Part shown: in pieces, positions 1 to 64,000 of the stretch
Layout of the letters: each line of letters opens with the position of its first letter
Numbering within the stretch: the first letter of the stretch is position 1
Translations under genes and position numbers: made by a program
Assembly: GCA_035644495.1 (NCBI GenBank)
Contig: DASQOM010000120.1
Span: forward strand, 966 to 64,965
Length of the DNA stretch: 64,000 bases
Source: Planctomycetota bacterium
GTDB lineage: Bacteria > Planctomycetota > MHYJ01 > JACPRB01
Direction of reading: 5' to 3'
The notes under the pieces: generated by a model
What the model was told of the DNA's origin: nothing
The model's database searches: none
Seen by the model: only the letters and a program-made list of their open reading frames with translations

Positions 1-165
1 CGGACGCTCCCTCGCGCGAAGTATCGCCGCGACCGGGCGGCGGAGACGCTGGCCGGCCTGCTGGCCGACCCCGGCGCGAAGCCCCGGTCACAGGAATGCG
101 CCAGGGTCGTGGCGGGAGAAGACGGGGTGGGCGCCGCCTGCGACGCGATCTTAGCGAACATTTAA
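1..165 (+). CDS. 3' end of a CDS entering from the left edge (54 codons); product not assignable
   Basis: The frame is open from base 1 to TAA at 163-165, with GC-rich third positions. The tail reads ...AETLAGLLADPGAKPRSQECARVVAGEDGVGAACDAILANI*. It vaguely resembles a GT1-type glycosyltransferase C-terminus, but this is too short to call. Confidence 0.35.
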   Translation, partial: RTLPRAKYRRDRAAETLAGLLADPGAKPRSQECARVVAGEDGVGAACDAILANI

Positions 166-176
166 CGAACATGTCG

Positions 177-205
177 TTGACGCGCGCCGTCGCGAAAGTC
201 AGAAT
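177..205 (+). promoter_or_regulatory. Putative sigma70-type promoter for the DUF1579-like gene
   Basis: TTGACG (177-182), a 17-nt spacer, then CAGAAT (200-205). It is followed by the SD AAGGAGG (216-222), 7 nt before the ATG at 230. Confidence 0.4.
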
Positions 206-229
206 GCGCCCAGATAAGGAGGAACGACC

Positions 230-760
230 ATGAAGCTCATCGCCCTGATCGCCGTCGCCGTCTTCGCCGCCCCCCAGGACATGCCGAAGCCCGGCAAGGA
301 GCACGAGACCCTCAAGAATCAGTTTGAGGGAGAGTGGACCTACGAAGCGAAGTTCTTCATGGACCCCAGCCAGCCGCCCCAGGAAATGAAGGGCACCGAC
401 TCCGCCAAAATGGGGTACGGCGGCTGGTGGCTCACGTCCGAGGTCAGCGGCGACATGTTCGGCCAGCCCTTCCACGGGCGCTGGACGATGACCTACGACA
501 CGAACAAGAAGAAGTTCGTCGGCTCCTGGATCGACAGCATGATGCCGGTCCAGCTGACCTTCGAAGGCGACGTCGACGCGGCCGGCAAGGTCTACACGCT
601 CGTCGTCGACAGCGTCGATCCCCAGACCATGAAGCCCGTCAAGGAGCGCTGGGTGATCAACATCGATACCGACGACTCGCACTCGATGAAGTTCTTCGCG
701 CCCGGTCCCGACGGGAAGGAGAGGAATACGGGGGAGATCAAGTACAAACGGAAGAAGTAG
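230..760 (+). CDS. Secreted DUF1579-like protein
   Basis: Strong SD and an N-terminal signal peptide (MKLIALIAVAVFAAP). The pattern EH..L...EG.W......G..GG.W......G.PF.G....YD..KKKF.G.WIDSM is typical of DUF1579. Confidence 0.7.
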   Translation: MKLIALIAVAVFAAPQDMPKPGKEHETLKNQFEGEWTYEAKFFMDPSQPPQEMKGTDSAKMGYGGWWLTSEVSGDMFGQPFHGRWTMTYDTNKKKFVGSWIDSMMPVQLTFEGDVDAAGKVYTLVVDSVDPQTMKPVKERWVINIDTDDSHSMKFFAPGPDGKERNTGEIKYKRKK

Positions 761-761
761 A

Positions 762-1208
762 TCAGGAACGGACGCCCAGGGCCTTCTCCACCTCGGCGGG
801 GAGGCGGCCGCAGCGATCCTTCAACCCGGCATAGAGGGCGGGGGAGAAGAAGGGGAGGAACTTCAGCGCCATCGTCGACTTGAGGACCAGTCCGGCCTTC
901 GTGACCTTCGTGTACTTCTTGAAGCCGAGCCCCTGGATCTCATCCCAGCGGTACGACACCGTCTCCGTCCAGTCCTTCCACTCGATCCCGAGATCATGGA
1001 TGCGGATCGTCCGCTGATAGGCGTACCAGTTGAAATAGACCGCGGCCGCGAGGAGCGCGCCCGTGATGCCGAAGGATTGCCGCCAGGACCCGATCCGGGA
1101 CGTCGCGCCGCGCAGGGCCATGTAGCCGGAGAAGCCGACCAGCCCGATGCCGACGACGAGGACGATGAGGAGCGCCACGCGATCCTGCCAGGGGGGATGG
1201 AATTTCAT
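762..1208 (-). CDS. Small membrane protein (2 TM segments plus a PH-like soluble domain), function unknown
   Basis: ATGA overlap with the stop of the upstream mqnC-like gene (1205-1208). Two hydrophobic segments (VALLIVLVVGIGLVGFSGY and GALLAAAVYF). Confidence 0.6.
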   Translation of the reverse strand: MKFHPPWQDRVALLIVLVVGIGLVGFSGYMALRGATSRIGSWRQSFGITGALLAAAVYFNWYAYQRTIRIHDLGIEWKDWTETVSYRWDEIQGLGFKKYTKVTKAGLVLKSTMALKFLPFFSPALYAGLKDRCGRLPAEVEKALGVRS

Positions 1209-2299
1209 GACGACGCCTCGGCCAGCAGCTGGTAGTACATGTTCCTCCGGCGGGGTTGGAATCCAAGGTCCTCGATCACGCGGCGGATCGTCTGCTCCGT
1301 CATCCGGAACGTCGCGCCCGCCTGGCTGACGACGTTCTCCTCAAGCATCGTCGAGCCCATGTCGTTGGCGCCGTACAGCAGCGCCATTTGGCCGACCTTG
1401 TCGCCCTGAGTCACCCAGGACGACTGCATGTTCGGGAAGTTGTCGAGGTACATCCGCGAGATCGCGAGCGTCTTCAGGTACTCGTAGCCGCCGGTCTTCG
1501 GCGTGCCCGCCATCTCCGTATTGTCCGGCTGCAGGCTCCAGCAGATGAACGCCGTATAGCCGCCGCTGTTCTTCCGCGCGACCGAGCGGTCCTGCTGCTC
1601 GCGCAGGCGCCGCAGATGCTCGACGCGCTCGGCGACCGTCTCGACATGGCCGTACATCATGGTCGCCGTCGTCTTCATCCCGATCTGATGAGCCTCCTCC
1701 ATGACCTCGAGCCACTGGTCGCTCTTGATCTTGAGGGGGCTGATCGCTTCGCGGACGCGGTCGACCAGGATCTCGCCGCCCCCGCCCGGGATCGAGTCGA
1801 GCCCGGCGGCGCGCAGCTTCACGAGCACCTCGTGCAAGTTCATCTTGTTGACCGTCGCGAAGTGCTGGATCTCCGACGGGGAGAAGCCGTGCACGTGGAT
1901 GTCGAAGGACTTCATGTGCCGAAGCATGTCCTCGTACCAGTCGAGCTTGAGGTACGGGTGGTGGCCGCCCTGGAGGAGGATCTGGACTCCGCCCAGGGCC
2001 TTGGTCTCCTGGATCTTCCGCCCCATCGCCTCCTTCGTGAGCGTGTACTCCTCGGGATGGCCGGGGGGGCGGTAGAAGGCGCAGAACTTGCAGTAGGTGA
2101 TGCAGGTGTTCGTGTAGTTGATGTTGCGGTCGACGATGTAGGTGGCGACGTTCTCGGGATGCAGGCGGCGGCGGATGGCGTGCGCGCCCTCGCCGAGCTC
2201 GGGCAGGTTGCCCTTCTCGAAGAGGAGCACGGCCTCGGGGTCGCTCAGGCGGCCGCCCCCCTTGGCCTTCTCGATCACGTCACGGACAGTCGTCGGCAT
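1205..2299 (-). CDS. mqnC: Radical-SAM menaquinone (futalosine pathway) enzyme of the MqnC/MqnE family, most like cyclic dehypoxanthinyl futalosine synthase
   Basis: VDRNINYTNTCITYCKFCAFYR contains the CxxxCxxC radical-SAM cluster. Other matches are IPGGGGEIL, ATMMYGHVET and LDNFPNMQSSWVTQG. The gene lies directly downstream of mqnA. MqnC versus MqnE cannot be settled by eye. Confidence 0.65.
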   Translation of the reverse strand: MPTTVRDVIEKAKGGGRLSDPEAVLLFEKGNLPELGEGAHAIRRRLHPENVATYIVDRNINYTNTCITYCKFCAFYRPPGHPEEYTLTKEAMGRKIQETKALGGVQILLQGGHHPYLKLDWYEDMLRHMKSFDIHVHGFSPSEIQHFATVNKMNLHEVLVKLRAAGLDSIPGGGGEILVDRVREAISPLKIKSDQWLEVMEEAHQIGMKTTATMMYGHVETVAERVEHLRRLREQQDRSVARKNSGGYTAFICWSLQPDNTEMAGTPKTGGYEYLKTLAISRMYLDNFPNMQSSWVTQGDKVGQMALLYGANDMGSTMLEENVVSQAGATFRMTEQTIRRVIEDLGFQPRRRNMYYQLLAEASS

Positions 2300-3002
2300 A
2301 TTTCCAGAACAGTTTCAACCCGGCCCGCTCGGCGGGGCCCAGGTCGAAGGTGATGGCCTTCGTCAGGTAGTTCCGGCAGTAGGCCGGGGTCAGCCCCAGC
2401 CGGGGAGCCTCGCGCGTCGCGATCTCCGCGATCGCCGCGCCGCCGCGCTGCTTCGCCGCCCGCAGGGCCGCGGCGATGTCGCGCGTCCGCCGCTGCCCGG
2501 GCCGCAGGGCCCAGAGCGCGTAGACGAACGGCCGCCCCGTGAACTTCTTCCACTCGCTCCCCAGGTCGAGATACGGCACCCCGCCGGGCCGGAACGAAGT
2601 ATCTCCGATCGTCACGGCGGCGTCAACCGCTTCGAAGGACAGCCCCTTCGACGGGTCTCGCACGACGTACTTCGGGAGGATCTCATAGCGCTTCTCGAGG
2701 ATGATCCGCGTCAGCATGTTCGAAGTGCGCGAGTTCCGGTCGAGCGCCACGCGGCGGATCTCGCGGACCGGCACCGCGTGGTGCAGGCGCACGCTGTCGG
2801 TCCGCCCCGGCGACGCGATCGCGATCCCGGGGACGAACGCGAGCTTGCGCCGCAGCACCTCGATCGCGGGAAGCAACGCGACGTCGAGCTTCCCCGAGAC
2901 GAGGAGGCCGACGAGGTCGGCGGGCGGTTTCAGGAGGACGCCGTCGAGCCCCTCGATGAGGGGCTTGGCGTTCAGGTAGGGGACGCAGCCGATGCGGATC
3001 AT
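2280..3002 (-). CDS. mqnA: Chorismate dehydratase (futalosine pathway MqnA)
   Basis: The N-terminus MIRIGCVPYLNAKPLIEGL and a periplasmic-binding-protein-like fold pattern are typical of MqnA/DUF178. The gene is adjacent to the radical-SAM mqn gene. Confidence 0.75.
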   Translation of the reverse strand: MIRIGCVPYLNAKPLIEGLDGVLLKPPADLVGLLVSGKLDVALLPAIEVLRRKLAFVPGIAIASPGRTDSVRLHHAVPVREIRRVALDRNSRTSNMLTRIILEKRYEILPKYVVRDPSKGLSFEAVDAAVTIGDTSFRPGGVPYLDLGSEWKKFTGRPFVYALWALRPGQRRTRDIAAALRAAKQRGGAAIAEIATREAPRLGLTPAYCRNYLTKAITFDLGPAERAGLKLFWKYADDCP

Positions 3003-3040
3003 GACGTCAAGGATGCAAGCGGCGGGCCAGCGGCCGGCGG

Positions 3041-3775
3041 CTATTTCTTCGGGGCAGGTGGGTCATTCTGTCCCGGCGGGATTGCGGGATCGACCATCTT
3101 GGTCTTGGCGTTCTCGTCGTCCTCCTCGAGGGCGACGCGGCGGGTCTCGCCCTTGGCGTCGGCGGGCGGGACGGCGGCCTTGAGCTGGTCGAGGCGGCGG
3201 CGGAGCATCTGGACGCGGGCGCCGGTCTCGGCGGATCGCGCATGCTCGGGATGGGCCTCATGGAACTTCGAGAGCGTGTTGAGGGCGCCCTCGTAGTTCT
3301 TCTGGGTGAACTGGACCTGCGCGAGCTCGGTCGCGTACTCGTAGTCGTTCGGATCGAGCGCGACGGCCTTCGTGAAGGCGTCCTCGGCCTGGCTGTACAT
3401 CCCGATCTCGAAGTAGGTGATGCCGAGGTTGTAGAAGTAATGCGAGATCTTGGGCTCGATCTCGGTCGCCATCTTGAACACCATCGCGGCGTAGTCGAGC
3501 AGCCCCTTGCGGCGGTAGAGCTCGCCGACGTTGTTGAACGCCTTGTGGTATTCGGGCGCGATGTCGATGCACTTCCGGTATGCCTCGATGGCGGGGTCGA
3601 GCGACCCCTGCTGGGCGTAGGCCATGCCGAGGTAGGCCCAGGCGCGATAGAGCTTCGGATCGGCCTCGGCGGCGCGCTTGAAGCAGTCGATCGCCTGCGG
3701 CAGCTCCTTGCGCTTGAAGTGCTCCGCGCCCGCGTTGTAGAGCTTGACCCCCGGGGACTCGCCCGCGCCGGCCAT
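3041..3775 (-). CDS. TPR-repeat protein with a low-complexity C-terminal tail
   Basis: Repeated A..YLG.AY...G....AI..Y.KAI...P units (at least 5 TPRs). Its stop overlaps the start of the next gene region. Confidence 0.75.
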   Translation of the reverse strand: MAGAGESPGVKLYNAGAEHFKRKELPQAIDCFKRAAEADPKLYRAWAYLGMAYAQQGSLDPAIEAYRKCIDIAPEYHKAFNNVGELYRRKGLLDYAAMVFKMATEIEPKISHYFYNLGITYFEIGMYSQAEDAFTKAVALDPNDYEYATELAQVQFTQKNYEGALNTLSKFHEAHPEHARSAETGARVQMLRRRLDQLKAAVPPADAKGETRRVALEEDDENAKTKMVDPAIPPGQNDPPAPKK

Positions 3776-4680
3776 CAGCGGCTCCCCGAGATCTTCTTGA
3801 GGATGTCCGCGGTGGAGACGTGGCCCACCAGGCGGCGCCCGCGCAGCACGTAGGCCCCCCGCGCCCCGGACTGCGAGAGTTTCACCACGGTTTCGAGCAG
3901 GGGCTCGTCCTCCTGCATCGTGCGGTAGCCGTTGGAGGAGATGACCCCCAGCTTCTCGAGCGTGGCGTCGCCGTGCGAACGGAAGACCGATTCGATCGAC
4001 GCGCCCGCCTGCAGCGAGGCGGCGCTGGCCAGCTGGAGGAAGTGCTCGCGCACCCCGAGCTGCAGGAGCGCGCCCGCGCTCAGCTCGCCCACCAGGTTGC
4101 CGTCGGCGTCGACCACCGGAACCGCCTCGCCCCTGCTCGAGGAAAGAAGCTCGATGGCCTTCGACAGCATCGTGGAGGGCGTGACGGTCGCCATCGACGT
4201 CGACGGCGCGGGGGGTGCCGGCGGGCGGGGCGAGATCGAGTCGACGGCGGCGATGAGCTCCTCGCCGGTCTTCGAGTTGGCGGCCTTGAGGAGGTTCTCC
4301 TCGGTCGCGAAGAGGTTGAGGAACTGGGCCAGCGTGGTCAGGTAGAGGTTCGAATGCTTCTTGGGGATGACGAAGAGGACGACGAGGCGGATGAAGTTGC
4401 CGTCCGGCGCCTTGAAGTCGAGCCCCCGGGGGAGGGTGCCGATCGCGATCCGGAAGTCGGAGACTTTCTCGGTGCGGGCGTGGGGGAAGGCGCTGCCCTT
4501 GGCCATCGAGAAGGGCCCCAGTTTTTCACGCTCGGCGAGGGCGGCCTTGAGCTCGTCGAGCGTGACTTCGGGCGTGCCGGCGGCCATCACCTCGAGGAGC
4601 TCGAGAAGCGCCTCGTCCTTCGTCCGGGCGACGAGGCCGCATTTGATCAGCTTCGGATTGAGGAGAGACGAAACCTTCAT
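3775..4680 (-). CDS. PTS EIIA(Ntr)-type domain fused to a CBS-pair domain
   Basis: The N-terminal half (LIKCGLVARTKDEALLELL...GSAFPHART...IRLVVLFVIPK) follows the PTS_EIIA_2 pattern, including the phospho-His context. The C-terminal half (AVPVVDADGNLVGELS...ARGAYVLRGRRLVGHVSTADIL) looks like tandem CBS motifs. Confidence 0.6.
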   Translation of the reverse strand: MKVSSLLNPKLIKCGLVARTKDEALLELLEVMAAGTPEVTLDELKAALAEREKLGPFSMAKGSAFPHARTEKVSDFRIAIGTLPRGLDFKAPDGNFIRLVVLFVIPKKHSNLYLTTLAQFLNLFATEENLLKAANSKTGEELIAAVDSISPRPPAPPAPSTSMATVTPSTMLSKAIELLSSSRGEAVPVVDADGNLVGELSAGALLQLGVREHFLQLASAASLQAGASIESVFRSHGDATLEKLGVISSNGYRTMQEDEPLLETVVKLSQSGARGAYVLRGRRLVGHVSTADILKKISGSR

Positions 4681-4767
4681 GGGATTGTAGGGCGATATTA
4701 TAGTCCCCCCTCGGAGCGCCCATCAAGTAATTCCCGGGGATAAAACAGACGGTCTGTGGTCTCCCGC

Positions 4768-5598
4768 TCAGGCGGTGATGTTGCGGGTGCGGAAGAGGCC
4801 GAAGGCCAGGGGGATGAACGCGGCCATGTAGGCGGTCGGGACGAAGACATAGAGATGTTGCGCGTCGATGTCGGGGTTCCACCGCGTGGTCGTCCCCTCC
4901 CCCAGCTGAGTCAGCTTCTCCAGGGCGTAGGGGGCGTAGAACAGGAAGACCTTCTCCTTGGCGCGGTCCGCCATCATGCCCGTGGCCAGGTCGCCCGCGA
5001 GAAAGACCACGAGCCCGATCGCCACCGCGTAACCCGACGACTCCGTCAGGTTGGACACCAGGATGCCCAGGAAGCCGGCCGCGAGGAAGGACAGGAAGCT
5101 CATCAGGACGGCCTTCCGCGCGTGCTGCGTGATCTCCGCCGCGCCGCGCTGGATGAGGTAGCTGCCGTCGTCCCACACCGGCCCCAGATCGCCGCGCCAG
5201 AGCGCCCACGCGGAGGCGACGAAGAAGACGAAGCCGAAGAGGAACACCGCCAGTCCCGTCACCGTCAGGCACTTGGCCACGAAAAAGTCCAGGCGGGTGA
5301 TCGGCCGCGTCAGCAGGTTCTTGATCGTCCCGCGGTCGAACTCCCCGGCGAAGATCATGCTGGAGAAGATCAGCAGCACGTACGTGGCGACCTTCAGCCC
5401 CGACTGGAACCCGTAGGCGAAGAGCATGACGGAGTTGTAGCTCCGCCAGACCGTCTCCTTCTGTCCCCTCGCCAGCGGGAGCCCGATCTCGAAGCTCAGC
5501 GTGATGACGATCAGGACCAGCAGGCAGACCTTGAGGAACGGCTGCGCCGACAGCTTGAGGAACTCGGCGCGGATCAGACGGTGCACGCGGACCATCAT
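4768..5598 (-). CDS. ABC-2 type transporter permease
   Basis: About six hydrophobic segments. ATGA overlap with the upstream ATPase gene. Confidence 0.7.
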   Translation of the reverse strand: MMVRVHRLIRAEFLKLSAQPFLKVCLLVLIVITLSFEIGLPLARGQKETVWRSYNSVMLFAYGFQSGLKVATYVLLIFSSMIFAGEFDRGTIKNLLTRPITRLDFFVAKCLTVTGLAVFLFGFVFFVASAWALWRGDLGPVWDDGSYLIQRGAAEITQHARKAVLMSFLSFLAAGFLGILVSNLTESSGYAVAIGLVVFLAGDLATGMMADRAKEKVFLFYAPYALEKLTQLGEGTTTRWNPDIDAQHLYVFVPTAYMAAFIPLAFGLFRTRNITA

Positions 5599-6491
5599 TG
5601 CGAGAGGAAATACTCCTCGAGCGTCTGCCGCGCCGGCGTGAGCTCGCTCACGGTCACGCCGTTGACGACCAAGTGCGCGTTGATCTCGCCGAACTTGGAG
5701 GCGTCGCAGATCACCCGCAGGCGCCCCTCCTCCTCCCGGACCTCGCGGATGCCGTCGCGGCCCCGCAGCAGAGCGACGGCCTTCGCCCGGGGATCGCAGA
5801 CGATATGGAGCCCGTTCACCGTGCGGGCGATGATCGCGTCGAGCTTGTCCTGGACGATCATCTTTCCCTGCTTGATCATCCCGATGCGGGTGCAGGTCAG
5901 CTCGACCTCGTGGAGCAGATGGCTGGAGATGACGAACGTGACCCCGTCCCGGCGGTTGAGCTCCTGGATCATCCCGCGGATATGGGTGATGCCCTGCGGA
6001 TCCAGGCCGTTCGTCGGCTCGTCGAGGAAGACCAGCCGGGGCTTCGCCAGCAGCGCCATCGCGATCCCGAGGCGCTGACGCATCCCCTGCGAATAGGTCC
6101 CCACGCGATCGTGCATCCGGGCCCCGAGGCCGACGTCGTCCAGCACCCCGGCGATGCGCGACACCGGCACATCCCCGCTGATCAGGCGCAGGATCTCGAG
6201 GTTCTGCACCGCGGACAGGTAGGGGTAATACGCGGGCAGCTCGACCAGGGCCCCCACCCGCTCCATGATGCCGATGAAGTCGTCACGCACATCCTCCCCG
6301 AACATCGTCACCCGGCCCGCGGTAGGCCGGATGAGGCGGAGCATCATGCGCATGGACGTGGTCTTGCCCGACCCGTTGGGCCCGAGAAAGCCGTAGAGAT
6401 CGCCTTCCTGCACGTCCAGGTTCAGATCCTGGACGGCCTTGAAGGCGCCGAAGTGCTTGGTAAGCCCTTCCGTCTGAAGGACGGCGACCAT
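5595..6491 (-). CDS. ABC transporter ATP-binding protein
   Basis: Walker A GPNGSGKTT, signature YSQGMRQRL and Walker B LVFLDEPTNGLD. Confidence 0.9.
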   Translation of the reverse strand: MVAVLQTEGLTKHFGAFKAVQDLNLDVQEGDLYGFLGPNGSGKTTSMRMMLRLIRPTAGRVTMFGEDVRDDFIGIMERVGALVELPAYYPYLSAVQNLEILRLISGDVPVSRIAGVLDDVGLGARMHDRVGTYSQGMRQRLGIAMALLAKPRLVFLDEPTNGLDPQGITHIRGMIQELNRRDGVTFVISSHLLHEVELTCTRIGMIKQGKMIVQDKLDAIIARTVNGLHIVCDPRAKAVALLRGRDGIREVREEEGRLRVICDASKFGEINAHLVVNGVTVSELTPARQTLEEYFLSQ

Positions 6492-6535
6492 GGGACAGAG
6501 TCTAGCAGAACGGGGCGGGAACGGGTCAATTCATC

Positions 6536-6546
6536 GGGGGGGGGGG
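6536..6546. repeat. G11/C11 homopolymer tract in an intergenic region
   Basis: Eleven consecutive G on the + strand, 3 nt from the stop of 6550-7083 and just upstream of the -35-like TTGACC of the ABC operon promoter. Confidence 0.9.
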
Positions 6547-6549
6547 AGG

Positions 6550-7083
6550 CTACGAGCGGGAGTCGGGCTGGAGGAGCTTGACGTATTCGCCGGCTTTCTT
6601 CTCCCAGACGTAGAGGAGCTGGAGGAGGCGCCATTCGCGCCACTTGGAGGCATGCTGGCGGGCCCACGATCGGGCGATTTCCTCGCGGCGTTCGGCGCAG
6701 ACGGGCTGGCGCACCCGCTCGCCTTCATACCAGACTTCCTTCTGGATCTCGTAGCACTGGTCCTGGATATCCCGCCGGGCATTGCAGGTTCCGCGTTTCC
6801 GGAGCACCGCCCGGACGCAGTAATCCACCAGCTGATCGTTGGATATCTCGCCCCGCATGTAGCGGCGCCGCGCGATTTCGGTCCCCGATCCCCGCCCTTC
6901 CGACATCACCCGCCGGATCTCCTGGAGATTGTCCCGGATGAAGCGGTCGAGATCGGTTTCCAGATCCCGCAACTGCCCCTGCGACCAAAGCTCTTCGAGC
7001 GACTTCAGGACCCCACCCATAGCCATTAATTTAGACGCCCAAGCCTGTGCAAATGTTCCCACCGCTAACGTACTGATCGTCAT
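6550..7083 (-). CDS. Hypothetical protein (start uncertain: 7083, 7026 or 7020)
   Basis: Coding-like GC3 pattern. Charged helical protein with conserved-looking Cys (CVRAV, GTCNARR, DQCYE, PVCAE). I recognise no family. Confidence 0.5.
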   Translation of the reverse strand: MTISTLAVGTFAQAWASKLMAMGGVLKSLEELWSQGQLRDLETDLDRFIRDNLQEIRRVMSEGRGSGTEIARRRYMRGEISNDQLVDYCVRAVLRKRGTCNARRDIQDQCYEIQKEVWYEGERVRQPVCAERREEIARSWARQHASKWREWRLLQLLYVWEKKAGEYVKLLQPDSRS

Positions 7084-7131
7084 GTGGTTAGAATATCTGA
7101 ACCCCCATCTGTCAGCAGGCAGGGACAGCTA

Positions 7132-8199
7132 CTACTTTTGAAAGATCGGAAGGTACTCGCACGGCATCTGGAGGATGACGCAGGCCATCGCCGTCGCATA
7201 CGTCGCGCCCACGTCGTCCAGCCACGAGCCGTCCGCCCTCTGATTGCGCAGAATCTCGTCGCGGACCGGAGGATAGTAATTCGCCCAGTGCTCGCCCCCC
7301 GCGAGGTACATCGCCTGGGAGGCGTAATAGTGCCCGTAGTAGTAGTGAAGCTTGTTGGGCACGAGGGAATGCTTGTAGTCCGGGAGCACCCGCAGCCCTT
7401 CGCGCACCTCCCGCGAGTCGTACATGCCCGCGCTGTACATCGCGACCACCCCGCAGGCCGTTAGCGCGAAGGACACCCGGGTGTCGTTCATGCCGTTGTC
7501 GTACGTCGCCGCCTGGTAGCTGAAGCCCCGCCGCGGCACCGCGCAGCGGATGATATAGCGCATCGCGCGCTGGATGGTGTCGAGGGGCACCGCGAGCCCC
7601 GCGTTCCGGGCGGCCCGGAGGGCCTGCACGGTCGACACGGTCACGGACAGGTCCGCGTCCACCGGAATCGGCTGATAGCGCCAGCCGCCCTCCCGGTTCT
7701 GGCTGTTCACGATCAGGTCCACCGCGCGCTTCAGCTTCGGCTTGATGTCCGCCTGACGGGTCATCCCGTAGATCTCGGCCAGGAACAGCGTCCCGAACGC
7801 GTGGCTGTACATCCTGGATCCGGCGTGCGTGACGTAACCGTCCTCGTCGCGGACCTTCGACAGCAGCCAGGCGACGCCGAGGGCGACGTTCTTGCCGTAC
7901 TTGCCCCGGCCCGGCACGTTTCCGGCCGAGACGAGGGCCATGCAGGAGATGGCCGTCACGTCGACCGATTCGTTCTCCTCGCCGAAGTACTCCTCATAAA
8001 GCTTGTATCCGACGCGGTTGGTCCAGGAGCCGTTGGCGTTCTGGCGGGAGGCGATCCAGGACAGGGCACGATCGACGGCTTCGCGGGCGTTCGGATTGAA
8101 TTCGCCGCGGGCGACCTCTCCGGGCCGGTCCTGCTGCGCGCCCGACGGAAGCGCCAGGACGGCGAGGACGCCCGTCGCGACCAGGAGGGCTTTCTTCAC
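7132..8199 (-). CDS. Secreted prenyltransferase/squalene-oxidase-repeat (terpene-cyclase-fold) protein
   Basis: Signal peptide plus repeated aromatic/Gly repeats (NANGSWTN, DEDGYVTH, NREGGWRYQ, ADGSWLDD). GTG start in a GTGA overlap with the upstream gene. Confidence 0.65.
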   Translation of the reverse strand: MKKALLVATGVLAVLALPSGAQQDRPGEVARGEFNPNAREAVDRALSWIASRQNANGSWTNRVGYKLYEEYFGEENESVDVTAISCMALVSAGNVPGRGKYGKNVALGVAWLLSKVRDEDGYVTHAGSRMYSHAFGTLFLAEIYGMTRQADIKPKLKRAVDLIVNSQNREGGWRYQPIPVDADLSVTVSTVQALRAARNAGLAVPLDTIQRAMRYIIRCAVPRRGFSYQAATYDNGMNDTRVSFALTACGVVAMYSAGMYDSREVREGLRVLPDYKHSLVPNKLHYYYGHYYASQAMYLAGGEHWANYYPPVRDEILRNQRADGSWLDDVGATYATAMACVILQMPCEYLPIFQK

Positions 8200-11100
8200 C
8201 GCTGCACTTCCACCCTATTCTTTACACTGGTGATCAGCCGGTCGTGAGCAACCCCCAGGAAGCCGGGCGGCCGCTCATAGACGAACTCACTCTTCTTATT
8301 GTGCACGACCTGGCCCTTTTTATCAAGCAGCCAGACCTGCGTCGCGTACTTCACGTTCTTCGCATCCTCCAGGAACGCTCCCACCATCACGTGGTCGCGG
8401 GTGAGCGTCGGTGGCAGCAGCGTCGCGTCGACGCCCCCCAGCGGCGACGTCCACGTCACCGACAGGTCCGCCAGCGACACCCCGCGGACGCTCACCGTCT
8501 TGTCCGGCTCGCGCGAGACCACCACCGCCTGGTCGCCGTCGACCATCAGGAACAGCGCGTTGCCCAGGTCCGCGGGCTCCTTCTGCTTGACGATCTTCCC
8601 CGTCCGGAGATTGATGATCTCCAGGAAGAGCCGTTCGTCGGGGTCGGACGCGGGCCGCCGGGTGCCCAGGAACACCAGGCCTTCCGAAGTGGCCTCGAGA
8701 CCGCGCGTCGAGATCCGGTACCGCAGCTGCCGCCAGCGCAGCTTGCCCGACGGGAGGTCGTAGGCCTCCAGGAAGCGCTGTTCCGAGTGGAGGACGAGGA
8801 CGTCGTCGCCCACGTAGACCAGCTGGGCGGTGGCGCCATCCGTATAAGGCGCCTGGCCGATGAGCCGCCGTCCGGTCTCGACCTCGAACAGCAGGATGCG
8901 GTTGGGATTGAGGGTGGTGAACACGGCCGCCTCGCCGGTGGGCTGGATGCGGGAGGAGGCGACGCCTTCGAAGCTCTGGGCCCAGGCGATCGTGCCGCGG
9001 GCGCCCTCCAGGGCCGAGATCCGCGACTCGCCTTCGTCGGTGATGAAGAGGAGGAGGGGTCCCGAGAGGGCGAACCCGCGCATCCGGGAGGGCGAGCGGT
9101 AGGTCCACTCGGGAATGCCGCTGCGGGGGTCGAGTCGCGTCACGGTCCGGTCGTCCGCCACCAGGAGGGAGTTCTCCAGGAACGACGCGAACCGGGCCGG
9201 CGCGTCGAGCGGCAGTTTCCAGGCCTCGCGTCCCCCGGTCCCTTCCCGGAATTTCTCGATCGCCGCGACGGCCGCCGAGGAGTGCCCCGCGTAGTGCATG
9301 AGGAGCATGTCCTTCAGGCCCGCCGGCGGGGTGCCGGCGACGCGCAAGGGAATGCCTTCCGGAAACTTCGGCTCCGTATAGTCGAGCCACGGCGTCAGGG
9401 GCGGCGTCAGCGTGGACACGGGGATCCCGCCGGGCGTCTTTGCATAAAGCTCGGTTTTGAGCCGGCGCTCGGCGAACTCGCGGGCCGTGATTTTCCCGCC
9501 CGCGTCCTCGATGTCCGCGTCCGGGAAGAGGCGGATCATTCGGCGCAGGTAGGTCCCCGCGCTCGCGGTATGGCCCTTCTTCTCCAGCGCGCGCACGAGC
9601 CGCGCGTGGGCCTCGGGGACGCGGGAGGATTCGGCGCACTCGCGAAGGAACTGGCGGAGCGCCGCGATCTGATCGTCCAGCCGGTCGAGCTGGGCGTGGG
9701 CCGAGGCCGCCTCGAACAGCGCCTCCTCCCCCGAGCGACTGTTCGGATACTGGCGGAACACCCTCAGCATGGCGTCCGCCGTCTTCGCCCGCCGGGCCTC
9801 GTCCAGCAGCGCCGCCGCCGCCTTCTCATAGGGGGCGTACGCTTCGCGGCCGACCGCCGCCAGGATCGCGCCGATCGCGTTCCGGGCCAGCTCGAAGACC
9901 CGCCCGCCCTCGACGGACTCCTCCCCGTGCTCCAGCAGCAGCCGCTGGTATTCCCCGACGGCCTCCCCGTCCTCCCGCCGCGCCAGCCGGACGCGGGCCA
10001 GCTGGACGGACGCCTCGACGTGCGCGGAGAGATCGGCGGCGCAGGAGCGGGCCTCCGCGAAGTGCTCGGCGGCGCTCGCCGAACGCCCCGCCTCGAGCTC
10101 CGACCGTCCCGCCTCCATCGACACTGCGAAAAGCCGCTTTCGGGCCGCACGCTGGAGGGACTCGTCCTCCGGTCGCGACGACTTCGCCGTGCGGGCGACC
10201 GTCCGCTGCAGCAGCTCGGCCGCATGCGAGGCGTCGCCGGACTGGAGGTAGCGCAGCGCCCCGCGGTAGAGCACCGCCGGATCGTCCGGATGCTTCTCGA
10301 GCGCCTCCAAAATCGTCCGCTCCTGGTCGTGGCGGTCGAAGAAGACCTGGATCGCATCCTGGGTCGCGAGCACCACCGCGCCGTCGACGATGATCAGGTT
10401 GCCGCCGTCGGACACGCCCGGCCAGCGCCGGGCCAGAGACTCGTCCCAGGTCCCGTCCCAGTTGAGCCGGCGGAGCTTGTCCTGGCCGGGGACATAGATG
10501 CCGTCCGGAGCGATCACCCCGCGGCCGCTGCCGCGGAGCTCGTCGGCCATCGGAGGCGACGCCTGGCGCCCCGTCAGGAGCTCCCGGAGCTCGACCCGCT
10601 CGCCGCCCAGGACCAGCGTCCCGTCCTTGACGCCGTAGATCGTCCGGAGGTCCTGGCCGCGGGGGGCGTCCCAGCGCAGCTGCCCCGTCTGCGCGTCGAA
10701 GGCATAGAGCATCGGCGAGTCCGTGGGCGTGACCACCACCGTCCCGCGGGCCACGACCGGCGGGGAGTTCACCCATTCGAGGCGGTTCTTCTGGACGTAG
10801 ACGCTGCGCGTCGGCATCACCGGCTGCTGGCGGTACTGCTGCGCCCAGCGGATCCGGCCCGTCTTCCGGTCCAGCGCGGCGATCGCCCCGTGGTTCGTGC
10901 AGTAATAGACGGTGTCCTCGCCGATCGACACCGGCGACCCGAGCGATTCCCGGGTGGAGTTTCCGAAGAGGTTGATCTCCGTGCCGCCGGAGGCCACGTA
11001 AGTCGACCACACGATCCGCCCCGTGACCGCGTCGATGCAGAGGACATAATGCTGGAAGGGATCGGTGGAGAGCTTCTGCTTCACCGCGCCGACGTAAAGC

Positions 11101-12407
11101 CGGCCCCCGTCGGCGACGGGCGCCGTCGCGAAGCTGGCATTCTCCTCCAGGGCCTCGGCCCCGAACTTCCCGCCGACCTTCCACAGCAGCTTCCCGGTGT
11201 AGGCGTCGAAGGAGTAGAGGCCGCGGCGGGGGAACGGGAATTTGACGCGGACGTAGCCGAGCTGGTTCTCCTCGCCGCCGACGGAGGAGATGAGGTTCGC
11301 GTAGACGCGTCCGTCGTGGACCATGGGGGCGAAGATGACGCGGTTGTCGAACATCACCTCGCCCGACGGCGTGGGCACGCGGAACTGCCAGAGCTTCTCC
11401 GCCTGCTTCGCGTAGAAGTTGTAGGCGGTCAGGACGATCCCGTTATGGACATAAAGGATTCCGTCCGACACCGCCGGGAACAACGGGCGGAATTCCGCGC
11501 TGAGCTGGAGCGCGCTGCTCCGCCGGGCCAGCGGCTCGTCGCTGTTGCCGTCCAGGTTCGGCAGGCCGACCACGTCGGCCCAGGCCACCTTGGCCAGGTC
11601 GACTCCCGGTTCCGCCAGCCGGGTCCCCGAGGGTCCGCCGCCGATCGACTCCCAGGCGGGCAGGGCCAGCGGGGTCGCGGTGGACCGCTCCCGCACCTCG
11701 GACGAGAGAGCCGTCAGGTGCTTCGCGAGGGAGACCGGATTCTCCCCGACCTGGACCGTGGCGGCCGGTAGGTCGCGTTCCACCCGGCGGATGAGGTCTT
11801 CGAGTTCCTTGCGCCGACCGTCGCAGGCCAGGGCGAGGCCGAGCCGGGCGATCGTCACCGACCGGTCGCCGCCGCCCTCCCGGTCCAGGAGCCGCCCCAG
11901 CGCTTCCGCCGCAGCGCCGCACTCGCCCGCGTCGAGCCGCAGGTTCGCGATAAGGGCGAGGGCGTCGTCCACGACGGAGCTGAACGGATACTGGTCGACC
12001 AGCCGCTCCAGCGCCTCGACGTCGCGGCTGCGCTTGGCGCCCTGGAACGCGTGCTCGGCGAGGGGGTCGGCGCGACGCCGGTAGGCGGCCTTGCCCTCTT
12101 CGGGCCAGGACGCCACTTGGCCGAGGATATAGTCCCGGATCCCGACCCAGCGGGTGCCTTCGACGGGGACCACGCAGGCGGGTCCGTTCCCGAGCGCCTC
12201 CTCGTAGATGCCCAGCGCCTCGACATAGCGGCCTGCCGCGGCCAGCGCCGAGGCATGGATCTCGAGCTCGCTCAGATCCGGATACTTGTTGGGGATGGCG
12301 GTGTTCTTCTGCTGGTAGCCGTCTTCCTGGACGCCGCGGACGGGGAGGCCCCCGGCGGCGCCCAGCAGCGTCCAGACCAGCCCGATCGTCGCGTACCGCT
12401 TGGCCAT
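8196..12407 (-). CDS. Giant (1403 aa) secreted protein with TPR-like helical regions and PQQ/BamB-like beta-propeller repeats
   Basis: Signal peptide. Multiple DG.LY...G.L.A.D..TG...W propeller-blade motifs are interspersed with Ala/Leu/Arg-rich helical repeats. It starts 1 nt after the stop of the upstream vWA gene. Confidence 0.75.
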   Translation of the reverse strand: MAKRYATIGLVWTLLGAAGGLPVRGVQEDGYQQKNTAIPNKYPDLSELEIHASALAAAGRYVEALGIYEEALGNGPACVVPVEGTRWVGIRDYILGQVASWPEEGKAAYRRRADPLAEHAFQGAKRSRDVEALERLVDQYPFSSVVDDALALIANLRLDAGECGAAAEALGRLLDREGGGDRSVTIARLGLALACDGRRKELEDLIRRVERDLPAATVQVGENPVSLAKHLTALSSEVRERSTATPLALPAWESIGGGPSGTRLAEPGVDLAKVAWADVVGLPNLDGNSDEPLARRSSALQLSAEFRPLFPAVSDGILYVHNGIVLTAYNFYAKQAEKLWQFRVPTPSGEVMFDNRVIFAPMVHDGRVYANLISSVGGEENQLGYVRVKFPFPRRGLYSFDAYTGKLLWKVGGKFGAEALEENASFATAPVADGGRLYVGAVKQKLSTDPFQHYVLCIDAVTGRIVWSTYVASGGTEINLFGNSTRESLGSPVSIGEDTVYYCTNHGAIAALDRKTGRIRWAQQYRQQPVMPTRSVYVQKNRLEWVNSPPVVARGTVVVTPTDSPMLYAFDAQTGQLRWDAPRGQDLRTIYGVKDGTLVLGGERVELRELLTGRQASPPMADELRGSGRGVIAPDGIYVPGQDKLRRLNWDGTWDESLARRWPGVSDGGNLIIVDGAVVLATQDAIQVFFDRHDQERTILEALEKHPDDPAVLYRGALRYLQSGDASHAAELLQRTVARTAKSSRPEDESLQRAARKRLFAVSMEAGRSELEAGRSASAAEHFAEARSCAADLSAHVEASVQLARVRLARREDGEAVGEYQRLLLEHGEESVEGGRVFELARNAIGAILAAVGREAYAPYEKAAAALLDEARRAKTADAMLRVFRQYPNSRSGEEALFEAASAHAQLDRLDDQIAALRQFLRECAESSRVPEAHARLVRALEKKGHTASAGTYLRRMIRLFPDADIEDAGGKITAREFAERRLKTELYAKTPGGIPVSTLTPPLTPWLDYTEPKFPEGIPLRVAGTPPAGLKDMLLMHYAGHSSAAVAAIEKFREGTGGREAWKLPLDAPARFASFLENSLLVADDRTVTRLDPRSGIPEWTYRSPSRMRGFALSGPLLLFITDEGESRISALEGARGTIAWAQSFEGVASSRIQPTGEAAVFTTLNPNRILLFEVETGRRLIGQAPYTDGATAQLVYVGDDVLVLHSEQRFLEAYDLPSGKLRWRQLRYRISTRGLEATSEGLVFLGTRRPASDPDERLFLEIINLRTGKIVKQKEPADLGNALFLMVDGDQAVVVSREPDKTVSVRGVSLADLSVTWTSPLGGVDATLLPPTLTRDHVMVGAFLEDAKNVKYATQVWLLDKKGQVVHNKKSEFVYERPPGFLGVAHDRLITSVKNRVEVQR

Positions 12408-12408
12408 T

Positions 12409-14958
12409 TTACAGCATGCGGAAAATCTTCCGCAGGATCCATTCCATCGTGATGATCGCCGCGAACACCAGATAGACCAGCGGGGAATCCCACAGGTCGT
12501 CCTCCTTGGTCTCGCGCAGCATCACGTCGTTCTTCTGGATTTCCTCGTTCAGCCGCCCCACCTCGTCCACGGGGAAGTACTTGCCGCCCGCCGACTCGGC
12601 CGCGAGTTCCTTGAGCGTGGCCACGTCCAGGATCGGCTCGTCCTCCTCCCGGTCGGGGATGAACACGACGAACTTCGCCGACGCGCGGCTGGCCTCGTCC
12701 TCGTCGCCCGCCCAGATGCGGTACAGGCCCGTGTCGTCCGGCCGGTACTGGCCCTCGTAGCCGCCGTCGCGGGTCTTGTCCTTGAGCAGCGTGACCTTGA
12801 TGCGCTCCAGCCCGGCCCGGCCGGCGGGCGGATCGACGAAGACTTCGATCGTCGGGTCGGTCCGCAGCTGGAACTTCTCGTCGTAGGCGGTGGCGAGGAC
12901 CGTGACGGGCTCGCCGCGGGTGTAGCGTTCCCGGTCGACGCTCAGGCGGTAGCGCCGCGCGCCGAGCAGCTTGCCCTCGCGCGTCCAGTACATCGCCTGC
13001 TGCCAGAACGGATAGAACCACGGATAGTCGCCGGCGACGTAGCGCCACAGCCAGGTCTCGTCCGTCGCGCTCCAGAAGACGCGGCCCCGGCCGACGTGCT
13101 GCGTGACGAAGAGCGGGGGCCGGCTCGATTCCGCCGCCATGCCGACGATCTCCACCAGCGGCGACGCGCCGGCCTTCAGCTTCTTGATCCGCGTGAACCA
13201 GCGCACGCCGGGCAGGCCCATCCGGGGGTTGGCCCGGGCCTCCCAGTGCTCCTGGTTCCGGTTGACGTCGCCCTTGAACTCCTTGAAGTTCGTGATCGGC
13301 GACGTCCGGCCGTCGGGGGTCAACTGGTAGCCGAAGGTCTGGGAGTAGACCTTTTCGTGCTCGTAGAGGTCGCGGTTCTCGTCGGCGACCACCGGGAGCA
13401 GGTTTGCCAGCGGCGTGTTGGCCAGCATGCGCGGGTTGTTCGTCGCCCCGCTGATGAAGATGATGCCGCCGCCGAATTCGGACACGAAGGTCTCGATGTT
13501 CTTGGCGGCCTCGTTGCCGAGCTTGCCGGGGTCCACGTCGCCGAGAATGAGGACGTCGTATTCGAGGAGCGACTTGAGGTCCTTGGGGAACTCCTTGAGC
13601 GGCTCGCGGAAGAGCGGATCCTCGGACCGCGTATGCTCCTGCGGGAAATCGGTGTCCGCCGACGTGAGCAGGCAGTGGACGAGGATCTTCGGATCGCGGA
13701 CGAGGGAGTTCTTCAGGTAGCGGTACTCGAAGCGAGGCGGATGTTCGACGTAGAGGACCTTGATCTTGTCGTCCGCGACGCGCAGGCGGTGCGTGAGGTA
13801 GTTGTTGTGCGCGGTGTTCTCCTCCGGGCGCGGAGCGATCCGGAGGATCAGGAAGTAGTCGCCGGGGACCTTGGGCGAGTAGGAGAGCTTCTTCAGCTCC
13901 TTCTTGTTGCTTCCCAGCGGGATCTCCAGGTCCGTCTCCGTCTTGGACTCCTCGATCAGGCGGTCCAGTTCCTTCGGATCCTGGCCGGGCTCCTTGTCCT
14001 TCTCCTTGATCGGGTAGGCGTAGAGGTTCGCCTTCACCGTCTCGCCGTCGTATCCGAAGCTCGAGACCTTGAAGTTCAACTCGAAGAGGTCGTTCGCGAG
14101 GACCGCGTCGCGCGCCTCGAGCTCCTGCAGCGCGATGTCCTTCGGCGTGTGCGGGACGCCGGCCGCCACGGTGTAGATCGGGAGGTAACGCTGCTTCAGC
14201 TGCGAGGCGATCTCCTTCGTCGCCATCCCCGAGTTGTTCTTGCCGTCGGTGAAGATCACGACGCCCGCGACATACTGCCCCCGCAGCGAGTTCAGCGCGG
14301 TCTTGATCGCGTCGCCGATCGCCGTCTCCGTGCCGATGCAGGTCTCCCGCTTGTAGTCCTCGAGCAGCTTCTCGCGGCTCTCGCGCGACATCGCCGAGCT
14401 CGAGAACGTGAAGTAGGCGACGTTGAGCTTGTTCTCGAGCTCCTCGAGGATCCGGAGCTTCGGGTTCTCGAGCACCTTCTTGACCACGTCCGCCCGGCTG
14501 AGCTGGCGGAGCTCGTTCTCCCCGGTGACGCCCGTGACCTTCGACACGGCCTCGCGCTCCTTGTCGGTCTGGAGCAGGTCGACCTTCTGCATGGACCGGG
14601 ATTCGTCGAGCAGGACGAGGATGAACGCCTTTCGTTTCTTGATGGTCTCGACCGTCAGCACGGGCCCCATCAGGAGCAGCAGCGTGAGCAGCAGGAGCGA
14701 GGCTCTCAGGACCGTGAGGAAGATCTTCGGACCCGTGCCCACGTCCTGCCGCTCGCGGCGGTACAGGAGGCCGATGACGGCCAGGATCGCGGGGATGAGG
14801 ATCAGGAACAGCACCCAGGCGGGGGGCATGTGCTGCCAGGCGATGGACCAGTCGGCGTCCGGGGAGACGGAGACGCGGTCGATGCCCAGGAGTTTCCCCC
14901 AGAGATCGCCCTCCTTGACGGCTTCCTGGGCCAGGACGGCCGTGGCGGCGGCGATCAC
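12409..14958 (-). CDS. Membrane-anchored vWA-domain protein with a class-I glutamine-amidotransferase-like C-terminal domain (Bat-like)
   Basis: I place the start at GTG 14958, in a GTGA overlap with the stop of the upstream gene. The N-terminal part of the track ORF overlaps that gene and looks non-coding. TM segments, MIDAS LVLLDESRSM and VLILGDVDP...GGGIIFISG. Confidence 0.75.
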   Translation of the reverse strand: MIAAATAVLAQEAVKEGDLWGKLLGIDRVSVSPDADWSIAWQHMPPAWVLFLILIPAILAVIGLLYRRERQDVGTGPKIFLTVLRASLLLLTLLLLMGPVLTVETIKKRKAFILVLLDESRSMQKVDLLQTDKEREAVSKVTGVTGENELRQLSRADVVKKVLENPKLRILEELENKLNVAYFTFSSSAMSRESREKLLEDYKRETCIGTETAIGDAIKTALNSLRGQYVAGVVIFTDGKNNSGMATKEIASQLKQRYLPIYTVAAGVPHTPKDIALQELEARDAVLANDLFELNFKVSSFGYDGETVKANLYAYPIKEKDKEPGQDPKELDRLIEESKTETDLEIPLGSNKKELKKLSYSPKVPGDYFLILRIAPRPEENTAHNNYLTHRLRVADDKIKVLYVEHPPRFEYRYLKNSLVRDPKILVHCLLTSADTDFPQEHTRSEDPLFREPLKEFPKDLKSLLEYDVLILGDVDPGKLGNEAAKNIETFVSEFGGGIIFISGATNNPRMLANTPLANLLPVVADENRDLYEHEKVYSQTFGYQLTPDGRTSPITNFKEFKGDVNRNQEHWEARANPRMGLPGVRWFTRIKKLKAGASPLVEIVGMAAESSRPPLFVTQHVGRGRVFWSATDETWLWRYVAGDYPWFYPFWQQAMYWTREGKLLGARRYRLSVDRERYTRGEPVTVLATAYDEKFQLRTDPTIEVFVDPPAGRAGLERIKVTLLKDKTRDGGYEGQYRPDDTGLYRIWAGDEDEASRASAKFVVFIPDREEDEPILDVATLKELAAESAGGKYFPVDEVGRLNEEIQKNDVMLRETKEDDLWDSPLVYLVFAAIITMEWILRKIFRML

Positions 14959-17225
14959 TGCTTCCCCCTTCCGAAGAGGCACGCGAGGGCGGACTCGAGC
15001 AGGAGGAAGCCGACGAGGAAGTACATCAGGTATTTCCAGAGGCCGCTCGCCGGCGGCGGCGAGACGTCGATCTCCTGCTCCCCGTCGCGCTTCTCCCCGC
15101 GGAACTCGATCTTGAAGTCGGGGAAGCGCGACTGGATCTCCTCCTTCGTGATGCGCTCGAGGTTGCCCTCGACCGCCTGGATCTCCTCCGAAGTGGGCTC
15201 GCGCGGGCCGACGTTGACCGCAAAGTACGCGAGCAGCTTCTCCTCCTCTTTCGCGGAGTTCCGCGTCAGGCGGTACTTGCCCGCATTCCGCACGCCGTCG
15301 TTCTTGAACGCCTTGGGGTCGTCCGACTTCGTGCGCGAGGGATAGAAGAGGCGGAAGAACTTCTGGTCCTTCTCCGGCGTGCTGGCCGGGAGCGTCACCG
15401 ACCCCTCCGTCGGCGTTTCGAGGATGAAGGGCGGCTGGTACAGCTCCACCGGAAGGTCGAGATTGACGAGGTCGCCGACGAACAGGTTCCGCCGAGCCGA
15501 GGGCCGGGACGACAGGTAGCGGCAGAGGTCCCACATGAGCGGCAGGTACGGCGGATGGGCCTGGATGCCGGCGTTCCATTCATGGTCGATGGTCGACGTC
15601 AGGAGGATCACCTTGCCCTCCTCGAGCGGCTTCTCGAGGAAGAGCGGCGAATTGAAGTTGTCGTCCAGCGAGGCCAGGACTTTGTCGGGATCGTAGTCCT
15701 TGACCTTGTAGTACTTGTAGAAGACGAGGTCGTAGAGGGCCGCCATCGTCCGCTTCTGGAAGGTGCGGAACATCGGGTGGCCCAGGGCGAACTTGGCGAT
15801 GCGCCGCTCGGTGCCCCGCTCGATGCCGCCGCCGGGCGCCTCGCCGACGATGTCCTCCAGCTGCGCCGGCGAAAGCCCTGCGCCCTTCTTCCAGAAGAAC
15901 TCGTTGAACGAGACCTTGTCGACCTTGGCGCCCATCGTCAGGAACAGCCCGCCGCCCCGCTTGACGAAGTTCTCCACCTTTTCGACGCGGTCGGAGGTCA
16001 GGCTCTGGACGTTCGCCAGCACCAGGAAGTCGTAGCCGTCGAGGCCCTCCGCGTTGAAGAGCTCGACCGTCTTCACGTCCACCGAGAAGAAGATGCCCTG
16101 CCGGCCCGGGTCCAGCGCGAGCACGAACGCGAACGTCTCGCTGTCCTTCGGGTTGTCCTTGGGCTCGCCGTCGATCACCAGCGCCCGCAGCGAGCTCTTG
16201 ACGTCGACCGACAGCCAGCGGGAATCGTCGACGTCGAGGTAGTCCGGATCGATGGAGACGCGGACCACGTGGGGCGCGGCCTCGGCGAAGTCGTACTCAA
16301 AGGCCACCTGCGTCGTCGCGTTGGGCGGCAGCACGGTGGGCTCGGTTTTGACGAGCGAGTCGTTCACGTAGAATCCGACGTTCACCGCGGGGCGGGGGAT
16401 CGACGAAAAGTTGTGAATGGAGGCGGTGAAGCGGGTGGTCCGCTTGGTGGTGATGACGCGGTCGTTGGCGCGGAGGTCGACGATCGCATGGTTGAAGGCG
16501 TCGGAGGTGCCCGCGTCGTAGAGGAAGAAGCGGGTGTTGTCCTTCTTCGAGAGGGCCTTCAGGAGCTCGGCGAACTTCTTCGCCTCCTGGTCGTCGCGAA
16601 GCACCCAGCCGCCGCGCTGCAGGTCGGTGAAGATATAGATGCGGCGGTCGCGGTTGCGGATCTCGGCCGACTCGAGAAGGTTGCGCAGGGACTGCATGGT
16701 CGCGTAGACGCTCGTGCCGAAGTCGGAGGGCCGCAGTTCGTTGATCGCGGTCTGGATCCGCTCTTTGCGGTTGCTGTTGACGAGGATCGGCTCCGGATAC
16801 GAGCTGAGGGGCAGGATCGAGAAGCGGTCCTGCTCGCTCGGCCGGATGTCCTGGAGCACCTTGAGCGCGGCGCGCTTGGCGACGTCCAGCGTCATGTGCT
16901 GCGCGCGCTTGTAGGCCATGCTGTAGGACTGGTCGATGACGAAGAAGTGGTGGGTGTCGGTGTCGCCGAGCGCCTCGACGGGCGCCTCGCGGAAGAAGGG
17001 CCGCGCGATGGCGAGCGAGAGAAGGATCATGATGAGGATGCGCACGAGCAGGAGGAGGAGGTTCTCCATCTGCATGCGCTTGCGGGTCTTCTGAAGGGCG
17101 CGGAGCAGGAACTCCATCGCGGCCCAGCGCATCCGCTTGAACTTCTGGCGGTGCAGCAGATGGATAATGACCGGGATCGCGCCTCCCAGCGCGAACCAGA
17201 GCAGGGCGGGATTGAAGAAACCCAT
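14955..17225 (-). CDS. BatA-N-terminal-domain / vWA-domain membrane protein
   Basis: The N-terminus MGFFNPALLWFALGGAIPVIIHLLHRQK is the aerotolerance-regulator (BatA) N-terminal motif. MIDAS FFVIDQSYSM. GATase1-like DFLVLANV...GGGLFLTMG. Confidence 0.8.
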   Translation of the reverse strand: MGFFNPALLWFALGGAIPVIIHLLHRQKFKRMRWAAMEFLLRALQKTRKRMQMENLLLLLVRILIMILLSLAIARPFFREAPVEALGDTDTHHFFVIDQSYSMAYKRAQHMTLDVAKRAALKVLQDIRPSEQDRFSILPLSSYPEPILVNSNRKERIQTAINELRPSDFGTSVYATMQSLRNLLESAEIRNRDRRIYIFTDLQRGGWVLRDDQEAKKFAELLKALSKKDNTRFFLYDAGTSDAFNHAIVDLRANDRVITTKRTTRFTASIHNFSSIPRPAVNVGFYVNDSLVKTEPTVLPPNATTQVAFEYDFAEAAPHVVRVSIDPDYLDVDDSRWLSVDVKSSLRALVIDGEPKDNPKDSETFAFVLALDPGRQGIFFSVDVKTVELFNAEGLDGYDFLVLANVQSLTSDRVEKVENFVKRGGGLFLTMGAKVDKVSFNEFFWKKGAGLSPAQLEDIVGEAPGGGIERGTERRIAKFALGHPMFRTFQKRTMAALYDLVFYKYYKVKDYDPDKVLASLDDNFNSPLFLEKPLEEGKVILLTSTIDHEWNAGIQAHPPYLPLMWDLCRYLSSRPSARRNLFVGDLVNLDLPVELYQPPFILETPTEGSVTLPASTPEKDQKFFRLFYPSRTKSDDPKAFKNDGVRNAGKYRLTRNSAKEEEKLLAYFAVNVGPREPTSEEIQAVEGNLERITKEEIQSRFPDFKIEFRGEKRDGEQEIDVSPPPASGLWKYLMYFLVGFLLLESALACLFGRGKQ

Positions 17226-17255
17226 CTCAGCAGGTGGATCCCAAGACCCGGACGC

Positions 17256-17336
17256 GGAGACACGGAGAAGACCCCCGTCCGTTCCGGTCGCACTTCCGGA
17301 GCAGCCTCTTCCCGGTGTCCCTGGTGTCTTTGTGTT
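17256..17336. repeat. Structured intergenic spacer carrying one copy of the AACACAAAGACAC motif
   Basis: There is an imperfect inverted repeat: GGAGACACGGAGAAGACC (17256-17273) versus GCCTCTTCCCGGTGTCCC (17304-17321). An inner stem pairs TCCGG (17283-17287) with CCGGA (17296-17300). The 13-mer sits at 17324-17336 (minus sense), 5 nt after the TAA of the DUF58 gene. Confidence 0.6.
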
Positions 17337-17341
17337 TCATC

Positions 17342-18250
17342 TTAAGTCAGCTTGCCCCGGATCGAGAGACGGCCGGCGAGGTACTTCGTCAGCTCGACGT
17401 CGAGGTCCTGGTCGGTCGAGATGCGGACGTAGTCGACCATCTGCTTCACGCAGCCCTTGCGGATCTCCTCGCAGAACTGGTTGACCTCGGCCAGGTAGGC
17501 CTTCCGCAGCGAGCGCGGGTCGACGAGCTGCTTGGGATACTCTTCGAGCCCCTCGAAAAGCGTCATCCGCTCGAAGGGGAAGGTCAGCTCGTATTCGTCG
17601 AGGACGTGGAAGACGATCACGTCGTGCCGCTTGTGGCTGAAATGCTGCAGGCTCTTGAGGATGACCTCGGGCCTGTCGAAGAGGTCCGAGATCAGGATGA
17701 TCAGGCCGCGACGCTGGATGCGCTCGGCGAGCGCATTGAGCACGGCCCCCAGGTCGGTCTTGTTCTTCCCCTCGGCCTGCGCGAGCGTGCCCAGGATCGG
17801 CCGCAGGTGCCCCATCGAGCTCGACGTGGGGATGAACGTCTTCACCTCCTTGTCGAAGCAGACCATGCCCACGGAATCCTGCTGTTTCAGGATCAGGTAG
17901 GCCATCGACGCGGCGATGTGGCTCGCCAGCTCGAGCTTGGTGGTCTCCCTGCCGCCGTAGTCCATGGACTCCGAGGTGTCGAGCAGGATGTGCGAGCGCA
18001 GGTTGGTCTCGAGCTCGTACTCCTTGATGAAGAGGCGGTCGCTGCGGCCGAAGACCTTCCAGTCGAGGTGCTTGAGGTCGTCGCCCGGGGCGTACTCGCG
18101 GTGCTCGGCGAACTCCACCGAGAACCCGTGGTAGGGGCTCTTGTGCATGCCCCCCATGAAGCCCTCGACGATGTGGCGCGCCTTCAGATCCAGGCGCGTG
18201 ATCTTGTTGAGGACCTTGGAGTCGAGAAACTTATGCGTGGCGTCGGCCAT
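17342..18250 (-). CDS. DUF58-domain protein (MoxR-associated)
   Basis: HGFSVEFAEHREYAPGDDLKHLDWKVFGRSDRLFIKEYE is the DUF58 hallmark. The gene is directly downstream of MoxR. Confidence 0.85.
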   Translation of the reverse strand: MADATHKFLDSKVLNKITRLDLKARHIVEGFMGGMHKSPYHGFSVEFAEHREYAPGDDLKHLDWKVFGRSDRLFIKEYELETNLRSHILLDTSESMDYGGRETTKLELASHIAASMAYLILKQQDSVGMVCFDKEVKTFIPTSSSMGHLRPILGTLAQAEGKNKTDLGAVLNALAERIQRRGLIILISDLFDRPEVILKSLQHFSHKRHDVIVFHVLDEYELTFPFERMTLFEGLEEYPKQLVDPRSLRKAYLAEVNQFCEEIRKGCVKQMVDYVRISTDQDLDVELTKYLAGRLSIRGKLT

Positions 18251-18289
18251 AAGGAAATCCCCTCACGGGCACCGAGGACGACGGACCCT

Positions 18290-19384
18290 CTAAGCCCCGG
18301 TGACTTTGGGAAGCGCCTGGTCCTTCTCGAGCGAAGCCTCCTTCGCGGGGATGACCTCGAGGAGCTTGTCCACGATCTTGTCCGGCGTCACCCCTTCGGC
18401 CTCGGCCGTGAAGTTCGTGACGATGCGGTGCCTCAGCACCGGGTGGGCGATCGCCCGGATGTCCTGAATCGTGACGTAGTAGCGCCCCTGCAGCACCGCA
18501 TGCGCCTTGGCGCCGATGATCAAGTACTGGCTCGCGCGCGGTCCGGCGCCCCAGTGCACCCACTCCTTCACGAAGTCGGGCACGCCGCCCTCGGAGACGC
18601 GCGTCGCCCGCGACAGCGCCATCGCGTAGCGGATGACGTGATCGGCCACCGGCACCCGGCGGACCAGGTCCTGCAGCCGGAGGATCTCGTCGCCCGACAG
18701 CACCGTCGAGAGCTTGTGCTCGAAGACGGAGGTCGTGAGCTTCATGATCTCGAGCTCTTCCTGTTCCGTCGGGTAGCCGACCCGGATCATGTACATGAAG
18801 CGGTCGAGCTGCGCCTCGGGCAGGGGATACGTGCCTTCCTGTTCGATCGGGTTCTGGGTGGCCAGGACGAAGAAGGGGTGCTGGAGGGCGTGGCGCTTGC
18901 CGCCGACCGTCACCTGCAGCTCCTGCATCGCCTCGAGCAGCGCCGCCTGCGTCTTCGGCGGAGTCCGGTTGATCTCGTCCGCCAGGAGCACATTGGCGAA
19001 GATCGGCCCCTTGATGAAACGCAGCGCGCGGTCGCCCGAGGCCTTGTCGACGTCGATCACCTCGGTGCCGGTGATATCGCTGGGCATCAGGTCGGGCGTG
19101 AACTGGACCCGGCTGAAGGAGAGCGAGAGGGTCTGGGCGAGCGTCCGGATCATGAGGGTCTTGGCGAGGCCCGGGACGCCGACCAGGAGCGCGTGGCCCT
19201 TCGAGAAGATGCAGGTCAGGAGCTCGTCCAGGACGCGTTCCTGGCCGACGATCACCCGGTGCATCTCCGCCTTCAGGGTATCGTAGGCGGCTTTCAGCTT
19301 CTGGATGGATTCCATGTCTCCGCGGGAGCCGTCGGGAGTCGAACCGGGGGCCAGAGGGTCCATGCGCGCCTCCATCAAAGCCAA
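18290..19384 (-). CDS. MoxR-family AAA+ ATPase
   Basis: [13 protein letters not shown], Walker [32 protein letters not shown]. The start may be an internal Met such as MESIQK. Confidence 0.9.
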
Positions 19385-19424
19385 AAACCGAAGGTACCAG
19401 AAATACTACGGCTCACCAATAGAA

Positions 19425-19805
19425 ATGGTGGGAACGCCATCATCTACTATAATTTTCCCGGAAGATCCGGATGCAGATTCGACGCCGGAGGAGGCTCTCG
19501 TGCCCTGGAAATCGCTCGCGTCCGCGGCCCTCGCGCTCGCCCTTCTCCTGATTCCCGGCTGCGGATCCAAGTCTCCGTCGCAGCGGGCCGGCACCGACCA
19601 GGAGATCGCCCGCAATATCCTCTGGCGCTTTCACCAGGATCCCGGGAAACGGTTCCAGGACGTCCGCGTGACCTGCGAAGACCTCCAGATCACCCTGGAG
19701 GGGCGCGTGGCCGACGCAAAGGCCGCCGGCGACGCCGTCCAGATCGCCCTCAACGAATCGCGCGGCAGCAAGGTGGACTCCCGCCTCGAAGTCCGCCTCC
19801 GCTGA
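19425..19805 (+). CDS. BON-domain lipoprotein (start uncertain; GTG 19500 would give a clean lipoprotein signal peptide)
   Basis: Lipobox LLIPGC. A single BON-like unit, VRVTCEDLQITLEGRVADAKAAGDAVQIA...VDSRLEV. Confidence 0.65.
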   Translation: MVGTPSSTIIFPEDPDADSTPEEALVPWKSLASAALALALLLIPGCGSKSPSQRAGTDQEIARNILWRFHQDPGKRFQDVRVTCEDLQITLEGRVADAKAAGDAVQIALNESRGSKVDSRLEVRLR

Positions 19806-19832
19806 CCACAAACGCACCGGTTGCGTTTGTGG
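19806..19832. repeat. Hairpin repeat CCACAAACGCA-CCGGT-TGCGTTTGTGG (family copy a)
   Basis: Perfect 11-bp arms and a 5-nt loop. It begins immediately after the TGA of the BON gene (19803-19805). Confidence 0.85.
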
Positions 19833-19870
19833 GAATGTAAGGCCCTGGCCGCCAGTTACTTGTAGTGACG

Positions 19871-19900
19871 TTGACGGGGCCGATGAACTCGAGCTATGAT
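19871..19900 (+). promoter_or_regulatory. Putative promoter of ribBA
   Basis: TTGACG (19871-19876), an 18-nt spacer, then TATGAT (19895-19900). This sits 9 nt before ATG 19910, and there is no SD. Confidence 0.45.
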
Positions 19901-19909
19901 CCCCATCTC

Positions 19910-21163
19910 ATGAGTGAATTCGCATCGATCCCGGAAGTCCTGGACGAGCTTCGCGCCGGCCGGATGGTCGTCCTGGTGGACGACGAAAACCGCGAAAACG
20001 AGGGCGACCTCGTCATGGCCGCGGAGAAGGTGACCCCCGAGGGGGTCAACTTCATGGTCCGCAAGGCCTGCGGCGAGCTCTGCCTGGCGCTGACCAGCGA
20101 AAAGTGCGATGCCCTCGGCCTGGGCCTCCAGGCGCTCGACAACACCTCCAAGCACGGAACCAACTTCACCGTCACCATCGACGCGGCCGCCGGCATCTCC
20201 ACCGGCACGTCGGCGTTCGACCGGGCGAAGACCATCCTGACGGCCATCGACGACCGCTGCCGACCAGCGGACCTGGCCCGGCCGGGCCACGTCCATCCCC
20301 TCCGCGCCCGGGAGGGCGGCGCGCTCGTCCGCGCCGGCCATACCGAGGGCTCGGTCGACCTCGTCCGGCTGGCCGGCCTGAAACCCGCGGCGGTCATCAT
20401 CGAAATCCTCAAGGAAGACGGCTCGATGGCGCGGCTCCCCGACCTGCTCGAATTCGCGACGCAGCATCGATTGAAGATCGCCACCATCGCCCAGCTCATC
20501 GAGTACCGGCGCCAGAAGGAGCGGATCATCGAGAAGGTCGTCGAAACCACCCTCCCCACCCGCTTCGGGGACTTCCGCGTCCACCTTTACCGCTCGAAGG
20601 TCGACGAGTACCTCCACGTCGCCCTCTGCGCGGGCGACGTCGGCGCCGTGAAGAACGGAGAGACGGTCGTCCAGCCCGAGGCCGTCACGGTGCGCGTCCA
20701 CTCCGAGTGCCTGACCGGCGACATCTTCCATTCGCTGCGCTGCGAGTGCGGCGAGCAGATGGAGGCCGCGCTGGAGATCATCGCGCGCGAGAAGCGCGGC
20801 GTCTTCCTGTACATCCGGCAGGAGGGCCGCGGCATCGGCCTCATCCAGAAGCTCAAGGCGTACAAGCTCCAGGACGAGGGCTCCGACACGGTCGAGGCCA
20901 ACCTGAAGCTCGGCCTGCCCGCCGACGTGCGCGAATACGGCACGGGCGCGCAGATCCTCTACGACCTCGGCGTGCGCAGGATGCGACTGCTGACGAACAA
21001 CCCCAAGAAGATGCACTCGATCGCGGGCTACGGCCTCGAGATCGTCGAGCAGGTCCCCATCGAGATCGCGCCCAACGAGCACAACCGGAAGTATCTCCGG
21101 GACAAGCGGGACAAGATGGGCCACTCCTTCAAGCAGATCAACGACCTGATCGAGGGGACATGA
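19910..21163 (+). CDS. ribBA: Bifunctional 3,4-dihydroxy-2-butanone-4-phosphate synthase / GTP cyclohydrolase II
   Basis: DDENRENEGDLVMAAE and GHTEGSVDL (RibB half). RVHSECLTGDIFHSLRCECGEQ and GRGIGL (RibA half). Confidence 0.9.
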   Translation: MSEFASIPEVLDELRAGRMVVLVDDENRENEGDLVMAAEKVTPEGVNFMVRKACGELCLALTSEKCDALGLGLQALDNTSKHGTNFTVTIDAAAGISTGTSAFDRAKTILTAIDDRCRPADLARPGHVHPLRAREGGALVRAGHTEGSVDLVRLAGLKPAAVIIEILKEDGSMARLPDLLEFATQHRLKIATIAQLIEYRRQKERIIEKVVETTLPTRFGDFRVHLYRSKVDEYLHVALCAGDVGAVKNGETVVQPEAVTVRVHSECLTGDIFHSLRCECGEQMEAALEIIAREKRGVFLYIRQEGRGIGLIQKLKAYKLQDEGSDTVEANLKLGLPADVREYGTGAQILYDLGVRRMRLLTNNPKKMHSIAGYGLEIVEQVPIEIAPNEHNRKYLRDKRDKMGHSFKQINDLIEGT

Positions 21164-21942
21164 CCGATCTGTTCTTCATCGGCGGCCCCTGCGTCATCGA
21201 GTCCGAAGCCCACGCCCTCCGCCACGCGAACGCCATCGCCGAGATCTGCCGCGCCGCCGGCGTCGACTTCGTCTACAAGAGCTCCTACGACAAGGCCAAC
21301 CGCACCTCGGGCAAGACCTACCGCGGACCGGGCCTCAAGGACGGCCTCGCGATCCTCGCCAAGGTGAAGAAGCAGACCGGACTGCGCTTGCTCACCGACG
21401 TCCACTCGCCCGAGGAGGCGAAGGCCGCGGCGAAAGTCGTCGACGTCCTCCAGATCCCCGCCATGCTCTGCCGCCAGACCGACCTGGTGGTGGCCGCGGC
21501 GAAGACGAAGCGGACCGTGAACATCAAGAAGGGCCAGTTCATGGATCCCTGGTCGATGCGCAACATCCTGGAGAAGGCGACGTCGACGGGGAACAAGGAC
21601 GTGATGCTCTGCGAGCGCGGCGCGACCTTCGGCTACCAGAACCTGGTCGTCGACATGCGCGCGATTCCGATCATGAAGTCGTTCGGCTGCAAGGTGGTGA
21701 TGGATGCGGGCCACGCGGTGCAGCAGCCGGGCGGGCTGGGCAACGCGTCGGGCGGCATGCGCGACATGATCCCGGTGATCGCGCGCTGCGGCGTCGCCGC
21801 CGGCGCCGATGGCCTCTTCATCGAGGTGCACGAGAACCCCGACAAGGGTCCGAGCGACGGCCCCAACATGCTGAAGCTCGCCGACCTCCCCGCCCTGCTG
21901 CGCGACGTGGTGGCGATCCGAAAGGCCGTCACGCCAGCTTGA
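21160..21942 (+). CDS. kdsA: 3-deoxy-8-phosphooctulonate synthase
   Basis: The ATG at 21160 is in an ATGA overlap with the ribBA stop. FFIGGPCVIES, YKSSYDKANRTS, NIKKGQF, DAGHAVQQPGG, ADGLFIEVH. Confidence 0.9.
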   Translation: MTDLFFIGGPCVIESEAHALRHANAIAEICRAAGVDFVYKSSYDKANRTSGKTYRGPGLKDGLAILAKVKKQTGLRLLTDVHSPEEAKAAAKVVDVLQIPAMLCRQTDLVVAAAKTKRTVNIKKGQFMDPWSMRNILEKATSTGNKDVMLCERGATFGYQNLVVDMRAIPIMKSFGCKVVMDAGHAVQQPGGLGNASGGMRDMIPVIARCGVAAGADGLFIEVHENPDKGPSDGPNMLKLADLPALLRDVVAIRKAVTPA

Positions 21943-22318
21943 GGCCCGCGTGCTTCGCCATCGGCTCGAAGTGGCGCCTGTCGCAAGTCCGCAAGGGAAG
22001 CCCGTTCTCCAGGCAAACCGCTTCGATCGTCGTGTCGAAGGAACTGACCTTCACCCCTTTCCGCCTCAGCTGCCGATAGAGCTGGGCGACCCGGAGACAG
22101 GTCCCGCGCGTCGCCTCCCGGTAGCGGAACTGCGCGAGATTCTGCCGCTCCCGCCGGAAGTCGTCATCCTCCCGGATCCCCTGCAGGACCTCCTGGAGGA
22201 TCGCCCCGCAGAGCCGCACCCGGTTGACCCGATGCAGGGCCTCCCGCAGAAGGGTTGACTCCCGGCCCCATCGGGCGGCGAGGAATTCAATCCAGACAGA
22301 GGTGTCCACGACGAACAC
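21929..22318 (-). CDS. vapC: PIN-domain toxin VapC
   Basis: (M/V)FVVDTSVWIEFL N-terminal acidic motif. Size about 129 aa. Preceded by a small antitoxin-like ORF. Confidence 0.8.
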   Translation of the reverse strand: MFVVDTSVWIEFLAARWGRESTLLREALHRVNRVRLCGAILQEVLQGIREDDDFRRERQNLAQFRYREATRGTCLRVAQLYRQLRRKGVKVSSFDTTIEAVCLENGLPLRTCDRRHFEPMAKHAGLKLA

Positions 22319-22490
22319 GGCCCCTCATCTCGTCCAGGTTCCCCTCCCCCACGACCTTGCCCGCGGACTTCAGGATCTCCCGCTGCTGCAGATGCTCGAC
22401 GAGGATCGCCGGCCCCCCGTTCACAAGGGCGACCTTGCGCTTCTCGCCGCTCCATTTCATGGCGCGCTTGAGGAGCTTCTCGGGAATCAC
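22287..22490 (-). CDS. Putative antitoxin (Phd/YefM-like?) paired with VapC; start ambiguous (GTG 22490, ATG 22460 or GTG 22535)
   Basis: Small ORF ending 32 nt inside vapC. GTG 22490 forms a GTGA overlap with the upstream stop. The segment KVALVNGGPAILVEHLQQREIL resembles the Phd/YefM beta-strand core. Confidence 0.45.
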   Translation of the reverse strand: MIPEKLLKRAMKWSGEKRKVALVNGGPAILVEHLQQREILKSAGKVVGEGNLDEMRGRVRRGHLCLD

Positions 22491-22894
22491 TCCTTCAGGA
22501 TCACCGAGATTCCGCCGCGACCGGGTGCGGAGCACGTGAAGCGGACGCGCACCGGCGCGGGGCCGTCGACCCAGACTTCGCGCGGGCCGAGGATCGTCAC
22601 GCCCTCGCGGTCCGGAACGACTTCCAGTCGATGCAGACCCGTCGCCTCGGGGAGGCAGACCTCCGCCTCCACGACTTCGCCCACGGAGGCCAGCTCCCGC
22701 GCGAAGCGCACGGAGATGCGGACGTCCGCGGTCGGGTCGAAGGCCTCGAAGACCAGCTCCTTCCCGCCGGGGGCGGACGCTTCGGACAACCGCCACGCGA
22801 GGGGGGGATGTCCTGGCGGCGTCGGAAGGGAGGGCCGCCCCGCGCAGGACATCCCCCCGGCGAAGAGAAGAAGGGAAAGGAGGGACTGCTTCAT
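22487..22894 (-). CDS. Small lipoprotein or secreted protein, unknown function
   Basis: The start at ATG 22894 is in an ATGA overlap with the upstream stop. Signal peptide MKQSLLSLLLFAGGMSCAG. The remainder is beta-rich. Confidence 0.6.
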   Translation of the reverse strand: MKQSLLSLLLFAGGMSCAGRPSLPTPPGHPPLAWRLSEASAPGGKELVFEAFDPTADVRISVRFARELASVGEVVEAEVCLPEATGLHRLEVVPDREGVTILGPREVWVDGPAPVRVRFTCSAPGRGGISVILKE

Positions 22895-23148
22895 CCGTGA
22901 CGGGGATCGTCGGGATCGGGATCCCGGTCCTCCTCGAAGCGCTCGAAGTCGATCTGCGCGCAGAGCGGACAGGGACAGCGCAGGATCGCATCGAGCGGCC
23001 CCGACTCGATGATCGTGATGCCCGGAACGACCTGGGGGAAGTCGTGCCCCGTCAGGGCATGGGCGCGGCAGATCTCGCACTTCTCGTCCGGCTCCCCCAT
23101 CAGGATATGGAAGAGCGAGGGATCCCCGGGAATTCTCGGCCCTTTCAT
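22891..23148 (-). CDS. Small Cys-rich (putative zinc-binding) protein, 85 aa
   Basis: ATG 23148 is preceded by GAAAGGAG and lies in an ATGA overlap with the upstream stop. CEIC...CPCPLC motifs, an acidic C-terminus and no signal peptide. Confidence 0.55.
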   Translation of the reverse strand: MKGPRIPGDPSLFHILMGEPDEKCEICRAHALTGHDFPQVVPGITIIESGPLDAILRCPCPLCAQIDFERFEEDRDPDPDDPRHG

Positions 23149-24287
23149 TTCGGGCTCCTTTCGTCCCTCTTCACCTCGCAGCCCCACGGTTTGAGCTGCT
23201 CGGCGGCGGCCTTCCGCGCTTCCTCCTCCCGGCGGGGGGCGAGACGCTGACGCGCCTTCTCCGCCACCTCCGCCGCGGCCGCCGTCTGCGCCTCGCCGAT
23301 CGCGGCGTTCACCCGCCGCTCCGCTTCAAAAGTCTCGGTGAGACGCGTGATCTCGTTCCTCAGCTGCTGGCGCCGCCGTTCCAGCTCGCGCCGGACCTCC
23401 GGCGTGGCGAGCAGCTCCCCGGATTCCAGCGAGCGCTCCGCCGACTGCGCCTCCCCGACCACCTCGGCCAGCGCCTGCGCCGCCGACACGCTCCTCACCG
23501 CCGCCTCCCGGCGAGACGCCTCCATGGCCGAGATCCGTCCCAGCTCTTCGCGGGAGACGGGGCCCAGTTTGTCGATCGGCGCCTTCCAGGGATCCTTGAG
23601 CGCGTCGTTCCAGAGCGCCGCCTTCTCCTTGCGGCGGACCTCATACTGCTCCATCACCGCCGTATTGCGAGCTTCGGCCCGGAGCGTCCCCGCCCCGATC
23701 TTCAGCGGCGGCACCAGCGTCTCGGGAATCCCCAGGTCGCGGTTCAGATCGATCTCCCGCACCGGCTTCCCGTCCAGGCCCCGGAGCTCCGAGGTCCGGC
23801 GGCAGGCTTTCTGCGCCTCGTCCAGCGCCATCCCCTGCTTCGCCTTGGCATCGAGACACTCCTTGATGGCCCGGGCCTGCGACTCGCGCTGGACGCCGTC
23901 GAGCGCCCGTTCCAGCGAACGGCAGCCGTCCAGCTCCTGCCCCAGCATCGTGTTGGCCGAGATGCGGTAGTGCTTGATCGCGTCGCACACGGTCGGCGAC
24001 GCGTAGCAGGCGAGCACCAGGGCCGACCCGGCCAGTTCCGACTGCACGGCCGACAGCGCCCCACCCAGAAACTCCTCCTTCAGGTTCTTGGTGAAGAGGC
24101 TGCGGAAGCTGGCCTTGAGATCGAAGCTTCCGCACCCCAGGTCCGGCGCCGCGTCCAGCTGGATCGACGCCCGCTGAGGCTTCACGTCCTTCAGCTCCAC
24201 GCCCGGAGGCAGACGCCGCCGCAGCTCCCGATCCCGCTCGATCAGGTCCTGGCCCAGGAGCAGCCCGAGGAACAGCAGGCTAGTCAT
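23145..24287 (-). CDS. TraH-like (F-type/ICE PFL_4711-like) periplasmic protein with a long coiled-coil C-terminal half
   Basis: LGCGSFDLKASFRSLF...ALVLACYASPTVCDAIKHY...LDGCRSLE parallels the conserved GCGGID..SFSF......P......C block of TraH. The rest is an Ala/Glu/Arg-rich coiled coil. The CDS itself is well supported. The family call is from memory. Confidence 0.55.
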   Translation of the reverse strand: MTSLLFLGLLLGQDLIERDRELRRRLPPGVELKDVKPQRASIQLDAAPDLGCGSFDLKASFRSLFTKNLKEEFLGGALSAVQSELAGSALVLACYASPTVCDAIKHYRISANTMLGQELDGCRSLERALDGVQRESQARAIKECLDAKAKQGMALDEAQKACRRTSELRGLDGKPVREIDLNRDLGIPETLVPPLKIGAGTLRAEARNTAVMEQYEVRRKEKAALWNDALKDPWKAPIDKLGPVSREELGRISAMEASRREAAVRSVSAAQALAEVVGEAQSAERSLESGELLATPEVRRELERRRQQLRNEITRLTETFEAERRVNAAIGEAQTAAAAEVAEKARQRLAPRREEEARKAAAEQLKPWGCEVKRDERSPK

Positions 24288-24768
24288 GCGGCAGCTCCTT
24301 CATCAGCGCTTCGCGCGGCGTGAAGCCGCGCAGCACTTTCCCCCCGGCGACCAGTGTGGGCGTCATCGTCACGCCATACTGCGACCAGAGCGGGGATCCG
24401 GCCGGAACGCGGACGACGGGGAGTCCCTGCAGCTCCTGATCCTGCCGGGCGCACCAGGGGCAACCCTCGCGCGAGAAGTAGAGCAGCGGCGCCTCGGCCT
24501 TCCTCCCCTGCTCCGCCTCCACCGCCGCAATGGCCGCCCGCAGTCGTCGGAACCGCTCCTCCTGCCAGGCCAGATACGAGCGCGCAGTCTCGGCGCTCGG
24601 AGCGTCCAGCAGCCGCTTCACCGCCGGCGGCGCCGCCGAGTCCGCCCAGAGATCCGCCGCCGCGGGCTCCGACGCCTTCCGCCGGCTGTTCCAGAAGTCC
24701 ACGTCCCGCCGCTCGAAGAACCGGCTGTCGTCCCCGACGAGCGCCCATAAGGCGATCAGCGCGCGCAT
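24280..24768 (-). CDS. TraF/TrbB-like thioredoxin-fold protein with a CPWC active site
   Basis: FWNSRR...AETARSYLAWQEERF resembles the TraF N-terminal region. LLYFSREGCPWCARQ...TMTPTLV is a thioredoxin fold with CxxC. It overlaps both neighbours. Confidence 0.5.
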   Translation of the reverse strand: MRALIALWALVGDDSRFFERRDVDFWNSRRKASEPAAADLWADSAAPPAVKRLLDAPSAETARSYLAWQEERFRRLRAAIAAVEAEQGRKAEAPLLYFSREGCPWCARQDQELQGLPVVRVPAGSPLWSQYGVTMTPTLVAGGKVLRGFTPREALMKELPHD

Positions 24769-25121
24769 TTCATCAGCTCCTTCACGTCGACCTTCGTCCC
24801 CGTCGCGACGTGGACCCGGTCCCCGCGCACGACGGCGACCGCCGGCAACCGCCGGATGCCGAGCTTCCTCGCCATCCGGAGGCCGTCCTCGTCGAACGGG
24901 CGGACGTCGCCGGCGGCCTGCACCGTGGCAAGGAACGCCTCCGAGGGCTCGCGGTCGCCGAAGTACCGCTCGACGAGCAGCACCGCCCGCACCTTCTCCC
25001 CCTTGACCTGCTCGAAAATCCGGGACGCATCCGGAGAGTCCGGCGAGAAGAAGATCCAGATCGTCGGAGCGTCCTGAGAGGAAGCCAGCCCGGCGACGAG
25101 CAAGGCAGCGAGCAGTTTCAT
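24756..25121 (-). CDS. Secreted Cys-less thioredoxin-like protein (DUF1525/PFL_4709-like?)
   Basis: Signal peptide MKLLAALLVAGLASS. IWIFFSPDSPDASRIF occupies the place of a CxxC. The C-terminal GIRRLPAVAVVRGDRVHVATG resembles DUF1525. Confidence 0.45.
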   Translation of the reverse strand: MKLLAALLVAGLASSQDAPTIWIFFSPDSPDASRIFEQVKGEKVRAVLLVERYFGDREPSEAFLATVQAAGDVRPFDEDGLRMARKLGIRRLPAVAVVRGDRVHVATGTKVDVKELMKCAR

Positions 25122-25151
25122 AAAGACCCGTTCAACCCAAAGCCACGAAGG

Positions 25152-25409
25152 TCACCCAGAACACGAAGTTCCATTCACGACGCGGCGGATGCCCCGCTGC
25201 AGCACCGGGGTGCGGAAGTTCAAAAGAAGGCCAAGCCACTTTCCCGTGGGTCGGAGATAGGGTCACCTCGTGCACCAGGCACTCCTCGTAGATCGATTCG
25301 AAGAGTCCCGGTCCCAGCGCCCGGCGCACCGCATTGGCGGCTCCGATGATCCGGGGGGACACCGCCTTGATTTCTTCTTCGGTGTCCTTTGTGGCTTGTG
25401 TTCCATCAT
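25152..25409 (-). pseudogene. Decayed GxxExxY-family (PD-(D/E)XK-like) gene: frameshifted, with an internal deletion of roughly 60 codons
   Basis: One frame gives ...TKDTEEEIKAVSPRIIGAANAVRRALGPGLFESIYEECLVHE, the family N-terminus. A different frame gives TGKWLGLLLNFRTPVLQRGIRRVVNG*, the family C-terminus. The central beta-strand region is missing, and the ATGATG at 25404-25409 is out of frame with the N-terminal block. Confidence 0.7.
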
Positions 25410-25508
25410 CCGCCTGAGGAGTGGGGGGGAAGGGGGAAAAGTCGGCAGGAAAAATGATCGGCCCGCATTATTGCCGTCCGGCCCACTACCCGGGTGGAGG
25501 ACGAGCGA

Positions 25509-25703
25509 ATGTGGAGCGTGAAAGACGGAAAGCTGTTCTGCAGACGCGATCCCGTCTCGGTGCGGCGCGTGGTGGTCCAGATGGTGATGGGGCGGGCCAC
25601 GGGGCCGGTGCCAGACGAAAAGGCCCGGCACATGCTCCGGATGGAGCGGGCGTTGTCGCTCCGGAGCCTCTCGCAATCGCTCCAGGAGGAGCGGACCGCA
25701 TGA
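25509..25703 (+). CDS. Small hypothetical protein (64 aa)
   Basis: GGAGGA lies 8 nt upstream of ATG 25509. GC3 is very high. The stop is in an ATGA overlap with the next ORF. Confidence 0.4.
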   Translation: MWSVKDGKLFCRRDPVSVRRVVVQMVMGRATGPVPDEKARHMLRMERALSLRSLSQSLQEERTA

Positions 25704-25885
25704 GCCAGATGGAGCCGGTCTTCTGCCACTTCCCCGAGACGCTGCGGCTGGTGCAGGTGGTCCGGCTCCTCGACGAGTGCCTCCGGCAGCCGCCCGCGGA
25801 GGATGCGCGGGAGCGAATCCGGGGCCAAGTGCGTGACTTGATCGATCGCGGGCGCGAGATCGCCCGGGAGAATTTCGTGACGTAG
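25700..25885 (+). CDS. Small hypothetical protein (61 aa)
   Basis: ATGA-coupled to the previous ORF, with very high GC3. Helical sequence MSQMEPVFCHFPETLRLVQVVRLLDECL... Confidence 0.4.
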   Translation: MSQMEPVFCHFPETLRLVQVVRLLDECLRQPPAEDARERIRGQVRDLIDRGREIARENFVT

Positions 25886-25952
25886 ACCCCGGCCGGCGCA
25901 GGCGGCCCGGGCCTGCACCCCTCGCGCGAGGGTGCAGGTCAGGGAGGTGCCG

Positions 25953-26129
25953 ATGGCGCCGGACGGAGGGCCGCGCTCCGGACGATACCGGGACCGGTTC
26001 GTGCGGGAGACGGCCCGAAGGATCTACTTCCTCCTCGCCCTGTCGTCCCGGTTCGCCGAGCCGGCGCGGCTGATGGAGGAGCTGCGGCGGAGGCTCTGCC
26101 GATGCCGCGGCCGGGCCGAGGGGCGCTGA
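25953..26129 (+). CDS. Small hypothetical protein (58 aa)
   Basis: GGGAGG lies 5 nt upstream of ATG 25953. High GC3. Arg-rich. Confidence 0.35.
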   Translation: MAPDGGPRSGRYRDRFVRETARRIYFLLALSSRFAEPARLMEELRRRLCRCRGRAEGR

Positions 26130-26157
26130 CCCCCGGCCCGTTCTTTGAGATTGTTGC

Positions 26158-26185
26158 GCGAAGCTCTTTCTTGAAGCTTCGCTTT
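26158..26185 (+). terminator. Possible intrinsic terminator hairpin
   Basis: GCGAAGCT (26158-26165), a 9-nt loop, then AGCTTCGC (26175-26182), followed by TTTG. It lies 29 nt after the stop at 26129. The U-tract is short. Confidence 0.35.
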
Positions 26186-26284
26186 GCCGCCAGGACGGCG
26201 CCCCTCCTTGTGGAGCGGTGTCGGGGCACTTTGACTCCGGCATCGCTCCTGGTCAGCGATGCTGTTCCATGGGAGGGACTGACG

Positions 26285-26383
26285 ATGGATGGCTTTCAGA
26301 GCTTCCTCGATCAGGTCCTGCAGACGGTGATCCTGGCCCTGCCGAGCTTGCTCGACTGGGTCATCACCCGGCTGAAGGGCTAG
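26285..26383 (+). CDS. Candidate 32-aa amphipathic or hydrophobic peptide
   Basis: GGGAGGG lies 7 nt upstream of ATG 26285. Sequence MDGFQSFLDQVLQTVILALPSLLDWVITRLKG. It is preceded by the hairpin at 26240-26262 and lies 68 nt upstream of the kinase gene. Confidence 0.35.
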   Translation: MDGFQSFLDQVLQTVILALPSLLDWVITRLKG

Positions 26384-26451
26384 CGCCGACGGCGGCGTCA
26401 GGGCCGGCCACGGGGGGGATCCCCCGTGGCCCGGTCCCCCTGAGGGGCCCT

Positions 26452-27663
26452 ATGGACTTTGGACGCTACGAGATCCTGGAAGAACGGGCGCGCGGCGCCT
26501 GCGGCATCGTCTATCAGGCGCGCGACCGCGAGCTCGACCGCATCGTCGCCCTCAAGGCGCTGCGACAGGACGACTCCGGCCCGCTTTCCCGCGAGCGCTT
26601 CCTCCGCGAGGCGCGGCTGGCCGCGTCCCTCGACCACCCGAACATCGTCAAGATCCTCGAGACCGGGGAACACGAGGGCCGGCTCTTCTACACGATGCCG
26701 CTGCTCGAGGGCGAGCTCCTGCGGGGGCCGCTGCCGCCCGCCGAAGCCTGCCGCCTCCTCGAGCGCGTCGCCCGCGCCGCCGCGCACGCCCACTCCCGCG
26801 GGATCGTCCACCGCGACCTCAAGCCCTCCAACATCGTCGTCTGCTCGGGCGAGCCCGTCGTGACCGACTTCGGCGTGGCGCGCGGCCCCGGAGATCCGCG
26901 GTTGACCGAGACCGGCGAACTGCTCGGCACCCCCGCCTATATGGCGCCCGAACAGGCCCGGGGAGACTCGCGCGAAGCCGACGGACGGGCCGACGTCTAC
27001 TCCATCGGCGTCATGCTCCACGAGCTGCTCTCCGGCCGTCTCCCGCACAGCGCGCCGTCGTTCCTCGAGCTGTCGTCCAAGATCCTCAACGATCCCGCGC
27101 CCGACCTCGAAGGATTCGACCCCGCCCTGCGGAATCTCGTGCGCCGCTGCCTGGAGAAGAATCCGGCATCGCGGCCCGACGCCGTCGCGCTCGCCCGGAG
27201 CCTGGCCCGCTGGCTGCCGCGCCGGCCGTCGCGCTGGCCCGCGGCACTCCCGATACTCCTCGCCGCGGCCGCCGCCGCCCTGTGGGGCGCCGCGCCGTCC
27301 GACCGGCCGCCCCCCTCGATGATCCGGATCGGCGAGATCTGGATTGACCGCGAGGAGGCGCCGCCGCGCGCGGGAGGATATTCGTATCTCGACGCCGTCG
27401 CCTACTGTCTGCGCGCCGGCAAACGGCTGCCGACCGAGCCGGAGTGGGAGGCGGGGGCGGCTGAAGGCTGCCGGGATATGGCCGATCACCTGGCGGAGTG
27501 GACGGCGACCGAGGGACGCCCGGGGCGGGACACGCGGGTCGTGCGCGGCGGCCACTGGCTGAGCCCGCAGGACCGCCGGACGATCCGCGAGCGGCAGGAA
27601 CTGCCCGTCACGAAGCGGTCGCCGACGCTCGGCTTCCGCTGCGCCAGCGCGTCGCCGCCTTAG
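26452..27663 (+). CDS. Transmembrane Ser/Thr protein kinase with a short FGE-sulfatase (SUMF1)-like extracytoplasmic domain
   Basis: Kinase motifs GACGIVYQA, ALK, HRDLKPSNIV, DFGVAR and GTPAYMAPE. TM segment WPAALPILLAAAAAALWGAAP. The C-terminal YCLRAGKRLPTEPEWE...VVRGGHW...LGFRC is FGE-like. Confidence 0.85.
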   Translation: MDFGRYEILEERARGACGIVYQARDRELDRIVALKALRQDDSGPLSRERFLREARLAASLDHPNIVKILETGEHEGRLFYTMPLLEGELLRGPLPPAEACRLLERVARAAAHAHSRGIVHRDLKPSNIVVCSGEPVVTDFGVARGPGDPRLTETGELLGTPAYMAPEQARGDSREADGRADVYSIGVMLHELLSGRLPHSAPSFLELSSKILNDPAPDLEGFDPALRNLVRRCLEKNPASRPDAVALARSLARWLPRRPSRWPAALPILLAAAAAALWGAAPSDRPPPSMIRIGEIWIDREEAPPRAGGYSYLDAVAYCLRAGKRLPTEPEWEAGAAEGCRDMADHLAEWTATEGRPGRDTRVVRGGHWLSPQDRRTIRERQELPVTKRSPTLGFRCASASPP

Positions 27664-28289
27664 GTGCCGTCGCGCACGAGCAGGTATCGGGTGTGGGGAA
27701 GCGCCGTCCGGGAGACGTGCTCCGGCAGCGTATGCTGGATCGCGACCCCCGGGACCAGGTCGATCTCCGCGACCTTGAACACGGCGCGCACGAACGCCGA
27801 ACAGAAGGCCGAATCCCGGTCCGCTCCCTTGTCCATCGTCTTCCGCATCATCGCCCAATAGGTCTGGAGGATCCCGGGCAGGTCGTACTTGGTCCGCTTC
27901 GCGACCAGGTCGAGGCCGGCAACCACGACCCGCCGGACGTCCTTGTCCTTGAGCCCGAGATCCAGCACGGCCACGTTGGGCCACTCCTTTTCGCTGCCGT
28001 ACTTGTCGATGCGGTTTTCCTGCACGCCGTTGCGGAGTTGCCCCTTGCCCATGTCGAAGTCGCTCTCGAGCAGCCAGTGCTCGCCGTCCACGCGCTCGCC
28101 CTCGAACACCGCGACGTGCGACCAGAGACTGGGCCTGGCCTCGTCGTTCATGTCCTTCTGCCCGACGCGGATCGCGCGGTCGATCCCCGAGCTGCCGCCG
28201 AACAGCCCCACGCAGCCGGGCTTGGCGTATTTCTTCATGAACTCCACGTTGCCCAGCGCGGTGATGCGGTGAATCCTGTTCTCGCCCAT
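27660..28289 (-). CDS. Permuted papain-like (YiiX/C92-like) hydrolase, tentative
   Basis: His-before-Cys arrangement (WSHVAVF ... SAFCSAFVRAVF) with a VAVLDL beta-strand. The family is assigned only by pattern. Confidence 0.4.
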   Translation of the reverse strand: MGENRIHRITALGNVEFMKKYAKPGCVGLFGGSSGIDRAIRVGQKDMNDEARPSLWSHVAVFEGERVDGEHWLLESDFDMGKGQLRNGVQENRIDKYGSEKEWPNVAVLDLGLKDKDVRRVVVAGLDLVAKRTKYDLPGILQTYWAMMRKTMDKGADRDSAFCSAFVRAVFKVAEIDLVPGVAIQHTLPEHVSRTALPHTRYLLVRDGT

Positions 28290-28292
28290 GTC

Positions 28293-28562
28293 CTATCGGA
28301 TCCCGAAATCCCTGAAATCCTCCAGCGTCTCCTCGTACGTCACCGCGATGTCCGTGACGCGCGCCTCCTCCGGGCCGCGATAGCACCACTTGATGAGCTT
28401 CTCGACCTGCTCCCGCGTGCCCTGCGCCACGGCCTCGACGCGGCCGTCCGGGAGATTGCGCACCCAGCCCGTGACGCCGATCCCCTGCCCCTCGCGGCGG
28501 CACGACCAGCGGTACCCCACGCCCTGCACGATCCCGGAGATGAGCAGGCGCGCGCGGACCAT
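28293..28562 (-). CDS. acyP: Acylphosphatase
   Basis: [17 protein letters not shown]...[20 protein letters not shown]. 89 aa. Confidence 0.85.
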
Positions 28563-29134
28563 CAGAGTTTCCGGAAGACCCCGACGACCACGCCCTGGAC
28601 GTCGACGCGGTCGACGACGATCGGCGCCATCGTGCCGTTCGCCGGCTGCAGCCGGATCCTGCCGTTCTCCTTGTAGAAGCGCTTCAGCGTCGCCTCGCCG
28701 TCGTCGAGGAGCGCCACCACGGTCTCGCCGTTCCGCGCGGCGGGGGTCCGTTCGACGATGACATAGTCGCCGTCGCGGATATGGTCCTCGATCATGGAGT
28801 TGCCGCGCACCTCGAGGGCGAAGTAGTCCTTGCCGGCCTTCATGACCCCGAGCACGTCGAGTTCGTCCGGATGAACGATCGCCTCGATGGGCTTGCCGGC
28901 GGCGATCCGGCCGGTGACGGGCAGCCGGCGCGTGGAGGTCAGCACCTCGATCCCGCGGCGGCGGTAATAGCTCCGCTTGATGTGCCGGGACTTCTCGAGC
29001 TGGCGGAGGTGGCTCAGGACCGTGACCTTCGTGATCTTGAGGTGGTCGGCCACCTCCTGCAGCGTCGGCGAGTAGCCGTTGCGCTGCGTGAAGTCTTCGA
29101 CGAACCTCAGGACTTCCAGCTGCTTGGGCGTCAC
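28562..29134 (-). CDS. lexA: LexA repressor
   Basis: N-terminal w[15 protein letters not shown]...[13 protein letters not shown]. Ala-Gly cleavage site GRIAAGKP. Catalytic VRGNSM and LKRF. GTG start in a GTGA overlap with the upstream gene. Confidence 0.85.
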
Positions 29135-29961
29135 GGTTTGTCCTTCTTGTCGGGGGCGGGGGGAGGCTTGTCGCCGTCGTCCTCCTTGAACGACTGCTTC
29201 ACCGACGGCGGCCGCGACAGGACCCGCGCCGGCGGCGGCTCGAAGCCCTTCAGCGGCGTGCGCACCAGTCCGGGCGGCAGCTCGAAGTCCGCGTCGGGGA
29301 TCTCACGCGCCTGCGCCGCCGTGACCTCGAACTGCTCGACGATGCGGTCCATGAAGAGCGTATAGCGGATCGTCCCTTTGGAGGGCAGGCCTCCGAGGGA
29401 GCGCAGCTTCTCGGCGACCGCCGGATGGAAGCCGCCCGCGGCCGACAGCGCGTCCATCCATCCCGGGGCCTGGAGGTTGGCGTTGACGTCGACGGAGATC
29501 CGGATGCGGTCGCCGTTCACGATCACCTCGCGCCGGAGGCCGTCGGACTTGAGCTCGACCTGGGGGGCCGCTGCGAACTGGTCGAAGCCCTGGAGGAGGT
29601 CGTCGAGTTCCTTCTCGTCGGCGGTGCCCGGGACGCGGGCCTTTGCCGCGCGGATCTCGTCCAGTCGCGTCTTCCGGAGGGCGGCGGCCTCGTCGAAGGT
29701 GAACTCCGCGTACTCCCGCGCCAGCGGGTCCGCCTTATAGATCTTCTTCAGGTCGCTGCGGATGATCAGGCGCTCGCCGAAGGTGAGGTCGAGGATGGCG
29801 AGGTTTCCGCCCTTGATGAGGATCCGTTCCTTCCGCTGGACCTCGTCGCGGCGGCCGAGCCAGTCGATCGTGGTCCGCTTGACGGTGCGCTCGACCGCCA
29901 CCCCGTTCGACGAAGGGTCCTGCGCGAGGAGCGCGAGCACGGCCAGGGCGGCGAGCGTCAT
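29131..29961 (-). CDS. Secreted hypothetical protein with a Lys/Asp/Pro-rich tail
   Basis: Signal peptide [14 protein letters not shown]. Overlap-coupled to the permease gene upstream and lexA downstream. Confidence 0.6.
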
Positions 29962-31232
29962 TCGTACCTCACGGCGGCCACCGGCTCCATCCTCGCCGCG
30001 CGCCGTGCGGGGAGCCAGCCGGCCAGCACGCTAACAAACACCGAAAATACCACGGAGCCGGCCGCCAGCCAGGCCGAAACGTGGAAGAGGCTGACGGTCG
30101 GCGGCAGGTCGAACACCGGATGGGCGATGAAGTTCAGCGCCTTCCCGATCAGCGCGCCCGCCGCCAGTCCGACCGTCCCACCCAGAAGCCCGATCGACGC
30201 CGCTTCCGCCAGAAAAAGGCGGCCGATGTCGCCGTTCCGGGCTCCCAGCGCCTTCATGATACCGATCTCCCGCGTCCGTTCAAGCACCGCCATCGCCATC
30301 GTGTTCGCGATCCCGAAGAGTGACACGACAAGACCGATGGCTCCGACGCAGGCCATGAAGCCTTCCAGCACCAGAAAGATGAGGTTGATGTTCTTGAGGA
30401 GCTCGACGGCGCTGAGGGTGGCGAATCCCGAGTTCCGCAGCCGACGGGCCACTTCCTCGGACTGCCGGGGATCGCTGAGGCGGACCTCGGCGGACAGGTA
30501 GCTTCCCCGCTTGGACGGCAGGAGCGGATGGGCTGCTTTTCGCTCTCTCAGCGAAAGGGCCTGATCGAGGGGAAGATAGATCTGGCGGCCCTTGAAGCCA
30601 AAGGCCTCGGTGTCGAGCACGCCGGCCACCGTATAGACATCTTCGTCCGGCGCTTCGGCGTCGTCCTGGAGGAACCCCGTGAACGTCACCTTCCGGTTCA
30701 CCGCCTCCCCGGGCTTCAGGTTCACCCGGAGCTCCAGGAACGCCGTCGGCAGCAGGCAGACCTTGTCGGTGCGCGAGGTCCACATCGACCCGGCGACGAT
30801 GTGCTTCGCATATCGGGCCTCCTCGTCGGCCCCGACGCCCTCGACCGGATAGACGACGGCGCCCTCCTTCCCTTCGATCGCGACGCGGAGGAACAGGTTC
30901 AGCTCCGGCCTCACGGACGCGATGCCCGGGATCGCGCGGATCTCGTCCAGGTCCTTGTCGGTCATGGGCAGCATCTGCGCGTCGAGGCCGAAGTTGAAGG
31001 GCGCGGCCTTCTTCTTGGCCGCGTCGCCCCGCACGCGGCGGACGGTCAGCGTCCGGAGCGATTCGTCGGTCTCGAAGAGCTGGACGACCTGGCGCTGGAG
31101 CCCGAGGCCGAGGGAAACCATGAGGACCAGGGAGGCGACGCCGACGACGACGCCGGCCGAGGTCAGCAGCGTCCGCCCCTTGCGGCGCGCGAGGTTCTCC
31201 CAGGCCATCGAGAGGGTGTCAGCGGCGTTCAT
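29958..31232 (-). CDS. FtsX/MacB/LolCE-type ABC transporter permease
   Basis: N-terminal TM, a large periplasmic domain, then three C-terminal TMs with [11 protein letters not shown]. Confidence 0.8.
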
Positions 31233-31899
31233 CGCCGACCACCTTGCCGTCGCGAAGCTCGACCGTGCGCCGGGCGAAACCGTCCGCCAGGACGCGGTCG
31301 TGGGTCACGACGAGGATTGTCTTGTCCTTCAGCGTGCGGAGGAGCTCGAGGATCTCGGCGGCGGTCTTCGAGTCGAGGTTCCCGGTCGGCTCGTCGGCCA
31401 GGAGCAGGGGCGGATCGTGGACGAGGGCGCGCGCGATCGCGACGCGCTGCTGCTCTCCGCCGGAGAGCTGGCCGGGACGGTGCGCGCGGCGGCCTTCGAG
31501 CCCGGTCCGCGAGAGGAGCTCGGCGGCGCGCCGGGCGCGCTCGGCTTTCGGGACGCCGGCGAGCACCAGCGGCAGCTCGACGTTCTGCTGCGCGGTGAGG
31601 GTCGGGATCAGGTTGAAGAACTGGAAGATGAACCCCACGTCCTGCCGGCGGTAGAGGGCGAGCTCGTCCTCGCTGCTCTCGGCCAGGCGCTTCCCGCGGA
31701 CGAAGACCTCGCCCGAGGTCGGCCGGTCGAGGCCCCCGATGAGCTGGAGCAGGGTCGACTTGCCGCTGCCGGACCGCCCCACGATGGCGGCGATCTCCCC
31801 CGTGGCGAAGTCGAGCGAGACGCCGTCGAGCGCGGAGAGCACGGTCTCGCCCATCACGTAGCGCCGGGTGAGTCGCTCGATCCGGACGAGTTCGGCCAT
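31219..31899 (-). CDS. ABC transporter ATP-binding protein (LolD/MacB-like)
   Basis: Walker [25 protein letters not shown] and [12 protein letters not shown]. The start is taken at MAELVRIE (31899). Confidence 0.85.
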
Positions 31900-31925
31900 G
31901 AAGGGGCCTATCCTGCCATCGCCCC

Positions 31926-31952
31926 CCACAAAATAGCCAGTCTATTTTGTGG
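31926..31952. repeat. Hairpin repeat CCACAAAATAG-CCAGT-CTATTTTGTGG (family copy b1)
   Basis: Perfect 11-bp arms and a 5-nt loop, in the divergent intergenic region between the ABC/lexA operon and the MFS gene. Confidence 0.85.
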
Positions 31953-31956
31953 AACA

Positions 31957-31983
31957 CCACAAAGGTGACGGTCTTGTTTGTGG
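31957..31983. repeat. Degenerate hairpin repeat CCACAAAGGTG-ACGGT-CTTGTTTGTGG (family copy b2)
   Basis: The outer 7 bp are perfect and the inner 4 positions are mostly mismatched. The right half is nearly identical to the copy at 43262-43288. Confidence 0.7.
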
Positions 31984-32026
31984 AAGCTCGACAGGAGCGG
32001 CGGGTTCCGATAGGCTTCGGACCGCC

Positions 32027-33271
32027 ATGAGCACCGAGGCCCCGCCCTCCGCCGGCCGGCGCGCCGCCTTCGTGTTCATCTTCATGACCGTCGCCCTCGA
32101 CGTCCTCGCGCTCGGCGTCATCATCCCCGTCCTCCCCAAGCTGGTGAAGACCTTCGTCGGCGGGGACGCCCCGAAAGCCGCCCACCTCTTCGGCCTCTTC
32201 GGCACCGTCTGGGCCCTGATGCAATTCCTCTGCTCGCCGTTCCTCGGCATGCTGTCCGACCGCTTCGGCCGCAGGCCCGTCATTCTCCTCTCCTGCCTCG
32301 GACTCGGCGTCGATTACTTCGCGATGGCGATGGCCCCGACCCTGGCCTGGCTCTTCGTCGGCCGTGTCGTCTCCGGCATCACCTCCGCGAGCATCGGTGC
32401 CGCGGGGGCGTACATCGCCGACGTCACTCCGCCTGAGAAGCGGGCCGCCAGCTTCGGAATGCTGGGCGCCGCGTGGGGGCTCGGCTTCGTGCTGGGTCCG
32501 GCGATGGGCGGGCTCCTGGGCGGCATCTCCCCGAGGCTCCCGTTCTGGGTGGCCGGCAGCTTGAGCCTGGTCAACGCGCTCTACGGGCTTTTCGTGCTCC
32601 CGGAGTCCCTTTCGCCCGAGCGCCGGGTCCGCTTCTCGTGGAAGAAGGCCAACCCGATCGGCGCCCTCGTCCTCCTCCGCTCCTATCCCCGCCTCACCGG
32701 GCTTGCGAGCGTCTTCCTCCTGTATCAGCTCGCCCACCAGGTACTGCCCAGCGTCTTCGTCCTCTACACCGACCACCGCTACGACTGGAAGGAGCGCGAC
32801 GTCGGGCTCTGCATGACGGGGGTCGGGATCTGCGGGGTCATCGTCCAAGGCGGCCTCGTCAAGCGGATCGTCGCGCGCATCGGGGAGCGCCGCGCGATGC
32901 TGACCGGCCTCGTCTTCGGCATGGCCGGCTTCACCATTTACGGGATGGCGACCACCGGAACCGGGATCCTGCTCGGCATCCCGGTCTTCTCCCTGATGGG
33001 CCTCTTCGGACCCTCGGCGCTCGGCCTGATGTCCCGGGTCGTCGACCCCACCCAGCAGGGACAACTGCAGGGGGCCAACAGCTGCGTCGGCGGCATCGCC
33101 GGACTGATCGGACCGGGACTCTTCACCACGGCGTTCGCCGAGGCCATCCGTCCCGACCGCACCTGGAACCTCCCCGGCGCGCCCTTCCTGCTGGCCGCCT
33201 CCCTCCTCGGCGCGGCCTTCCTCCTGACGCTGATCTTCACGCGCCCGTCCGCCCCGCGCGTCGCGGATTGA
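32027..33271 (+). CDS. MFS transporter (TetA/drug-H+ antiporter-like)
   Basis: About twelve hydrophobic segments. Motif A-like GMLSDRFGRRPV. Confidence 0.8.
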   Translation: MSTEAPPSAGRRAAFVFIFMTVALDVLALGVIIPVLPKLVKTFVGGDAPKAAHLFGLFGTVWALMQFLCSPFLGMLSDRFGRRPVILLSCLGLGVDYFAMAMAPTLAWLFVGRVVSGITSASIGAAGAYIADVTPPEKRAASFGMLGAAWGLGFVLGPAMGGLLGGISPRLPFWVAGSLSLVNALYGLFVLPESLSPERRVRFSWKKANPIGALVLLRSYPRLTGLASVFLLYQLAHQVLPSVFVLYTDHRYDWKERDVGLCMTGVGICGVIVQGGLVKRIVARIGERRAMLTGLVFGMAGFTIYGMATTGTGILLGIPVFSLMGLFGPSALGLMSRVVDPTQQGQLQGANSCVGGIAGLIGPGLFTTAFAEAIRPDRTWNLPGAPFLLAASLLGAAFLLTLIFTRPSAPRVAD

Positions 33272-33297
33272 CTTCGATCTTCGACCCCCGATATACT
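33268..33297 (+). promoter_or_regulatory. Putative promoter giving a leaderless or near-leaderless mRNA for the Tyr/Gly-rich lipoprotein
   Basis: TTGACT (33268-33273), an 18-nt spacer, then TATACT (33292-33297). This sits 6 nt before ATG 33304, and there is no SD. Confidence 0.5.
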
Positions 33298-33303
33298 GAA
33301 TTC

Positions 33304-33765
33304 ATGAAGAAGATGCTGTGCCTCCTGCTCCTGGCCGCCGCCGGCTGCACCTATCCCGCGTATACCGTCCGCCGGGTCCTCCCCAGCGAACCTCCCGTGT
33401 CCCGGGAGGAGCTCGAGCGGCTCTCCAACGCCGGCGTCTCCGAATCGGTCGTCAATGAGCTTCTCGAGAAGCGCGGCGCCCAGCCGCTGACGACCGACGA
33501 CCTGGTCGCGCTCAAGAACGCCGGGGCCCCGGATCCCATCGTCCAGAAGGCCATCGCCTCCGAGCGCAAGATCGTGGAGAGGGTCTACGTCGAGGAGTAC
33601 CCCTACTATTATGGCTATCCCTACTACGGGTATCCGTACTACTACGGCTACCCCTACACCAGCGTCTCGTTCAGCTACGGCGTGGGCTGGGGCTGGGGCT
33701 GGGGCGGCGGCTACTACCACGACGGATACCCCCGCGGCTACGCCGGCGTCCACGCCTATCGCTGA
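33304..33765 (+). CDS. Lipoprotein with an aromatic/Gly-rich repetitive C-terminus
   Basis: Lipobox LLAAAGC. The C-terminus reads YPYYYGYPYYGYPYYYGYPY...GVGWGWGWGGGYYHDGYPRGY. Confidence 0.7.
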   Translation: MKKMLCLLLLAAAGCTYPAYTVRRVLPSEPPVSREELERLSNAGVSESVVNELLEKRGAQPLTTDDLVALKNAGAPDPIVQKAIASERKIVERVYVEEYPYYYGYPYYGYPYYYGYPYTSVSFSYGVGWGWGWGGGYYHDGYPRGYAGVHAYR

Positions 33766-33819
33766 CGGGTTCTATAATCTCCTTGACCGTCCCCCGTGCC
33801 GGGGCCTAAGCTCCTGACC

Positions 33820-34065
33820 ATGGCCGCGAAGGAATCGAAGAAGTCCGAAAAATTCAAGATGACCTTCCCCGCCAAGATCGTCGGGGAGCCCATCATGACC
33901 AAGCTCTCGCACGACTTCGGGGTCAGCTATAACATGATCCGCGGCCGCATCACCGACAAGGGCGCCTGGCTCGACGTCGAGCTGCTCGGAGCCCCCAAGA
34001 ACATCGAGCACGCCCTCACCTTCCTCAAGGATCGCGGCGTCACCGTCGCCCCCCTCGAAAACTGA
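33820..34065 (+). CDS. Stand-alone NIL-domain protein (start could also be GTG 33796)
   Basis: KFKMTFPAKIVGEPIMTKLSHDFGVSYNMIRGRITDKGAWLDVELLG...ALTFLKDRGVTV matches the NIL (MetN C-terminal-like) pattern. Confidence 0.65.
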   Translation: MAAKESKKSEKFKMTFPAKIVGEPIMTKLSHDFGVSYNMIRGRITDKGAWLDVELLGAPKNIEHALTFLKDRGVTVAPLEN

Positions 34066-34068
34066 AGC

Positions 34069-34089
34069 CGGATCCGCGGCGCGGATCCG
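34069..34089. terminator. Bidirectional terminator-like hairpin between convergent genes
   Basis: CGGATCCGC-GGC-GCGGATCCG, a 9-bp stem with a 3-nt loop. It exactly fills the gap between the NIL stop (34065) and the truB stop (34090). There is no U-tract. Confidence 0.5.
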
Positions 34090-34884
34090 TCATCCCCCGT
34101 GGATCACCTTGCGCGGCTTGAGCCCCAAGTCCGCCTTCTCCCCGATCCCCACGAAGCGCGGGCCGCAATAGACGCGGACGATCCCGCCGACCGGACGATC
34201 GACCACGCGGCCGTTCTCGAAACGGTGCAGCTCCTCGGTCGTCAGGCGGATCTCCGGCAGGTGCAGCAGCGCCGCGTCCATCGGCAGCAGCTCGGTCGAC
34301 GCGTCCTCCACGCGGAACGGACCGCAGGCCGTGCGCCGCAGCACCGTGACGTGGCCGCCCAGATCGCGCGCGATCGACCTCACATAGAGGCCCTTCGAGC
34401 CGCGCACCCGGAACCTCGCCCGCGGCGGCTCGTACGACAGCAGCGCCAGCTCGTCCACGCGCACCCGCCGCTCCGGCGCCTCGACCTCGCGGCCCTTCCG
34501 GGCGTATTCGTACAGCTTCCGGCCCTCGACCTTCACGGCCGAGTACTTCGGCGGCCGCTGGACGATCTCGCCGAGCAGCTTTGCCGACGCCGCCTGGAGC
34601 TCCGCGCGCGACAGCACCGGCCGCTCCCCGATCCGCGGCCCGTCCGCGTCGTCCGTCTCCGTCAGGATCCCGAGCTCGAACTCGACCTCGTACGTCTTGT
34701 CGTACTGCATGTACTCCAGCAGCCGCGTCGCCTTCCCCACTCCGAGGAGGAGCAGCCCGGTCGCCAGGGGATCCAGCGTCCCCGCGTGGCCGACGCTCCG
34801 CTCCCCGAGTTCGCGGCGGACGGCGTCGACGACATCGTGCGATGTCTTTCCCTGGGGCTTGTCGACCAGTAGAATTCCGTCCAT
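34090..34884 (-). CDS. truB: tRNA pseudouridine(55) synthase
   Basis: GILLVDKPQGKTSHDVV and GHAGTLDPLATGLL (catalytic Asp). Confidence 0.9.
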   Translation of the reverse strand: MDGILLVDKPQGKTSHDVVDAVRRELGERSVGHAGTLDPLATGLLLLGVGKATRLLEYMQYDKTYEVEFELGILTETDDADGPRIGERPVLSRAELQAASAKLLGEIVQRPPKYSAVKVEGRKLYEYARKGREVEAPERRVRVDELALLSYEPPRARFRVRGSKGLYVRSIARDLGGHVTVLRRTACGPFRVEDASTELLPMDAALLHLPEIRLTTEELHRFENGRVVDRPVGGIVRVYCGPRFVGIGEKADLGLKPRKVIHGG

Positions 34885-35605
34885 GCTTTACGTGCTCGCG
34901 ACGCCGATCGGCAACCTCGAGGACCTGTCGGCGCGCGCGCTCCGCATCTTACGGGAAGTGGACGCGATTGTCAGCGAAGACACGCGCACGACGATGAAGC
35001 TGCTCGCCCGCCACGAGATCCGCAAGCCGCTCATCGCCTATTTCCAGTACAGTCCTCCCCGGCGCCTCCAGGAGATCCTCGAAAAGCTGAAGGCCGGACA
35101 GTCGATCGCGCTCGTAACCGAGTCGGGGACTCCGGGCGTCAGCGACCCCGGCGCGCGGCTCGTCGACGCGGCCTTCGATGCGGGCATCAAGGTCGTCCCG
35201 CTGCCCGGCCCCTCGGCGGTCGCCGTCGCGGCCTCCGTCTGCGGATTCGGCGCCGACGCCTTCCACTTCGCCGGCTTCCTCCCGAAGAAGCCCGGCAAGA
35301 GACGGAGGATGCTGGAAACGATGAAGGCCCTGGAGGTGACGCTGATCTTCTTCGAGTCGCCTTATCGCGTGGCCGCCCTGCTCGACGACGTCCAGGCCGT
35401 GCTCGGGGACCGGCGGATCACCGTCTGCCGGGAGCTCACGAAGCTGCACGAGGAGGTGTGGCGGTCGACGGTGTCGAAGGCGATCGAGAAGTACAGAAGG
35501 GAGGAGCCGCGCGGCGAGTTCACGCTCGCCGTCGAGGGCCTGCCCGCCGAAGCCTCCGAGGAGGAGGACCTACATCCCGATCTCAAGCCCGACGAGATAG
35601 GATAG
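34883..35605 (+). CDS. rsmI: 16S rRNA (cytidine1402-2'-O)-methyltransferase
   Basis: LYVLATPIGNLEDLSARAL..L..VD.I..EDTR and ESGTPGVSDPG. TAGAAT at 34870-34875 lies 7 nt upstream of the ATG. Confidence 0.85.
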   Translation: MLYVLATPIGNLEDLSARALRILREVDAIVSEDTRTTMKLLARHEIRKPLIAYFQYSPPRRLQEILEKLKAGQSIALVTESGTPGVSDPGARLVDAAFDAGIKVVPLPGPSAVAVAASVCGFGADAFHFAGFLPKKPGKRRRMLETMKALEVTLIFFESPYRVAALLDDVQAVLGDRRITVCRELTKLHEEVWRSTVSKAIEKYRREEPRGEFTLAVEGLPAEASEEEDLHPDLKPDEIG

Positions 35606-36223
35606 GTTCAGCGAGAAGTTCGTCGACGTCTGGTGGAAGTCGGTGTTGATGCCGTCGATCACGAGACCGACCTTCAGCCGCAGCATTTCCCAGAGGCGCG
35701 CCGTCACGGCCGCCTCGCCCGTGACCGTAAACCCGATTTCGTTGCGGACCACCGACGAGTCGAGCCACGTCGGACCGACGCCGCCGCCCAGCACCAGGGC
35801 GAACTCCGGATGCAGCGGGACGTGGATCCCGGCCCCGAAGAGGAGCGCCTGCATGCGGATGTCCTCGGGCGGCGCCGAGGTGGGACCGTTCCCGAACTCG
35901 TTGTAGCGGTAGGTCATGTGGACCGAGATGTGCGGGAAGATCTCGACGCCGTACCGGACGTAGAACCCCATATGCGACTTGAGCTGCAGGTCGCTGCTGA
36001 AGTCGGTGTACATCGCGCCGGCCTCGAGCTCGCTGTGCCGGTAGAAGAACTCCATCGGGGTGAGCGAGGCGGTGTCGTCGGGCCGCTGCCGGTCGTTCTC
36101 CACGTCCTGCCGTTCGCGGGGCTCGTCCTCGAGCGACATCGTGAGCGGGAGCCCCAGTTCGTCGGCGCGCGCGGCGGCCGCGGCCGCGAGAAGGAGCGGG
36201 AGCGCGAGGACGAACGGCTTCAT
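35570..36223 (-). CDS. Outer-membrane beta-barrel protein (OmpA-beta/porin-family-like)
   Basis: SD GAAGGGAGA and signal peptide MKPFVLALPLLLAAAAAARA. Alternating-hydrophobic beta-strand pattern. Confidence 0.6.
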   Translation of the reverse strand: MKPFVLALPLLLAAAAAARADELGLPLTMSLEDEPRERQDVENDRQRPDDTASLTPMEFFYRHSELEAGAMYTDFSSDLQLKSHMGFYVRYGVEIFPHISVHMTYRYNEFGNGPTSAPPEDIRMQALLFGAGIHVPLHPEFALVLGGGVGPTWLDSSVVRNEIGFTVTGEAAVTARLWEMLRLKVGLVIDGINTDFHQTSTNFSLNLSYLVGLEIGM

Positions 36224-36301
36224 GGACGGTCTCCCTTCAGGTACTCCAACCTATACATCGGCTGGAACGCCGGATCTATTGAGAGCAAAAGAGAGGCGGC
36301 G

Positions 36302-39524
<3,223 letters not shown>

Positions 39525-39534
39525 GTCCGCGAGG

Positions 39535-39564
39535 ATTATGTCCCCGTCTACTTTAAAATGTCAA
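39535..39564 (-). promoter_or_regulatory. Putative topA promoter
   Basis: On the minus strand: TTGACA (39564-39559), an 18-nt spacer, then CATAAT (39540-39535). This sits 10 nt before ATG 39524, and there is no SD. Confidence 0.55.
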
Positions 39565-39576
39565 GGGGGCGGCCCA

Positions 39577-40815
39577 TTATGGGGAAACCGGGGTCCTCCG
39601 GGCGCGCATCCGGAACGGGAAATCCCAGCGCCGGACCTTGATGAGGGCCAGGAAGATCTCCACCGTGGTCCACCCCAGGTTGACGAAAATGCTCCAGCGG
39701 CGGATCGTGTGGGCGGCCAGGCCGATGTCGTCCTCCCAGATCACCGAGGTGAACTGCACGATCCAGAGGATGAACATGCCGGCGGCCTCCCACCACTCGA
39801 ATTTCATGTTGAAGAGGAGGATCATGCAGAGGGCCGCCTGGGTGGCCGTCAGCAGCACCTCCTCCTTCTGGTCCTCGGTGAAGAGGATGGGGGCGTACCA
39901 GCGCCCCGACGAGACGGCGTAGACGATGGGGATCATGGCCACGAGCATCGTCATCTGATTGATGTTGGAGGAGAGGAAGTTCATGAGGCCCATCTTGGCC
40001 TTGCCTTCCTTCATCGCCCAGCCATACGCGCTGACCTTCTCGGGGAACTCCGACATGAACGGCGCGATCCACTGGATGAAGAAGTAGCCGGAGATGCCGA
40101 CCAGCGCGGCCAGCGACTGGAGGCTGTTAACGAAGGGGTGGACGCAGAGGTAGAGAATGACGCCGCCGCCGATGAAGATGGAGGCCACGCCGATCACGCG
40201 CCCGTGCTTGCCGCGGCGGAGCACCACCCGGGCCAGGAACGGCAGCTCGTCGATCGACTCGTCCTCCTCCTCGGGCGGCATGCGGAGCAGCAGGAACATG
40301 TACATGACGTAGAAGCCCAGCAGCACGACGGAGTCGAGCAGGTCCAGCCGGCCGCGGTAGACGATGAAGAAGAAGTAGATCGTGGGGGGGAAGAGCGACA
40401 CGATCTCGACCGAGTGGAAAGGATCGAGGCTGATCGCCTTCTCCACCGTCGTGTTCTTCCGGTTCATCCACGCGCGGATGAAGTAGACGGTCGGCATCCC
40501 GAAGCCCATGAGCAGCCGGATCGACCCGGTGAAGTTGGCGGTCACCAGCGAGTCGCTGTAGCCCTCCGTATGCCGCGCCGCGTTCCAGGCGATATCGGCC
40601 TCGACCGCGAACTCCGGCAACGTCTGCAGCCAGGCGAGCAGCGCCAGGGCCAGCCCCTGCGAAACCATGAATTGCAGCGCCTCCGCGCCCCAGGCGATCA
40701 GGAACGCCGACCCCACGATGAGCGGGGCGGACCAGAGGAAATGGATCCAAGACCCGCCCGAGGAGACCGCGGCGCCGGTCAGTCCCAGGGTCAGGGCCGC
40801 GAGGATGCGCATCAT
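39577..40815 (-). CDS. Polytopic membrane protein, CaCA (sodium/calcium exchanger)-like
   Basis: About ten TM segments, with two alpha-repeat-like motifs (LQTLPEFAVE and FMSEFPEKVS). Confidence 0.5.
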   Translation of the reverse strand: MMRILAALTLGLTGAAVSSGGSWIHFLWSAPLIVGSAFLIAWGAEALQFMVSQGLALALLAWLQTLPEFAVEADIAWNAARHTEGYSDSLVTANFTGSIRLLMGFGMPTVYFIRAWMNRKNTTVEKAISLDPFHSVEIVSLFPPTIYFFFIVYRGRLDLLDSVVLLGFYVMYMFLLLRMPPEEEDESIDELPFLARVVLRRGKHGRVIGVASIFIGGGVILYLCVHPFVNSLQSLAALVGISGYFFIQWIAPFMSEFPEKVSAYGWAMKEGKAKMGLMNFLSSNINQMTMLVAMIPIVYAVSSGRWYAPILFTEDQKEEVLLTATQAALCMILLFNMKFEWWEAAGMFILWIVQFTSVIWEDDIGLAAHTIRRWSIFVNLGWTTVEIFLALIKVRRWDFPFRMRARRTPVSP

Positions 40816-40819
40816 GCCG

Positions 40820-40921
40820 TTACGAATTCACCACAACGGGGCGGAGGACACAACCGAAATCGATGAAGAGAGAACACAAAGACACCAGGAACACGAAGGC
40901 CACAAAGAAGGACGGTTTCAT
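40820..40921 (-). CDS. Candidate 33-aa hydrophobic upstream ORF
   Basis: AGGAG lies 4 nt upstream of ATG 40921. Sequence MKPSFFVAFVFLVSLCSLFIDFGCVLRPVVVNS. The stop is 4 nt before the next gene. It is encoded antisense to a repeat-motif copy, and GC3 is only about 70%. Confidence 0.3.
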   Translation of the reverse strand: MKPSFFVAFVFLVSLCSLFIDFGCVLRPVVVNS

Positions 40922-41150
40922 GGCGCTCCTGCGTACCGCGATTCCGACGGGAATCCTGCCCGCGGTACCCCAGGACTTGAAGAGGAGCCCAAGGACACCG
41001 GGGACCCAGAGACCACAAAGAAAGGGTAGTGTTGTGGGGCTTTCCCGCGCAGCATTCCGTCCCAAGGCTTGGGGATGGATGCTATTTCGTCCGGGTCATC
41101 TCGAGGGGTGGGGGATCTTCTCGGGGTTCTCGAGTGTCTTTGTGTTTCTC
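40866..41150. repeat. Cluster of AACACAAAGACAC-family motif copies in a 335-bp intergenic region
   Basis: 13-mer at 40873-40885 (+) and 41134-41146 (-). There is a related copy, AAGGACACCGGGGACCCAGAGACCACAAAGAAAGG, at 40991-41025, and a stem-loop at 40928-40975. Confidence 0.7.
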
Positions 41151-41696
41151 TTAATGCGCGAACTTCTGCCGCCATTCCAGCCGCAGCGCCATCACCTCGG
41201 ACACGATGTCGTCCCGCAGGGAGATGAGCTTGTGGGTGACGTGGTCCGCGCCCTTCTCGGGAAGGTGGTGGGCGCCGCGGATCTCGTGCAGGGCCTGGAG
41301 GGCGAGGTGCGTCGCCCGGAGCGCGCGCTTCAGGTACGCGATCGAGAAGCCGATCTCGGCCTCGTCGAGCCGCCCCACCCCGGCCGCGATCATGGCGCCG
41401 GTCATGTACGCGTTCAGGACCAGCTCGTCGACGGGCTTCGGGTCGCGCTTGCGGCGACGCGGACGATAGAGCCGGGAGACGCGGTGCACGTAGGTGCCGA
41501 AGCGCAGGGCCTTCCGGTAGAGCGGGTGCTTCTCGAAATCCTGGAGCGCCTCGATCTCCGGCTCCGTCGGCTGCAATTTCTTCAACATCCGACGCGTTTT
41601 CGGGCTGTTGAGGAACTTTTCAGCCTCGTACTCGTCCAGCGGTCCGTTCGGCTCGGGCATGGGGCCTAATAAATAGCGAGGTCGGTTTGGCGGCAC
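41151..41696 (-). CDS. Hypothetical helical protein
   Basis: Coding-like GC3. The C-terminal half is helical (AYMTGAMIAAGVGRLDEAEIGFSIAYLKRAL...) and faintly resembles four-helix-bundle proteins. No confident family. Confidence 0.5.
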   Translation of the reverse strand: MPPNRPRYLLGPMPEPNGPLDEYEAEKFLNSPKTRRMLKKLQPTEPEIEALQDFEKHPLYRKALRFGTYVHRVSRLYRPRRRKRDPKPVDELVLNAYMTGAMIAAGVGRLDEAEIGFSIAYLKRALRATHLALQALHEIRGAHHLPEKGADHVTHKLISLRDDIVSEVMALRLEWRQKFAH

Positions 41697-41721
41697 AAGA
41701 GAAATCCGTTAGAATCGCGGC

Positions 41722-42729
41722 ATGCTGAAGGAGGCCTTAACAAAGCTCGCGGCGGCCCAGGATCTCTCCGCCGACGAGGCCGCGGCCGCGATGGGCGAGA
41801 TCATGGACGGCAGCGCCACGCCCGCCCAGATCGCGGCCTTCCTGACCGCGCTGCGGATGAAAGGCGAGACCGTCGACGAGATCGCCGGCTCCGCCCGCGC
41901 GATGCGGCAGCGCTCGGTGAAGATCGACGCCGGCCCGGGCGTCGTCCTGGACACCTGCGGCACCGGCGGCGACGGCCTGGGGACCTTCAACATCTCCACG
42001 ATCTCCGCGTTCGTCGTCGCGGCATGCGGCGTCAAGGTCGCCAAGCACGGCAACCGCGCGGCGAGCTCGAAGTGCGGCAGCGCCGACCTGCTCGAGGCCC
42101 TCGGCGTCCAGCTCGAGAACCCGAAGGAGAAGCTCGAGGGCATCCTCCGGGAGGTCGGCTTCGTCTACCTGCACGCGCCGAATTTCCATCCCGCCATGAA
42201 GCACGCGGCGCCGGTCCGGAAAGAGCTCGGCTTCCGCACGATCTTCAACCTGCTCGGCCCGATCTGCAACCCCGCGGGCGCCAACGTCCAGGTCATCGGC
42301 GTCTTCGCGCCCCACCTGACGAAGCCGATCGCCAAGGTGCTTCAGGCCCTCGGGACGACGCGGGCGTTCACGTTCCACGGCCATGGCGGCCTCGACGAGC
42401 TGTCGACGACCGGATGGAACACCGCGATCGACATGAACGCCGGGAAGCTGATGGACGTGTCGATCGGCCCGGAGACGGTCGGGGTGCCGGTCGCCAAGGG
42501 CGCCGACCTCCTGGGCGGCGATGTCGCGGAGAACGTCGCGATCGCGAAAGCGATCCTCGCAGGAAAGAAGGGCCCGAAGCGGGACATCGTCGTCATGAAT
42601 GCGGCGATCGCGCTGGTGGCGGCCGGCCGGGCGAAGAATCCCAAGGACGGCGCCGCCAAGGTCTCGGACGCGATCGATTCCGGCGCGGTGAAAGACAAGG
42701 TCGACCAATTCGTGGCGGCGACCCGCTGA
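41722..42729 (+). CDS. trpD: Anthranilate phosphoribosyltransferase
   Basis: LDTCGTGGDGLGTFNISTISAFVVAACG and KHGNRAASSKCGSADLLEALG. Confidence 0.9.
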   Translation: MLKEALTKLAAAQDLSADEAAAAMGEIMDGSATPAQIAAFLTALRMKGETVDEIAGSARAMRQRSVKIDAGPGVVLDTCGTGGDGLGTFNISTISAFVVAACGVKVAKHGNRAASSKCGSADLLEALGVQLENPKEKLEGILREVGFVYLHAPNFHPAMKHAAPVRKELGFRTIFNLLGPICNPAGANVQVIGVFAPHLTKPIAKVLQALGTTRAFTFHGHGGLDELSTTGWNTAIDMNAGKLMDVSIGPETVGVPVAKGADLLGGDVAENVAIAKAILAGKKGPKRDIVVMNAAIALVAAGRAKNPKDGAAKVSDAIDSGAVKDKVDQFVAATR

Positions 42730-43259
42730 TGGCCGTCATCATGGACCCGAAGTTCTGCTCGCGCTGCGGGGCGCCGATGGTGAAGTCCGTTCCGCCCCAC
42801 GACCAGCGTTCGCGCCACGTCTGCCCGAAATGCCAGTTCATCCACTACCTCGAGCCGAAAGTCGCCTGCGGCACCATCGCGGAGGTCGACGGCCGTTTCG
42901 CCCTGATCCAGCGCGGGATCGAGCCGCGCAAGGGCTTCTGGAGCTTCCCCTGCGGCTTCATGGAGATCGACGAGACGACCGAGCAGGCGGCGATGCGCGA
43001 GACGAAGGAGGAGACGGGCCTCGACGTCGCGCTCGAGGGCCATCTCGGGACCTATTCCTACCCGGACAACTTCTACGGCGGCGCGATCGTCGTGGTCGTT
43101 TATCGCGCGAAGATCCTGGCCGGCACGCTCAAAGCCGACGACGACTGCATCGACGCCCGTATGATCGGGTCGAAGGAAATCCCCTGGGACCAGCTGGCCT
43201 TCAAGTCGAGCATCTCGGCCATCCAGGACTGGCTCAAGCACAAGGGTCTATCGCAGTAG
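42729..43259 (+). CDS. NUDIX hydrolase with an N-terminal zinc ribbon
   Basis: CSRCGAPM...CPKCQF zinc ribbon. Nudix box GFMEIDETTEQAAMRETKEETGL. Confidence 0.8.
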   Translation: MAVIMDPKFCSRCGAPMVKSVPPHDQRSRHVCPKCQFIHYLEPKVACGTIAEVDGRFALIQRGIEPRKGFWSFPCGFMEIDETTEQAAMRETKEETGLDVALEGHLGTYSYPDNFYGGAIVVVVYRAKILAGTLKADDDCIDARMIGSKEIPWDQLAFKSSISAIQDWLKHKGLSQ

Positions 43260-43261
43260 TC

Positions 43262-43288
43262 CCACAAACAAGCCAGTCTTGTTTGTGG
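43262..43288. repeat. Hairpin repeat CCACAAACAAG-CCAGT-CTTGTTTGTGG (family copy c)
   Basis: Perfect 11-bp arms (12 with the flanking C/G) and loop CCAGT. It starts 3 nt after the TAG of the NUDIX gene. Confidence 0.85.
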
Positions 43289-43360
43289 GGTCCCGGATTC
43301 CCCGCGCCGATCCAGTCCCTTCGGACAACGAAGGGCGGGGTGAGCCATCGGGGGTGAACG

Positions 43361-45528
43361 ATGGCTCGTGCAATCCGCGCGTTCCTGGTCCTCTCCTGCC
43401 CGACGCTGGTCCGCTGCGGGGGCGGGGGCGGCGAAAGCGGCATCCATCAAGGCACCGGAAACCTGCCGCCCGGCTGGCAGACGACCGATATCGGCGCCGT
43501 CGGCTCCGCGGGCAGCATCCTCCATCTCGGCGGCCAGTACTCCGCCACCGGATCGGGCGCGGATATCTGGGATAACGCCGACGCCTTCCACTTCGTCTAC
43601 CGCAGCCTGACCGGCGACGGCGAGATGGCCGCGCGCGTCGTCAGTCTCGCCAACACCGACGCGTGGGCCAAGGCCGGCGTCATGATCCGCGAATCCCTGG
43701 GCCCCGGCTCGACGTTCGCCAGGAGCGTCGTCACATCCTCGAACGGCACGTCCTTCCAATACCGGCCGCTGACGGAGCAGAGCTGCGCCCTCGCCTTCGG
43801 ACCGTCGCAGCCCGCCCCTTATTGGGTTCGCATCGTCCGCGTCGGCAACAGGCTGAGCGGGTACGCGTCGGCCGCGGCGCCTCGTGGACCCTCATCGCCG
43901 GCCAGACGATCAGCATGGGCGCGACCGTCTATATCGGGCTCTGCGTGACCGCGCACAACAACTCGGCCGTCTCGGCCGCGACGTTCGACTCGGTGACGTG
44001 GACCGGCTCCGCCAGCTTCGCCGTCGCCGGGCTCGGGCCCGACGTCCGCCTCCTCGTCGCCAGCGTGTTCGACGGCCCGCACGCGACGTTCGCCGGCGTC
44101 TACGTCCAGGTCGTCGACGGCCACGTCATCAGCCGCGGGACGGTGACGGTGACCGTCGGCGGCTCGAATCCGACGACCGGCGTCGGCAACCACCCGGCCG
44201 CGTTCCGATCGGTGCGGTCGAACCTCGTATCAGTGGCGCCAGGCCAGAACGTGCAGCTGACCGCGGACGCGTTCGACGTCGAGGGGAATACGCTCGACTA
44301 TGGGTGGGCGCCCGCCAGCGGCGGGACGATCACGGGGACGGGCCCGACGGTGACGTGGACGGCGCCCGCGGCGGGGTCGGGCCGTCCCGCGAAGGCGGGC
44401 TTATGGATCTGGCCGGGATCGCGTTCGTCGGGCGCGCCGCGACCGCGCACTTCTGCGACACGTGGATGCCGACGTGGGCTTCAGACGGGACGATGTATTC
44501 GCCGTGGCAGGACGGCGTCTTGATGACGTCGCCCTTCGTCAATATGGGCGGCCGGCACGCGGGCGATCCGACGGCGCTGAACGGCTGGGGCAAGATCGTC
44601 GGCATCGATCCCCAGGACCTGCTGCTGACGAACGCCGGCGAGCTGGCGGGCCCGCGCGGGAACTGGTCGGGCCGCTACCCCGCGGCGATCTTCGCCAAGG
44701 ACGGCGTGGTCTATTATGGCGTGCGTTCGACGGCCGTCTACGACACCAACGGCAACCTGTCGACAGATCCGAACACGAACTACCGCTACGCGAGCGGGAC
44801 CTTCATCGGGTTCCATACGTCGACGGACGGGGGCGCCAGCTGGTCGGCGTCGCCCAACGCGGACGCGCCGCTGGTCAACGAGCCGCACGGCGGCAACCAG
44901 CGTCTGAAGTTCGGCCAGCCCTATCAGGTCGACTTCGGGAAGAACCAGGAGCGCTCGCCGGACGGCAAGGTGTACTTCGTGTCGAGCGGCTCGACGGACA
45001 CGAGCGCAGGAACGGACCATCTGAACGACGATCAAGTGTACCCTGTGCAGCGCGACGGCGACGGCGTCGGCGGGAGGGATCAACAACATCGCCACTTGGG
45101 AGTTCTGGAACGGCGGCGGCTGGTCGGGATCACCATCGGCCGCGTCGTCGATCTTCGAGTGGCGCAATCACGTGAGCGGAGCGACGATGACGTGGAACCC
45201 GGGGCTGGGCAAGTACCTGATGCTGTTCTAGAAGAACGGCTACTCGGTGACGGGGACGAAGACGGACTTCGGCGAGTTCGACAGCTATACGGTGGAGTCG
45301 TCGTCGATGACGGGCCCGTGGAAGCTGGTGCACTACTGGCCGTCGTTCGGCAAGCAGGCTTGTTATCCGAACCTGCCGTCGAAGTTCCTGTCGTCGGACG
45401 GCCGGAACGCCTGGCTCTGGTACGGCTCGAACTTCTCCCCCTGGGACCGCGAGCAGGACCCGCCCGGGAGCGGCTACCACCTCTGCGAACAGCGCATCCG
45501 GTTTCTCACCGCGGCGGATACGCTGTAG
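43361..45528 (+). pseudogene. Disrupted gene for a secreted multidomain glycosidase-like protein (ConA/DUF1349-like N-domain, Ig-like middle, beta-propeller/DUF4185-like C-domain)
   Basis: The reading frame must switch near 43870, near 44380-44400 and near 45040. There is an in-frame TAG at 45229-45231. The homology-like sequence stays continuous across each break, for example ...NRLSGYAS|GASWTLIAGQTISMG... and ...LMLF*KNGYSVTGTKTDF... Confidence 0.7.
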
Positions 45529-45900
45529 GATTTCATTTATCCAATACTGTCGAGTGCCTGTGTTCAGTGACGAAGTCGGCAATCACTGCGAGGACCTAGA
45601 GCCTCTGGCAGTCCGTAGTGAAATCAGAAGTGAAATGACTAGTGCAGCTCCAAGATATCCAGAAATCACACCAACCTTTGGCATCATCCATTCAAATCGC
45701 ACGGACCCCGAAACTCCGACCAGATCTGAGGACCATGCAAATAGAAAGACAAGCGCATCGAGCAATAGCAGTACTAGAAGAGCTGTTGGAATACCCCTTG
45801 GCTTCCTCTCACACCGGAATCAAACTGCAATTTCTTGGTGTCTATTTGGCTGAACTGCTCCCACAGAACATTTGTCCTGTTGCCCGCTCATGAGGACTGC

Positions 45901-46521
45901 TTACCTCTTCTCCCCGAGTTCCTCGATCGTGATGTTGCGGAAGGAGACCTCCGACTTCGCGCCGCCGTGGATCTGCAGACCGATCAGGCCCTCCTGCTCG
46001 AGGGTCTTGTCCTCTTCCGTATAGTCGATCGTCTGCACGCCGTTCAGCTTCAGGACCACCCGCGGGCCCTCGCAGCGGATCTCGTACGTGTTCCAGTCGC
46101 CGAGCTTCTCCGTCTTCTTGATCAGCTCCGCGTCCGCCTTCGCCATCACCTTGTTGCGGCGGGACTCGTCGTAGAGGCTCCCGGTCCAGCCCACGCCGAT
46201 GTCCGCCTGGTACCCCTTCATCTCGTTCGCCGGCTTGTCGATCCGGCGACTGCGGATCTGCACCCCGCTGTTGATGAAGCCCTCCGTTCCCGTCAGCTTG
46301 TACTCCAGCTTCAGGACGAAGTCCTTGTAGGCCTTCTTCGTCGCCAGGAACTCGTTCTGCTTGTTCCCTTCCAGCGAGCCGCCGACGATGACGCCGTCGG
46401 CCACCCGCCAGACCTTCTCGCTCCCCTCCCAGCCGTCCAGGGTCTTGCCGTCGAAGAGCGGCACCGCCTGCGGCCGCGTCGAGGTCGCAATCATGCACAG
46501 TAGCGCGAGATGTCTCAGCAT
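45901..46521 (-). CDS. Secreted DUF1080 (3-keto-disaccharide hydrolase-like) protein
   Basis: LFDGKTLDGWEGS...W.V.DGVI.G and FVLKLEYKL....NSGVQIRS...LQIHGG....FRNI.I. Confidence 0.8.
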   Translation of the reverse strand: MLRHLALLCMIATSTRPQAVPLFDGKTLDGWEGSEKVWRVADGVIVGGSLEGNKQNEFLATKKAYKDFVLKLEYKLTGTEGFINSGVQIRSRRIDKPANEMKGYQADIGVGWTGSLYDESRRNKVMAKADAELIKKTEKLGDWNTYEIRCEGPRVVLKLNGVQTIDYTEEDKTLEQEGLIGLQIHGGAKSEVSFRNITIEELGEKR

Positions 46522-46577
46522 TCGGTCCTCCCTGCTTTCTTAGACCATACGTCTGCGGCGTGCTATCCTAACCGCCC

Positions 46578-47261
46578 ATGAGAACAATCTTCGCCCTTAT
46601 TCTCCTCGCCGGCTGCAGCAGCGCCCCCGCCCGGAACGCCGACGGCGATGTCGAGATCTTCGACGGCAAGACCCTCGTCGGCTGGTCCGCGCCCGACATG
46701 AGCTACTTCTCCGTCGCCGACGGCGCCATCACCGGGGAGGCGACCCCCAAGCATCTGCCTCCGATCAACCAGTTCATCGTCTGGCAGGGCGGCACCGTGA
46801 AGGACTTCGACCTGCGCTTCAAGTTCCGCATCACCGGCCCCAAGGCCAACTCCGGGATGCAGTTCCGCAGCACGGTGAAGGAGAAGGGCCTGGTCCACGG
46901 GTATCAGGCCGACATCGCGCTGAACGGCCCCTACCTGGGCGGCATCTGGGACGAGTACGGCCCCCGCAAGTCCCTCGCCGCCCGCGGCGAAAGCGTCGTC
47001 ATCGACGAGGACGGCAAGAAGACCGTCACCAAGTTCGCCGACCCCGCCGACCTCGTCCAGGGCGTCAATATCGGCGACTGGACCGACTACCGCATCCTGG
47101 CCCAGGGCAGCCATATCGTCCTCGAAATCAACGGCCGCAAGGTGAGCGAGCTGGTCGACCGCGACCGCGAGCACGCCGCCGCCGAAGGCGTTCTCGCGAT
47201 GCCCATCATCTCCGAGCCCATGCGGGTGCAGTATAAAGACCTCCGCCTCAAGAGGTTGTAG
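46578..47261 (+). CDS. DUF1080-family lipoprotein
   Basis: Lipobox LLAGCSS. IFDGKTLVGWS...F.V.DGAITG and FDLRFKFRI....NSGMQFRS. Confidence 0.8.
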   Translation: MRTIFALILLAGCSSAPARNADGDVEIFDGKTLVGWSAPDMSYFSVADGAITGEATPKHLPPINQFIVWQGGTVKDFDLRFKFRITGPKANSGMQFRSTVKEKGLVHGYQADIALNGPYLGGIWDEYGPRKSLAARGESVVIDEDGKKTVTKFADPADLVQGVNIGDWTDYRILAQGSHIVLEINGRKVSELVDRDREHAAAEGVLAMPIISEPMRVQYKDLRLKRL

Positions 47262-47341
47262 TGTAATCGGGGACTCGGAGTCACGGATTGCACACTCGGG
47301 TCTTGCACCCGGCCCCCCCGGCGGCTTAGAATTCAACGCCC

Positions 47342-47983
47342 ATGCTGAAAATCAAGATCTGCGGGATCACCCGACCCGAGGACGCGGTCGCCGCAGGCGC
47401 GGAGGGCGCCGACTATGTCGGCCTCATCTTCGCCAAGTCCGCCCGCAGGATCGAGGTCAAGACCGCCCAGGACATCCTCTGGAACCTCCCCCGCGGCGTC
47501 GAAGCCGTGGGCGTGTTCATGAACCAGACCCTCGACGAGGTCCGCCGCATCCTGGACGCGACCGGGCTCAAGATCGCCCAGCTCCACGGAGACGAATCGC
47601 CCCGCTTCTGCAAGGAGCTCGGCGTCCCCGTGATCAAGACGTTCGACACCTTCAGCGACGGCTCGATGGACAAGCTCAAGAAGTACGACGCCTTCGCGTT
47701 CCTGCTCGACCTGCCCAAAGGCGGCGGCGCCGGAGCGCGGTCGCAGATCGACACCGAGTGGGCCTCCCTGGCCAAGCGCCACGGCAAAGTCCTCCTCGCG
47801 GGCAAGCTGACCCCGCACTCCGTGGGCGACCTGGTCCGCAAGGTCCGGCCCTGGGGCGTCGACGTCTCCAGCTCCGTCGAGCAGGCGCCCGGGATCAAGG
47901 ACCGGTCGAAAATCCGGGACTTCATCCAGGCCGCGCAGGCGGCCTACAAGGAAACGACCCGCATCAAAGTCAAAACTCGATAA
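47342..47983 (+). CDS. trpF: Phosphoribosylanthranilate isomerase
   Basis: [15 protein letters not shown]......GADYVGLIF...S.R and IAQLHGDE. Confidence 0.85.
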
Positions 47984-47993
47984 GGCCCTCCCC

Positions 47994-49188
<1,195 letters not shown>

Positions 49189-49196
<8 letters not shown>

Positions 49197-49914
49197 GCTG
49201 CTCCTGCCGTTCGTCACCGCGGGCTATCCGACGAAGGCCGGCTGCGTCGACCTGCTGAACGCCTGCGCGTCGGGCGGCGGCGACCAGATCGAGCTCGGCA
49301 TCCCGTTCAGCGACCCGCTCGCCGACGGCCCCGTCATCCAGGCGACCTCCTATAAGGCCCTCGTCGGGGGCATCACCGTCGAGGATGTCTTCGGCATCGC
49401 CGAGACGTTCAAGGCCGTGCCGCTCAACCTCATGACCTACGTCAACCCCGTGCTGCAGTACGGGGAGCGGAAGTTCTTCGACCGCGCCGCGAAGGCCGGG
49501 GTGAAGGCCGTCATCGTGCCCGACGTGCCGCCCGAGGAGGCGGACGCGATGACGGCCGCGTCGCAGGCCAGCGGCGTCCCGAACATCTTCCTGATCTCGC
49601 CGACCTGCACGGACGCGCGGATCAAGATGATCGACAAGCTCAGCCGCGCGTGGATCTATATCGTCTCCATCAAAGGCGTGACCGGGTCGAAGATCCAGTC
49701 GGACGTCGCGTCCTTCGTGACGCGCGTCCGCAGGCTGACGAAGCATCCCCTCTATGTCGGCTTCGGGATCTCGACGCCCGACGACGCCGCCCGCATCGCC
49801 CAGGTGGCGGACGGCATCATCGTCGCCAGCGCGCTGCTGAAGCTCGTCGAGGACGGCGGCACCGCGAAGGACGTGGAGCAGTTCGTCGCCGGCCTCCGCA
49901 AGGCGATCGACTAG
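49189..49914 (+). CDS. trpA: Tryptophan synthase alpha chain
   Basis: PFVTAGYP...[18 protein letters not shown] and YVGFGIS. 8-nt overlap with trpB. Confidence 0.9.
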
Positions 49915-49966
49915 ACCCGGCCCCCCGCGCGCGCTATCATCTCTCCTTCTCGACCGTAAATAACGA

Positions 49967-51424
49967 ATGTCCGAGCACACCACCAAGCGGCGCAACCCCG
50001 CCCATCCCCACTACTGGATCCCCGAGTTCCTGCTGATCACCCGCAAGCGGCCCCGCCGGCAGATCCGGCTGATGCTGCTGGCAACCCTGGTGGGCGTGGC
50101 GACGGGTACCGGGGCGGTGCTGTTCTACGTGGCCACGGTCGTCGCGGTGCGGCTGGCCCTGGGCGGGGGCGCGGGATACTGGCCGGAGCCGCATCCCGGC
50201 GGCGAGCCGCATCTGATCTGGCCCGTCCTGCCCCGGCATGAGTTCATCCCCGGACTGCTGCTCCTGATCCCGGCCGTCGGCGGTCTCCTGAGCGGGCTGC
50301 TGGTGGGGATGTTCGCGCCGGAGGCGGAGGGACACGGGACCGACGCCGCCATCAAGGCCTACCACGAGAAGGACGGCCTGATCCGCCCCCGCGTGCCTCT
50401 CGTGAAGACCCTGGCCAGCGCGCTGACGATCGGCTCCGGCGGGTCGGGCGGCCGCGAAGGGCCGATCGCGCAGATCGGGGCGGGCATCGGGTCCACGCTG
50501 GCGAATCTCCTGGGGCTCGCCCCCTCGGAACGGCGCGTCCTCATGGCCGCGGGCGTGGGCGCCGGCGTGGCGGCGATCTTCCGGGCCCCGCTGGCGGGCG
50601 CCCTCTTCGCCGCGGAAGTCCTCTACTGGTCGCCCGAGTTCGAGTCCGAGGTCATCATCCCCGCCGGGATCGCCAGCGTCGTGTCCTACTGCACCTTCGG
50701 CTCGGTGTTCGGCTGGGCCCCGCTGTTCCGGACGCCGGACTTCGCCTTCCACAACCCGCTCGAGCTGGGACCCTATCTGCTGCTGGCGCTCGCCATGACC
50801 ACGCTCGCAGGCGTCTACACCCGCTCGTTCTACGGATTCGCCGACCTCTTCCACAAACTGAAGCTGCCGCCCTGGATGAAGCCCGCGCTCGGGGCCTTCC
50901 TGACCGGCGCCGTCGGCCTCGCCCTGTACTATGCCACCGGCCGCCGCACGGAGGCGCTCTCCGTCCTGTCTTTCGGATACGACTCGCTCCAGCGCGCCCT
51001 CGACGGCGACCCGACGGACGGCGCGGGCATCCTGATGATCGTCGCGCTGGGCAAGATCCTGACGACGAGCCTCACCATCGGCAGCGGCGGCTCGGGCGGC
51101 GTCTTCGGCCCGTCGATGGTGATCGGCGGCTGCAGCGGGGGCGCCCTGGGCCTCGTCTTCCACCACGCCTGGCCCCGCCTGGTCCCTTATCCCGCGAGCT
51201 ATGTCGTCCTCGGCATGGGCGGCTTCTTCGCCGCGGCGGCGAAGACGCCCTTCTCGACGCTGGTGATCGTCAGCGAGCTGACCGGCAGCTACCATATGCT
51301 GCTGCCGGCGATCTGGGTCTGCGTGATCTCGTTCATGCTCTCCGACGAGCACTCGCTGTTCCGCTCGCAGGTGGAGAACCGCGCGGCCTCGCCGGCGCAC
51401 CGGCGCCCGATTCATCCCGGATAG
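49967..51424 (+). CDS. ClC-family chloride channel/transporter
   Basis: Selectivity-filter motifs GSGGREGP, GVGAGVAAIFRAPLAG and GSGGSGGVFGPS. Confidence 0.85.
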   Translation: MSEHTTKRRNPAHPHYWIPEFLLITRKRPRRQIRLMLLATLVGVATGTGAVLFYVATVVAVRLALGGGAGYWPEPHPGGEPHLIWPVLPRHEFIPGLLLLIPAVGGLLSGLLVGMFAPEAEGHGTDAAIKAYHEKDGLIRPRVPLVKTLASALTIGSGGSGGREGPIAQIGAGIGSTLANLLGLAPSERRVLMAAGVGAGVAAIFRAPLAGALFAAEVLYWSPEFESEVIIPAGIASVVSYCTFGSVFGWAPLFRTPDFAFHNPLELGPYLLLALAMTTLAGVYTRSFYGFADLFHKLKLPPWMKPALGAFLTGAVGLALYYATGRRTEALSVLSFGYDSLQRALDGDPTDGAGILMIVALGKILTTSLTIGSGGSGGVFGPSMVIGGCSGGALGLVFHHAWPRLVPYPASYVVLGMGGFFAAAAKTPFSTLVIVSELTGSYHMLLPAIWVCVISFMLSDEHSLFRSQVENRAASPAHRRPIHPG

Positions 51425-51430
51425 CAGCCG

Positions 51431-52864
51431 TCATTTCTTCTTGGGCGCCTCGCCGCCGGGCACGCGCGCGGGCCAGGCCTTCTTCATCCGGGCCTTCAGG
51501 TCCGCGACGACGTCCGCGCGCCTCGGATCCGCCGCGAGGTTGACGTACTCGTGCGGGTCCGCGTCCTCATCGTAAAGCTGGGCGCCTTTCTTCGCGTCGT
51601 CCCACTCCACGTAGCGCCAGCGCTCCGTGCGCACCGCATAGCCGGGGAATCCGTTGCGCTCGACCTGCGAGTGCGCGGCCCTCTCCCAGGCCGCCGCGGG
51701 ATCCTCGAGCAGCGGCTTCAAGCTCGAGCCTTCGAGGTTCTTCGGCGCCGCGAGGCCCGCCAGGTCCGCGAGCGTCGGATAAAGATCGAGCAGCTCGACC
51801 GTGCGCGGCGACGCCTTTCCGGCCCCCTTCACCCCCGGCACGGCGATGATCATCGGTACCCGCGCGGACTCCTCGAAGAGACTCTGCTTCATCCAGAGGC
51901 CGTGCTCGCCCAGGTGGTAGCCGTGGTCGCTCCAGAAGACGACGATCGTGTCGTCCCAGAGCTTGAGGCGGTCGACGGCATCCAGGACGCGCCCGATCTG
52001 CGCGTCGACGAACGAGATCGCCGCATAGTACGCCTGTTTGCATTCCCGGGCTTGGTCGACGGTCACGCCGAAGTTCGGCCAGGGCGCCGTCGACGCAAGC
52101 GCGGGCTTCGGCACCGCCTTGAGCGCGTCCTCCGGCTCCTTCGGCAGCTGGATCCTCTCCATCGGGTACAGATCGAAGTACTTCTTCGGCGCGATGTACG
52201 GGCAGTGCGGCTTGTAGAAGCCCACGGCGAGGAAGAACGGCTTTTCGCGCGACTCCTCGAGCAGCTGGATCGCCTGCGTCGCCACCTTCCCGTCGGTATG
52301 GTCCTCGTCGCGGCCGTCCTTGTCGTTGAGCAGGCACATCGCGGAGCCGAGCCCGCGCTTGGGCGTGTAGTTGAGGATCTCCGACTCCAGCGTCGTCTTG
52401 TCGCGGCCGGCCGGGTTGAAGACGCGGTTCCACGAGGCCGGGTCGTCGAGGCCGCTCGTGCCGATGTCGCCGGGATTGCCGTAATGGTAGATCTTGCCGA
52501 TGCGGGTCGCGACGTAGGCGTTGGCCATGAACATCTGCGGCAGGGTGACGACGTCGGGCAGTCCGGTGCGGAAGTGATCGGTGAGGTTGTAGACGCGGGT
52601 CGAGGACGGGCGCAGACCCGTCATCAGGGACGAGCGGCTCGGGCTGCAGAGCGGGTACTGGCAGTAGGCGCGGTCGAAGCGGACGCCGCGCTTTGCGAGC
52701 CGGTCGATGTTCGGCGACTGCACGACGGGGTGCCCGTAGCAGCCGAGGTCGTTGTTCATGTCGTCGACGGCGATGAAGAGGATGTTCTTCTTCGGCGTCG
52801 CCTGGGGTGCGCCCGCGGCGCAGAGCAGGGCGGCGAGAACGACGAAGCCGCGGATTCGTTTCAT
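51431..52864 (-). CDS. Cys-type sulfatase (iduronate-2-sulfatase/arylsulfatase-like)
   Basis: Signal peptide. NILFIAVDDMN. Sulfatase signature CSPSRSSLMTG. WSDHGYHLGEHG. Confidence 0.9.
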   Translation of the reverse strand: MKRIRGFVVLAALLCAAGAPQATPKKNILFIAVDDMNNDLGCYGHPVVQSPNIDRLAKRGVRFDRAYCQYPLCSPSRSSLMTGLRPSSTRVYNLTDHFRTGLPDVVTLPQMFMANAYVATRIGKIYHYGNPGDIGTSGLDDPASWNRVFNPAGRDKTTLESEILNYTPKRGLGSAMCLLNDKDGRDEDHTDGKVATQAIQLLEESREKPFFLAVGFYKPHCPYIAPKKYFDLYPMERIQLPKEPEDALKAVPKPALASTAPWPNFGVTVDQARECKQAYYAAISFVDAQIGRVLDAVDRLKLWDDTIVVFWSDHGYHLGEHGLWMKQSLFEESARVPMIIAVPGVKGAGKASPRTVELLDLYPTLADLAGLAAPKNLEGSSLKPLLEDPAAAWERAAHSQVERNGFPGYAVRTERWRYVEWDDAKKGAQLYDEDADPHEYVNLAADPRRADVVADLKARMKKAWPARVPGGEAPKKK

Positions 52865-52946
52865 GGGAATCCCTCCGGTATTGGAACCCGGGCGATGACG
52901 TTTCTGCGGCGCAGATTTGTCATCACTTCTGATATCCTACCCGGCC

Positions 52947-54206
52947 ATGGACCCGACCCCTCACGTCGTGATCCTGGGCGGCGGCTTCGGCGGGCTTTCG
53001 GCGGCCCGCGCGCTCCGGAAGGCGCCCGTGCGGATCACGCTGCTCGACCGCCGCAACCACCACCTGTTCCAGCCGCTGCTCTACCAGGTCGCCACCGCCG
53101 CCCTGAACGCGGGCGACATCGCCGCGCCCATCCGCCACATCCTCAGCCGCCAGAAGAACGCGACCGTGCTGATGGCCGAGGCGACCGCAATCGATGCGGC
53201 CGGCCGGAAGATCGTGCTCGCCGACGGCGAATGCGCTTATGACCGCCTGATCGTCGCCACCGGCGCGACCCACTCGTACTTCGGCCACCCCGAGTGGGCG
53301 CCGTATGCGGTCGGACTGAAGACGATCGAGGACGCGCTCGAGATCCGCCGGCGGGTGCTCAGCGCGTACGAACAGGCAGAGCGGGAGCAGGACCCGGAGA
53401 CCCGGAAGGCGTGGCTGACCTTCGTGATTGTCGGCGGCGGCCCCACGGGCGTCGAGCTCGCGGGCGCCCTGGCCGAGATCGCCCGCCACGCGCTGGTCCG
53501 CGACTTCCGCAACATCGATCCGCGCCAGTCCCGCATCCTTCTCCTGCAGGGCGGCGACCGCGTCCTGCCCACGTTCCCGCCCGACCTCTGCGAGAAGGCG
53601 CGCCTCCAGCTGGTCGGCCTCGGCGTCGAGGTCCGCCTCAACGCGCTCGTCACCGGCATCGATGCCGAGTCCGTCCGCATCGGCGAGGAGCGCATCCCCG
53701 CGAAGACCGCGCTCTGGGCCGCGGGCGTGGCGGCGTCGCCGCTCGCGAAGTCGCTCGGGGTGAAGCTCGACAACGCCGGGCGGGTCGAGATCAACCCCGA
53801 CCTGAGCATCCCCGGCCATCCGGAGATCCAGGTGATCGGAGATCTGGCCGCGCTGAAGCAGGACGGAAAGCTGCTGCCGGGCGTGGCGCCGGCCGCGATG
53901 CAGCAGGGTCGGCACGCCGCGCTCAACATCGCCCGCGCCGTGCGGGGCGAGCCGGCGCTCCCCTTCGTCTATAAGGACAAGGGTTCGCTGGCCGTCATCG
54001 GCCGCGGCGCCGGGGTGGCCGCGTTCCCCAAGTCGAACTGGTCGGGCTTCGTCGCGTGGTGGGCCTGGCTCATCATCCATATCCTCTTCCTGATCGGCTT
54101 CCGCAACCGCATGCTCGTCCTGTTCCAGTGGGCCTGGGCCTACTGGACGTGGCAGCGCGGCGCGCGGCTGATCACGGGCGGGAACGGGACGCGTCCGAAG
54201 TCCTGA
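52947..54206 (+). CDS. ndh: Type II NADH dehydrogenase (NDH-2)
   Basis: HVVILGGGFGGL, FVIVGGGPTGVELAG and IQVIGDLA, with a C-terminal membrane-association helix. Confidence 0.85.
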   Translation: MDPTPHVVILGGGFGGLSAARALRKAPVRITLLDRRNHHLFQPLLYQVATAALNAGDIAAPIRHILSRQKNATVLMAEATAIDAAGRKIVLADGECAYDRLIVATGATHSYFGHPEWAPYAVGLKTIEDALEIRRRVLSAYEQAEREQDPETRKAWLTFVIVGGGPTGVELAGALAEIARHALVRDFRNIDPRQSRILLLQGGDRVLPTFPPDLCEKARLQLVGLGVEVRLNALVTGIDAESVRIGEERIPAKTALWAAGVAASPLAKSLGVKLDNAGRVEINPDLSIPGHPEIQVIGDLAALKQDGKLLPGVAPAAMQQGRHAALNIARAVRGEPALPFVYKDKGSLAVIGRGAGVAAFPKSNWSGFVAWWAWLIIHILFLIGFRNRMLVLFQWAWAYWTWQRGARLITGGNGTRPKS

Positions 54207-54558
54207 CGTAGGCGACGGCGAACAGCACGCCCAGCAGCAGGTCGATCATGCTGAAGCCCAGCACCAGCCCCGGGATGCGCTGCTGCAGGTAGAGGAGGGG
54301 CATGGCGATCGCGAACGTCGCCTTCTCGAGGACGGACGCGAGCATCATCGGACGGTAGCGGGCGGGATCCGTCGCGATCATGAGGAAGACGACCTGGAAC
54401 GCGACGGTGACGCCGACGAAGCCGTAGTAGAACTCCGGGTGCGTCACCGGAGGGGGATGATCCACGCCGGTCCGCGTCTCGAGGAAGTATTGCGGCCCGA
54501 CGACGAGCAGTCCGTAGATCCCGGCCCCCCGGAACACCCGCCTCGCGAAGACCATCAC
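54172..54558 (-). CDS. Small polytopic membrane protein, unknown function
   Basis: Four hydrophobic segments. Its 3' end overlaps ndh convergently by 35 nt. Confidence 0.5.
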   Translation of the reverse strand: MMVFARRVFRGAGIYGLLVVGPQYFLETRTGVDHPPPVTHPEFYYGFVGVTVAFQVVFLMIATDPARYRPMMLASVLEKATFAIAMPLLYLQQRIPGLVLGFSMIDLLLGVLFAVAYVRTSDASRSRP

Positions 54559-54579
54559 CGTCTCAACGCGCGGCCGGTC

Positions 54580-56109
54580 CTATTTCTTGCCCTTCTTCAG
54601 CCAGTCGCGGAGGGCTTCGTTGACCTGGCGGTCCATGTCGAGGCCCTTCGTCTCCGACAGCACTTTCATGGACTCCCAGACGTCCGGCGCGAGGCGCACG
54701 CCGGCGTCGCCTTCCGGCGTGGGCTGCATGACGACGAAGCGCGACGTCGTCCGGTCCGGGTTCTTGTAGGTCCAGTCGGGATTCTTCGCCTCCTGGCGGA
54801 GATCGAAGACGAACTTTTTCGTCGCCTCGTCGTAGTCGGTGATCTTCGGCAGGCGCCAGCGCGGCGGCGACGACTTCGCGTGCGCGAGCTGCTGGTCGAA
54901 CTCCGCCTTGAAGCGCGTCATCAGGCTCGGAAGCAGCTGCGCGCCGCCCACGGGCAGATAGCAGCGGTTGCCCTGCGGCGCGGAGCGGGCGCCGAAGAGC
55001 GCGCGCTCGTAGTCGTCGGGCGTCGCGGTCTTCGGGTCGAACAGCTCGTCGATCGCGCTCGACGCGGTCCGCAGCCCGTGCTTGCACGCGGTGCACTGGT
55101 TGCACGACTCGACGTACAGGAAGCGGGCGATCGCCTGCGTGACGCGCGGAATGCTGGCCTCGTCGTCGATCACGACGAAGCCGCAGGAGCCCAGGCCGGA
55201 GCCGATCATCTTGAGCGAGACGAAGTCCGCGCGCGTCTCGAACTTCTCGGGGCCGATGAAGTTCGACGACACGCCGGGGATGGCGGCCTTGAAGGAGCGA
55301 GGCCCGCGCGGGCCCCCGCCCAGCCGGAAGAGCAGCTCGCGCAGGGGGATGCCGGCCTCCACCTCGTAGACGCCGGGCTTCTCCAGGTCGCCGCAGAGCG
55401 TGAAGATCAGCGTCCCGGGCGTGTCCCGGGTCCCCAGCTTGCGGAAGGATTCCCAGCCGTGGCGGATGATGCTCGCCACGTGGGCGAAGGTCTGGGCGTT
55501 GTTGACGAGCGCGGGGTTCGGGGATTCGGCCGTGGCGAAGAGGCCGCGCTCGTAGGGGGGATAATGCGCTTCGCGGGGGAGCGGGCCCTGACCCTCGATG
55601 ACGTTGAGCAGCGCCTTCTCCTCGCCGAAGAGGTATTCGTCGGGACCGGCGACGATCTTGATCGTGTACCCGTCGAGCAGGCCCGCCTCGCGGATCTCCT
55701 CGACCGCGCGACCCAGCCGCTCGATCTCCTTCCCGAAGGACTCCTTGATCGCGATATAGAGCTCTTTCGTGCCGATGACGTGGGCCGCGATCAGCATGCC
55801 CTCGATCACCGCATACGGATTGCGGCGGATCAGCCAGCGATCCTTGAACGTCGCGGGCTCGCCCTCGGCCGCGTTGCAGACGACCGACTTCCTGGGGCAG
55901 GGATGCTTCCGGATCGTCCCCCACTTCGTGCCCGTCGGAAACCCGCCGCCGCCGCGCCCGCGGAGCCCGGACTCCTCGATCTCCGAATGCACGGCACCCG
56001 GGCTCATCTTGCGCGCCTTCGGGACGGCGTGGTCGCCCGTCGCCTTTCCGTACGCGGCGTACGTCTCGTACGGCGAGGCCGGGATCAGCCAATGGTTGTG
56101 CTTCGCCAT
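54580..56109 (-). CDS. Stand-alone NuoF-like (51-kDa subunit family) flavoprotein with a C-terminal extension
   Basis: FMN/NADH site GLRGRGGGGFPTGTKW. Also CNAAEGEPATFKDR. Fe-S motif ESCNQCTACKHG. The C-terminal 90 aa or so are unrelated to NuoF. No other nuo genes are nearby. Confidence 0.7.
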   Translation of the reverse strand: MAKHNHWLIPASPYETYAAYGKATGDHAVPKARKMSPGAVHSEIEESGLRGRGGGGFPTGTKWGTIRKHPCPRKSVVCNAAEGEPATFKDRWLIRRNPYAVIEGMLIAAHVIGTKELYIAIKESFGKEIERLGRAVEEIREAGLLDGYTIKIVAGPDEYLFGEEKALLNVIEGQGPLPREAHYPPYERGLFATAESPNPALVNNAQTFAHVASIIRHGWESFRKLGTRDTPGTLIFTLCGDLEKPGVYEVEAGIPLRELLFRLGGGPRGPRSFKAAIPGVSSNFIGPEKFETRADFVSLKMIGSGLGSCGFVVIDDEASIPRVTQAIARFLYVESCNQCTACKHGLRTASSAIDELFDPKTATPDDYERALFGARSAPQGNRCYLPVGGAQLLPSLMTRFKAEFDQQLAHAKSSPPRWRLPKITDYDEATKKFVFDLRQEAKNPDWTYKNPDRTTSRFVVMQPTPEGDAGVRLAPDVWESMKVLSETKGLDMDRQVNEALRDWLKKGKK

Positions 56110-56167
56110 GGGGCTAATGATTGCCCGAACGCGAGCCAACATTCAAGAAAAGTCCGACGGGGGGGAT

Positions 56168-56515
56168 TCAGCGCTGGACGTGCGAGACGACATAGAGCTC
56201 GATGCCCAGCCAGAGGCTGCGCGAATAGCGGAAGAACCAGAGGGGAAAGACGATGGAGAAGGCGGCCAGCGGCCACAGGAGCCAGGGCAGCGGAACCCGG
56301 TCGAGCAGCGGCAGCGCGACGGCGAGCAGGATCAGGGTGGTCACGCCGTAGTTGATGTACATCGCGCCGATGTAATAGCCCTGCTCGCGTTTGAAATCCA
56401 GGCCGCAGGACGCGCAGGCGTCGGGCATGGTGAGGAAGCGCGTGAACATCCGGCCTTCGCCGCACCTCGGGCAGCGAAGCCGCAGGCAGCGGCCCACGGT
56501 CAGCCAGAACCTCAT
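56168..56515 (-). CDS. DUF983-family zinc-ribbon membrane protein
   Basis: CPRCGEGRMF...CASCGLDF followed by two TM segments. ATGA overlap with the upstream outer-membrane factor gene. Confidence 0.65.
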   Translation of the reverse strand: MRFWLTVGRCLRLRCPRCGEGRMFTRFLTMPDACASCGLDFKREQGYYIGAMYINYGVTTLILLAVALPLLDRVPLPWLLWPLAAFSIVFPLWFFRYSRSLWLGIELYVVSHVQR

Positions 56516-57903
56516 GGCTCCCGCGACTCCCACCCGCCGCCCAGCGCCTTGTAGAGGGCCACGAGGTTCAGCGTCACGTCCGCCTGGCTGCGCGCCCGTT
56601 CGGCCTCGTTGATGTACGCCGCGCGCTGCGCGTCCAGCACGTCGATGAAGCTCGTCAGCCCCTTCCGGTAGAGGTCGTCGGCCAGTTCGACCGACTTCCG
56701 GTTCGCCGCGACCGCCTCCTCGAGACGGCGCAGGCGGTCGCCTTCGCGGAGATAGGCGACGAGCGCGTTCTCGACATCCTCGAGCGCGTTCAGCACCGAT
56801 TTCTCGTAGAACGCCAGCGCCTGCTCCTGCTGCGCGTCCTGCACCGCGATCTGGGAGCGGATGCGGCCACCGGCGAAGATCGGCCAGCGGATCGACGGAC
56901 CCAGCGACCAGGCCCGGCTTTCCCATTTCAGGAAGTCCCCCGAGCTGAGGCTGTCCAGTCCGAAGGCGCCCGTCAGCGAGATCCGGGGATAAAGGTCCGC
57001 GGTCGCGATGCCGATCGCCGCGGTCGCCGCCGCCAGCCGGCGCTCGGCCTGGCGCACGTCGGGCCGGCGCAGCAGCAGCTCCGACGGCAGCCCCACCACC
57101 ACGCGCGGCGGGGCGCCGGGGATGGGCCGCGTCGCCGCGAGCTCGGCCGTCAGCGCCTCGGGCGCCAGCCCGAGCAGCACGCTCAGGCGGTGGATCGTCT
57201 GCTTGAGCGCGGCCTCGACCTGGGGGATCGCCGCCTCCGCCGACGCCAGGAGCGCCTCGGCGCGGGAGACGTCCAGCGTCGTCGCCACGCCGGCCGCGAG
57301 CCGGGCCCGCGTGATCTCGACGGTGTCGCGCGCGGACGCCGCGTTCCTCCGGAGGACGTCGATCAGGAGCTGGTTGCCGCGGAGGCCGACGTAGTTGCGG
57401 GCCACCTCGCCCAGCAGCGTCACGAGCACCGCGCGACGGTTCTCGATCCAGGACTCATAGTCGGCGGTCGCGGCCTCGTAGCCGCGCTGCACGGCGCCCC
57501 AGAGGTCGAGCTCCCAGGACGCGTCGAAGCCGGCCTTGTAATGGGTCGTATAGAGATCCGGCACCCCGAACTGGAGGGCGTTGGGACTCTGCCGGGCCCG
57601 CGTCACGGAGCCGCCCGCGTCGATCTCGGGCAGGGCCGCGGCGAACACGATGCCCATCTGCGCGCGGGCCTCGTTGACGCGGCCCACCGCGATCCTCAAG
57701 TCGTGGTTCGACTTCACCGCGCGATCGACCAGGCGGTTCAGCTCGTCGTCGCCGAACAGGGCCCACCAGGTCGAGAGGTCGGCGGTCGCGGTGTCCGCCT
57801 TTTCGCCCCAGGCGGCGGGGGCCTCGGTCTTCGGGCGCTCGTAATCGGGCCCGACCGCGCAACCCGCGGCGAGCAGCAGGACGGCGACGGAAGTTCGCTT
57901 CAC
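56512..57903 (-). CDS. Efflux outer-membrane factor lipoprotein (NodT/TolC family)
   Basis: GTG 57903 in a GTGA overlap. Lipobox LLLAAGC. GPDYERP and WW..F.D..L..L motifs of NodT-family OMFs. Confidence 0.85.
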   Translation of the reverse strand: MKRTSVAVLLLAAGCAVGPDYERPKTEAPAAWGEKADTATADLSTWWALFGDDELNRLVDRAVKSNHDLRIAVGRVNEARAQMGIVFAAALPEIDAGGSVTRARQSPNALQFGVPDLYTTHYKAGFDASWELDLWGAVQRGYEAATADYESWIENRRAVLVTLLGEVARNYVGLRGNQLLIDVLRRNAASARDTVEITRARLAAGVATTLDVSRAEALLASAEAAIPQVEAALKQTIHRLSVLLGLAPEALTAELAATRPIPGAPPRVVVGLPSELLLRRPDVRQAERRLAAATAAIGIATADLYPRISLTGAFGLDSLSSGDFLKWESRAWSLGPSIRWPIFAGGRIRSQIAVQDAQQEQALAFYEKSVLNALEDVENALVAYLREGDRLRRLEEAVAANRKSVELADDLYRKGLTSFIDVLDAQRAAYINEAERARSQADVTLNLVALYKALGGGWESREP

Positions 57904-58958
57904 GGCTTCGCTCCGTTCTTCACCTCGATGAAGACGTCCATCTGCTGGCCGACATACACGGGCAGCGCCCCGCTCGGGAAGCTGTAGACGGCCTGCATCA
58001 CGCGGGTGTCGACGCGTTCGGTGGAGTCGCCGGTCAGCGAGCGCTTGGGCACGACATAGGGCTCGACGTACTCGAACTGGAGGGCGGTCTTGAGCTCGCG
58101 GTTGCCGCGCACGAAGGCGAAGGCGGCCGCCCCCTTCTGGAAGCGCCAGGCGTCGTTCTCGTCGACGTCGACGCGCAGATTCACCCGCTCCAGCGGGCCG
58201 AAGAGCACGAGCGGACTCTGGAGCGCGCCCGCGGGGGCGAATTCGCCGGCGCGGATATTGACCTGGAGGACCTTCCCCTTCGCGGGGGCGCGGACCACGA
58301 GCCGTCCGATCTCGGTGTCGGTCTGGTCCACCAGGGCCTGAGCCGCGGCGACCTCCGCCTCGGAGACCTGGATGTCGGCCTTCCACGACCCGGCCTTGAG
58401 CAGGATCAGCGCGGCCTTCGCCTCCGCGAGCCGAGCCTCCTGGGCCTGCACCGCGAACTTGCGGCGCTGGAGGTCCTCGACCGTGACCGCGCGCTTGTCG
58501 GCGACGCTTTCCCAGAGCGTGACCTGGTTCCTGAAGTCGGCGAGCTGGGCTTCCGCAGCGGCCACGCGCGACTCCGCCGGCGGCAGCTCCTCCGCGCGCG
58601 GCGCAGACTTGAGCCGCTCCAGCCGGGCCTTCGCCGAGCCGAGCGCGGTCTTCCGGACGGCGAGCTCGGCCCGCGTGTCCCGATCGTCGAGCTTGAACAG
58701 CGGCGCGCCCGCGGCGACGTCGTCGCCGACCTTCACGTTCACCTCGAGCACGAGGCGGGCGAGCGGCGCGCCGATGGCGACGTTGCGGTTCATCGCCTCG
58801 AGGATGCCGGAGCCCGCGATATAGGTCGCGAAGGGTGGCCGCGCCGGATCCGCGATCGGCTGGGCGACGGGCGCCGGCTGGCTCCCCGCGGCCACGGTCA
58901 CGATCGCGAACGCGGCGCCCGCCAGGGCGAGGACCGGGAGCAGGATGATTCGGAGCAT
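57900..58958 (-). CDS. HlyD/MacA-family periplasmic adaptor
   Basis: N-terminal TM, a lipoyl-like V.VKVGD.V..G..LF.LD, a long coiled-coil hairpin, and then a beta-barrel. Confidence 0.8.
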   Translation of the reverse strand: MLRIILLPVLALAGAAFAIVTVAAGSQPAPVAQPIADPARPPFATYIAGSGILEAMNRNVAIGAPLARLVLEVNVKVGDDVAAGAPLFKLDDRDTRAELAVRKTALGSAKARLERLKSAPRAEELPPAESRVAAAEAQLADFRNQVTLWESVADKRAVTVEDLQRRKFAVQAQEARLAEAKAALILLKAGSWKADIQVSEAEVAAAQALVDQTDTEIGRLVVRAPAKGKVLQVNIRAGEFAPAGALQSPLVLFGPLERVNLRVDVDENDAWRFQKGAAAFAFVRGNRELKTALQFEYVEPYVVPKRSLTGDSTERVDTRVMQAVYSFPSGALPVYVGQQMDVFIEVKNGAKP

Positions 58959-58967
58959 CTCGTCACC

Positions 58968-59681
58968 TCAATGAGACTTGGGCGGCGCCTTGGTCACTTC
59001 GACGATGCGGCCGTCGTCCATCGTCGCGATGCGGTCGGCGAACTCGAAAATGCGCGAGTCGTGGGTCACGATGATCAGGGACCGCCCCTCGCCCATGGCC
59101 ACGTCCCGGAACAGTTCCATGACCTTGTGGCCGGTCTCGTGGTCGAGCGCGCTGGTGGGCTCGTCGCAGACGATGAGGCGGGGCTGGTGGACGAGGGATC
59201 GCGCGATCGCGACGCGCTGCTGCTGGCCTCCGGAGAGCTGCGACGGCAGGGAATGGCCGCGGCCCTTGAGGCCGACCCGCTCCAGCATGTCCGAGGCGCG
59301 CTCGACGGCTTCGCGGCGGGCGACGCCCTTGATGAGGAGCGGGATCGCGGCGTTCTCCGCGGCGGTGAGCGTGGGGAGCAGGTTGAAGGCCTGGAAGACG
59401 AAGCCGATATGGTCGCCGCGGTAGCGGACGCGGTCGCGGTCGCGCATCGCCTTCATGTCCTGGCCGAAGACGTGGCAGGAGCCGGCGTCCTGGTCGAGGA
59501 TCCCGGCGACGATGGAGATGAGGGTGGTTTTTCCGCAGCCCGAGGGCCCGACGAGCATGAGCAGCTCGTCGGAGGAGACCTCCAGGTCGACGCCCCGGAG
59601 GGCCGTGACTTTCGAGTCGCCGCTGCCGTAGGTCTTCGTGATCCCGGACAGCTCGACGGCGAGTTCCTGTGCAACTTCCAT
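58968..59681 (-). CDS. ABC exporter ATP-binding protein (MacB/DevA-like)
   Basis: Walker [25 protein letters not shown] and LIVCDEPTSALD. Confidence 0.9.
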   Translation of the reverse strand: MEVAQELAVELSGITKTYGSGDSKVTALRGVDLEVSSDELLMLVGPSGCGKTTLISIVAGILDQDAGSCHVFGQDMKAMRDRDRVRYRGDHIGFVFQAFNLLPTLTAAENAAIPLLIKGVARREAVERASDMLERVGLKGRGHSLPSQLSGGQQQRVAIARSLVHQPRLIVCDEPTSALDHETGHKVMELFRDVAMGEGRSLIIVTHDSRIFEFADRIATMDDGRIVEVTKAPPKSH

Positions 59682-59684
59682 GCG

Positions 59685-60842
59685 TCACCCCTTGAAGACG
59701 ATCGCGGGTTCGAGTCGGATGACCTTGATCAGGCTGAGCAGGGCGGCGAAGGTGCAGATCACGGCGATGGCCCCGCCCGTGCCGCAGAGGATCTGCCAGG
59801 GGAGCCGGAACGCCAATTCGGTGTTCGTGCCGACCGCGCGGCCGAACATCGCGGCGAGGCCGGTGCCGAAGCCGTAGCCGATGCCGCCGACCAGGAGGGC
59901 CTGGAGGACGACCATGACGAGCAGGGTCCCGTTCGTCGCGCCCATCGCCTTGAGCGCGGCGAAGTGCTTGAGGTTCTCGAGCGTGAAGTTGTAGAAGGTC
60001 TGGCCCGCGATGGCGGTACCGACGAGGAAGCCGAGGAGCACGGCGATCCCGAAGTTGATCGGGATGCCTGTGTACTTCATGAAATAGCTGATCGTCAGGC
60101 TCTCGAACTCCGGCTTCGTATAGGCGGCCAGCGTCGTGCCCTTCGCGATCCGGGAGGCGAGCTCCTTCGGGGTGATGCCCGGCCTGGCCTTCGCCTGGAT
60201 GAAGGAGAGCAGCTTCCGCTCCATCGGCGCGAACGTCGTCGCGCGGGTATAGGTCGTGTAGACGACGGGCTGCGACTGGAAGGTGCGCGAGACGCGGCAG
60301 ATGCCGACGACGACCGCGCGGTGGTCGTTGAGCTCCACCGTGCTGCCGACCTTGAGCGGGATCGCAATCCCGTCGGGGCCTTTCCTGGCGAGCTTGCCCT
60401 TCGCGCCCGCCTCGTCGATGATGACGCCGTCGGCGCGGCGCAGGTCCGCCAGGGCCCCCTCGATCATCGTCGCGGGTCCGCCGATCAGGGTCGCGTCGTC
60501 GAGCCCGACGACGTTGCAGGCCTGGAAGTTGCCGTTGTCGAGCCGGGCCTTGAGGATGCCCTTGTAGAGGGGGACGGCCCACTCGACGCCTTCGATGCCG
60601 CGGACGCGGAGCAGCTGGGTGTCCTGCAGGGGCTTGATGTCGTCGACGAACTGGACCTTGGGGTCCATGACCCAGACGTCGGCCAGGGCAGAGTCGGTGA
60701 TGAAGCCGTAGGTCCGGGTCATGAGGCCGACGAAGATCGCCATCTGCTGGGTGATGAGGAACGAGGCGAAGGTGAGGCCCATGACGATGCCGAAGTATTT
60801 GCCGCGGTCGCCGGTGAGCATGCGGAGGGCAACGTAGATCAT
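59685..60842 (-). CDS. DevC/FtsX-like ABC exporter permease
   Basis: The start at ATG 60842 is in an ATGA overlap with the tetR stop. MIYVALRMLTGDRGKYFGIVMGLTFASFL is a DevC-type N-terminus. 385 aa. Confidence 0.8.
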   Translation of the reverse strand: MIYVALRMLTGDRGKYFGIVMGLTFASFLITQQMAIFVGLMTRTYGFITDSALADVWVMDPKVQFVDDIKPLQDTQLLRVRGIEGVEWAVPLYKGILKARLDNGNFQACNVVGLDDATLIGGPATMIEGALADLRRADGVIIDEAGAKGKLARKGPDGIAIPLKVGSTVELNDHRAVVVGICRVSRTFQSQPVVYTTYTRATTFAPMERKLLSFIQAKARPGITPKELASRIAKGTTLAAYTKPEFESLTISYFMKYTGIPINFGIAVLLGFLVGTAIAGQTFYNFTLENLKHFAALKAMGATNGTLLVMVVLQALLVGGIGYGFGTGLAAMFGRAVGTNTELAFRLPWQILCGTGGAIAVICTFAALLSLIKVIRLEPAIVFKG

Positions 60843-61495
60843 CGCGGGCCGCCTTTCCTCTTCGGAGTTCCCAGAGCCCGGATGCCGGCGATGGAGAAGG
60901 TGACGATGTGATCCGCGAGCGCGTCGAGATCGCGGAGGTCGGGCAGGGCGCCGTCGAGCCGCTTGATAACGGGCGCACAGTGCTTGTAGAAGAGGCACTG
61001 GCCGACGACGCTCTTGGCGGCGCGCTGGACCTGGACGATGCCGGCGCCGGGCCCGGCGAGGACCTTGATGATCGCGCAAAGGCGGCCGTAGAGGGGGCGG
61101 ATCATCTGCTCGACGATGCGGTCCAGGGCGGCGGTGGGCTCGATCATTTCGCGGGCCATCATCTTGCCGTGCACGGCCTGGTGGCCCTTGTCGAAGACGC
61201 GGAGCAGGAAGGCGCGGACGAAGGCGTGGAGCTGATCTTCCGGGGTCGCGGCGCCGGAAAGTCCGCCGTGGTGCGGATGCTTGAGGAAGGATTCCTTGGC
61301 GTAGTGCTGGAGGACGGCGGTGTAGAGGCCCTCCTTGTCGCCGAAGTAGTAATTGACGGCGGCGAGGTTGGCGCCGGCGCGGGTGACGATGTCGCGGACG
61401 GTGGCGGCGCGGAAGCCGGCCTCGGAGAAGACGGCGCCGCCGGCCTCGAGGAGGCGCTCGCGGGTGTCGATCGCCGGGTCCGCGGTCCGGGTCAT
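60839..61495 (-). CDS. TetR/AcrR-family transcriptional regulator
   Basis: HTH: FRAATVRDIVTRAGANLAAVNYYFGDKEGLY. Confidence 0.85.
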   Translation of the reverse strand: MTRTADPAIDTRERLLEAGGAVFSEAGFRAATVRDIVTRAGANLAAVNYYFGDKEGLYTAVLQHYAKESFLKHPHHGGLSGAATPEDQLHAFVRAFLLRVFDKGHQAVHGKMMAREMIEPTAALDRIVEQMIRPLYGRLCAIIKVLAGPGAGIVQVQRAAKSVVGQCLFYKHCAPVIKRLDGALPDLRDLDALADHIVTFSIAGIRALGTPKRKGGPR

Positions 61496-61507
61496 CGGCC
61501 CTCCGGG

Positions 61508-61523
61508 TGAAACTATGGTTTCA
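61508..61523. promoter_or_regulatory. Candidate TetR operator TGAAAC-TATG-GTTTCA
   Basis: A perfect 6+6 palindrome, 12 nt upstream of the tetR start codon and just downstream of the predicted -10. Confidence 0.5.
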
Positions 61524-61531
61524 AACGTCTG

Positions 61532-61560
61532 TATTAAACAGGCATTTCACAGAAAGGCAA
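61532..61560 (-). promoter_or_regulatory. Putative promoter of the tetR-exporter operon
   Basis: On the minus strand: TTGCCT (61560-61555), a 17-nt spacer, then TTAATA (61537-61532). SD GGAGGG lies upstream of ATG 61495. Confidence 0.45.
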
Positions 61561-61599
61561 GCGGAAAATGGAGGGGTCGGCGGGCGGGTGCGGCCGGGT

Positions 61600-62535
61600 C
61601 TAGGAAAAGAACTGGCCGACCTTGGGCTGGTAGCCGTTCACGAACTCCGCGGCCGTCATCCGCCGCTTGTTCTCGGGCTGCAGCTCGAGGATCGTCACGT
61701 CCCCGTCCGCGCAGGCCACCTTGAACGACTCGTCCACGGAGAGGATCGAGCCCGGCCGGTGGTCGGGCTTCTGCGGGTAGCGCGTCCCCTTCACCTTGTG
61801 GATCACCACCCGCTGCTTGCCGCCGAGGAACGTGAAGGCGCAGGGATAGGGGATCAGCGCGCGCACGAAGTTGTGGATCTTCGCGGCCGGCTTCCGCCAG
61901 TCGATGCGGCCGTCGTTCTTCTCGAACTTCTTGGCATAGGTGGCCTCGCGCTCGTCCTGCGGCACCTCGATCTGCTGCCGCTCCTGGATCTTGGTGATCA
62001 CGTCGACCAGCAGCTCGGCGCCCACCTGCGAGAGCTGGTCCTCGAGCTCGGGGGTCGTCGCCTCCGGCGGCACCGGCACCCGCGTAATCCCCAGGATCGG
62101 GCCCGCGTCCATCTTCTCCACCACCTTGACGATGCAGACGCCCGCGAACGGGTCGCCGTTGAGCAGCGCCCGCGCCACCGGCTCCGGCCCGCGATGCTTC
62201 GGCAGCAGCGAGGGATGGATGTTCAGCACGTAGTAGCGCGGCATCGACAGGATGTCGTTGCCGAGCTTCTGCCCGTACGCGACGACGACGATGACGTCCG
62301 GCGAGAGCGCCCGCAGCTCGCGGATGAACTCGTACTCGTTGCAGTTCTCCGGCTGGAAGAGGTGGATTCCCTTCGCCTCCGCGACCTCCTTGACCGGACT
62401 CTTGTGGATCTCCTGGCCGCGGCCCGCCGGCCGGTCCGGCTGCGTCACGACCGCCATCAGCCGGTGCTCCGACGCCAGCAACTTCTCGACGGCCGGGACC
62501 GCAAAGCCCGACGTCCCGAAGAAGACGATGTTCAT
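61600..62535 (-). CDS. fmt: Methionyl-tRNA formyltransferase
   Basis: ATG 62535 is in an ATGA overlap with the upstream stop. MNIVFFGTSGFAVP, VVTQPDRPAGRG and NIHPSLLPKHRG. Confidence 0.9.
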   Translation of the reverse strand: MNIVFFGTSGFAVPAVEKLLASEHRLMAVVTQPDRPAGRGQEIHKSPVKEVAEAKGIHLFQPENCNEYEFIRELRALSPDVIVVVAYGQKLGNDILSMPRYYVLNIHPSLLPKHRGPEPVARALLNGDPFAGVCIVKVVEKMDAGPILGITRVPVPPEATTPELEDQLSQVGAELLVDVITKIQERQQIEVPQDEREATYAKKFEKNDGRIDWRKPAAKIHNFVRALIPYPCAFTFLGGKQRVVIHKVKGTRYPQKPDHRPGSILSVDESFKVACADGDVTILELQPENKRRMTAAEFVNGYQPKVGQFFS

Positions 62536-63665
62536 ATGACGTTGGTCTCGAGATTGGGGGAGCCTTCCTTGAACCGCGACAGGCGGAGCGGAGTCAGATC
62601 CATCGAGGGACGGCCGGTCGTGAGGAGCTCCGCCACCAGCATCCCCGTCGCCGGCGCGTGCATCACGCCGTGGCCGCTGAATCCGCAGGCGGCCCACCAG
62701 CCCGGCTCGCCCGCGGAACCGATGATCGGATGGTTGTCCGGCGTCACCTCGTAGAGCCCTCCCCAGCCCGTCCGGATCCGCGCATTCTCCAGCGCCGGCA
62801 CCCGACCCATCGCCAGCTCCGCCACCTTCTCCAGGAATCCATAGTCCGCGTTCTCATTGAAACTCGAGGGCTCGTCCTTGTCCGCCTTCCCGATCAGCAG
62901 GCCGCCCGACTCGCTGTGCAGGTACACGCCCGTCGTGTAATCGATCGTCATCGGGATCGGGTGAGGGAACTCCGGCATCGGCTCCGTCACGAAGCACTGG
63001 CGCCGCACCGGTTTCACCGGGAGCTCCAGCCCGAAGACCTGGCCCAGCCGCCCCGAGTACGCCCCCGCCGCGATCACCACGTTCTCCGCCGCATAGGACC
63101 CCGTCCGCGTCCTCACCGTCCGCCCCTCGCGCCCCGTCACTTCCTCCCGGAAGAAGAACGACACCCCGAGCTCCCGCGCCTTCTTCTCGTAGCCCGCCAC
63201 GAAGTCGGCGGGCGACGCATACCCGTCCCGCCCGTGGAAGATGCCGCCCAGCAGGTCGTCGCTCCGCACGTACGGGGCCTTCTTCTCCACCCCCGCCCGG
63301 TCCAGCAGCTCGATCTTCAGCCCCTGGCTCCGCTGCACCGCCGCATTCGCCTCGAACAGGCGCAGCTGCCCCGGAGTCGACGCCATCCACAGGTAGCCCG
63401 CCTGGATGAACGGCGCCGCCACCCCCATCTCCTTCTCGAAGCGCTCGAATCGTTCGATCGACAGGCGCGACAGCTCGACGTTCACCGGGCTCGAGAACTG
63501 CGCCCGGATCCCCCCCGCCGCCTTCGCCGTCGATCCGAGCCCCGCCGCGGATTCCTTCTCCAGGACGGCGACGCTCGCCTTCCCGCCGCGCGCGAGGTGG
63601 TACGCGATCGAGGTCCCAATGATCCCCGCGCCGATGATCACCACGCCGAACCGCTGATCCGCCAT
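62532..63665 (-). CDS. FAD-dependent oxidoreductase (DAO family; sarcosine/glycine-oxidase-like)
   Basis: GVVIIGAGIIGTSIAYHLA dinucleotide-binding motif, and a C-terminal GFSGHG. Confidence 0.8.
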   Translation of the reverse strand: MADQRFGVVIIGAGIIGTSIAYHLARGGKASVAVLEKESAAGLGSTAKAAGGIRAQFSSPVNVELSRLSIERFERFEKEMGVAAPFIQAGYLWMASTPGQLRLFEANAAVQRSQGLKIELLDRAGVEKKAPYVRSDDLLGGIFHGRDGYASPADFVAGYEKKARELGVSFFFREEVTGREGRTVRTRTGSYAAENVVIAAGAYSGRLGQVFGLELPVKPVRRQCFVTEPMPEFPHPIPMTIDYTTGVYLHSESGGLLIGKADKDEPSSFNENADYGFLEKVAELAMGRVPALENARIRTGWGGLYEVTPDNHPIIGSAGEPGWWAACGFSGHGVMHAPATGMLVAELLTTGRPSMDLTPLRLSRFKEGSPNLETNVI

Positions 63666-63735
63666 GAACGTGTGGCTATTCTACGTTGCCCGCCCCCGCT
63701 TTCAACGTTATCATGGCCGCCCGGAGGACCGTCCC

Positions 63736-64000
63736 GTGCCCAAGAAAATCGTCTCCAGCGACCGCGCCCCCAAGGCCATCGGCCCCTACTCCCAGGCCGT
63801 CGATGCCGGCGACCTCGTCTTCTGCTCGGGCCAGATCCCGCTCGACCCCGCCGGCGGGCAGATTGTCGGGCCGGGCGATGTCGTCGCCCAGACCGAACGC
63901 GTCCTCCAGAACCTCGCCGCAGTCCTCCAGGCCGCCGGCCTCACCCTGGGCCACGTCGTCCGCACGACTGTCTATATGACCGACTTGGCCGAGTTCGCGA
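63736..64000 (+). CDS. ridA: RidA/YjgF-family imine deaminase (5' part; runs off the right edge)
   Basis: GGAGGA lies 7 nt upstream of GTG 63736. APKAIGPYSQAV..GDLVFCSGQIPLDP.GG and TTVYMTD. Confidence 0.75.
   Translation, partial: MPKKIVSSDRAPKAIGPYSQAVDAGDLVFCSGQIPLDPAGGQIVGPGDVVAQTERVLQNLAAVLQAAGLTLGHVVRTTVYMTDLAEFA

What the first reader, a model, noticed from the sequence alone, without database searches (positions are those of the whole stretch)
21929..25121. Orphan TraH / TraF(TrbB) / DUF1525-like periplasmic module fused into one coupled operon with a Cys-rich protein, a lipoprotein and VapBC
Seven minus-strand genes are chained by overlaps of 13, 8, 4, 4, 4 and 32 nt, so they look like one translationally coupled unit.

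The 380-aa protein has the GCG-x-FD...SF...C...C block that I associate with F-plasmid TraH and ICE PFL_4711-family proteins, followed by a long coiled coil. The 162-aa protein combines a TraF-like YL.WQ helix with a CPWC thioredoxin site. The 121-aa protein looks like a Cys-less thioredoxin fold (DUF1525-like).

In known systems these proteins work only as accessory periplasmic parts of F-type or GI-type type IV secretion. Here no VirB4/TraC, coupling protein, relaxase, TraU/TraN/TraG/TraB or integrase lies within at least 20 kb on either side, and the composition matches the host.

Two readings are possible. It could be a deeply eroded conjugative-element remnant held in place by the coupled VapBC. 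Alternatively it could be a domesticated disulfide-handling envelope module of unknown function. TraH-like proteins outside a T4SS context are, to my knowledge, undescribed.
Basis: partly seen in the sequence, partly recalled or inferred. Interest (0 to 1): 0.7.

Follow-up and report, generated by a model that had tools for sequence, protein, structure and literature searches.

The report
Chromosomal TraH-like envelope operon in Planctomycetota
A small operon related to helper proteins of bacterial DNA-transfer (conjugation) machines sits at one fixed chromosomal place, with no such machine nearby, across a whole lineage of uncultured Planctomycetota, so it looks like a captured mobile-element part that now does a job of its own.

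Summary
The seven overlapping minus-strand genes are real (overlaps 13, 8, 4, 4, 4 and 32 nt).

Family calls:
- The 380-aa protein is a distant relative of TraH/TIGR03755. It is far below the curated cutoffs, but the match is consistent across homologues and holds transitively.
- The 162-aa protein has a thioredoxin fold with an invariant CxxC and weak TraF similarity.
- The DUF1525 call for the 121-aa protein is not supported, and its fold is unproven.
- The 85-aa "Cys-rich" protein looks like a zinc ribbon without a signal peptide. It occurs only in this clade.
- The lipoprotein belongs to the ancestral module.
- VapBC is real but dispensable, because close relatives lack it.

About 60 related loci keep p121-p162-p380-(p85)-p135 next to the same membrane Ser/Thr kinase among housekeeping genes. 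A sister clade at about 40% identity does too. dN/dS is about 0.2-0.3. No T4SS gene was found among the window ORFs I scanned.

A paralogous four-gene module lies on ICE-like islands, two of them in MAGs that also carry the chromosomal copy. Two islands have a coupling protein and a TraI_2 relaxase nearby.

Verdict: an old, selected chromosomal derivative of a conjugative-element module, not a decaying remnant. Its function is unknown. Use in trans with a T4SS elsewhere in the genome is not excluded.

The parts
24756..25121 (-). p121: small exported protein with a Sec-type signal peptide. It has no CxxC (SPDS lies where a thioredoxin would have it) and a conserved LPA(V/Y)A motif. First gene of the operon.
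   Evidence: ORF and start. Orthologues are in every related locus, and paralogues (30% identity, E 3e-12) sit at the same position in the mobile-element module. There is no DUF1525/TIGR03757 hit. Thioredoxin_2 hits are weak (E 0.025-0.089). The AlphaFold2 single-sequence model has pLDDT 49.
24280..24768 (-). p162: exported thioredoxin-fold protein with an invariant CxxC (CPWC here), a cis-Pro TPT motif, and an N-terminal FFERRxVDFW...YLAWQEER region. It resembles TraF/TrbB.
   Evidence: Alignment A4 shows invariant C103, C106 and P137. Thioredoxin_2 hits 21 of 37 members and Pfam TraF 8 of 37, best E 8e-6. PDB thioredoxin, glutaredoxin and DsbC hits have E 1e-3 to 1e-2. The mobile-element paralogue hits TIGR02740 TraF-like at E 0.0017 over model positions 97-202.
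23145..24287 (-). p380: Cys-rich TraH/TIGR03755-like protein. It has a very short N-terminal hydrophobic segment, the conserved block CGSFD...CYASPTVCD...C...C...C, a long C-terminal helical hairpin, and a C-terminal PWGCE motif.
22891..23148 (-). p85: small protein without a signal peptide that carries two zinc-knuckle-like motifs (DCP[IV]C[RK]AHG ... CPCP[LM]C). It is probably a cytoplasmic zinc ribbon and is specific to this clade.
   Evidence: Orthologues in L001 and L005-L008 share the motifs, and the copy in L003 has lost the second one. The p85 profile finds it only in the p380 clade, not in sister-clade loci L018-L029 or in mobile-element modules. dN/dS is about 0.28-0.39 against close relatives. 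No family hit.
22487..22894 (-). p135: lipoprotein with a conserved lipobox ...[AG]C and a C-terminal domain of about 100 aa that is also present in the lipoprotein of the mobile-element module.
   Evidence: Lipobox and domain conservation. Similarity to the L011 216-aa lipoprotein has E 0.003. The family profile hits all loci, including the sister clade. No known family.
22287..22490 (-). VapB-type antitoxin (67 aa). It is an accessory neighbour, not part of the conserved core.
   Evidence: Pfam VapB_antitoxin E 0.11 here. The L001 orthologue is recorded with PF09957. Present or absent in different relatives.
21929..22318 (-). VapC PIN-domain toxin (129 aa). Accessory. Its 3' end overlaps the convergent kdsA gene.
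   Evidence: NF047959 scores 101.9 bits against a cutoff of 80, and PIN has E 3.8e-12.
26452..27663 (+). Membrane Ser/Thr kinase with a C-terminal FGE-sulfatase-like domain, transcribed divergently from the operon. It is the only neighbour kept in both clades and may be a regulator.
   Evidence: Pfam Pkinase plus FGE-sulfatase. It lies next to the module in essentially every locus long enough to show it, including sister-clade loci where RibBA-KdsA have moved to the other side.
25509..26383 (+). Four small conserved ORFs (64, 61, 58 and 32 aa) in the divergent region between the operon and the kinase. Function unknown.
   Evidence: Called in L012 and in relatives. Nucleotide identity to relatives is 72-77%. 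No Pfam or Rfam match.
25132..25362 (-). Truncated GxxExxY (PDDEXK_3) gene fragment just upstream of p121.
   Evidence: ORF translation. Intact PDDEXK_3 genes lie at this position in L001 and L017. tblastn matches.

Best explanation
This is an old chromosomal operon, inherited vertically in an uncultured Planctomycetota lineage and kept by selection. It descends from a four-gene periplasmic module (small exported protein, TraF/TrbB-like CxxC thioredoxin, TraH-like Cys-rich coiled-coil protein, lipoprotein). That module also exists on ICE-like islands in the same phylum, and it is a deep relative of the TraH/TraF accessory proteins of F-type and GI-type type IV secretion systems.

Proposed mechanism (inferred, not shown):
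- p121, p162, p380 and p135 are exported.
- p162 docks on p380 through its N-terminal region and uses its CxxC to form or shuffle the disulfides of p380's six or seven conserved cysteines.
- p380 oligomerises through its C-terminal helical hairpin.
- The lipoprotein p135 tethers the assembly to the outer membrane.
- The complex now acts as a stand-alone envelope structure, not as part of an adjacent conjugation machine. The divergently encoded membrane Ser/Thr kinase may control it.

p85 is a later, clade-specific addition and is probably cytoplasmic. VapBC is a dispensable neighbour.

Shown: homology, gene order, synteny, purifying selection, and no T4SS genes found nearby. Inferred: export, the redox partnership, membrane anchoring, and independence from any T4SS elsewhere in the genome.
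For: Homology:
- TIGR03755 hits in 40 of 47 p380 homologues.
- The family profile retrieves 206 proteins. Of 112 full-length ones, 67 match TIGR03755 and 24 match Pfam TraH.
- A profile of those proteins finds F TraH at E 4e-6.
- p162 has an invariant CxxC and cis-Pro, with thioredoxin and TraF hits.

Chromosomal and vertical inheritance:
- The same gene order occurs between the kinase and kdsA/ribBA in L001, L003, L005-L010, L012 and L017, and in 51 metagenome loci.
- A sister clade keeps p121-p162-TraH-like-p135 next to the kinase, although ribBA-kdsA changed sides. Its TraH-like protein is about 40% identical to that of the p380 clade.
- At least 108 clusters of ~380-aa homologues were found, at 51-84% identity.

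Selection: dN/dS is 0.18-0.30 for p380, 0.21-0.44 for p121, p162 and p135, and 0.28-0.39 for p85 against close relatives. kdsA and ribBA give 0.05-0.25.

No T4SS genes were found in the window or in the flanks of relatives.

Origin:
- A paralogous module in the same order lies on islands with transposases, DUF736 and defence cargo. A coupling protein plus TraI_2 relaxase is present in two of them.
- In the neighbour-joining bootstrap, the Planctomycetota 'QDL' types are monophyletic against classical TIGR03755 at 98%. The chromosomal clade has 100% support and the grouping of all short-N-terminus forms 67%.

F-plasmid precedent: TraF binds TraH through its N-terminal domain, TrbB isomerises disulfides, TraH has a C-terminal coiled coil, and TraF and TraH are outer-membrane associated (PMC7555446). 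The ICEclc TIGR03755 protein is essential for transfer and lies beside thioredoxin-like genes (PMC10018362).
Against: - Only 64 kb of this genome and +/-10 kb of the relatives were seen. Planctomycetota often scatter functionally linked genes (my own knowledge, not tested here), so a T4SS elsewhere is not excluded.
- Two MAGs carry both the chromosomal module and a mobile-element copy (L008/L011 and L001/L013).
- p380 has only 12 residues before the conserved QDL motif, and some relatives have 5-10. Mobile-element paralogues have 20-29-residue signal peptides, so export of p380 is uncertain.
- No structure-based support exists. The N-terminal half of the p380 model has pLDDT of about 50, and neither Foldseek nor a PDB sequence search finds anything.
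- Matches to TraH, TraF and TIGR03755 are far below the curated cutoffs.
- No expression or interaction data exist.
Confidence: 0.55

Rival explanations
1. The operon still serves conjugation or another T4SS-type machine whose remaining genes lie elsewhere in the chromosome or on resident ICEs. In that case it is a dispersed or host-encoded accessory set for pilus or channel assembly.
For: All characterised TraH/TIGR03755 proteins work within MPF-F or MPF-G T4SS (PMC4027160, PMC10018362, PMC7555446). Two MAGs with the chromosomal module also hold ICE-like contigs, one of them with a coupling protein and relaxase. Even on those islands the module is not next to a VirB4 gene (none within 10 kb in six loci). 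Distance from channel genes therefore seems normal for this family here.
Against: The ICE-like islands carry their own copy of all four proteins, so a chromosomal spare is not obviously needed. Chromosomal-type clusters outnumber mobile-element-type clusters at least 108 to 26 in the same database, although MAG binning biases this count. The fixed position, the conserved kinase neighbour and divergence that roughly tracks the flanking housekeeping genes fit a host function.
Confidence: 0.27
2. The operon acts against conjugation. Chromosomal copies of mobile-element mating proteins would interfere with, or exclude, incoming related ICEs.
For: It is a chromosomal paralogue of an ICE module in genomes that are exposed to such ICEs. 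A toxin-antitoxin pair often lies beside it.
Against: Known exclusion systems use other proteins, namely TraS/TraT/Eex acting on TraG (my own knowledge). The genes evolve under steady purifying selection and show no sign of diversification. Identity to the mobile-element paralogues is only 30-38%, which is low for dominant-negative interference.
Confidence: 0.08
3. It is a decaying fragment of an integrated conjugative element, kept in place by VapBC addiction.
For: Its relatives are conjugation proteins. VapBC is translationally coupled to the cluster in this window. A PDDEXK_3 pseudogene lies upstream.
Against: All five core reading frames are intact, and p380 homologues keep a near-constant length of about 380 aa. 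dN/dS is about 0.2-0.4. The locus is identical in about 60 contigs and in a sister clade. VapBC is absent in many relatives that keep the core, including two with 78% and 83% identical p380. No integrase, att-like tRNA or compositional break was found.
Confidence: 0.03
4. The resemblance to TraH/TraF is convergent or due to chance, and this is an unrelated Cys-rich protein with a generic Dsb-like partner.
For: The window protein scores only 22 bits against TIGR03755 (cutoff 270) and has no direct Pfam TraH hit. hhalign against the single F TraH sequence gives 2% probability.
Against: The hits are consistent across 40 of 47 homologues, always over the same region. Profile search gives a continuous chain of intermediates up to proteins scoring E 3e-97 on TIGR03755, and the chain reaches F TraH at E 4e-6. 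The partner gene order (thioredoxin-like gene directly upstream) matches as well.
Confidence: 0.04

Closest known systems
TIGR03755 / PFL_4711 family (Tfc22 of ICEHin1056-type, orf55476 of ICEclc), the MPF-G homologue of TraH
   Same: It shares the N-terminal Cys-containing block (CGxFD, C..SPT.C, three more Cys), a mostly helical C-terminal half and a similar length class. A thioredoxin-like gene lies directly upstream. Profile matches are consistent.
   Different: The score is far below the family cutoff (22 versus 270 bits). p380 is shorter (380 versus about 420-465 aa) and has a minimal N-terminal hydrophobic segment. It is not flanked by TraU, TraG_N or VirB4 as in ICEclc (PMC10018362). 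It is chromosomal, syntenic and vertically inherited.
F-plasmid TraH with TraF and TrbB (MPF-F pilus-assembly and outer-membrane complex proteins)
   Same: TraH is a Cys-rich exported protein with a C-terminal coiled coil. It is paired with thioredoxin-fold proteins, one with CxxC (TrbB) and one without (TraF). F TraH is reached transitively at E 4e-6. The biology is summarised in PMC7555446 and PMC11315126.
   Different: In this window a single protein (p162) combines a TraF-like N-terminal region with a TrbB-like CxxC. No TraU, TraW, TrbC, TrbI, TraN or TraG partners are present. Direct similarity to F TraF and TrbB is not significant. No T4SS context was found.
Planctomycetota ICE-like island module (L011, L013-L016): 164-184 aa, 214-265 aa, 438-478 aa and ~170-217 aa proteins followed by DUF736
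   Same: The four proteins occur in the same order with the same overlapping-gene style. Pairwise identities to the window proteins are 30%, 38% and 32%, plus a shared C-terminal domain in the lipoprotein.
   Different: The island versions have long canonical signal peptides and extra insertions. They lack p85 and the kinase neighbour. They sit among transposases, defence genes and small ICE-backbone genes. L011 and L014 have a coupling protein plus a TraI_2 relaxase 5-7 kb downstream of the module.
VapBC type II toxin-antitoxin
   Same: The VapC PIN toxin scores above the NCBIfam cutoff. A small antitoxin gene lies upstream and overlaps it.
   Different: Nothing unusual in the pair itself. 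Here it is coupled to the 3' end of the operon by a 4-nt overlap, but many relatives lack it.

Membership tests
TraH / TIGR03755 (PF06122; MPF-F TraH, MPF-G Tfc22) | Profile score at or above the curated cutoff | tested here: not met
   TIGR03755 scores 22.3 bits against a cutoff of 270.45. There is no Pfam TraH hit for the window protein.
TraH / TIGR03755 (PF06122; MPF-F TraH, MPF-G Tfc22) | Reproducible remote homology (superfamily level) | tested here: met
   Forty of 47 homologues hit TIGR03755, best E 3.4e-10. Of 112 profile-retrieved proteins, 67 hit TIGR03755 (best 3e-97) and 24 hit PF06122 (best 2e-11). Their joint profile hits F TraH at E 4e-6 with Z=1e5.
TraH / TIGR03755 (PF06122; MPF-F TraH, MPF-G Tfc22) | Conserved cysteine block in the N-terminal half | tested here: met
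   C94, C101, C144 and C162 are invariant, and C52 and C122 are at least 90% conserved in A1. The same CGxFD...LLCYxSPTLCD...C...C...C consensus appears in A2.
TraH / TIGR03755 (PF06122; MPF-F TraH, MPF-G Tfc22) | C-terminal coiled coil or long helical region | tested here: met
   The AlphaFold2 model has helices at 257-293 and 296-364, with block-mean pLDDT 73-92 over that span.
TraH / TIGR03755 (PF06122; MPF-F TraH, MPF-G Tfc22) | Cleavable signal peptide and periplasmic location | tested here: inconclusive
   Only 12 residues (MTSLLFLGLLLG) precede the invariant QDL motif, and an upstream in-frame stop rules out a longer N-terminus. Paralogues have AxA|QDL after 20-29 residues. No signal-peptide predictor was available.
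TraH / TIGR03755 (PF06122; MPF-F TraH, MPF-G Tfc22) | Encoded inside a T4SS locus (VirB4/TraC, TraU, TraG_N and others nearby) | tested here: not met
   No such gene was found among the scanned window ORFs, nor within +/-10 kb in the loci that have Pfam tables. The other loci show the same housekeeping flanks.
TraF / TrbB thioredoxin-like T4SS proteins (PF13728, TIGR02740) | Thioredoxin fold with a cis-Pro loop | tested here: met
   Thioredoxin_2 hits 21 of 37 members and Thioredoxin_3 hits 8 of 37. PDB thioredoxin, glutaredoxin and DsbC hits are weak but uniform. P137 in the TPT motif is invariant. No structure was predicted.
TraF / TrbB thioredoxin-like T4SS proteins (PF13728, TIGR02740) | CxxC active site (TrbB type) | tested here: met
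   C103 and C106 are invariant in 37 sequences, including the mobile-element paralogues.
TraF / TrbB thioredoxin-like T4SS proteins (PF13728, TIGR02740) | Profile score at or above the cutoff for PF13728 or TIGR02740 | tested here: not met
   PF13728 scores 14.4 bits against a cutoff of 23 for the window protein. Eight of 37 relatives hit below threshold, best E 7.7e-6. TIGR02740 has E 0.0017 for a mobile-element paralogue. The A4 profile against F TraF and TrbB is not significant.
TraF / TrbB thioredoxin-like T4SS proteins (PF13728, TIGR02740) | N-terminal domain that binds TraH | not testable with these tools
   A conserved N-terminal FFERRxVDFW...YLAWQEER region exists. No complex prediction or binding assay was available.
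DUF1525 / TIGR03757 (PFL_4709 family) | Profile match to PF07511 or TIGR03757 | tested here: not met
   None of the 12 p121-family members hits either model, even at E <= 1.
DUF1525 / TIGR03757 (PFL_4709 family) | Thioredoxin-like fold | tested here: inconclusive
   Thioredoxin_2 gives only E 0.025-0.089 in 2 of 12 members. The top PDB hit is a thioredoxin at E 1.1. hhalign against the p162 family finds nothing. The single-sequence AlphaFold2 model has pLDDT 49.5 with a beta-alpha-beta...beta-beta-alpha order that is compatible but unreliable. Foldseek finds nothing.
VapBC type II toxin-antitoxin | PIN-domain VapC scoring above the cutoff | tested here: met
   NF047959 scores 101.9 bits against a cutoff of 80. 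PF01850 scores 47.3 against 23.6.
VapBC type II toxin-antitoxin | Small antitoxin gene directly upstream and overlapping the toxin | tested here: met
   A 67-aa ORF overlaps VapC by 32 nt. Its PF09957 hit is weak here (E 0.11), but the L001 orthologue has the hit on record.
Integrated conjugative element (as remnant) | Integrase, relaxase, coupling protein or VirB4 nearby, with patchy or variable insertion sites | tested here: not met
   None of these genes was found. The position is the same in about 60 loci and in a sister clade. There is no tRNA and no compositional break.

The most novel reading that the evidence does not exclude
A lineage of Planctomycetota has turned the TraH/TraF-type periplasmic sub-assembly of a conjugative element into a T4SS-independent envelope complex. 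The complex would be stabilised by disulfides, tethered to the outer membrane and possibly controlled by the adjacent membrane Ser/Thr kinase. It would be part of the core genome of the lineage. To my knowledge this would be the first case of TraH-family proteins working outside type IV secretion.
Probability: 0.35. Interest if true: 0.75.

Novelty: new variant of a known kind. Interest (0 to 1): 0.6.

Why it matters
TraH-family proteins are among the least understood parts of F-type and GI-type conjugation machines. No structure was found in the PDB copy searched here. Comparative work found TraH homologues only in the MPF-F and MPF-G classes (PMC4027160).

This operon is a minimal four-protein version that is kept by selection without a visible secretion channel. 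It offers a simpler system for asking what TraH and its thioredoxin partner do on their own. It is also an example of a host capturing part of a mobile-element machine.

In addition, it points to an undescribed family of ICE-like islands in Planctomycetota, a phylum for which my searches found no literature on conjugation.

Tried and rejected
- Foldseek of the p380 model against the PDB gave only generic helical bundles (best E 0.3). A PDB sequence search with the family profile found nothing.
The single-sequence model was too poor to use.
- hhalign of the family profiles against single F-plasmid TraF, TrbB and TraH sequences was not significant. A profile of intermediate relatives was needed to reach TraH.
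- p135, p85, the island lipoproteins, the conserved island 153-aa and 79-aa proteins, and two of the small ORFs upstream of the kinase gave no Pfam or NCBIfam hits.
- Rfam and tRNA scans of the whole window were empty, so the conserved upstream region is not a known RNA.
- The sigma-70 promoter scan found nothing, and terminator-like sites were at chance level.
- A scan of viral contigs for the island-type TraH-like protein found nothing.
- The first metagenome query was too divergent to yield search patterns.
- I could not extend the island contigs beyond +/-10 kb. Whether those islands encode a VirB4-type channel therefore remains open.
- Rejected: the idea that conserved unpaired cysteines in p121 and p135 form intermolecular disulfides. 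The p135 cysteine is not conserved.

Full report
**Observation**

Start and stop positions give overlaps of 13, 8, 4, 4, 4 and 32 nt. An independent gene call on an identical public contig (L012) gives the same products: 121, 162, 380, 85, 135, 67 and 129 aa. Third-position GC is 0.74-0.91, as in the window's other genes. GC of the region (0.69-0.70) does not stand out from the window.

**Setting**

The window is chromosomal and consists of housekeeping genes.
- Downstream and convergent are kdsA and ribBA, followed by a MoxR-DUF58-BatA-VWA cluster.
- Upstream and divergent is a membrane Ser/Thr kinase with an FGE-sulfatase-like domain, then LexA and a MacB-type ABC system.
- Twenty further large ORFs across the 64 kb are TopA, TruB, a TrpD-like transferase, MFS, CLC, sulfatase, NuoF, Fmt, a radical-SAM CofH/MqnC-like enzyme and others.
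- No VirB4, coupling protein, relaxase, TraU/N/G/B or integrase appeared among the ORFs scanned. There is no tRNA and no Rfam hit.

**The 380-aa protein (p380)**

The window protein hits only NCBIfam TIGR03755, the ICE PFL_4711 family. The hit has E 4.9e-5 and 22 bits against a cutoff of 270, with residues 36-174 aligned to model positions 23-164. There is no direct Pfam TraH hit.

A search of the large protein collection found 108 clusters at 51-84% identity. Most are about 380 aa long, all those with a name are 'hypothetical', and the named ones come from Planctomycetota MAGs. Their alignment shows invariant C94, C101, C144, C162 and C370, nearly invariant C52 and C122, and the invariant block LACYASPTVCDAIKHYR.

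Remote homology is well supported:
- Forty of 47 members hit TIGR03755, best E 3.4e-10.
- An hmmsearch with the family profile against 1.8 billion representatives found 206 proteins. Of 112 full-length ones, 67 match TIGR03755 (best 3e-97) and 24 match Pfam TraH (best 2e-11).
- A profile of those 112 proteins finds F-plasmid TraH at E 4e-6 and nothing else.

So p380 is a real but distant member of the TraH/TIGR03755 superfamily, not a member of either curated family.

AlphaFold2 with 47 sequences gives two long, confident C-terminal helices (257-293 and 296-364) and a poorly defined N-terminal half. Neither Foldseek nor a PDB sequence search finds a solved relative.

**The 162-aa protein (p162)**

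Thirty-seven relatives share an invariant CxxC, an invariant proline in a TPT motif (the thioredoxin cis-Pro position), and a conserved N-terminal FFERRxVDFW...YLAWQEER region.
- Thioredoxin_2 is hit by 21 of 37 members and Pfam TraF by 8 of 37 (best 7.7e-6), all below the gathering scores.
- PDB hits are uniformly thioredoxins, glutaredoxins and DsbC or DsbA.
- An island paralogue aligns to TIGR02740 'TraF-like' over model positions 97-202 at E 0.0017.

The thioredoxin fold and redox site are well supported. Membership of the TraF/TrbB family is only suggested.

**The 121-aa protein (p121)**

It has a good signal peptide and conserved FFSP and LPAxA motifs. No member hits DUF1525 or TIGR03757. 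hhalign against the p162 family finds nothing. The best PDB hit is a thioredoxin at E 1.1. The only structure prediction allowed (single sequence) was unreliable, with pLDDT 49.5. The DUF1525 call is not supported, and the thioredoxin-like fold remains a guess.

**The 85-aa protein (p85) and the 135-aa protein (p135)**

Orthologues of p85 share FHV..G...DCP[IV]C[RK]AHG and CPCP[LM]C and have no hydrophobic N-terminus. That pattern is typical of a small zinc ribbon, which would be cytoplasmic, not a disulfide-rich periplasmic protein. p85 is found only in the p380 clade and evolves under purifying selection (dN/dS about 0.3).

p135 has a conserved lipobox and a domain of about 100 aa that is shared with the island lipoprotein. 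Neither protein hits any family.

**VapBC**

VapC passes the NCBIfam cutoff, and VapB is a weak but plausible PF09957 relative. The pair lies at this spot in the window, L001, L005, L008, L009, L034, L039 and L054. It is absent in L003, L007, L017, in the locus of P0009 (83% identical p380) and in many others. It is an accessory neighbour.

**Distribution and synteny**

Every related locus keeps the order p121-p162-p380-(p85)-p135 with overlapping or abutting genes, next to the same kinase. These loci comprise six from species-representative genomes, several from exact-protein look-ups and 51 from a metagenome scan. None of the loci that carry Pfam tables shows a T4SS gene within 10 kb.

A sister clade (L018-L029) has a TraH-like protein about 40% identical to that of the p380 clade. 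It keeps p121-p162-TraH-like-p135 divergent from the kinase, even though ribBA-kdsA lie on the other side there. It lacks p85 and the 1-kb spacer.

Pairwise dN/dS against close relatives is 0.18-0.30 for p380 and 0.21-0.44 for p121, p162 and p135. kdsA and ribBA give 0.05-0.25. This is an old, functional, vertically inherited operon, not a remnant.

**Origin**

One distant p162 relative (P0220) led to contig L011, which belongs to the same MAG as chromosomal locus L008. L011 carries, in the same order:
- a 164-aa p121-like protein (30% identity, E 3e-12);
- a 214-aa p162-like protein (38%, E 3e-30);
- a 438-aa p380-like protein (32%, E 4e-46);
- a 216-aa lipoprotein that shares p135's C-terminal domain.

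These are followed by a DUF736 protein, transposases, a coupling protein and a TraI_2 relaxase.

Five more such islands were found (L013-L016 and one without DNA). L013 is in the same MAG as chromosomal locus L001. They share a backbone of small genes and carry cargo such as Hachiman, restriction-modification, DndB, RHS and amidoligase genes. None has a VirB4 gene within 10 kb.

Island proteins have 20-29-residue signal peptides ending just before the QDL motif. Chromosomal ones have only 5-13 residues there.

A neighbour-joining tree with 100 bootstraps gives:
- all Planctomycetota 'QDL' types against classical TIGR03755: 98%;
- the p380 clade: 100%;
- all short-N-terminus forms together: 67%.

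The long, island-type forms branch around them. The simplest reading is one old capture of an island module by the chromosome. That direction is inferred and only moderately supported.

**How it probably works**

The precedent is the F plasmid. There TraF binds TraH through its N-terminal domain, TrbB isomerises disulfides of the Cys-rich TraH, TraU and TraN, TraH carries a C-terminal coiled coil, and TraF and TraH fractionate with the outer membrane (PMC7555446, PMC11315126). In ICEclc the TIGR03755 protein is essential for transfer and lies near several thioredoxin-like genes (PMC10018362).

By analogy, I propose that p162 folds and docks p380, that p380 oligomerises through its helical hairpin, and that p135 anchors the complex to the outer membrane. 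p121 would be an additional periplasmic partner. What the complex does for the cell is unknown. The conserved divergent kinase suggests envelope-linked regulation. These steps are inference.

**Caveats**

- Only part of each genome was visible.
- Linked functions are often scattered in Planctomycetota genomes (my own knowledge).
- Two MAGs hold both module types, so use in trans with a T4SS elsewhere cannot be excluded.
- Export of p380 is uncertain.

**Novelty**

Comparative work found TraH homologues only in MPF-F and MPF-G systems (PMC4027160). My literature searches found no report of a TraH-family module outside a T4SS, nor of such islands in Planctomycetota.

I rate this a new variant of a known kind, with interest 0.6.

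Noticed in passing
window 25132-25362 (-): A truncated GxxExxY (PDDEXK_3) gene fragment lies directly upstream of the operon. Relatives have one or two intact copies at the same place (L001 7866-8234 and 8848 onward; L017 7298-7684 and 8722-9123). This suggests a locally multiplying or decaying small gene family.
   Followed up: partly
window 25509-26383 (+): Four small ORFs (64, 61, 58 and 32 aa) between the operon and the kinase are called in relatives too. The DNA is 72-77% identical across loci, as conserved as the coding genes. They match no Pfam or Rfam family. They are absent from the sister clade, where the kinase and p121 are directly divergent.
   Followed up: partly
window 26452-27663 (+): A membrane Ser/Thr kinase with a C-terminal FGE-sulfatase-like domain is the only neighbour of the module kept in both clades. 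It stays adjacent although ribBA-kdsA moved to its other side in the sister clade. This hints at a functional link.
   Followed up: partly
window 24252-24287 (N-terminus of p380); proteins P0222-P0269: Chromosomal-type TraH-like proteins have only 5-13 residues before the invariant QDL motif. Island-type paralogues have canonical signal peptides of 20-29 residues ending just before QDL. It is unclear how, or whether, the chromosomal proteins are exported.
   Followed up: partly
L011, L013, L014, L015, L016 (ICE-like islands): These appear to be an undescribed family of Planctomycetota islands. They share a backbone of small genes, a DUF736 protein and the TraH/TraF-like module. L011 and L014 have a TraG-D_C-type coupling protein plus a TraI_2 relaxase. 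Cargo includes Hachiman (HamA), a type I RM system, DndB, an RHS toxin and Amidoligase_2 with a GATase. No VirB4 gene lies within 10 kb.
   Followed up: partly
L001 8848-9540: The public gene call fuses a PDDEXK_3 ORF with the p121 orthologue into one 230-aa product. The two are in frame with no stop between them. This is probably a start-codon miscall and not a real fusion.
   Followed up: no
L069 (F plasmid) 25967-26592: The F plasmid carries a vapBC pair between traD and traI. VapBC next to tra-type genes therefore has a precedent, though it is probably coincidental here.
   Followed up: no
window 8196-19405 (-): A MoxR-DUF58-BatA-VWA cluster is followed by a 1441-aa protein with PQQ/BamB-like beta-propeller and TPR repeats. 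The MoxR-DUF58-BatA-VWA part is also present next to the operon in relatives.
   Followed up: no
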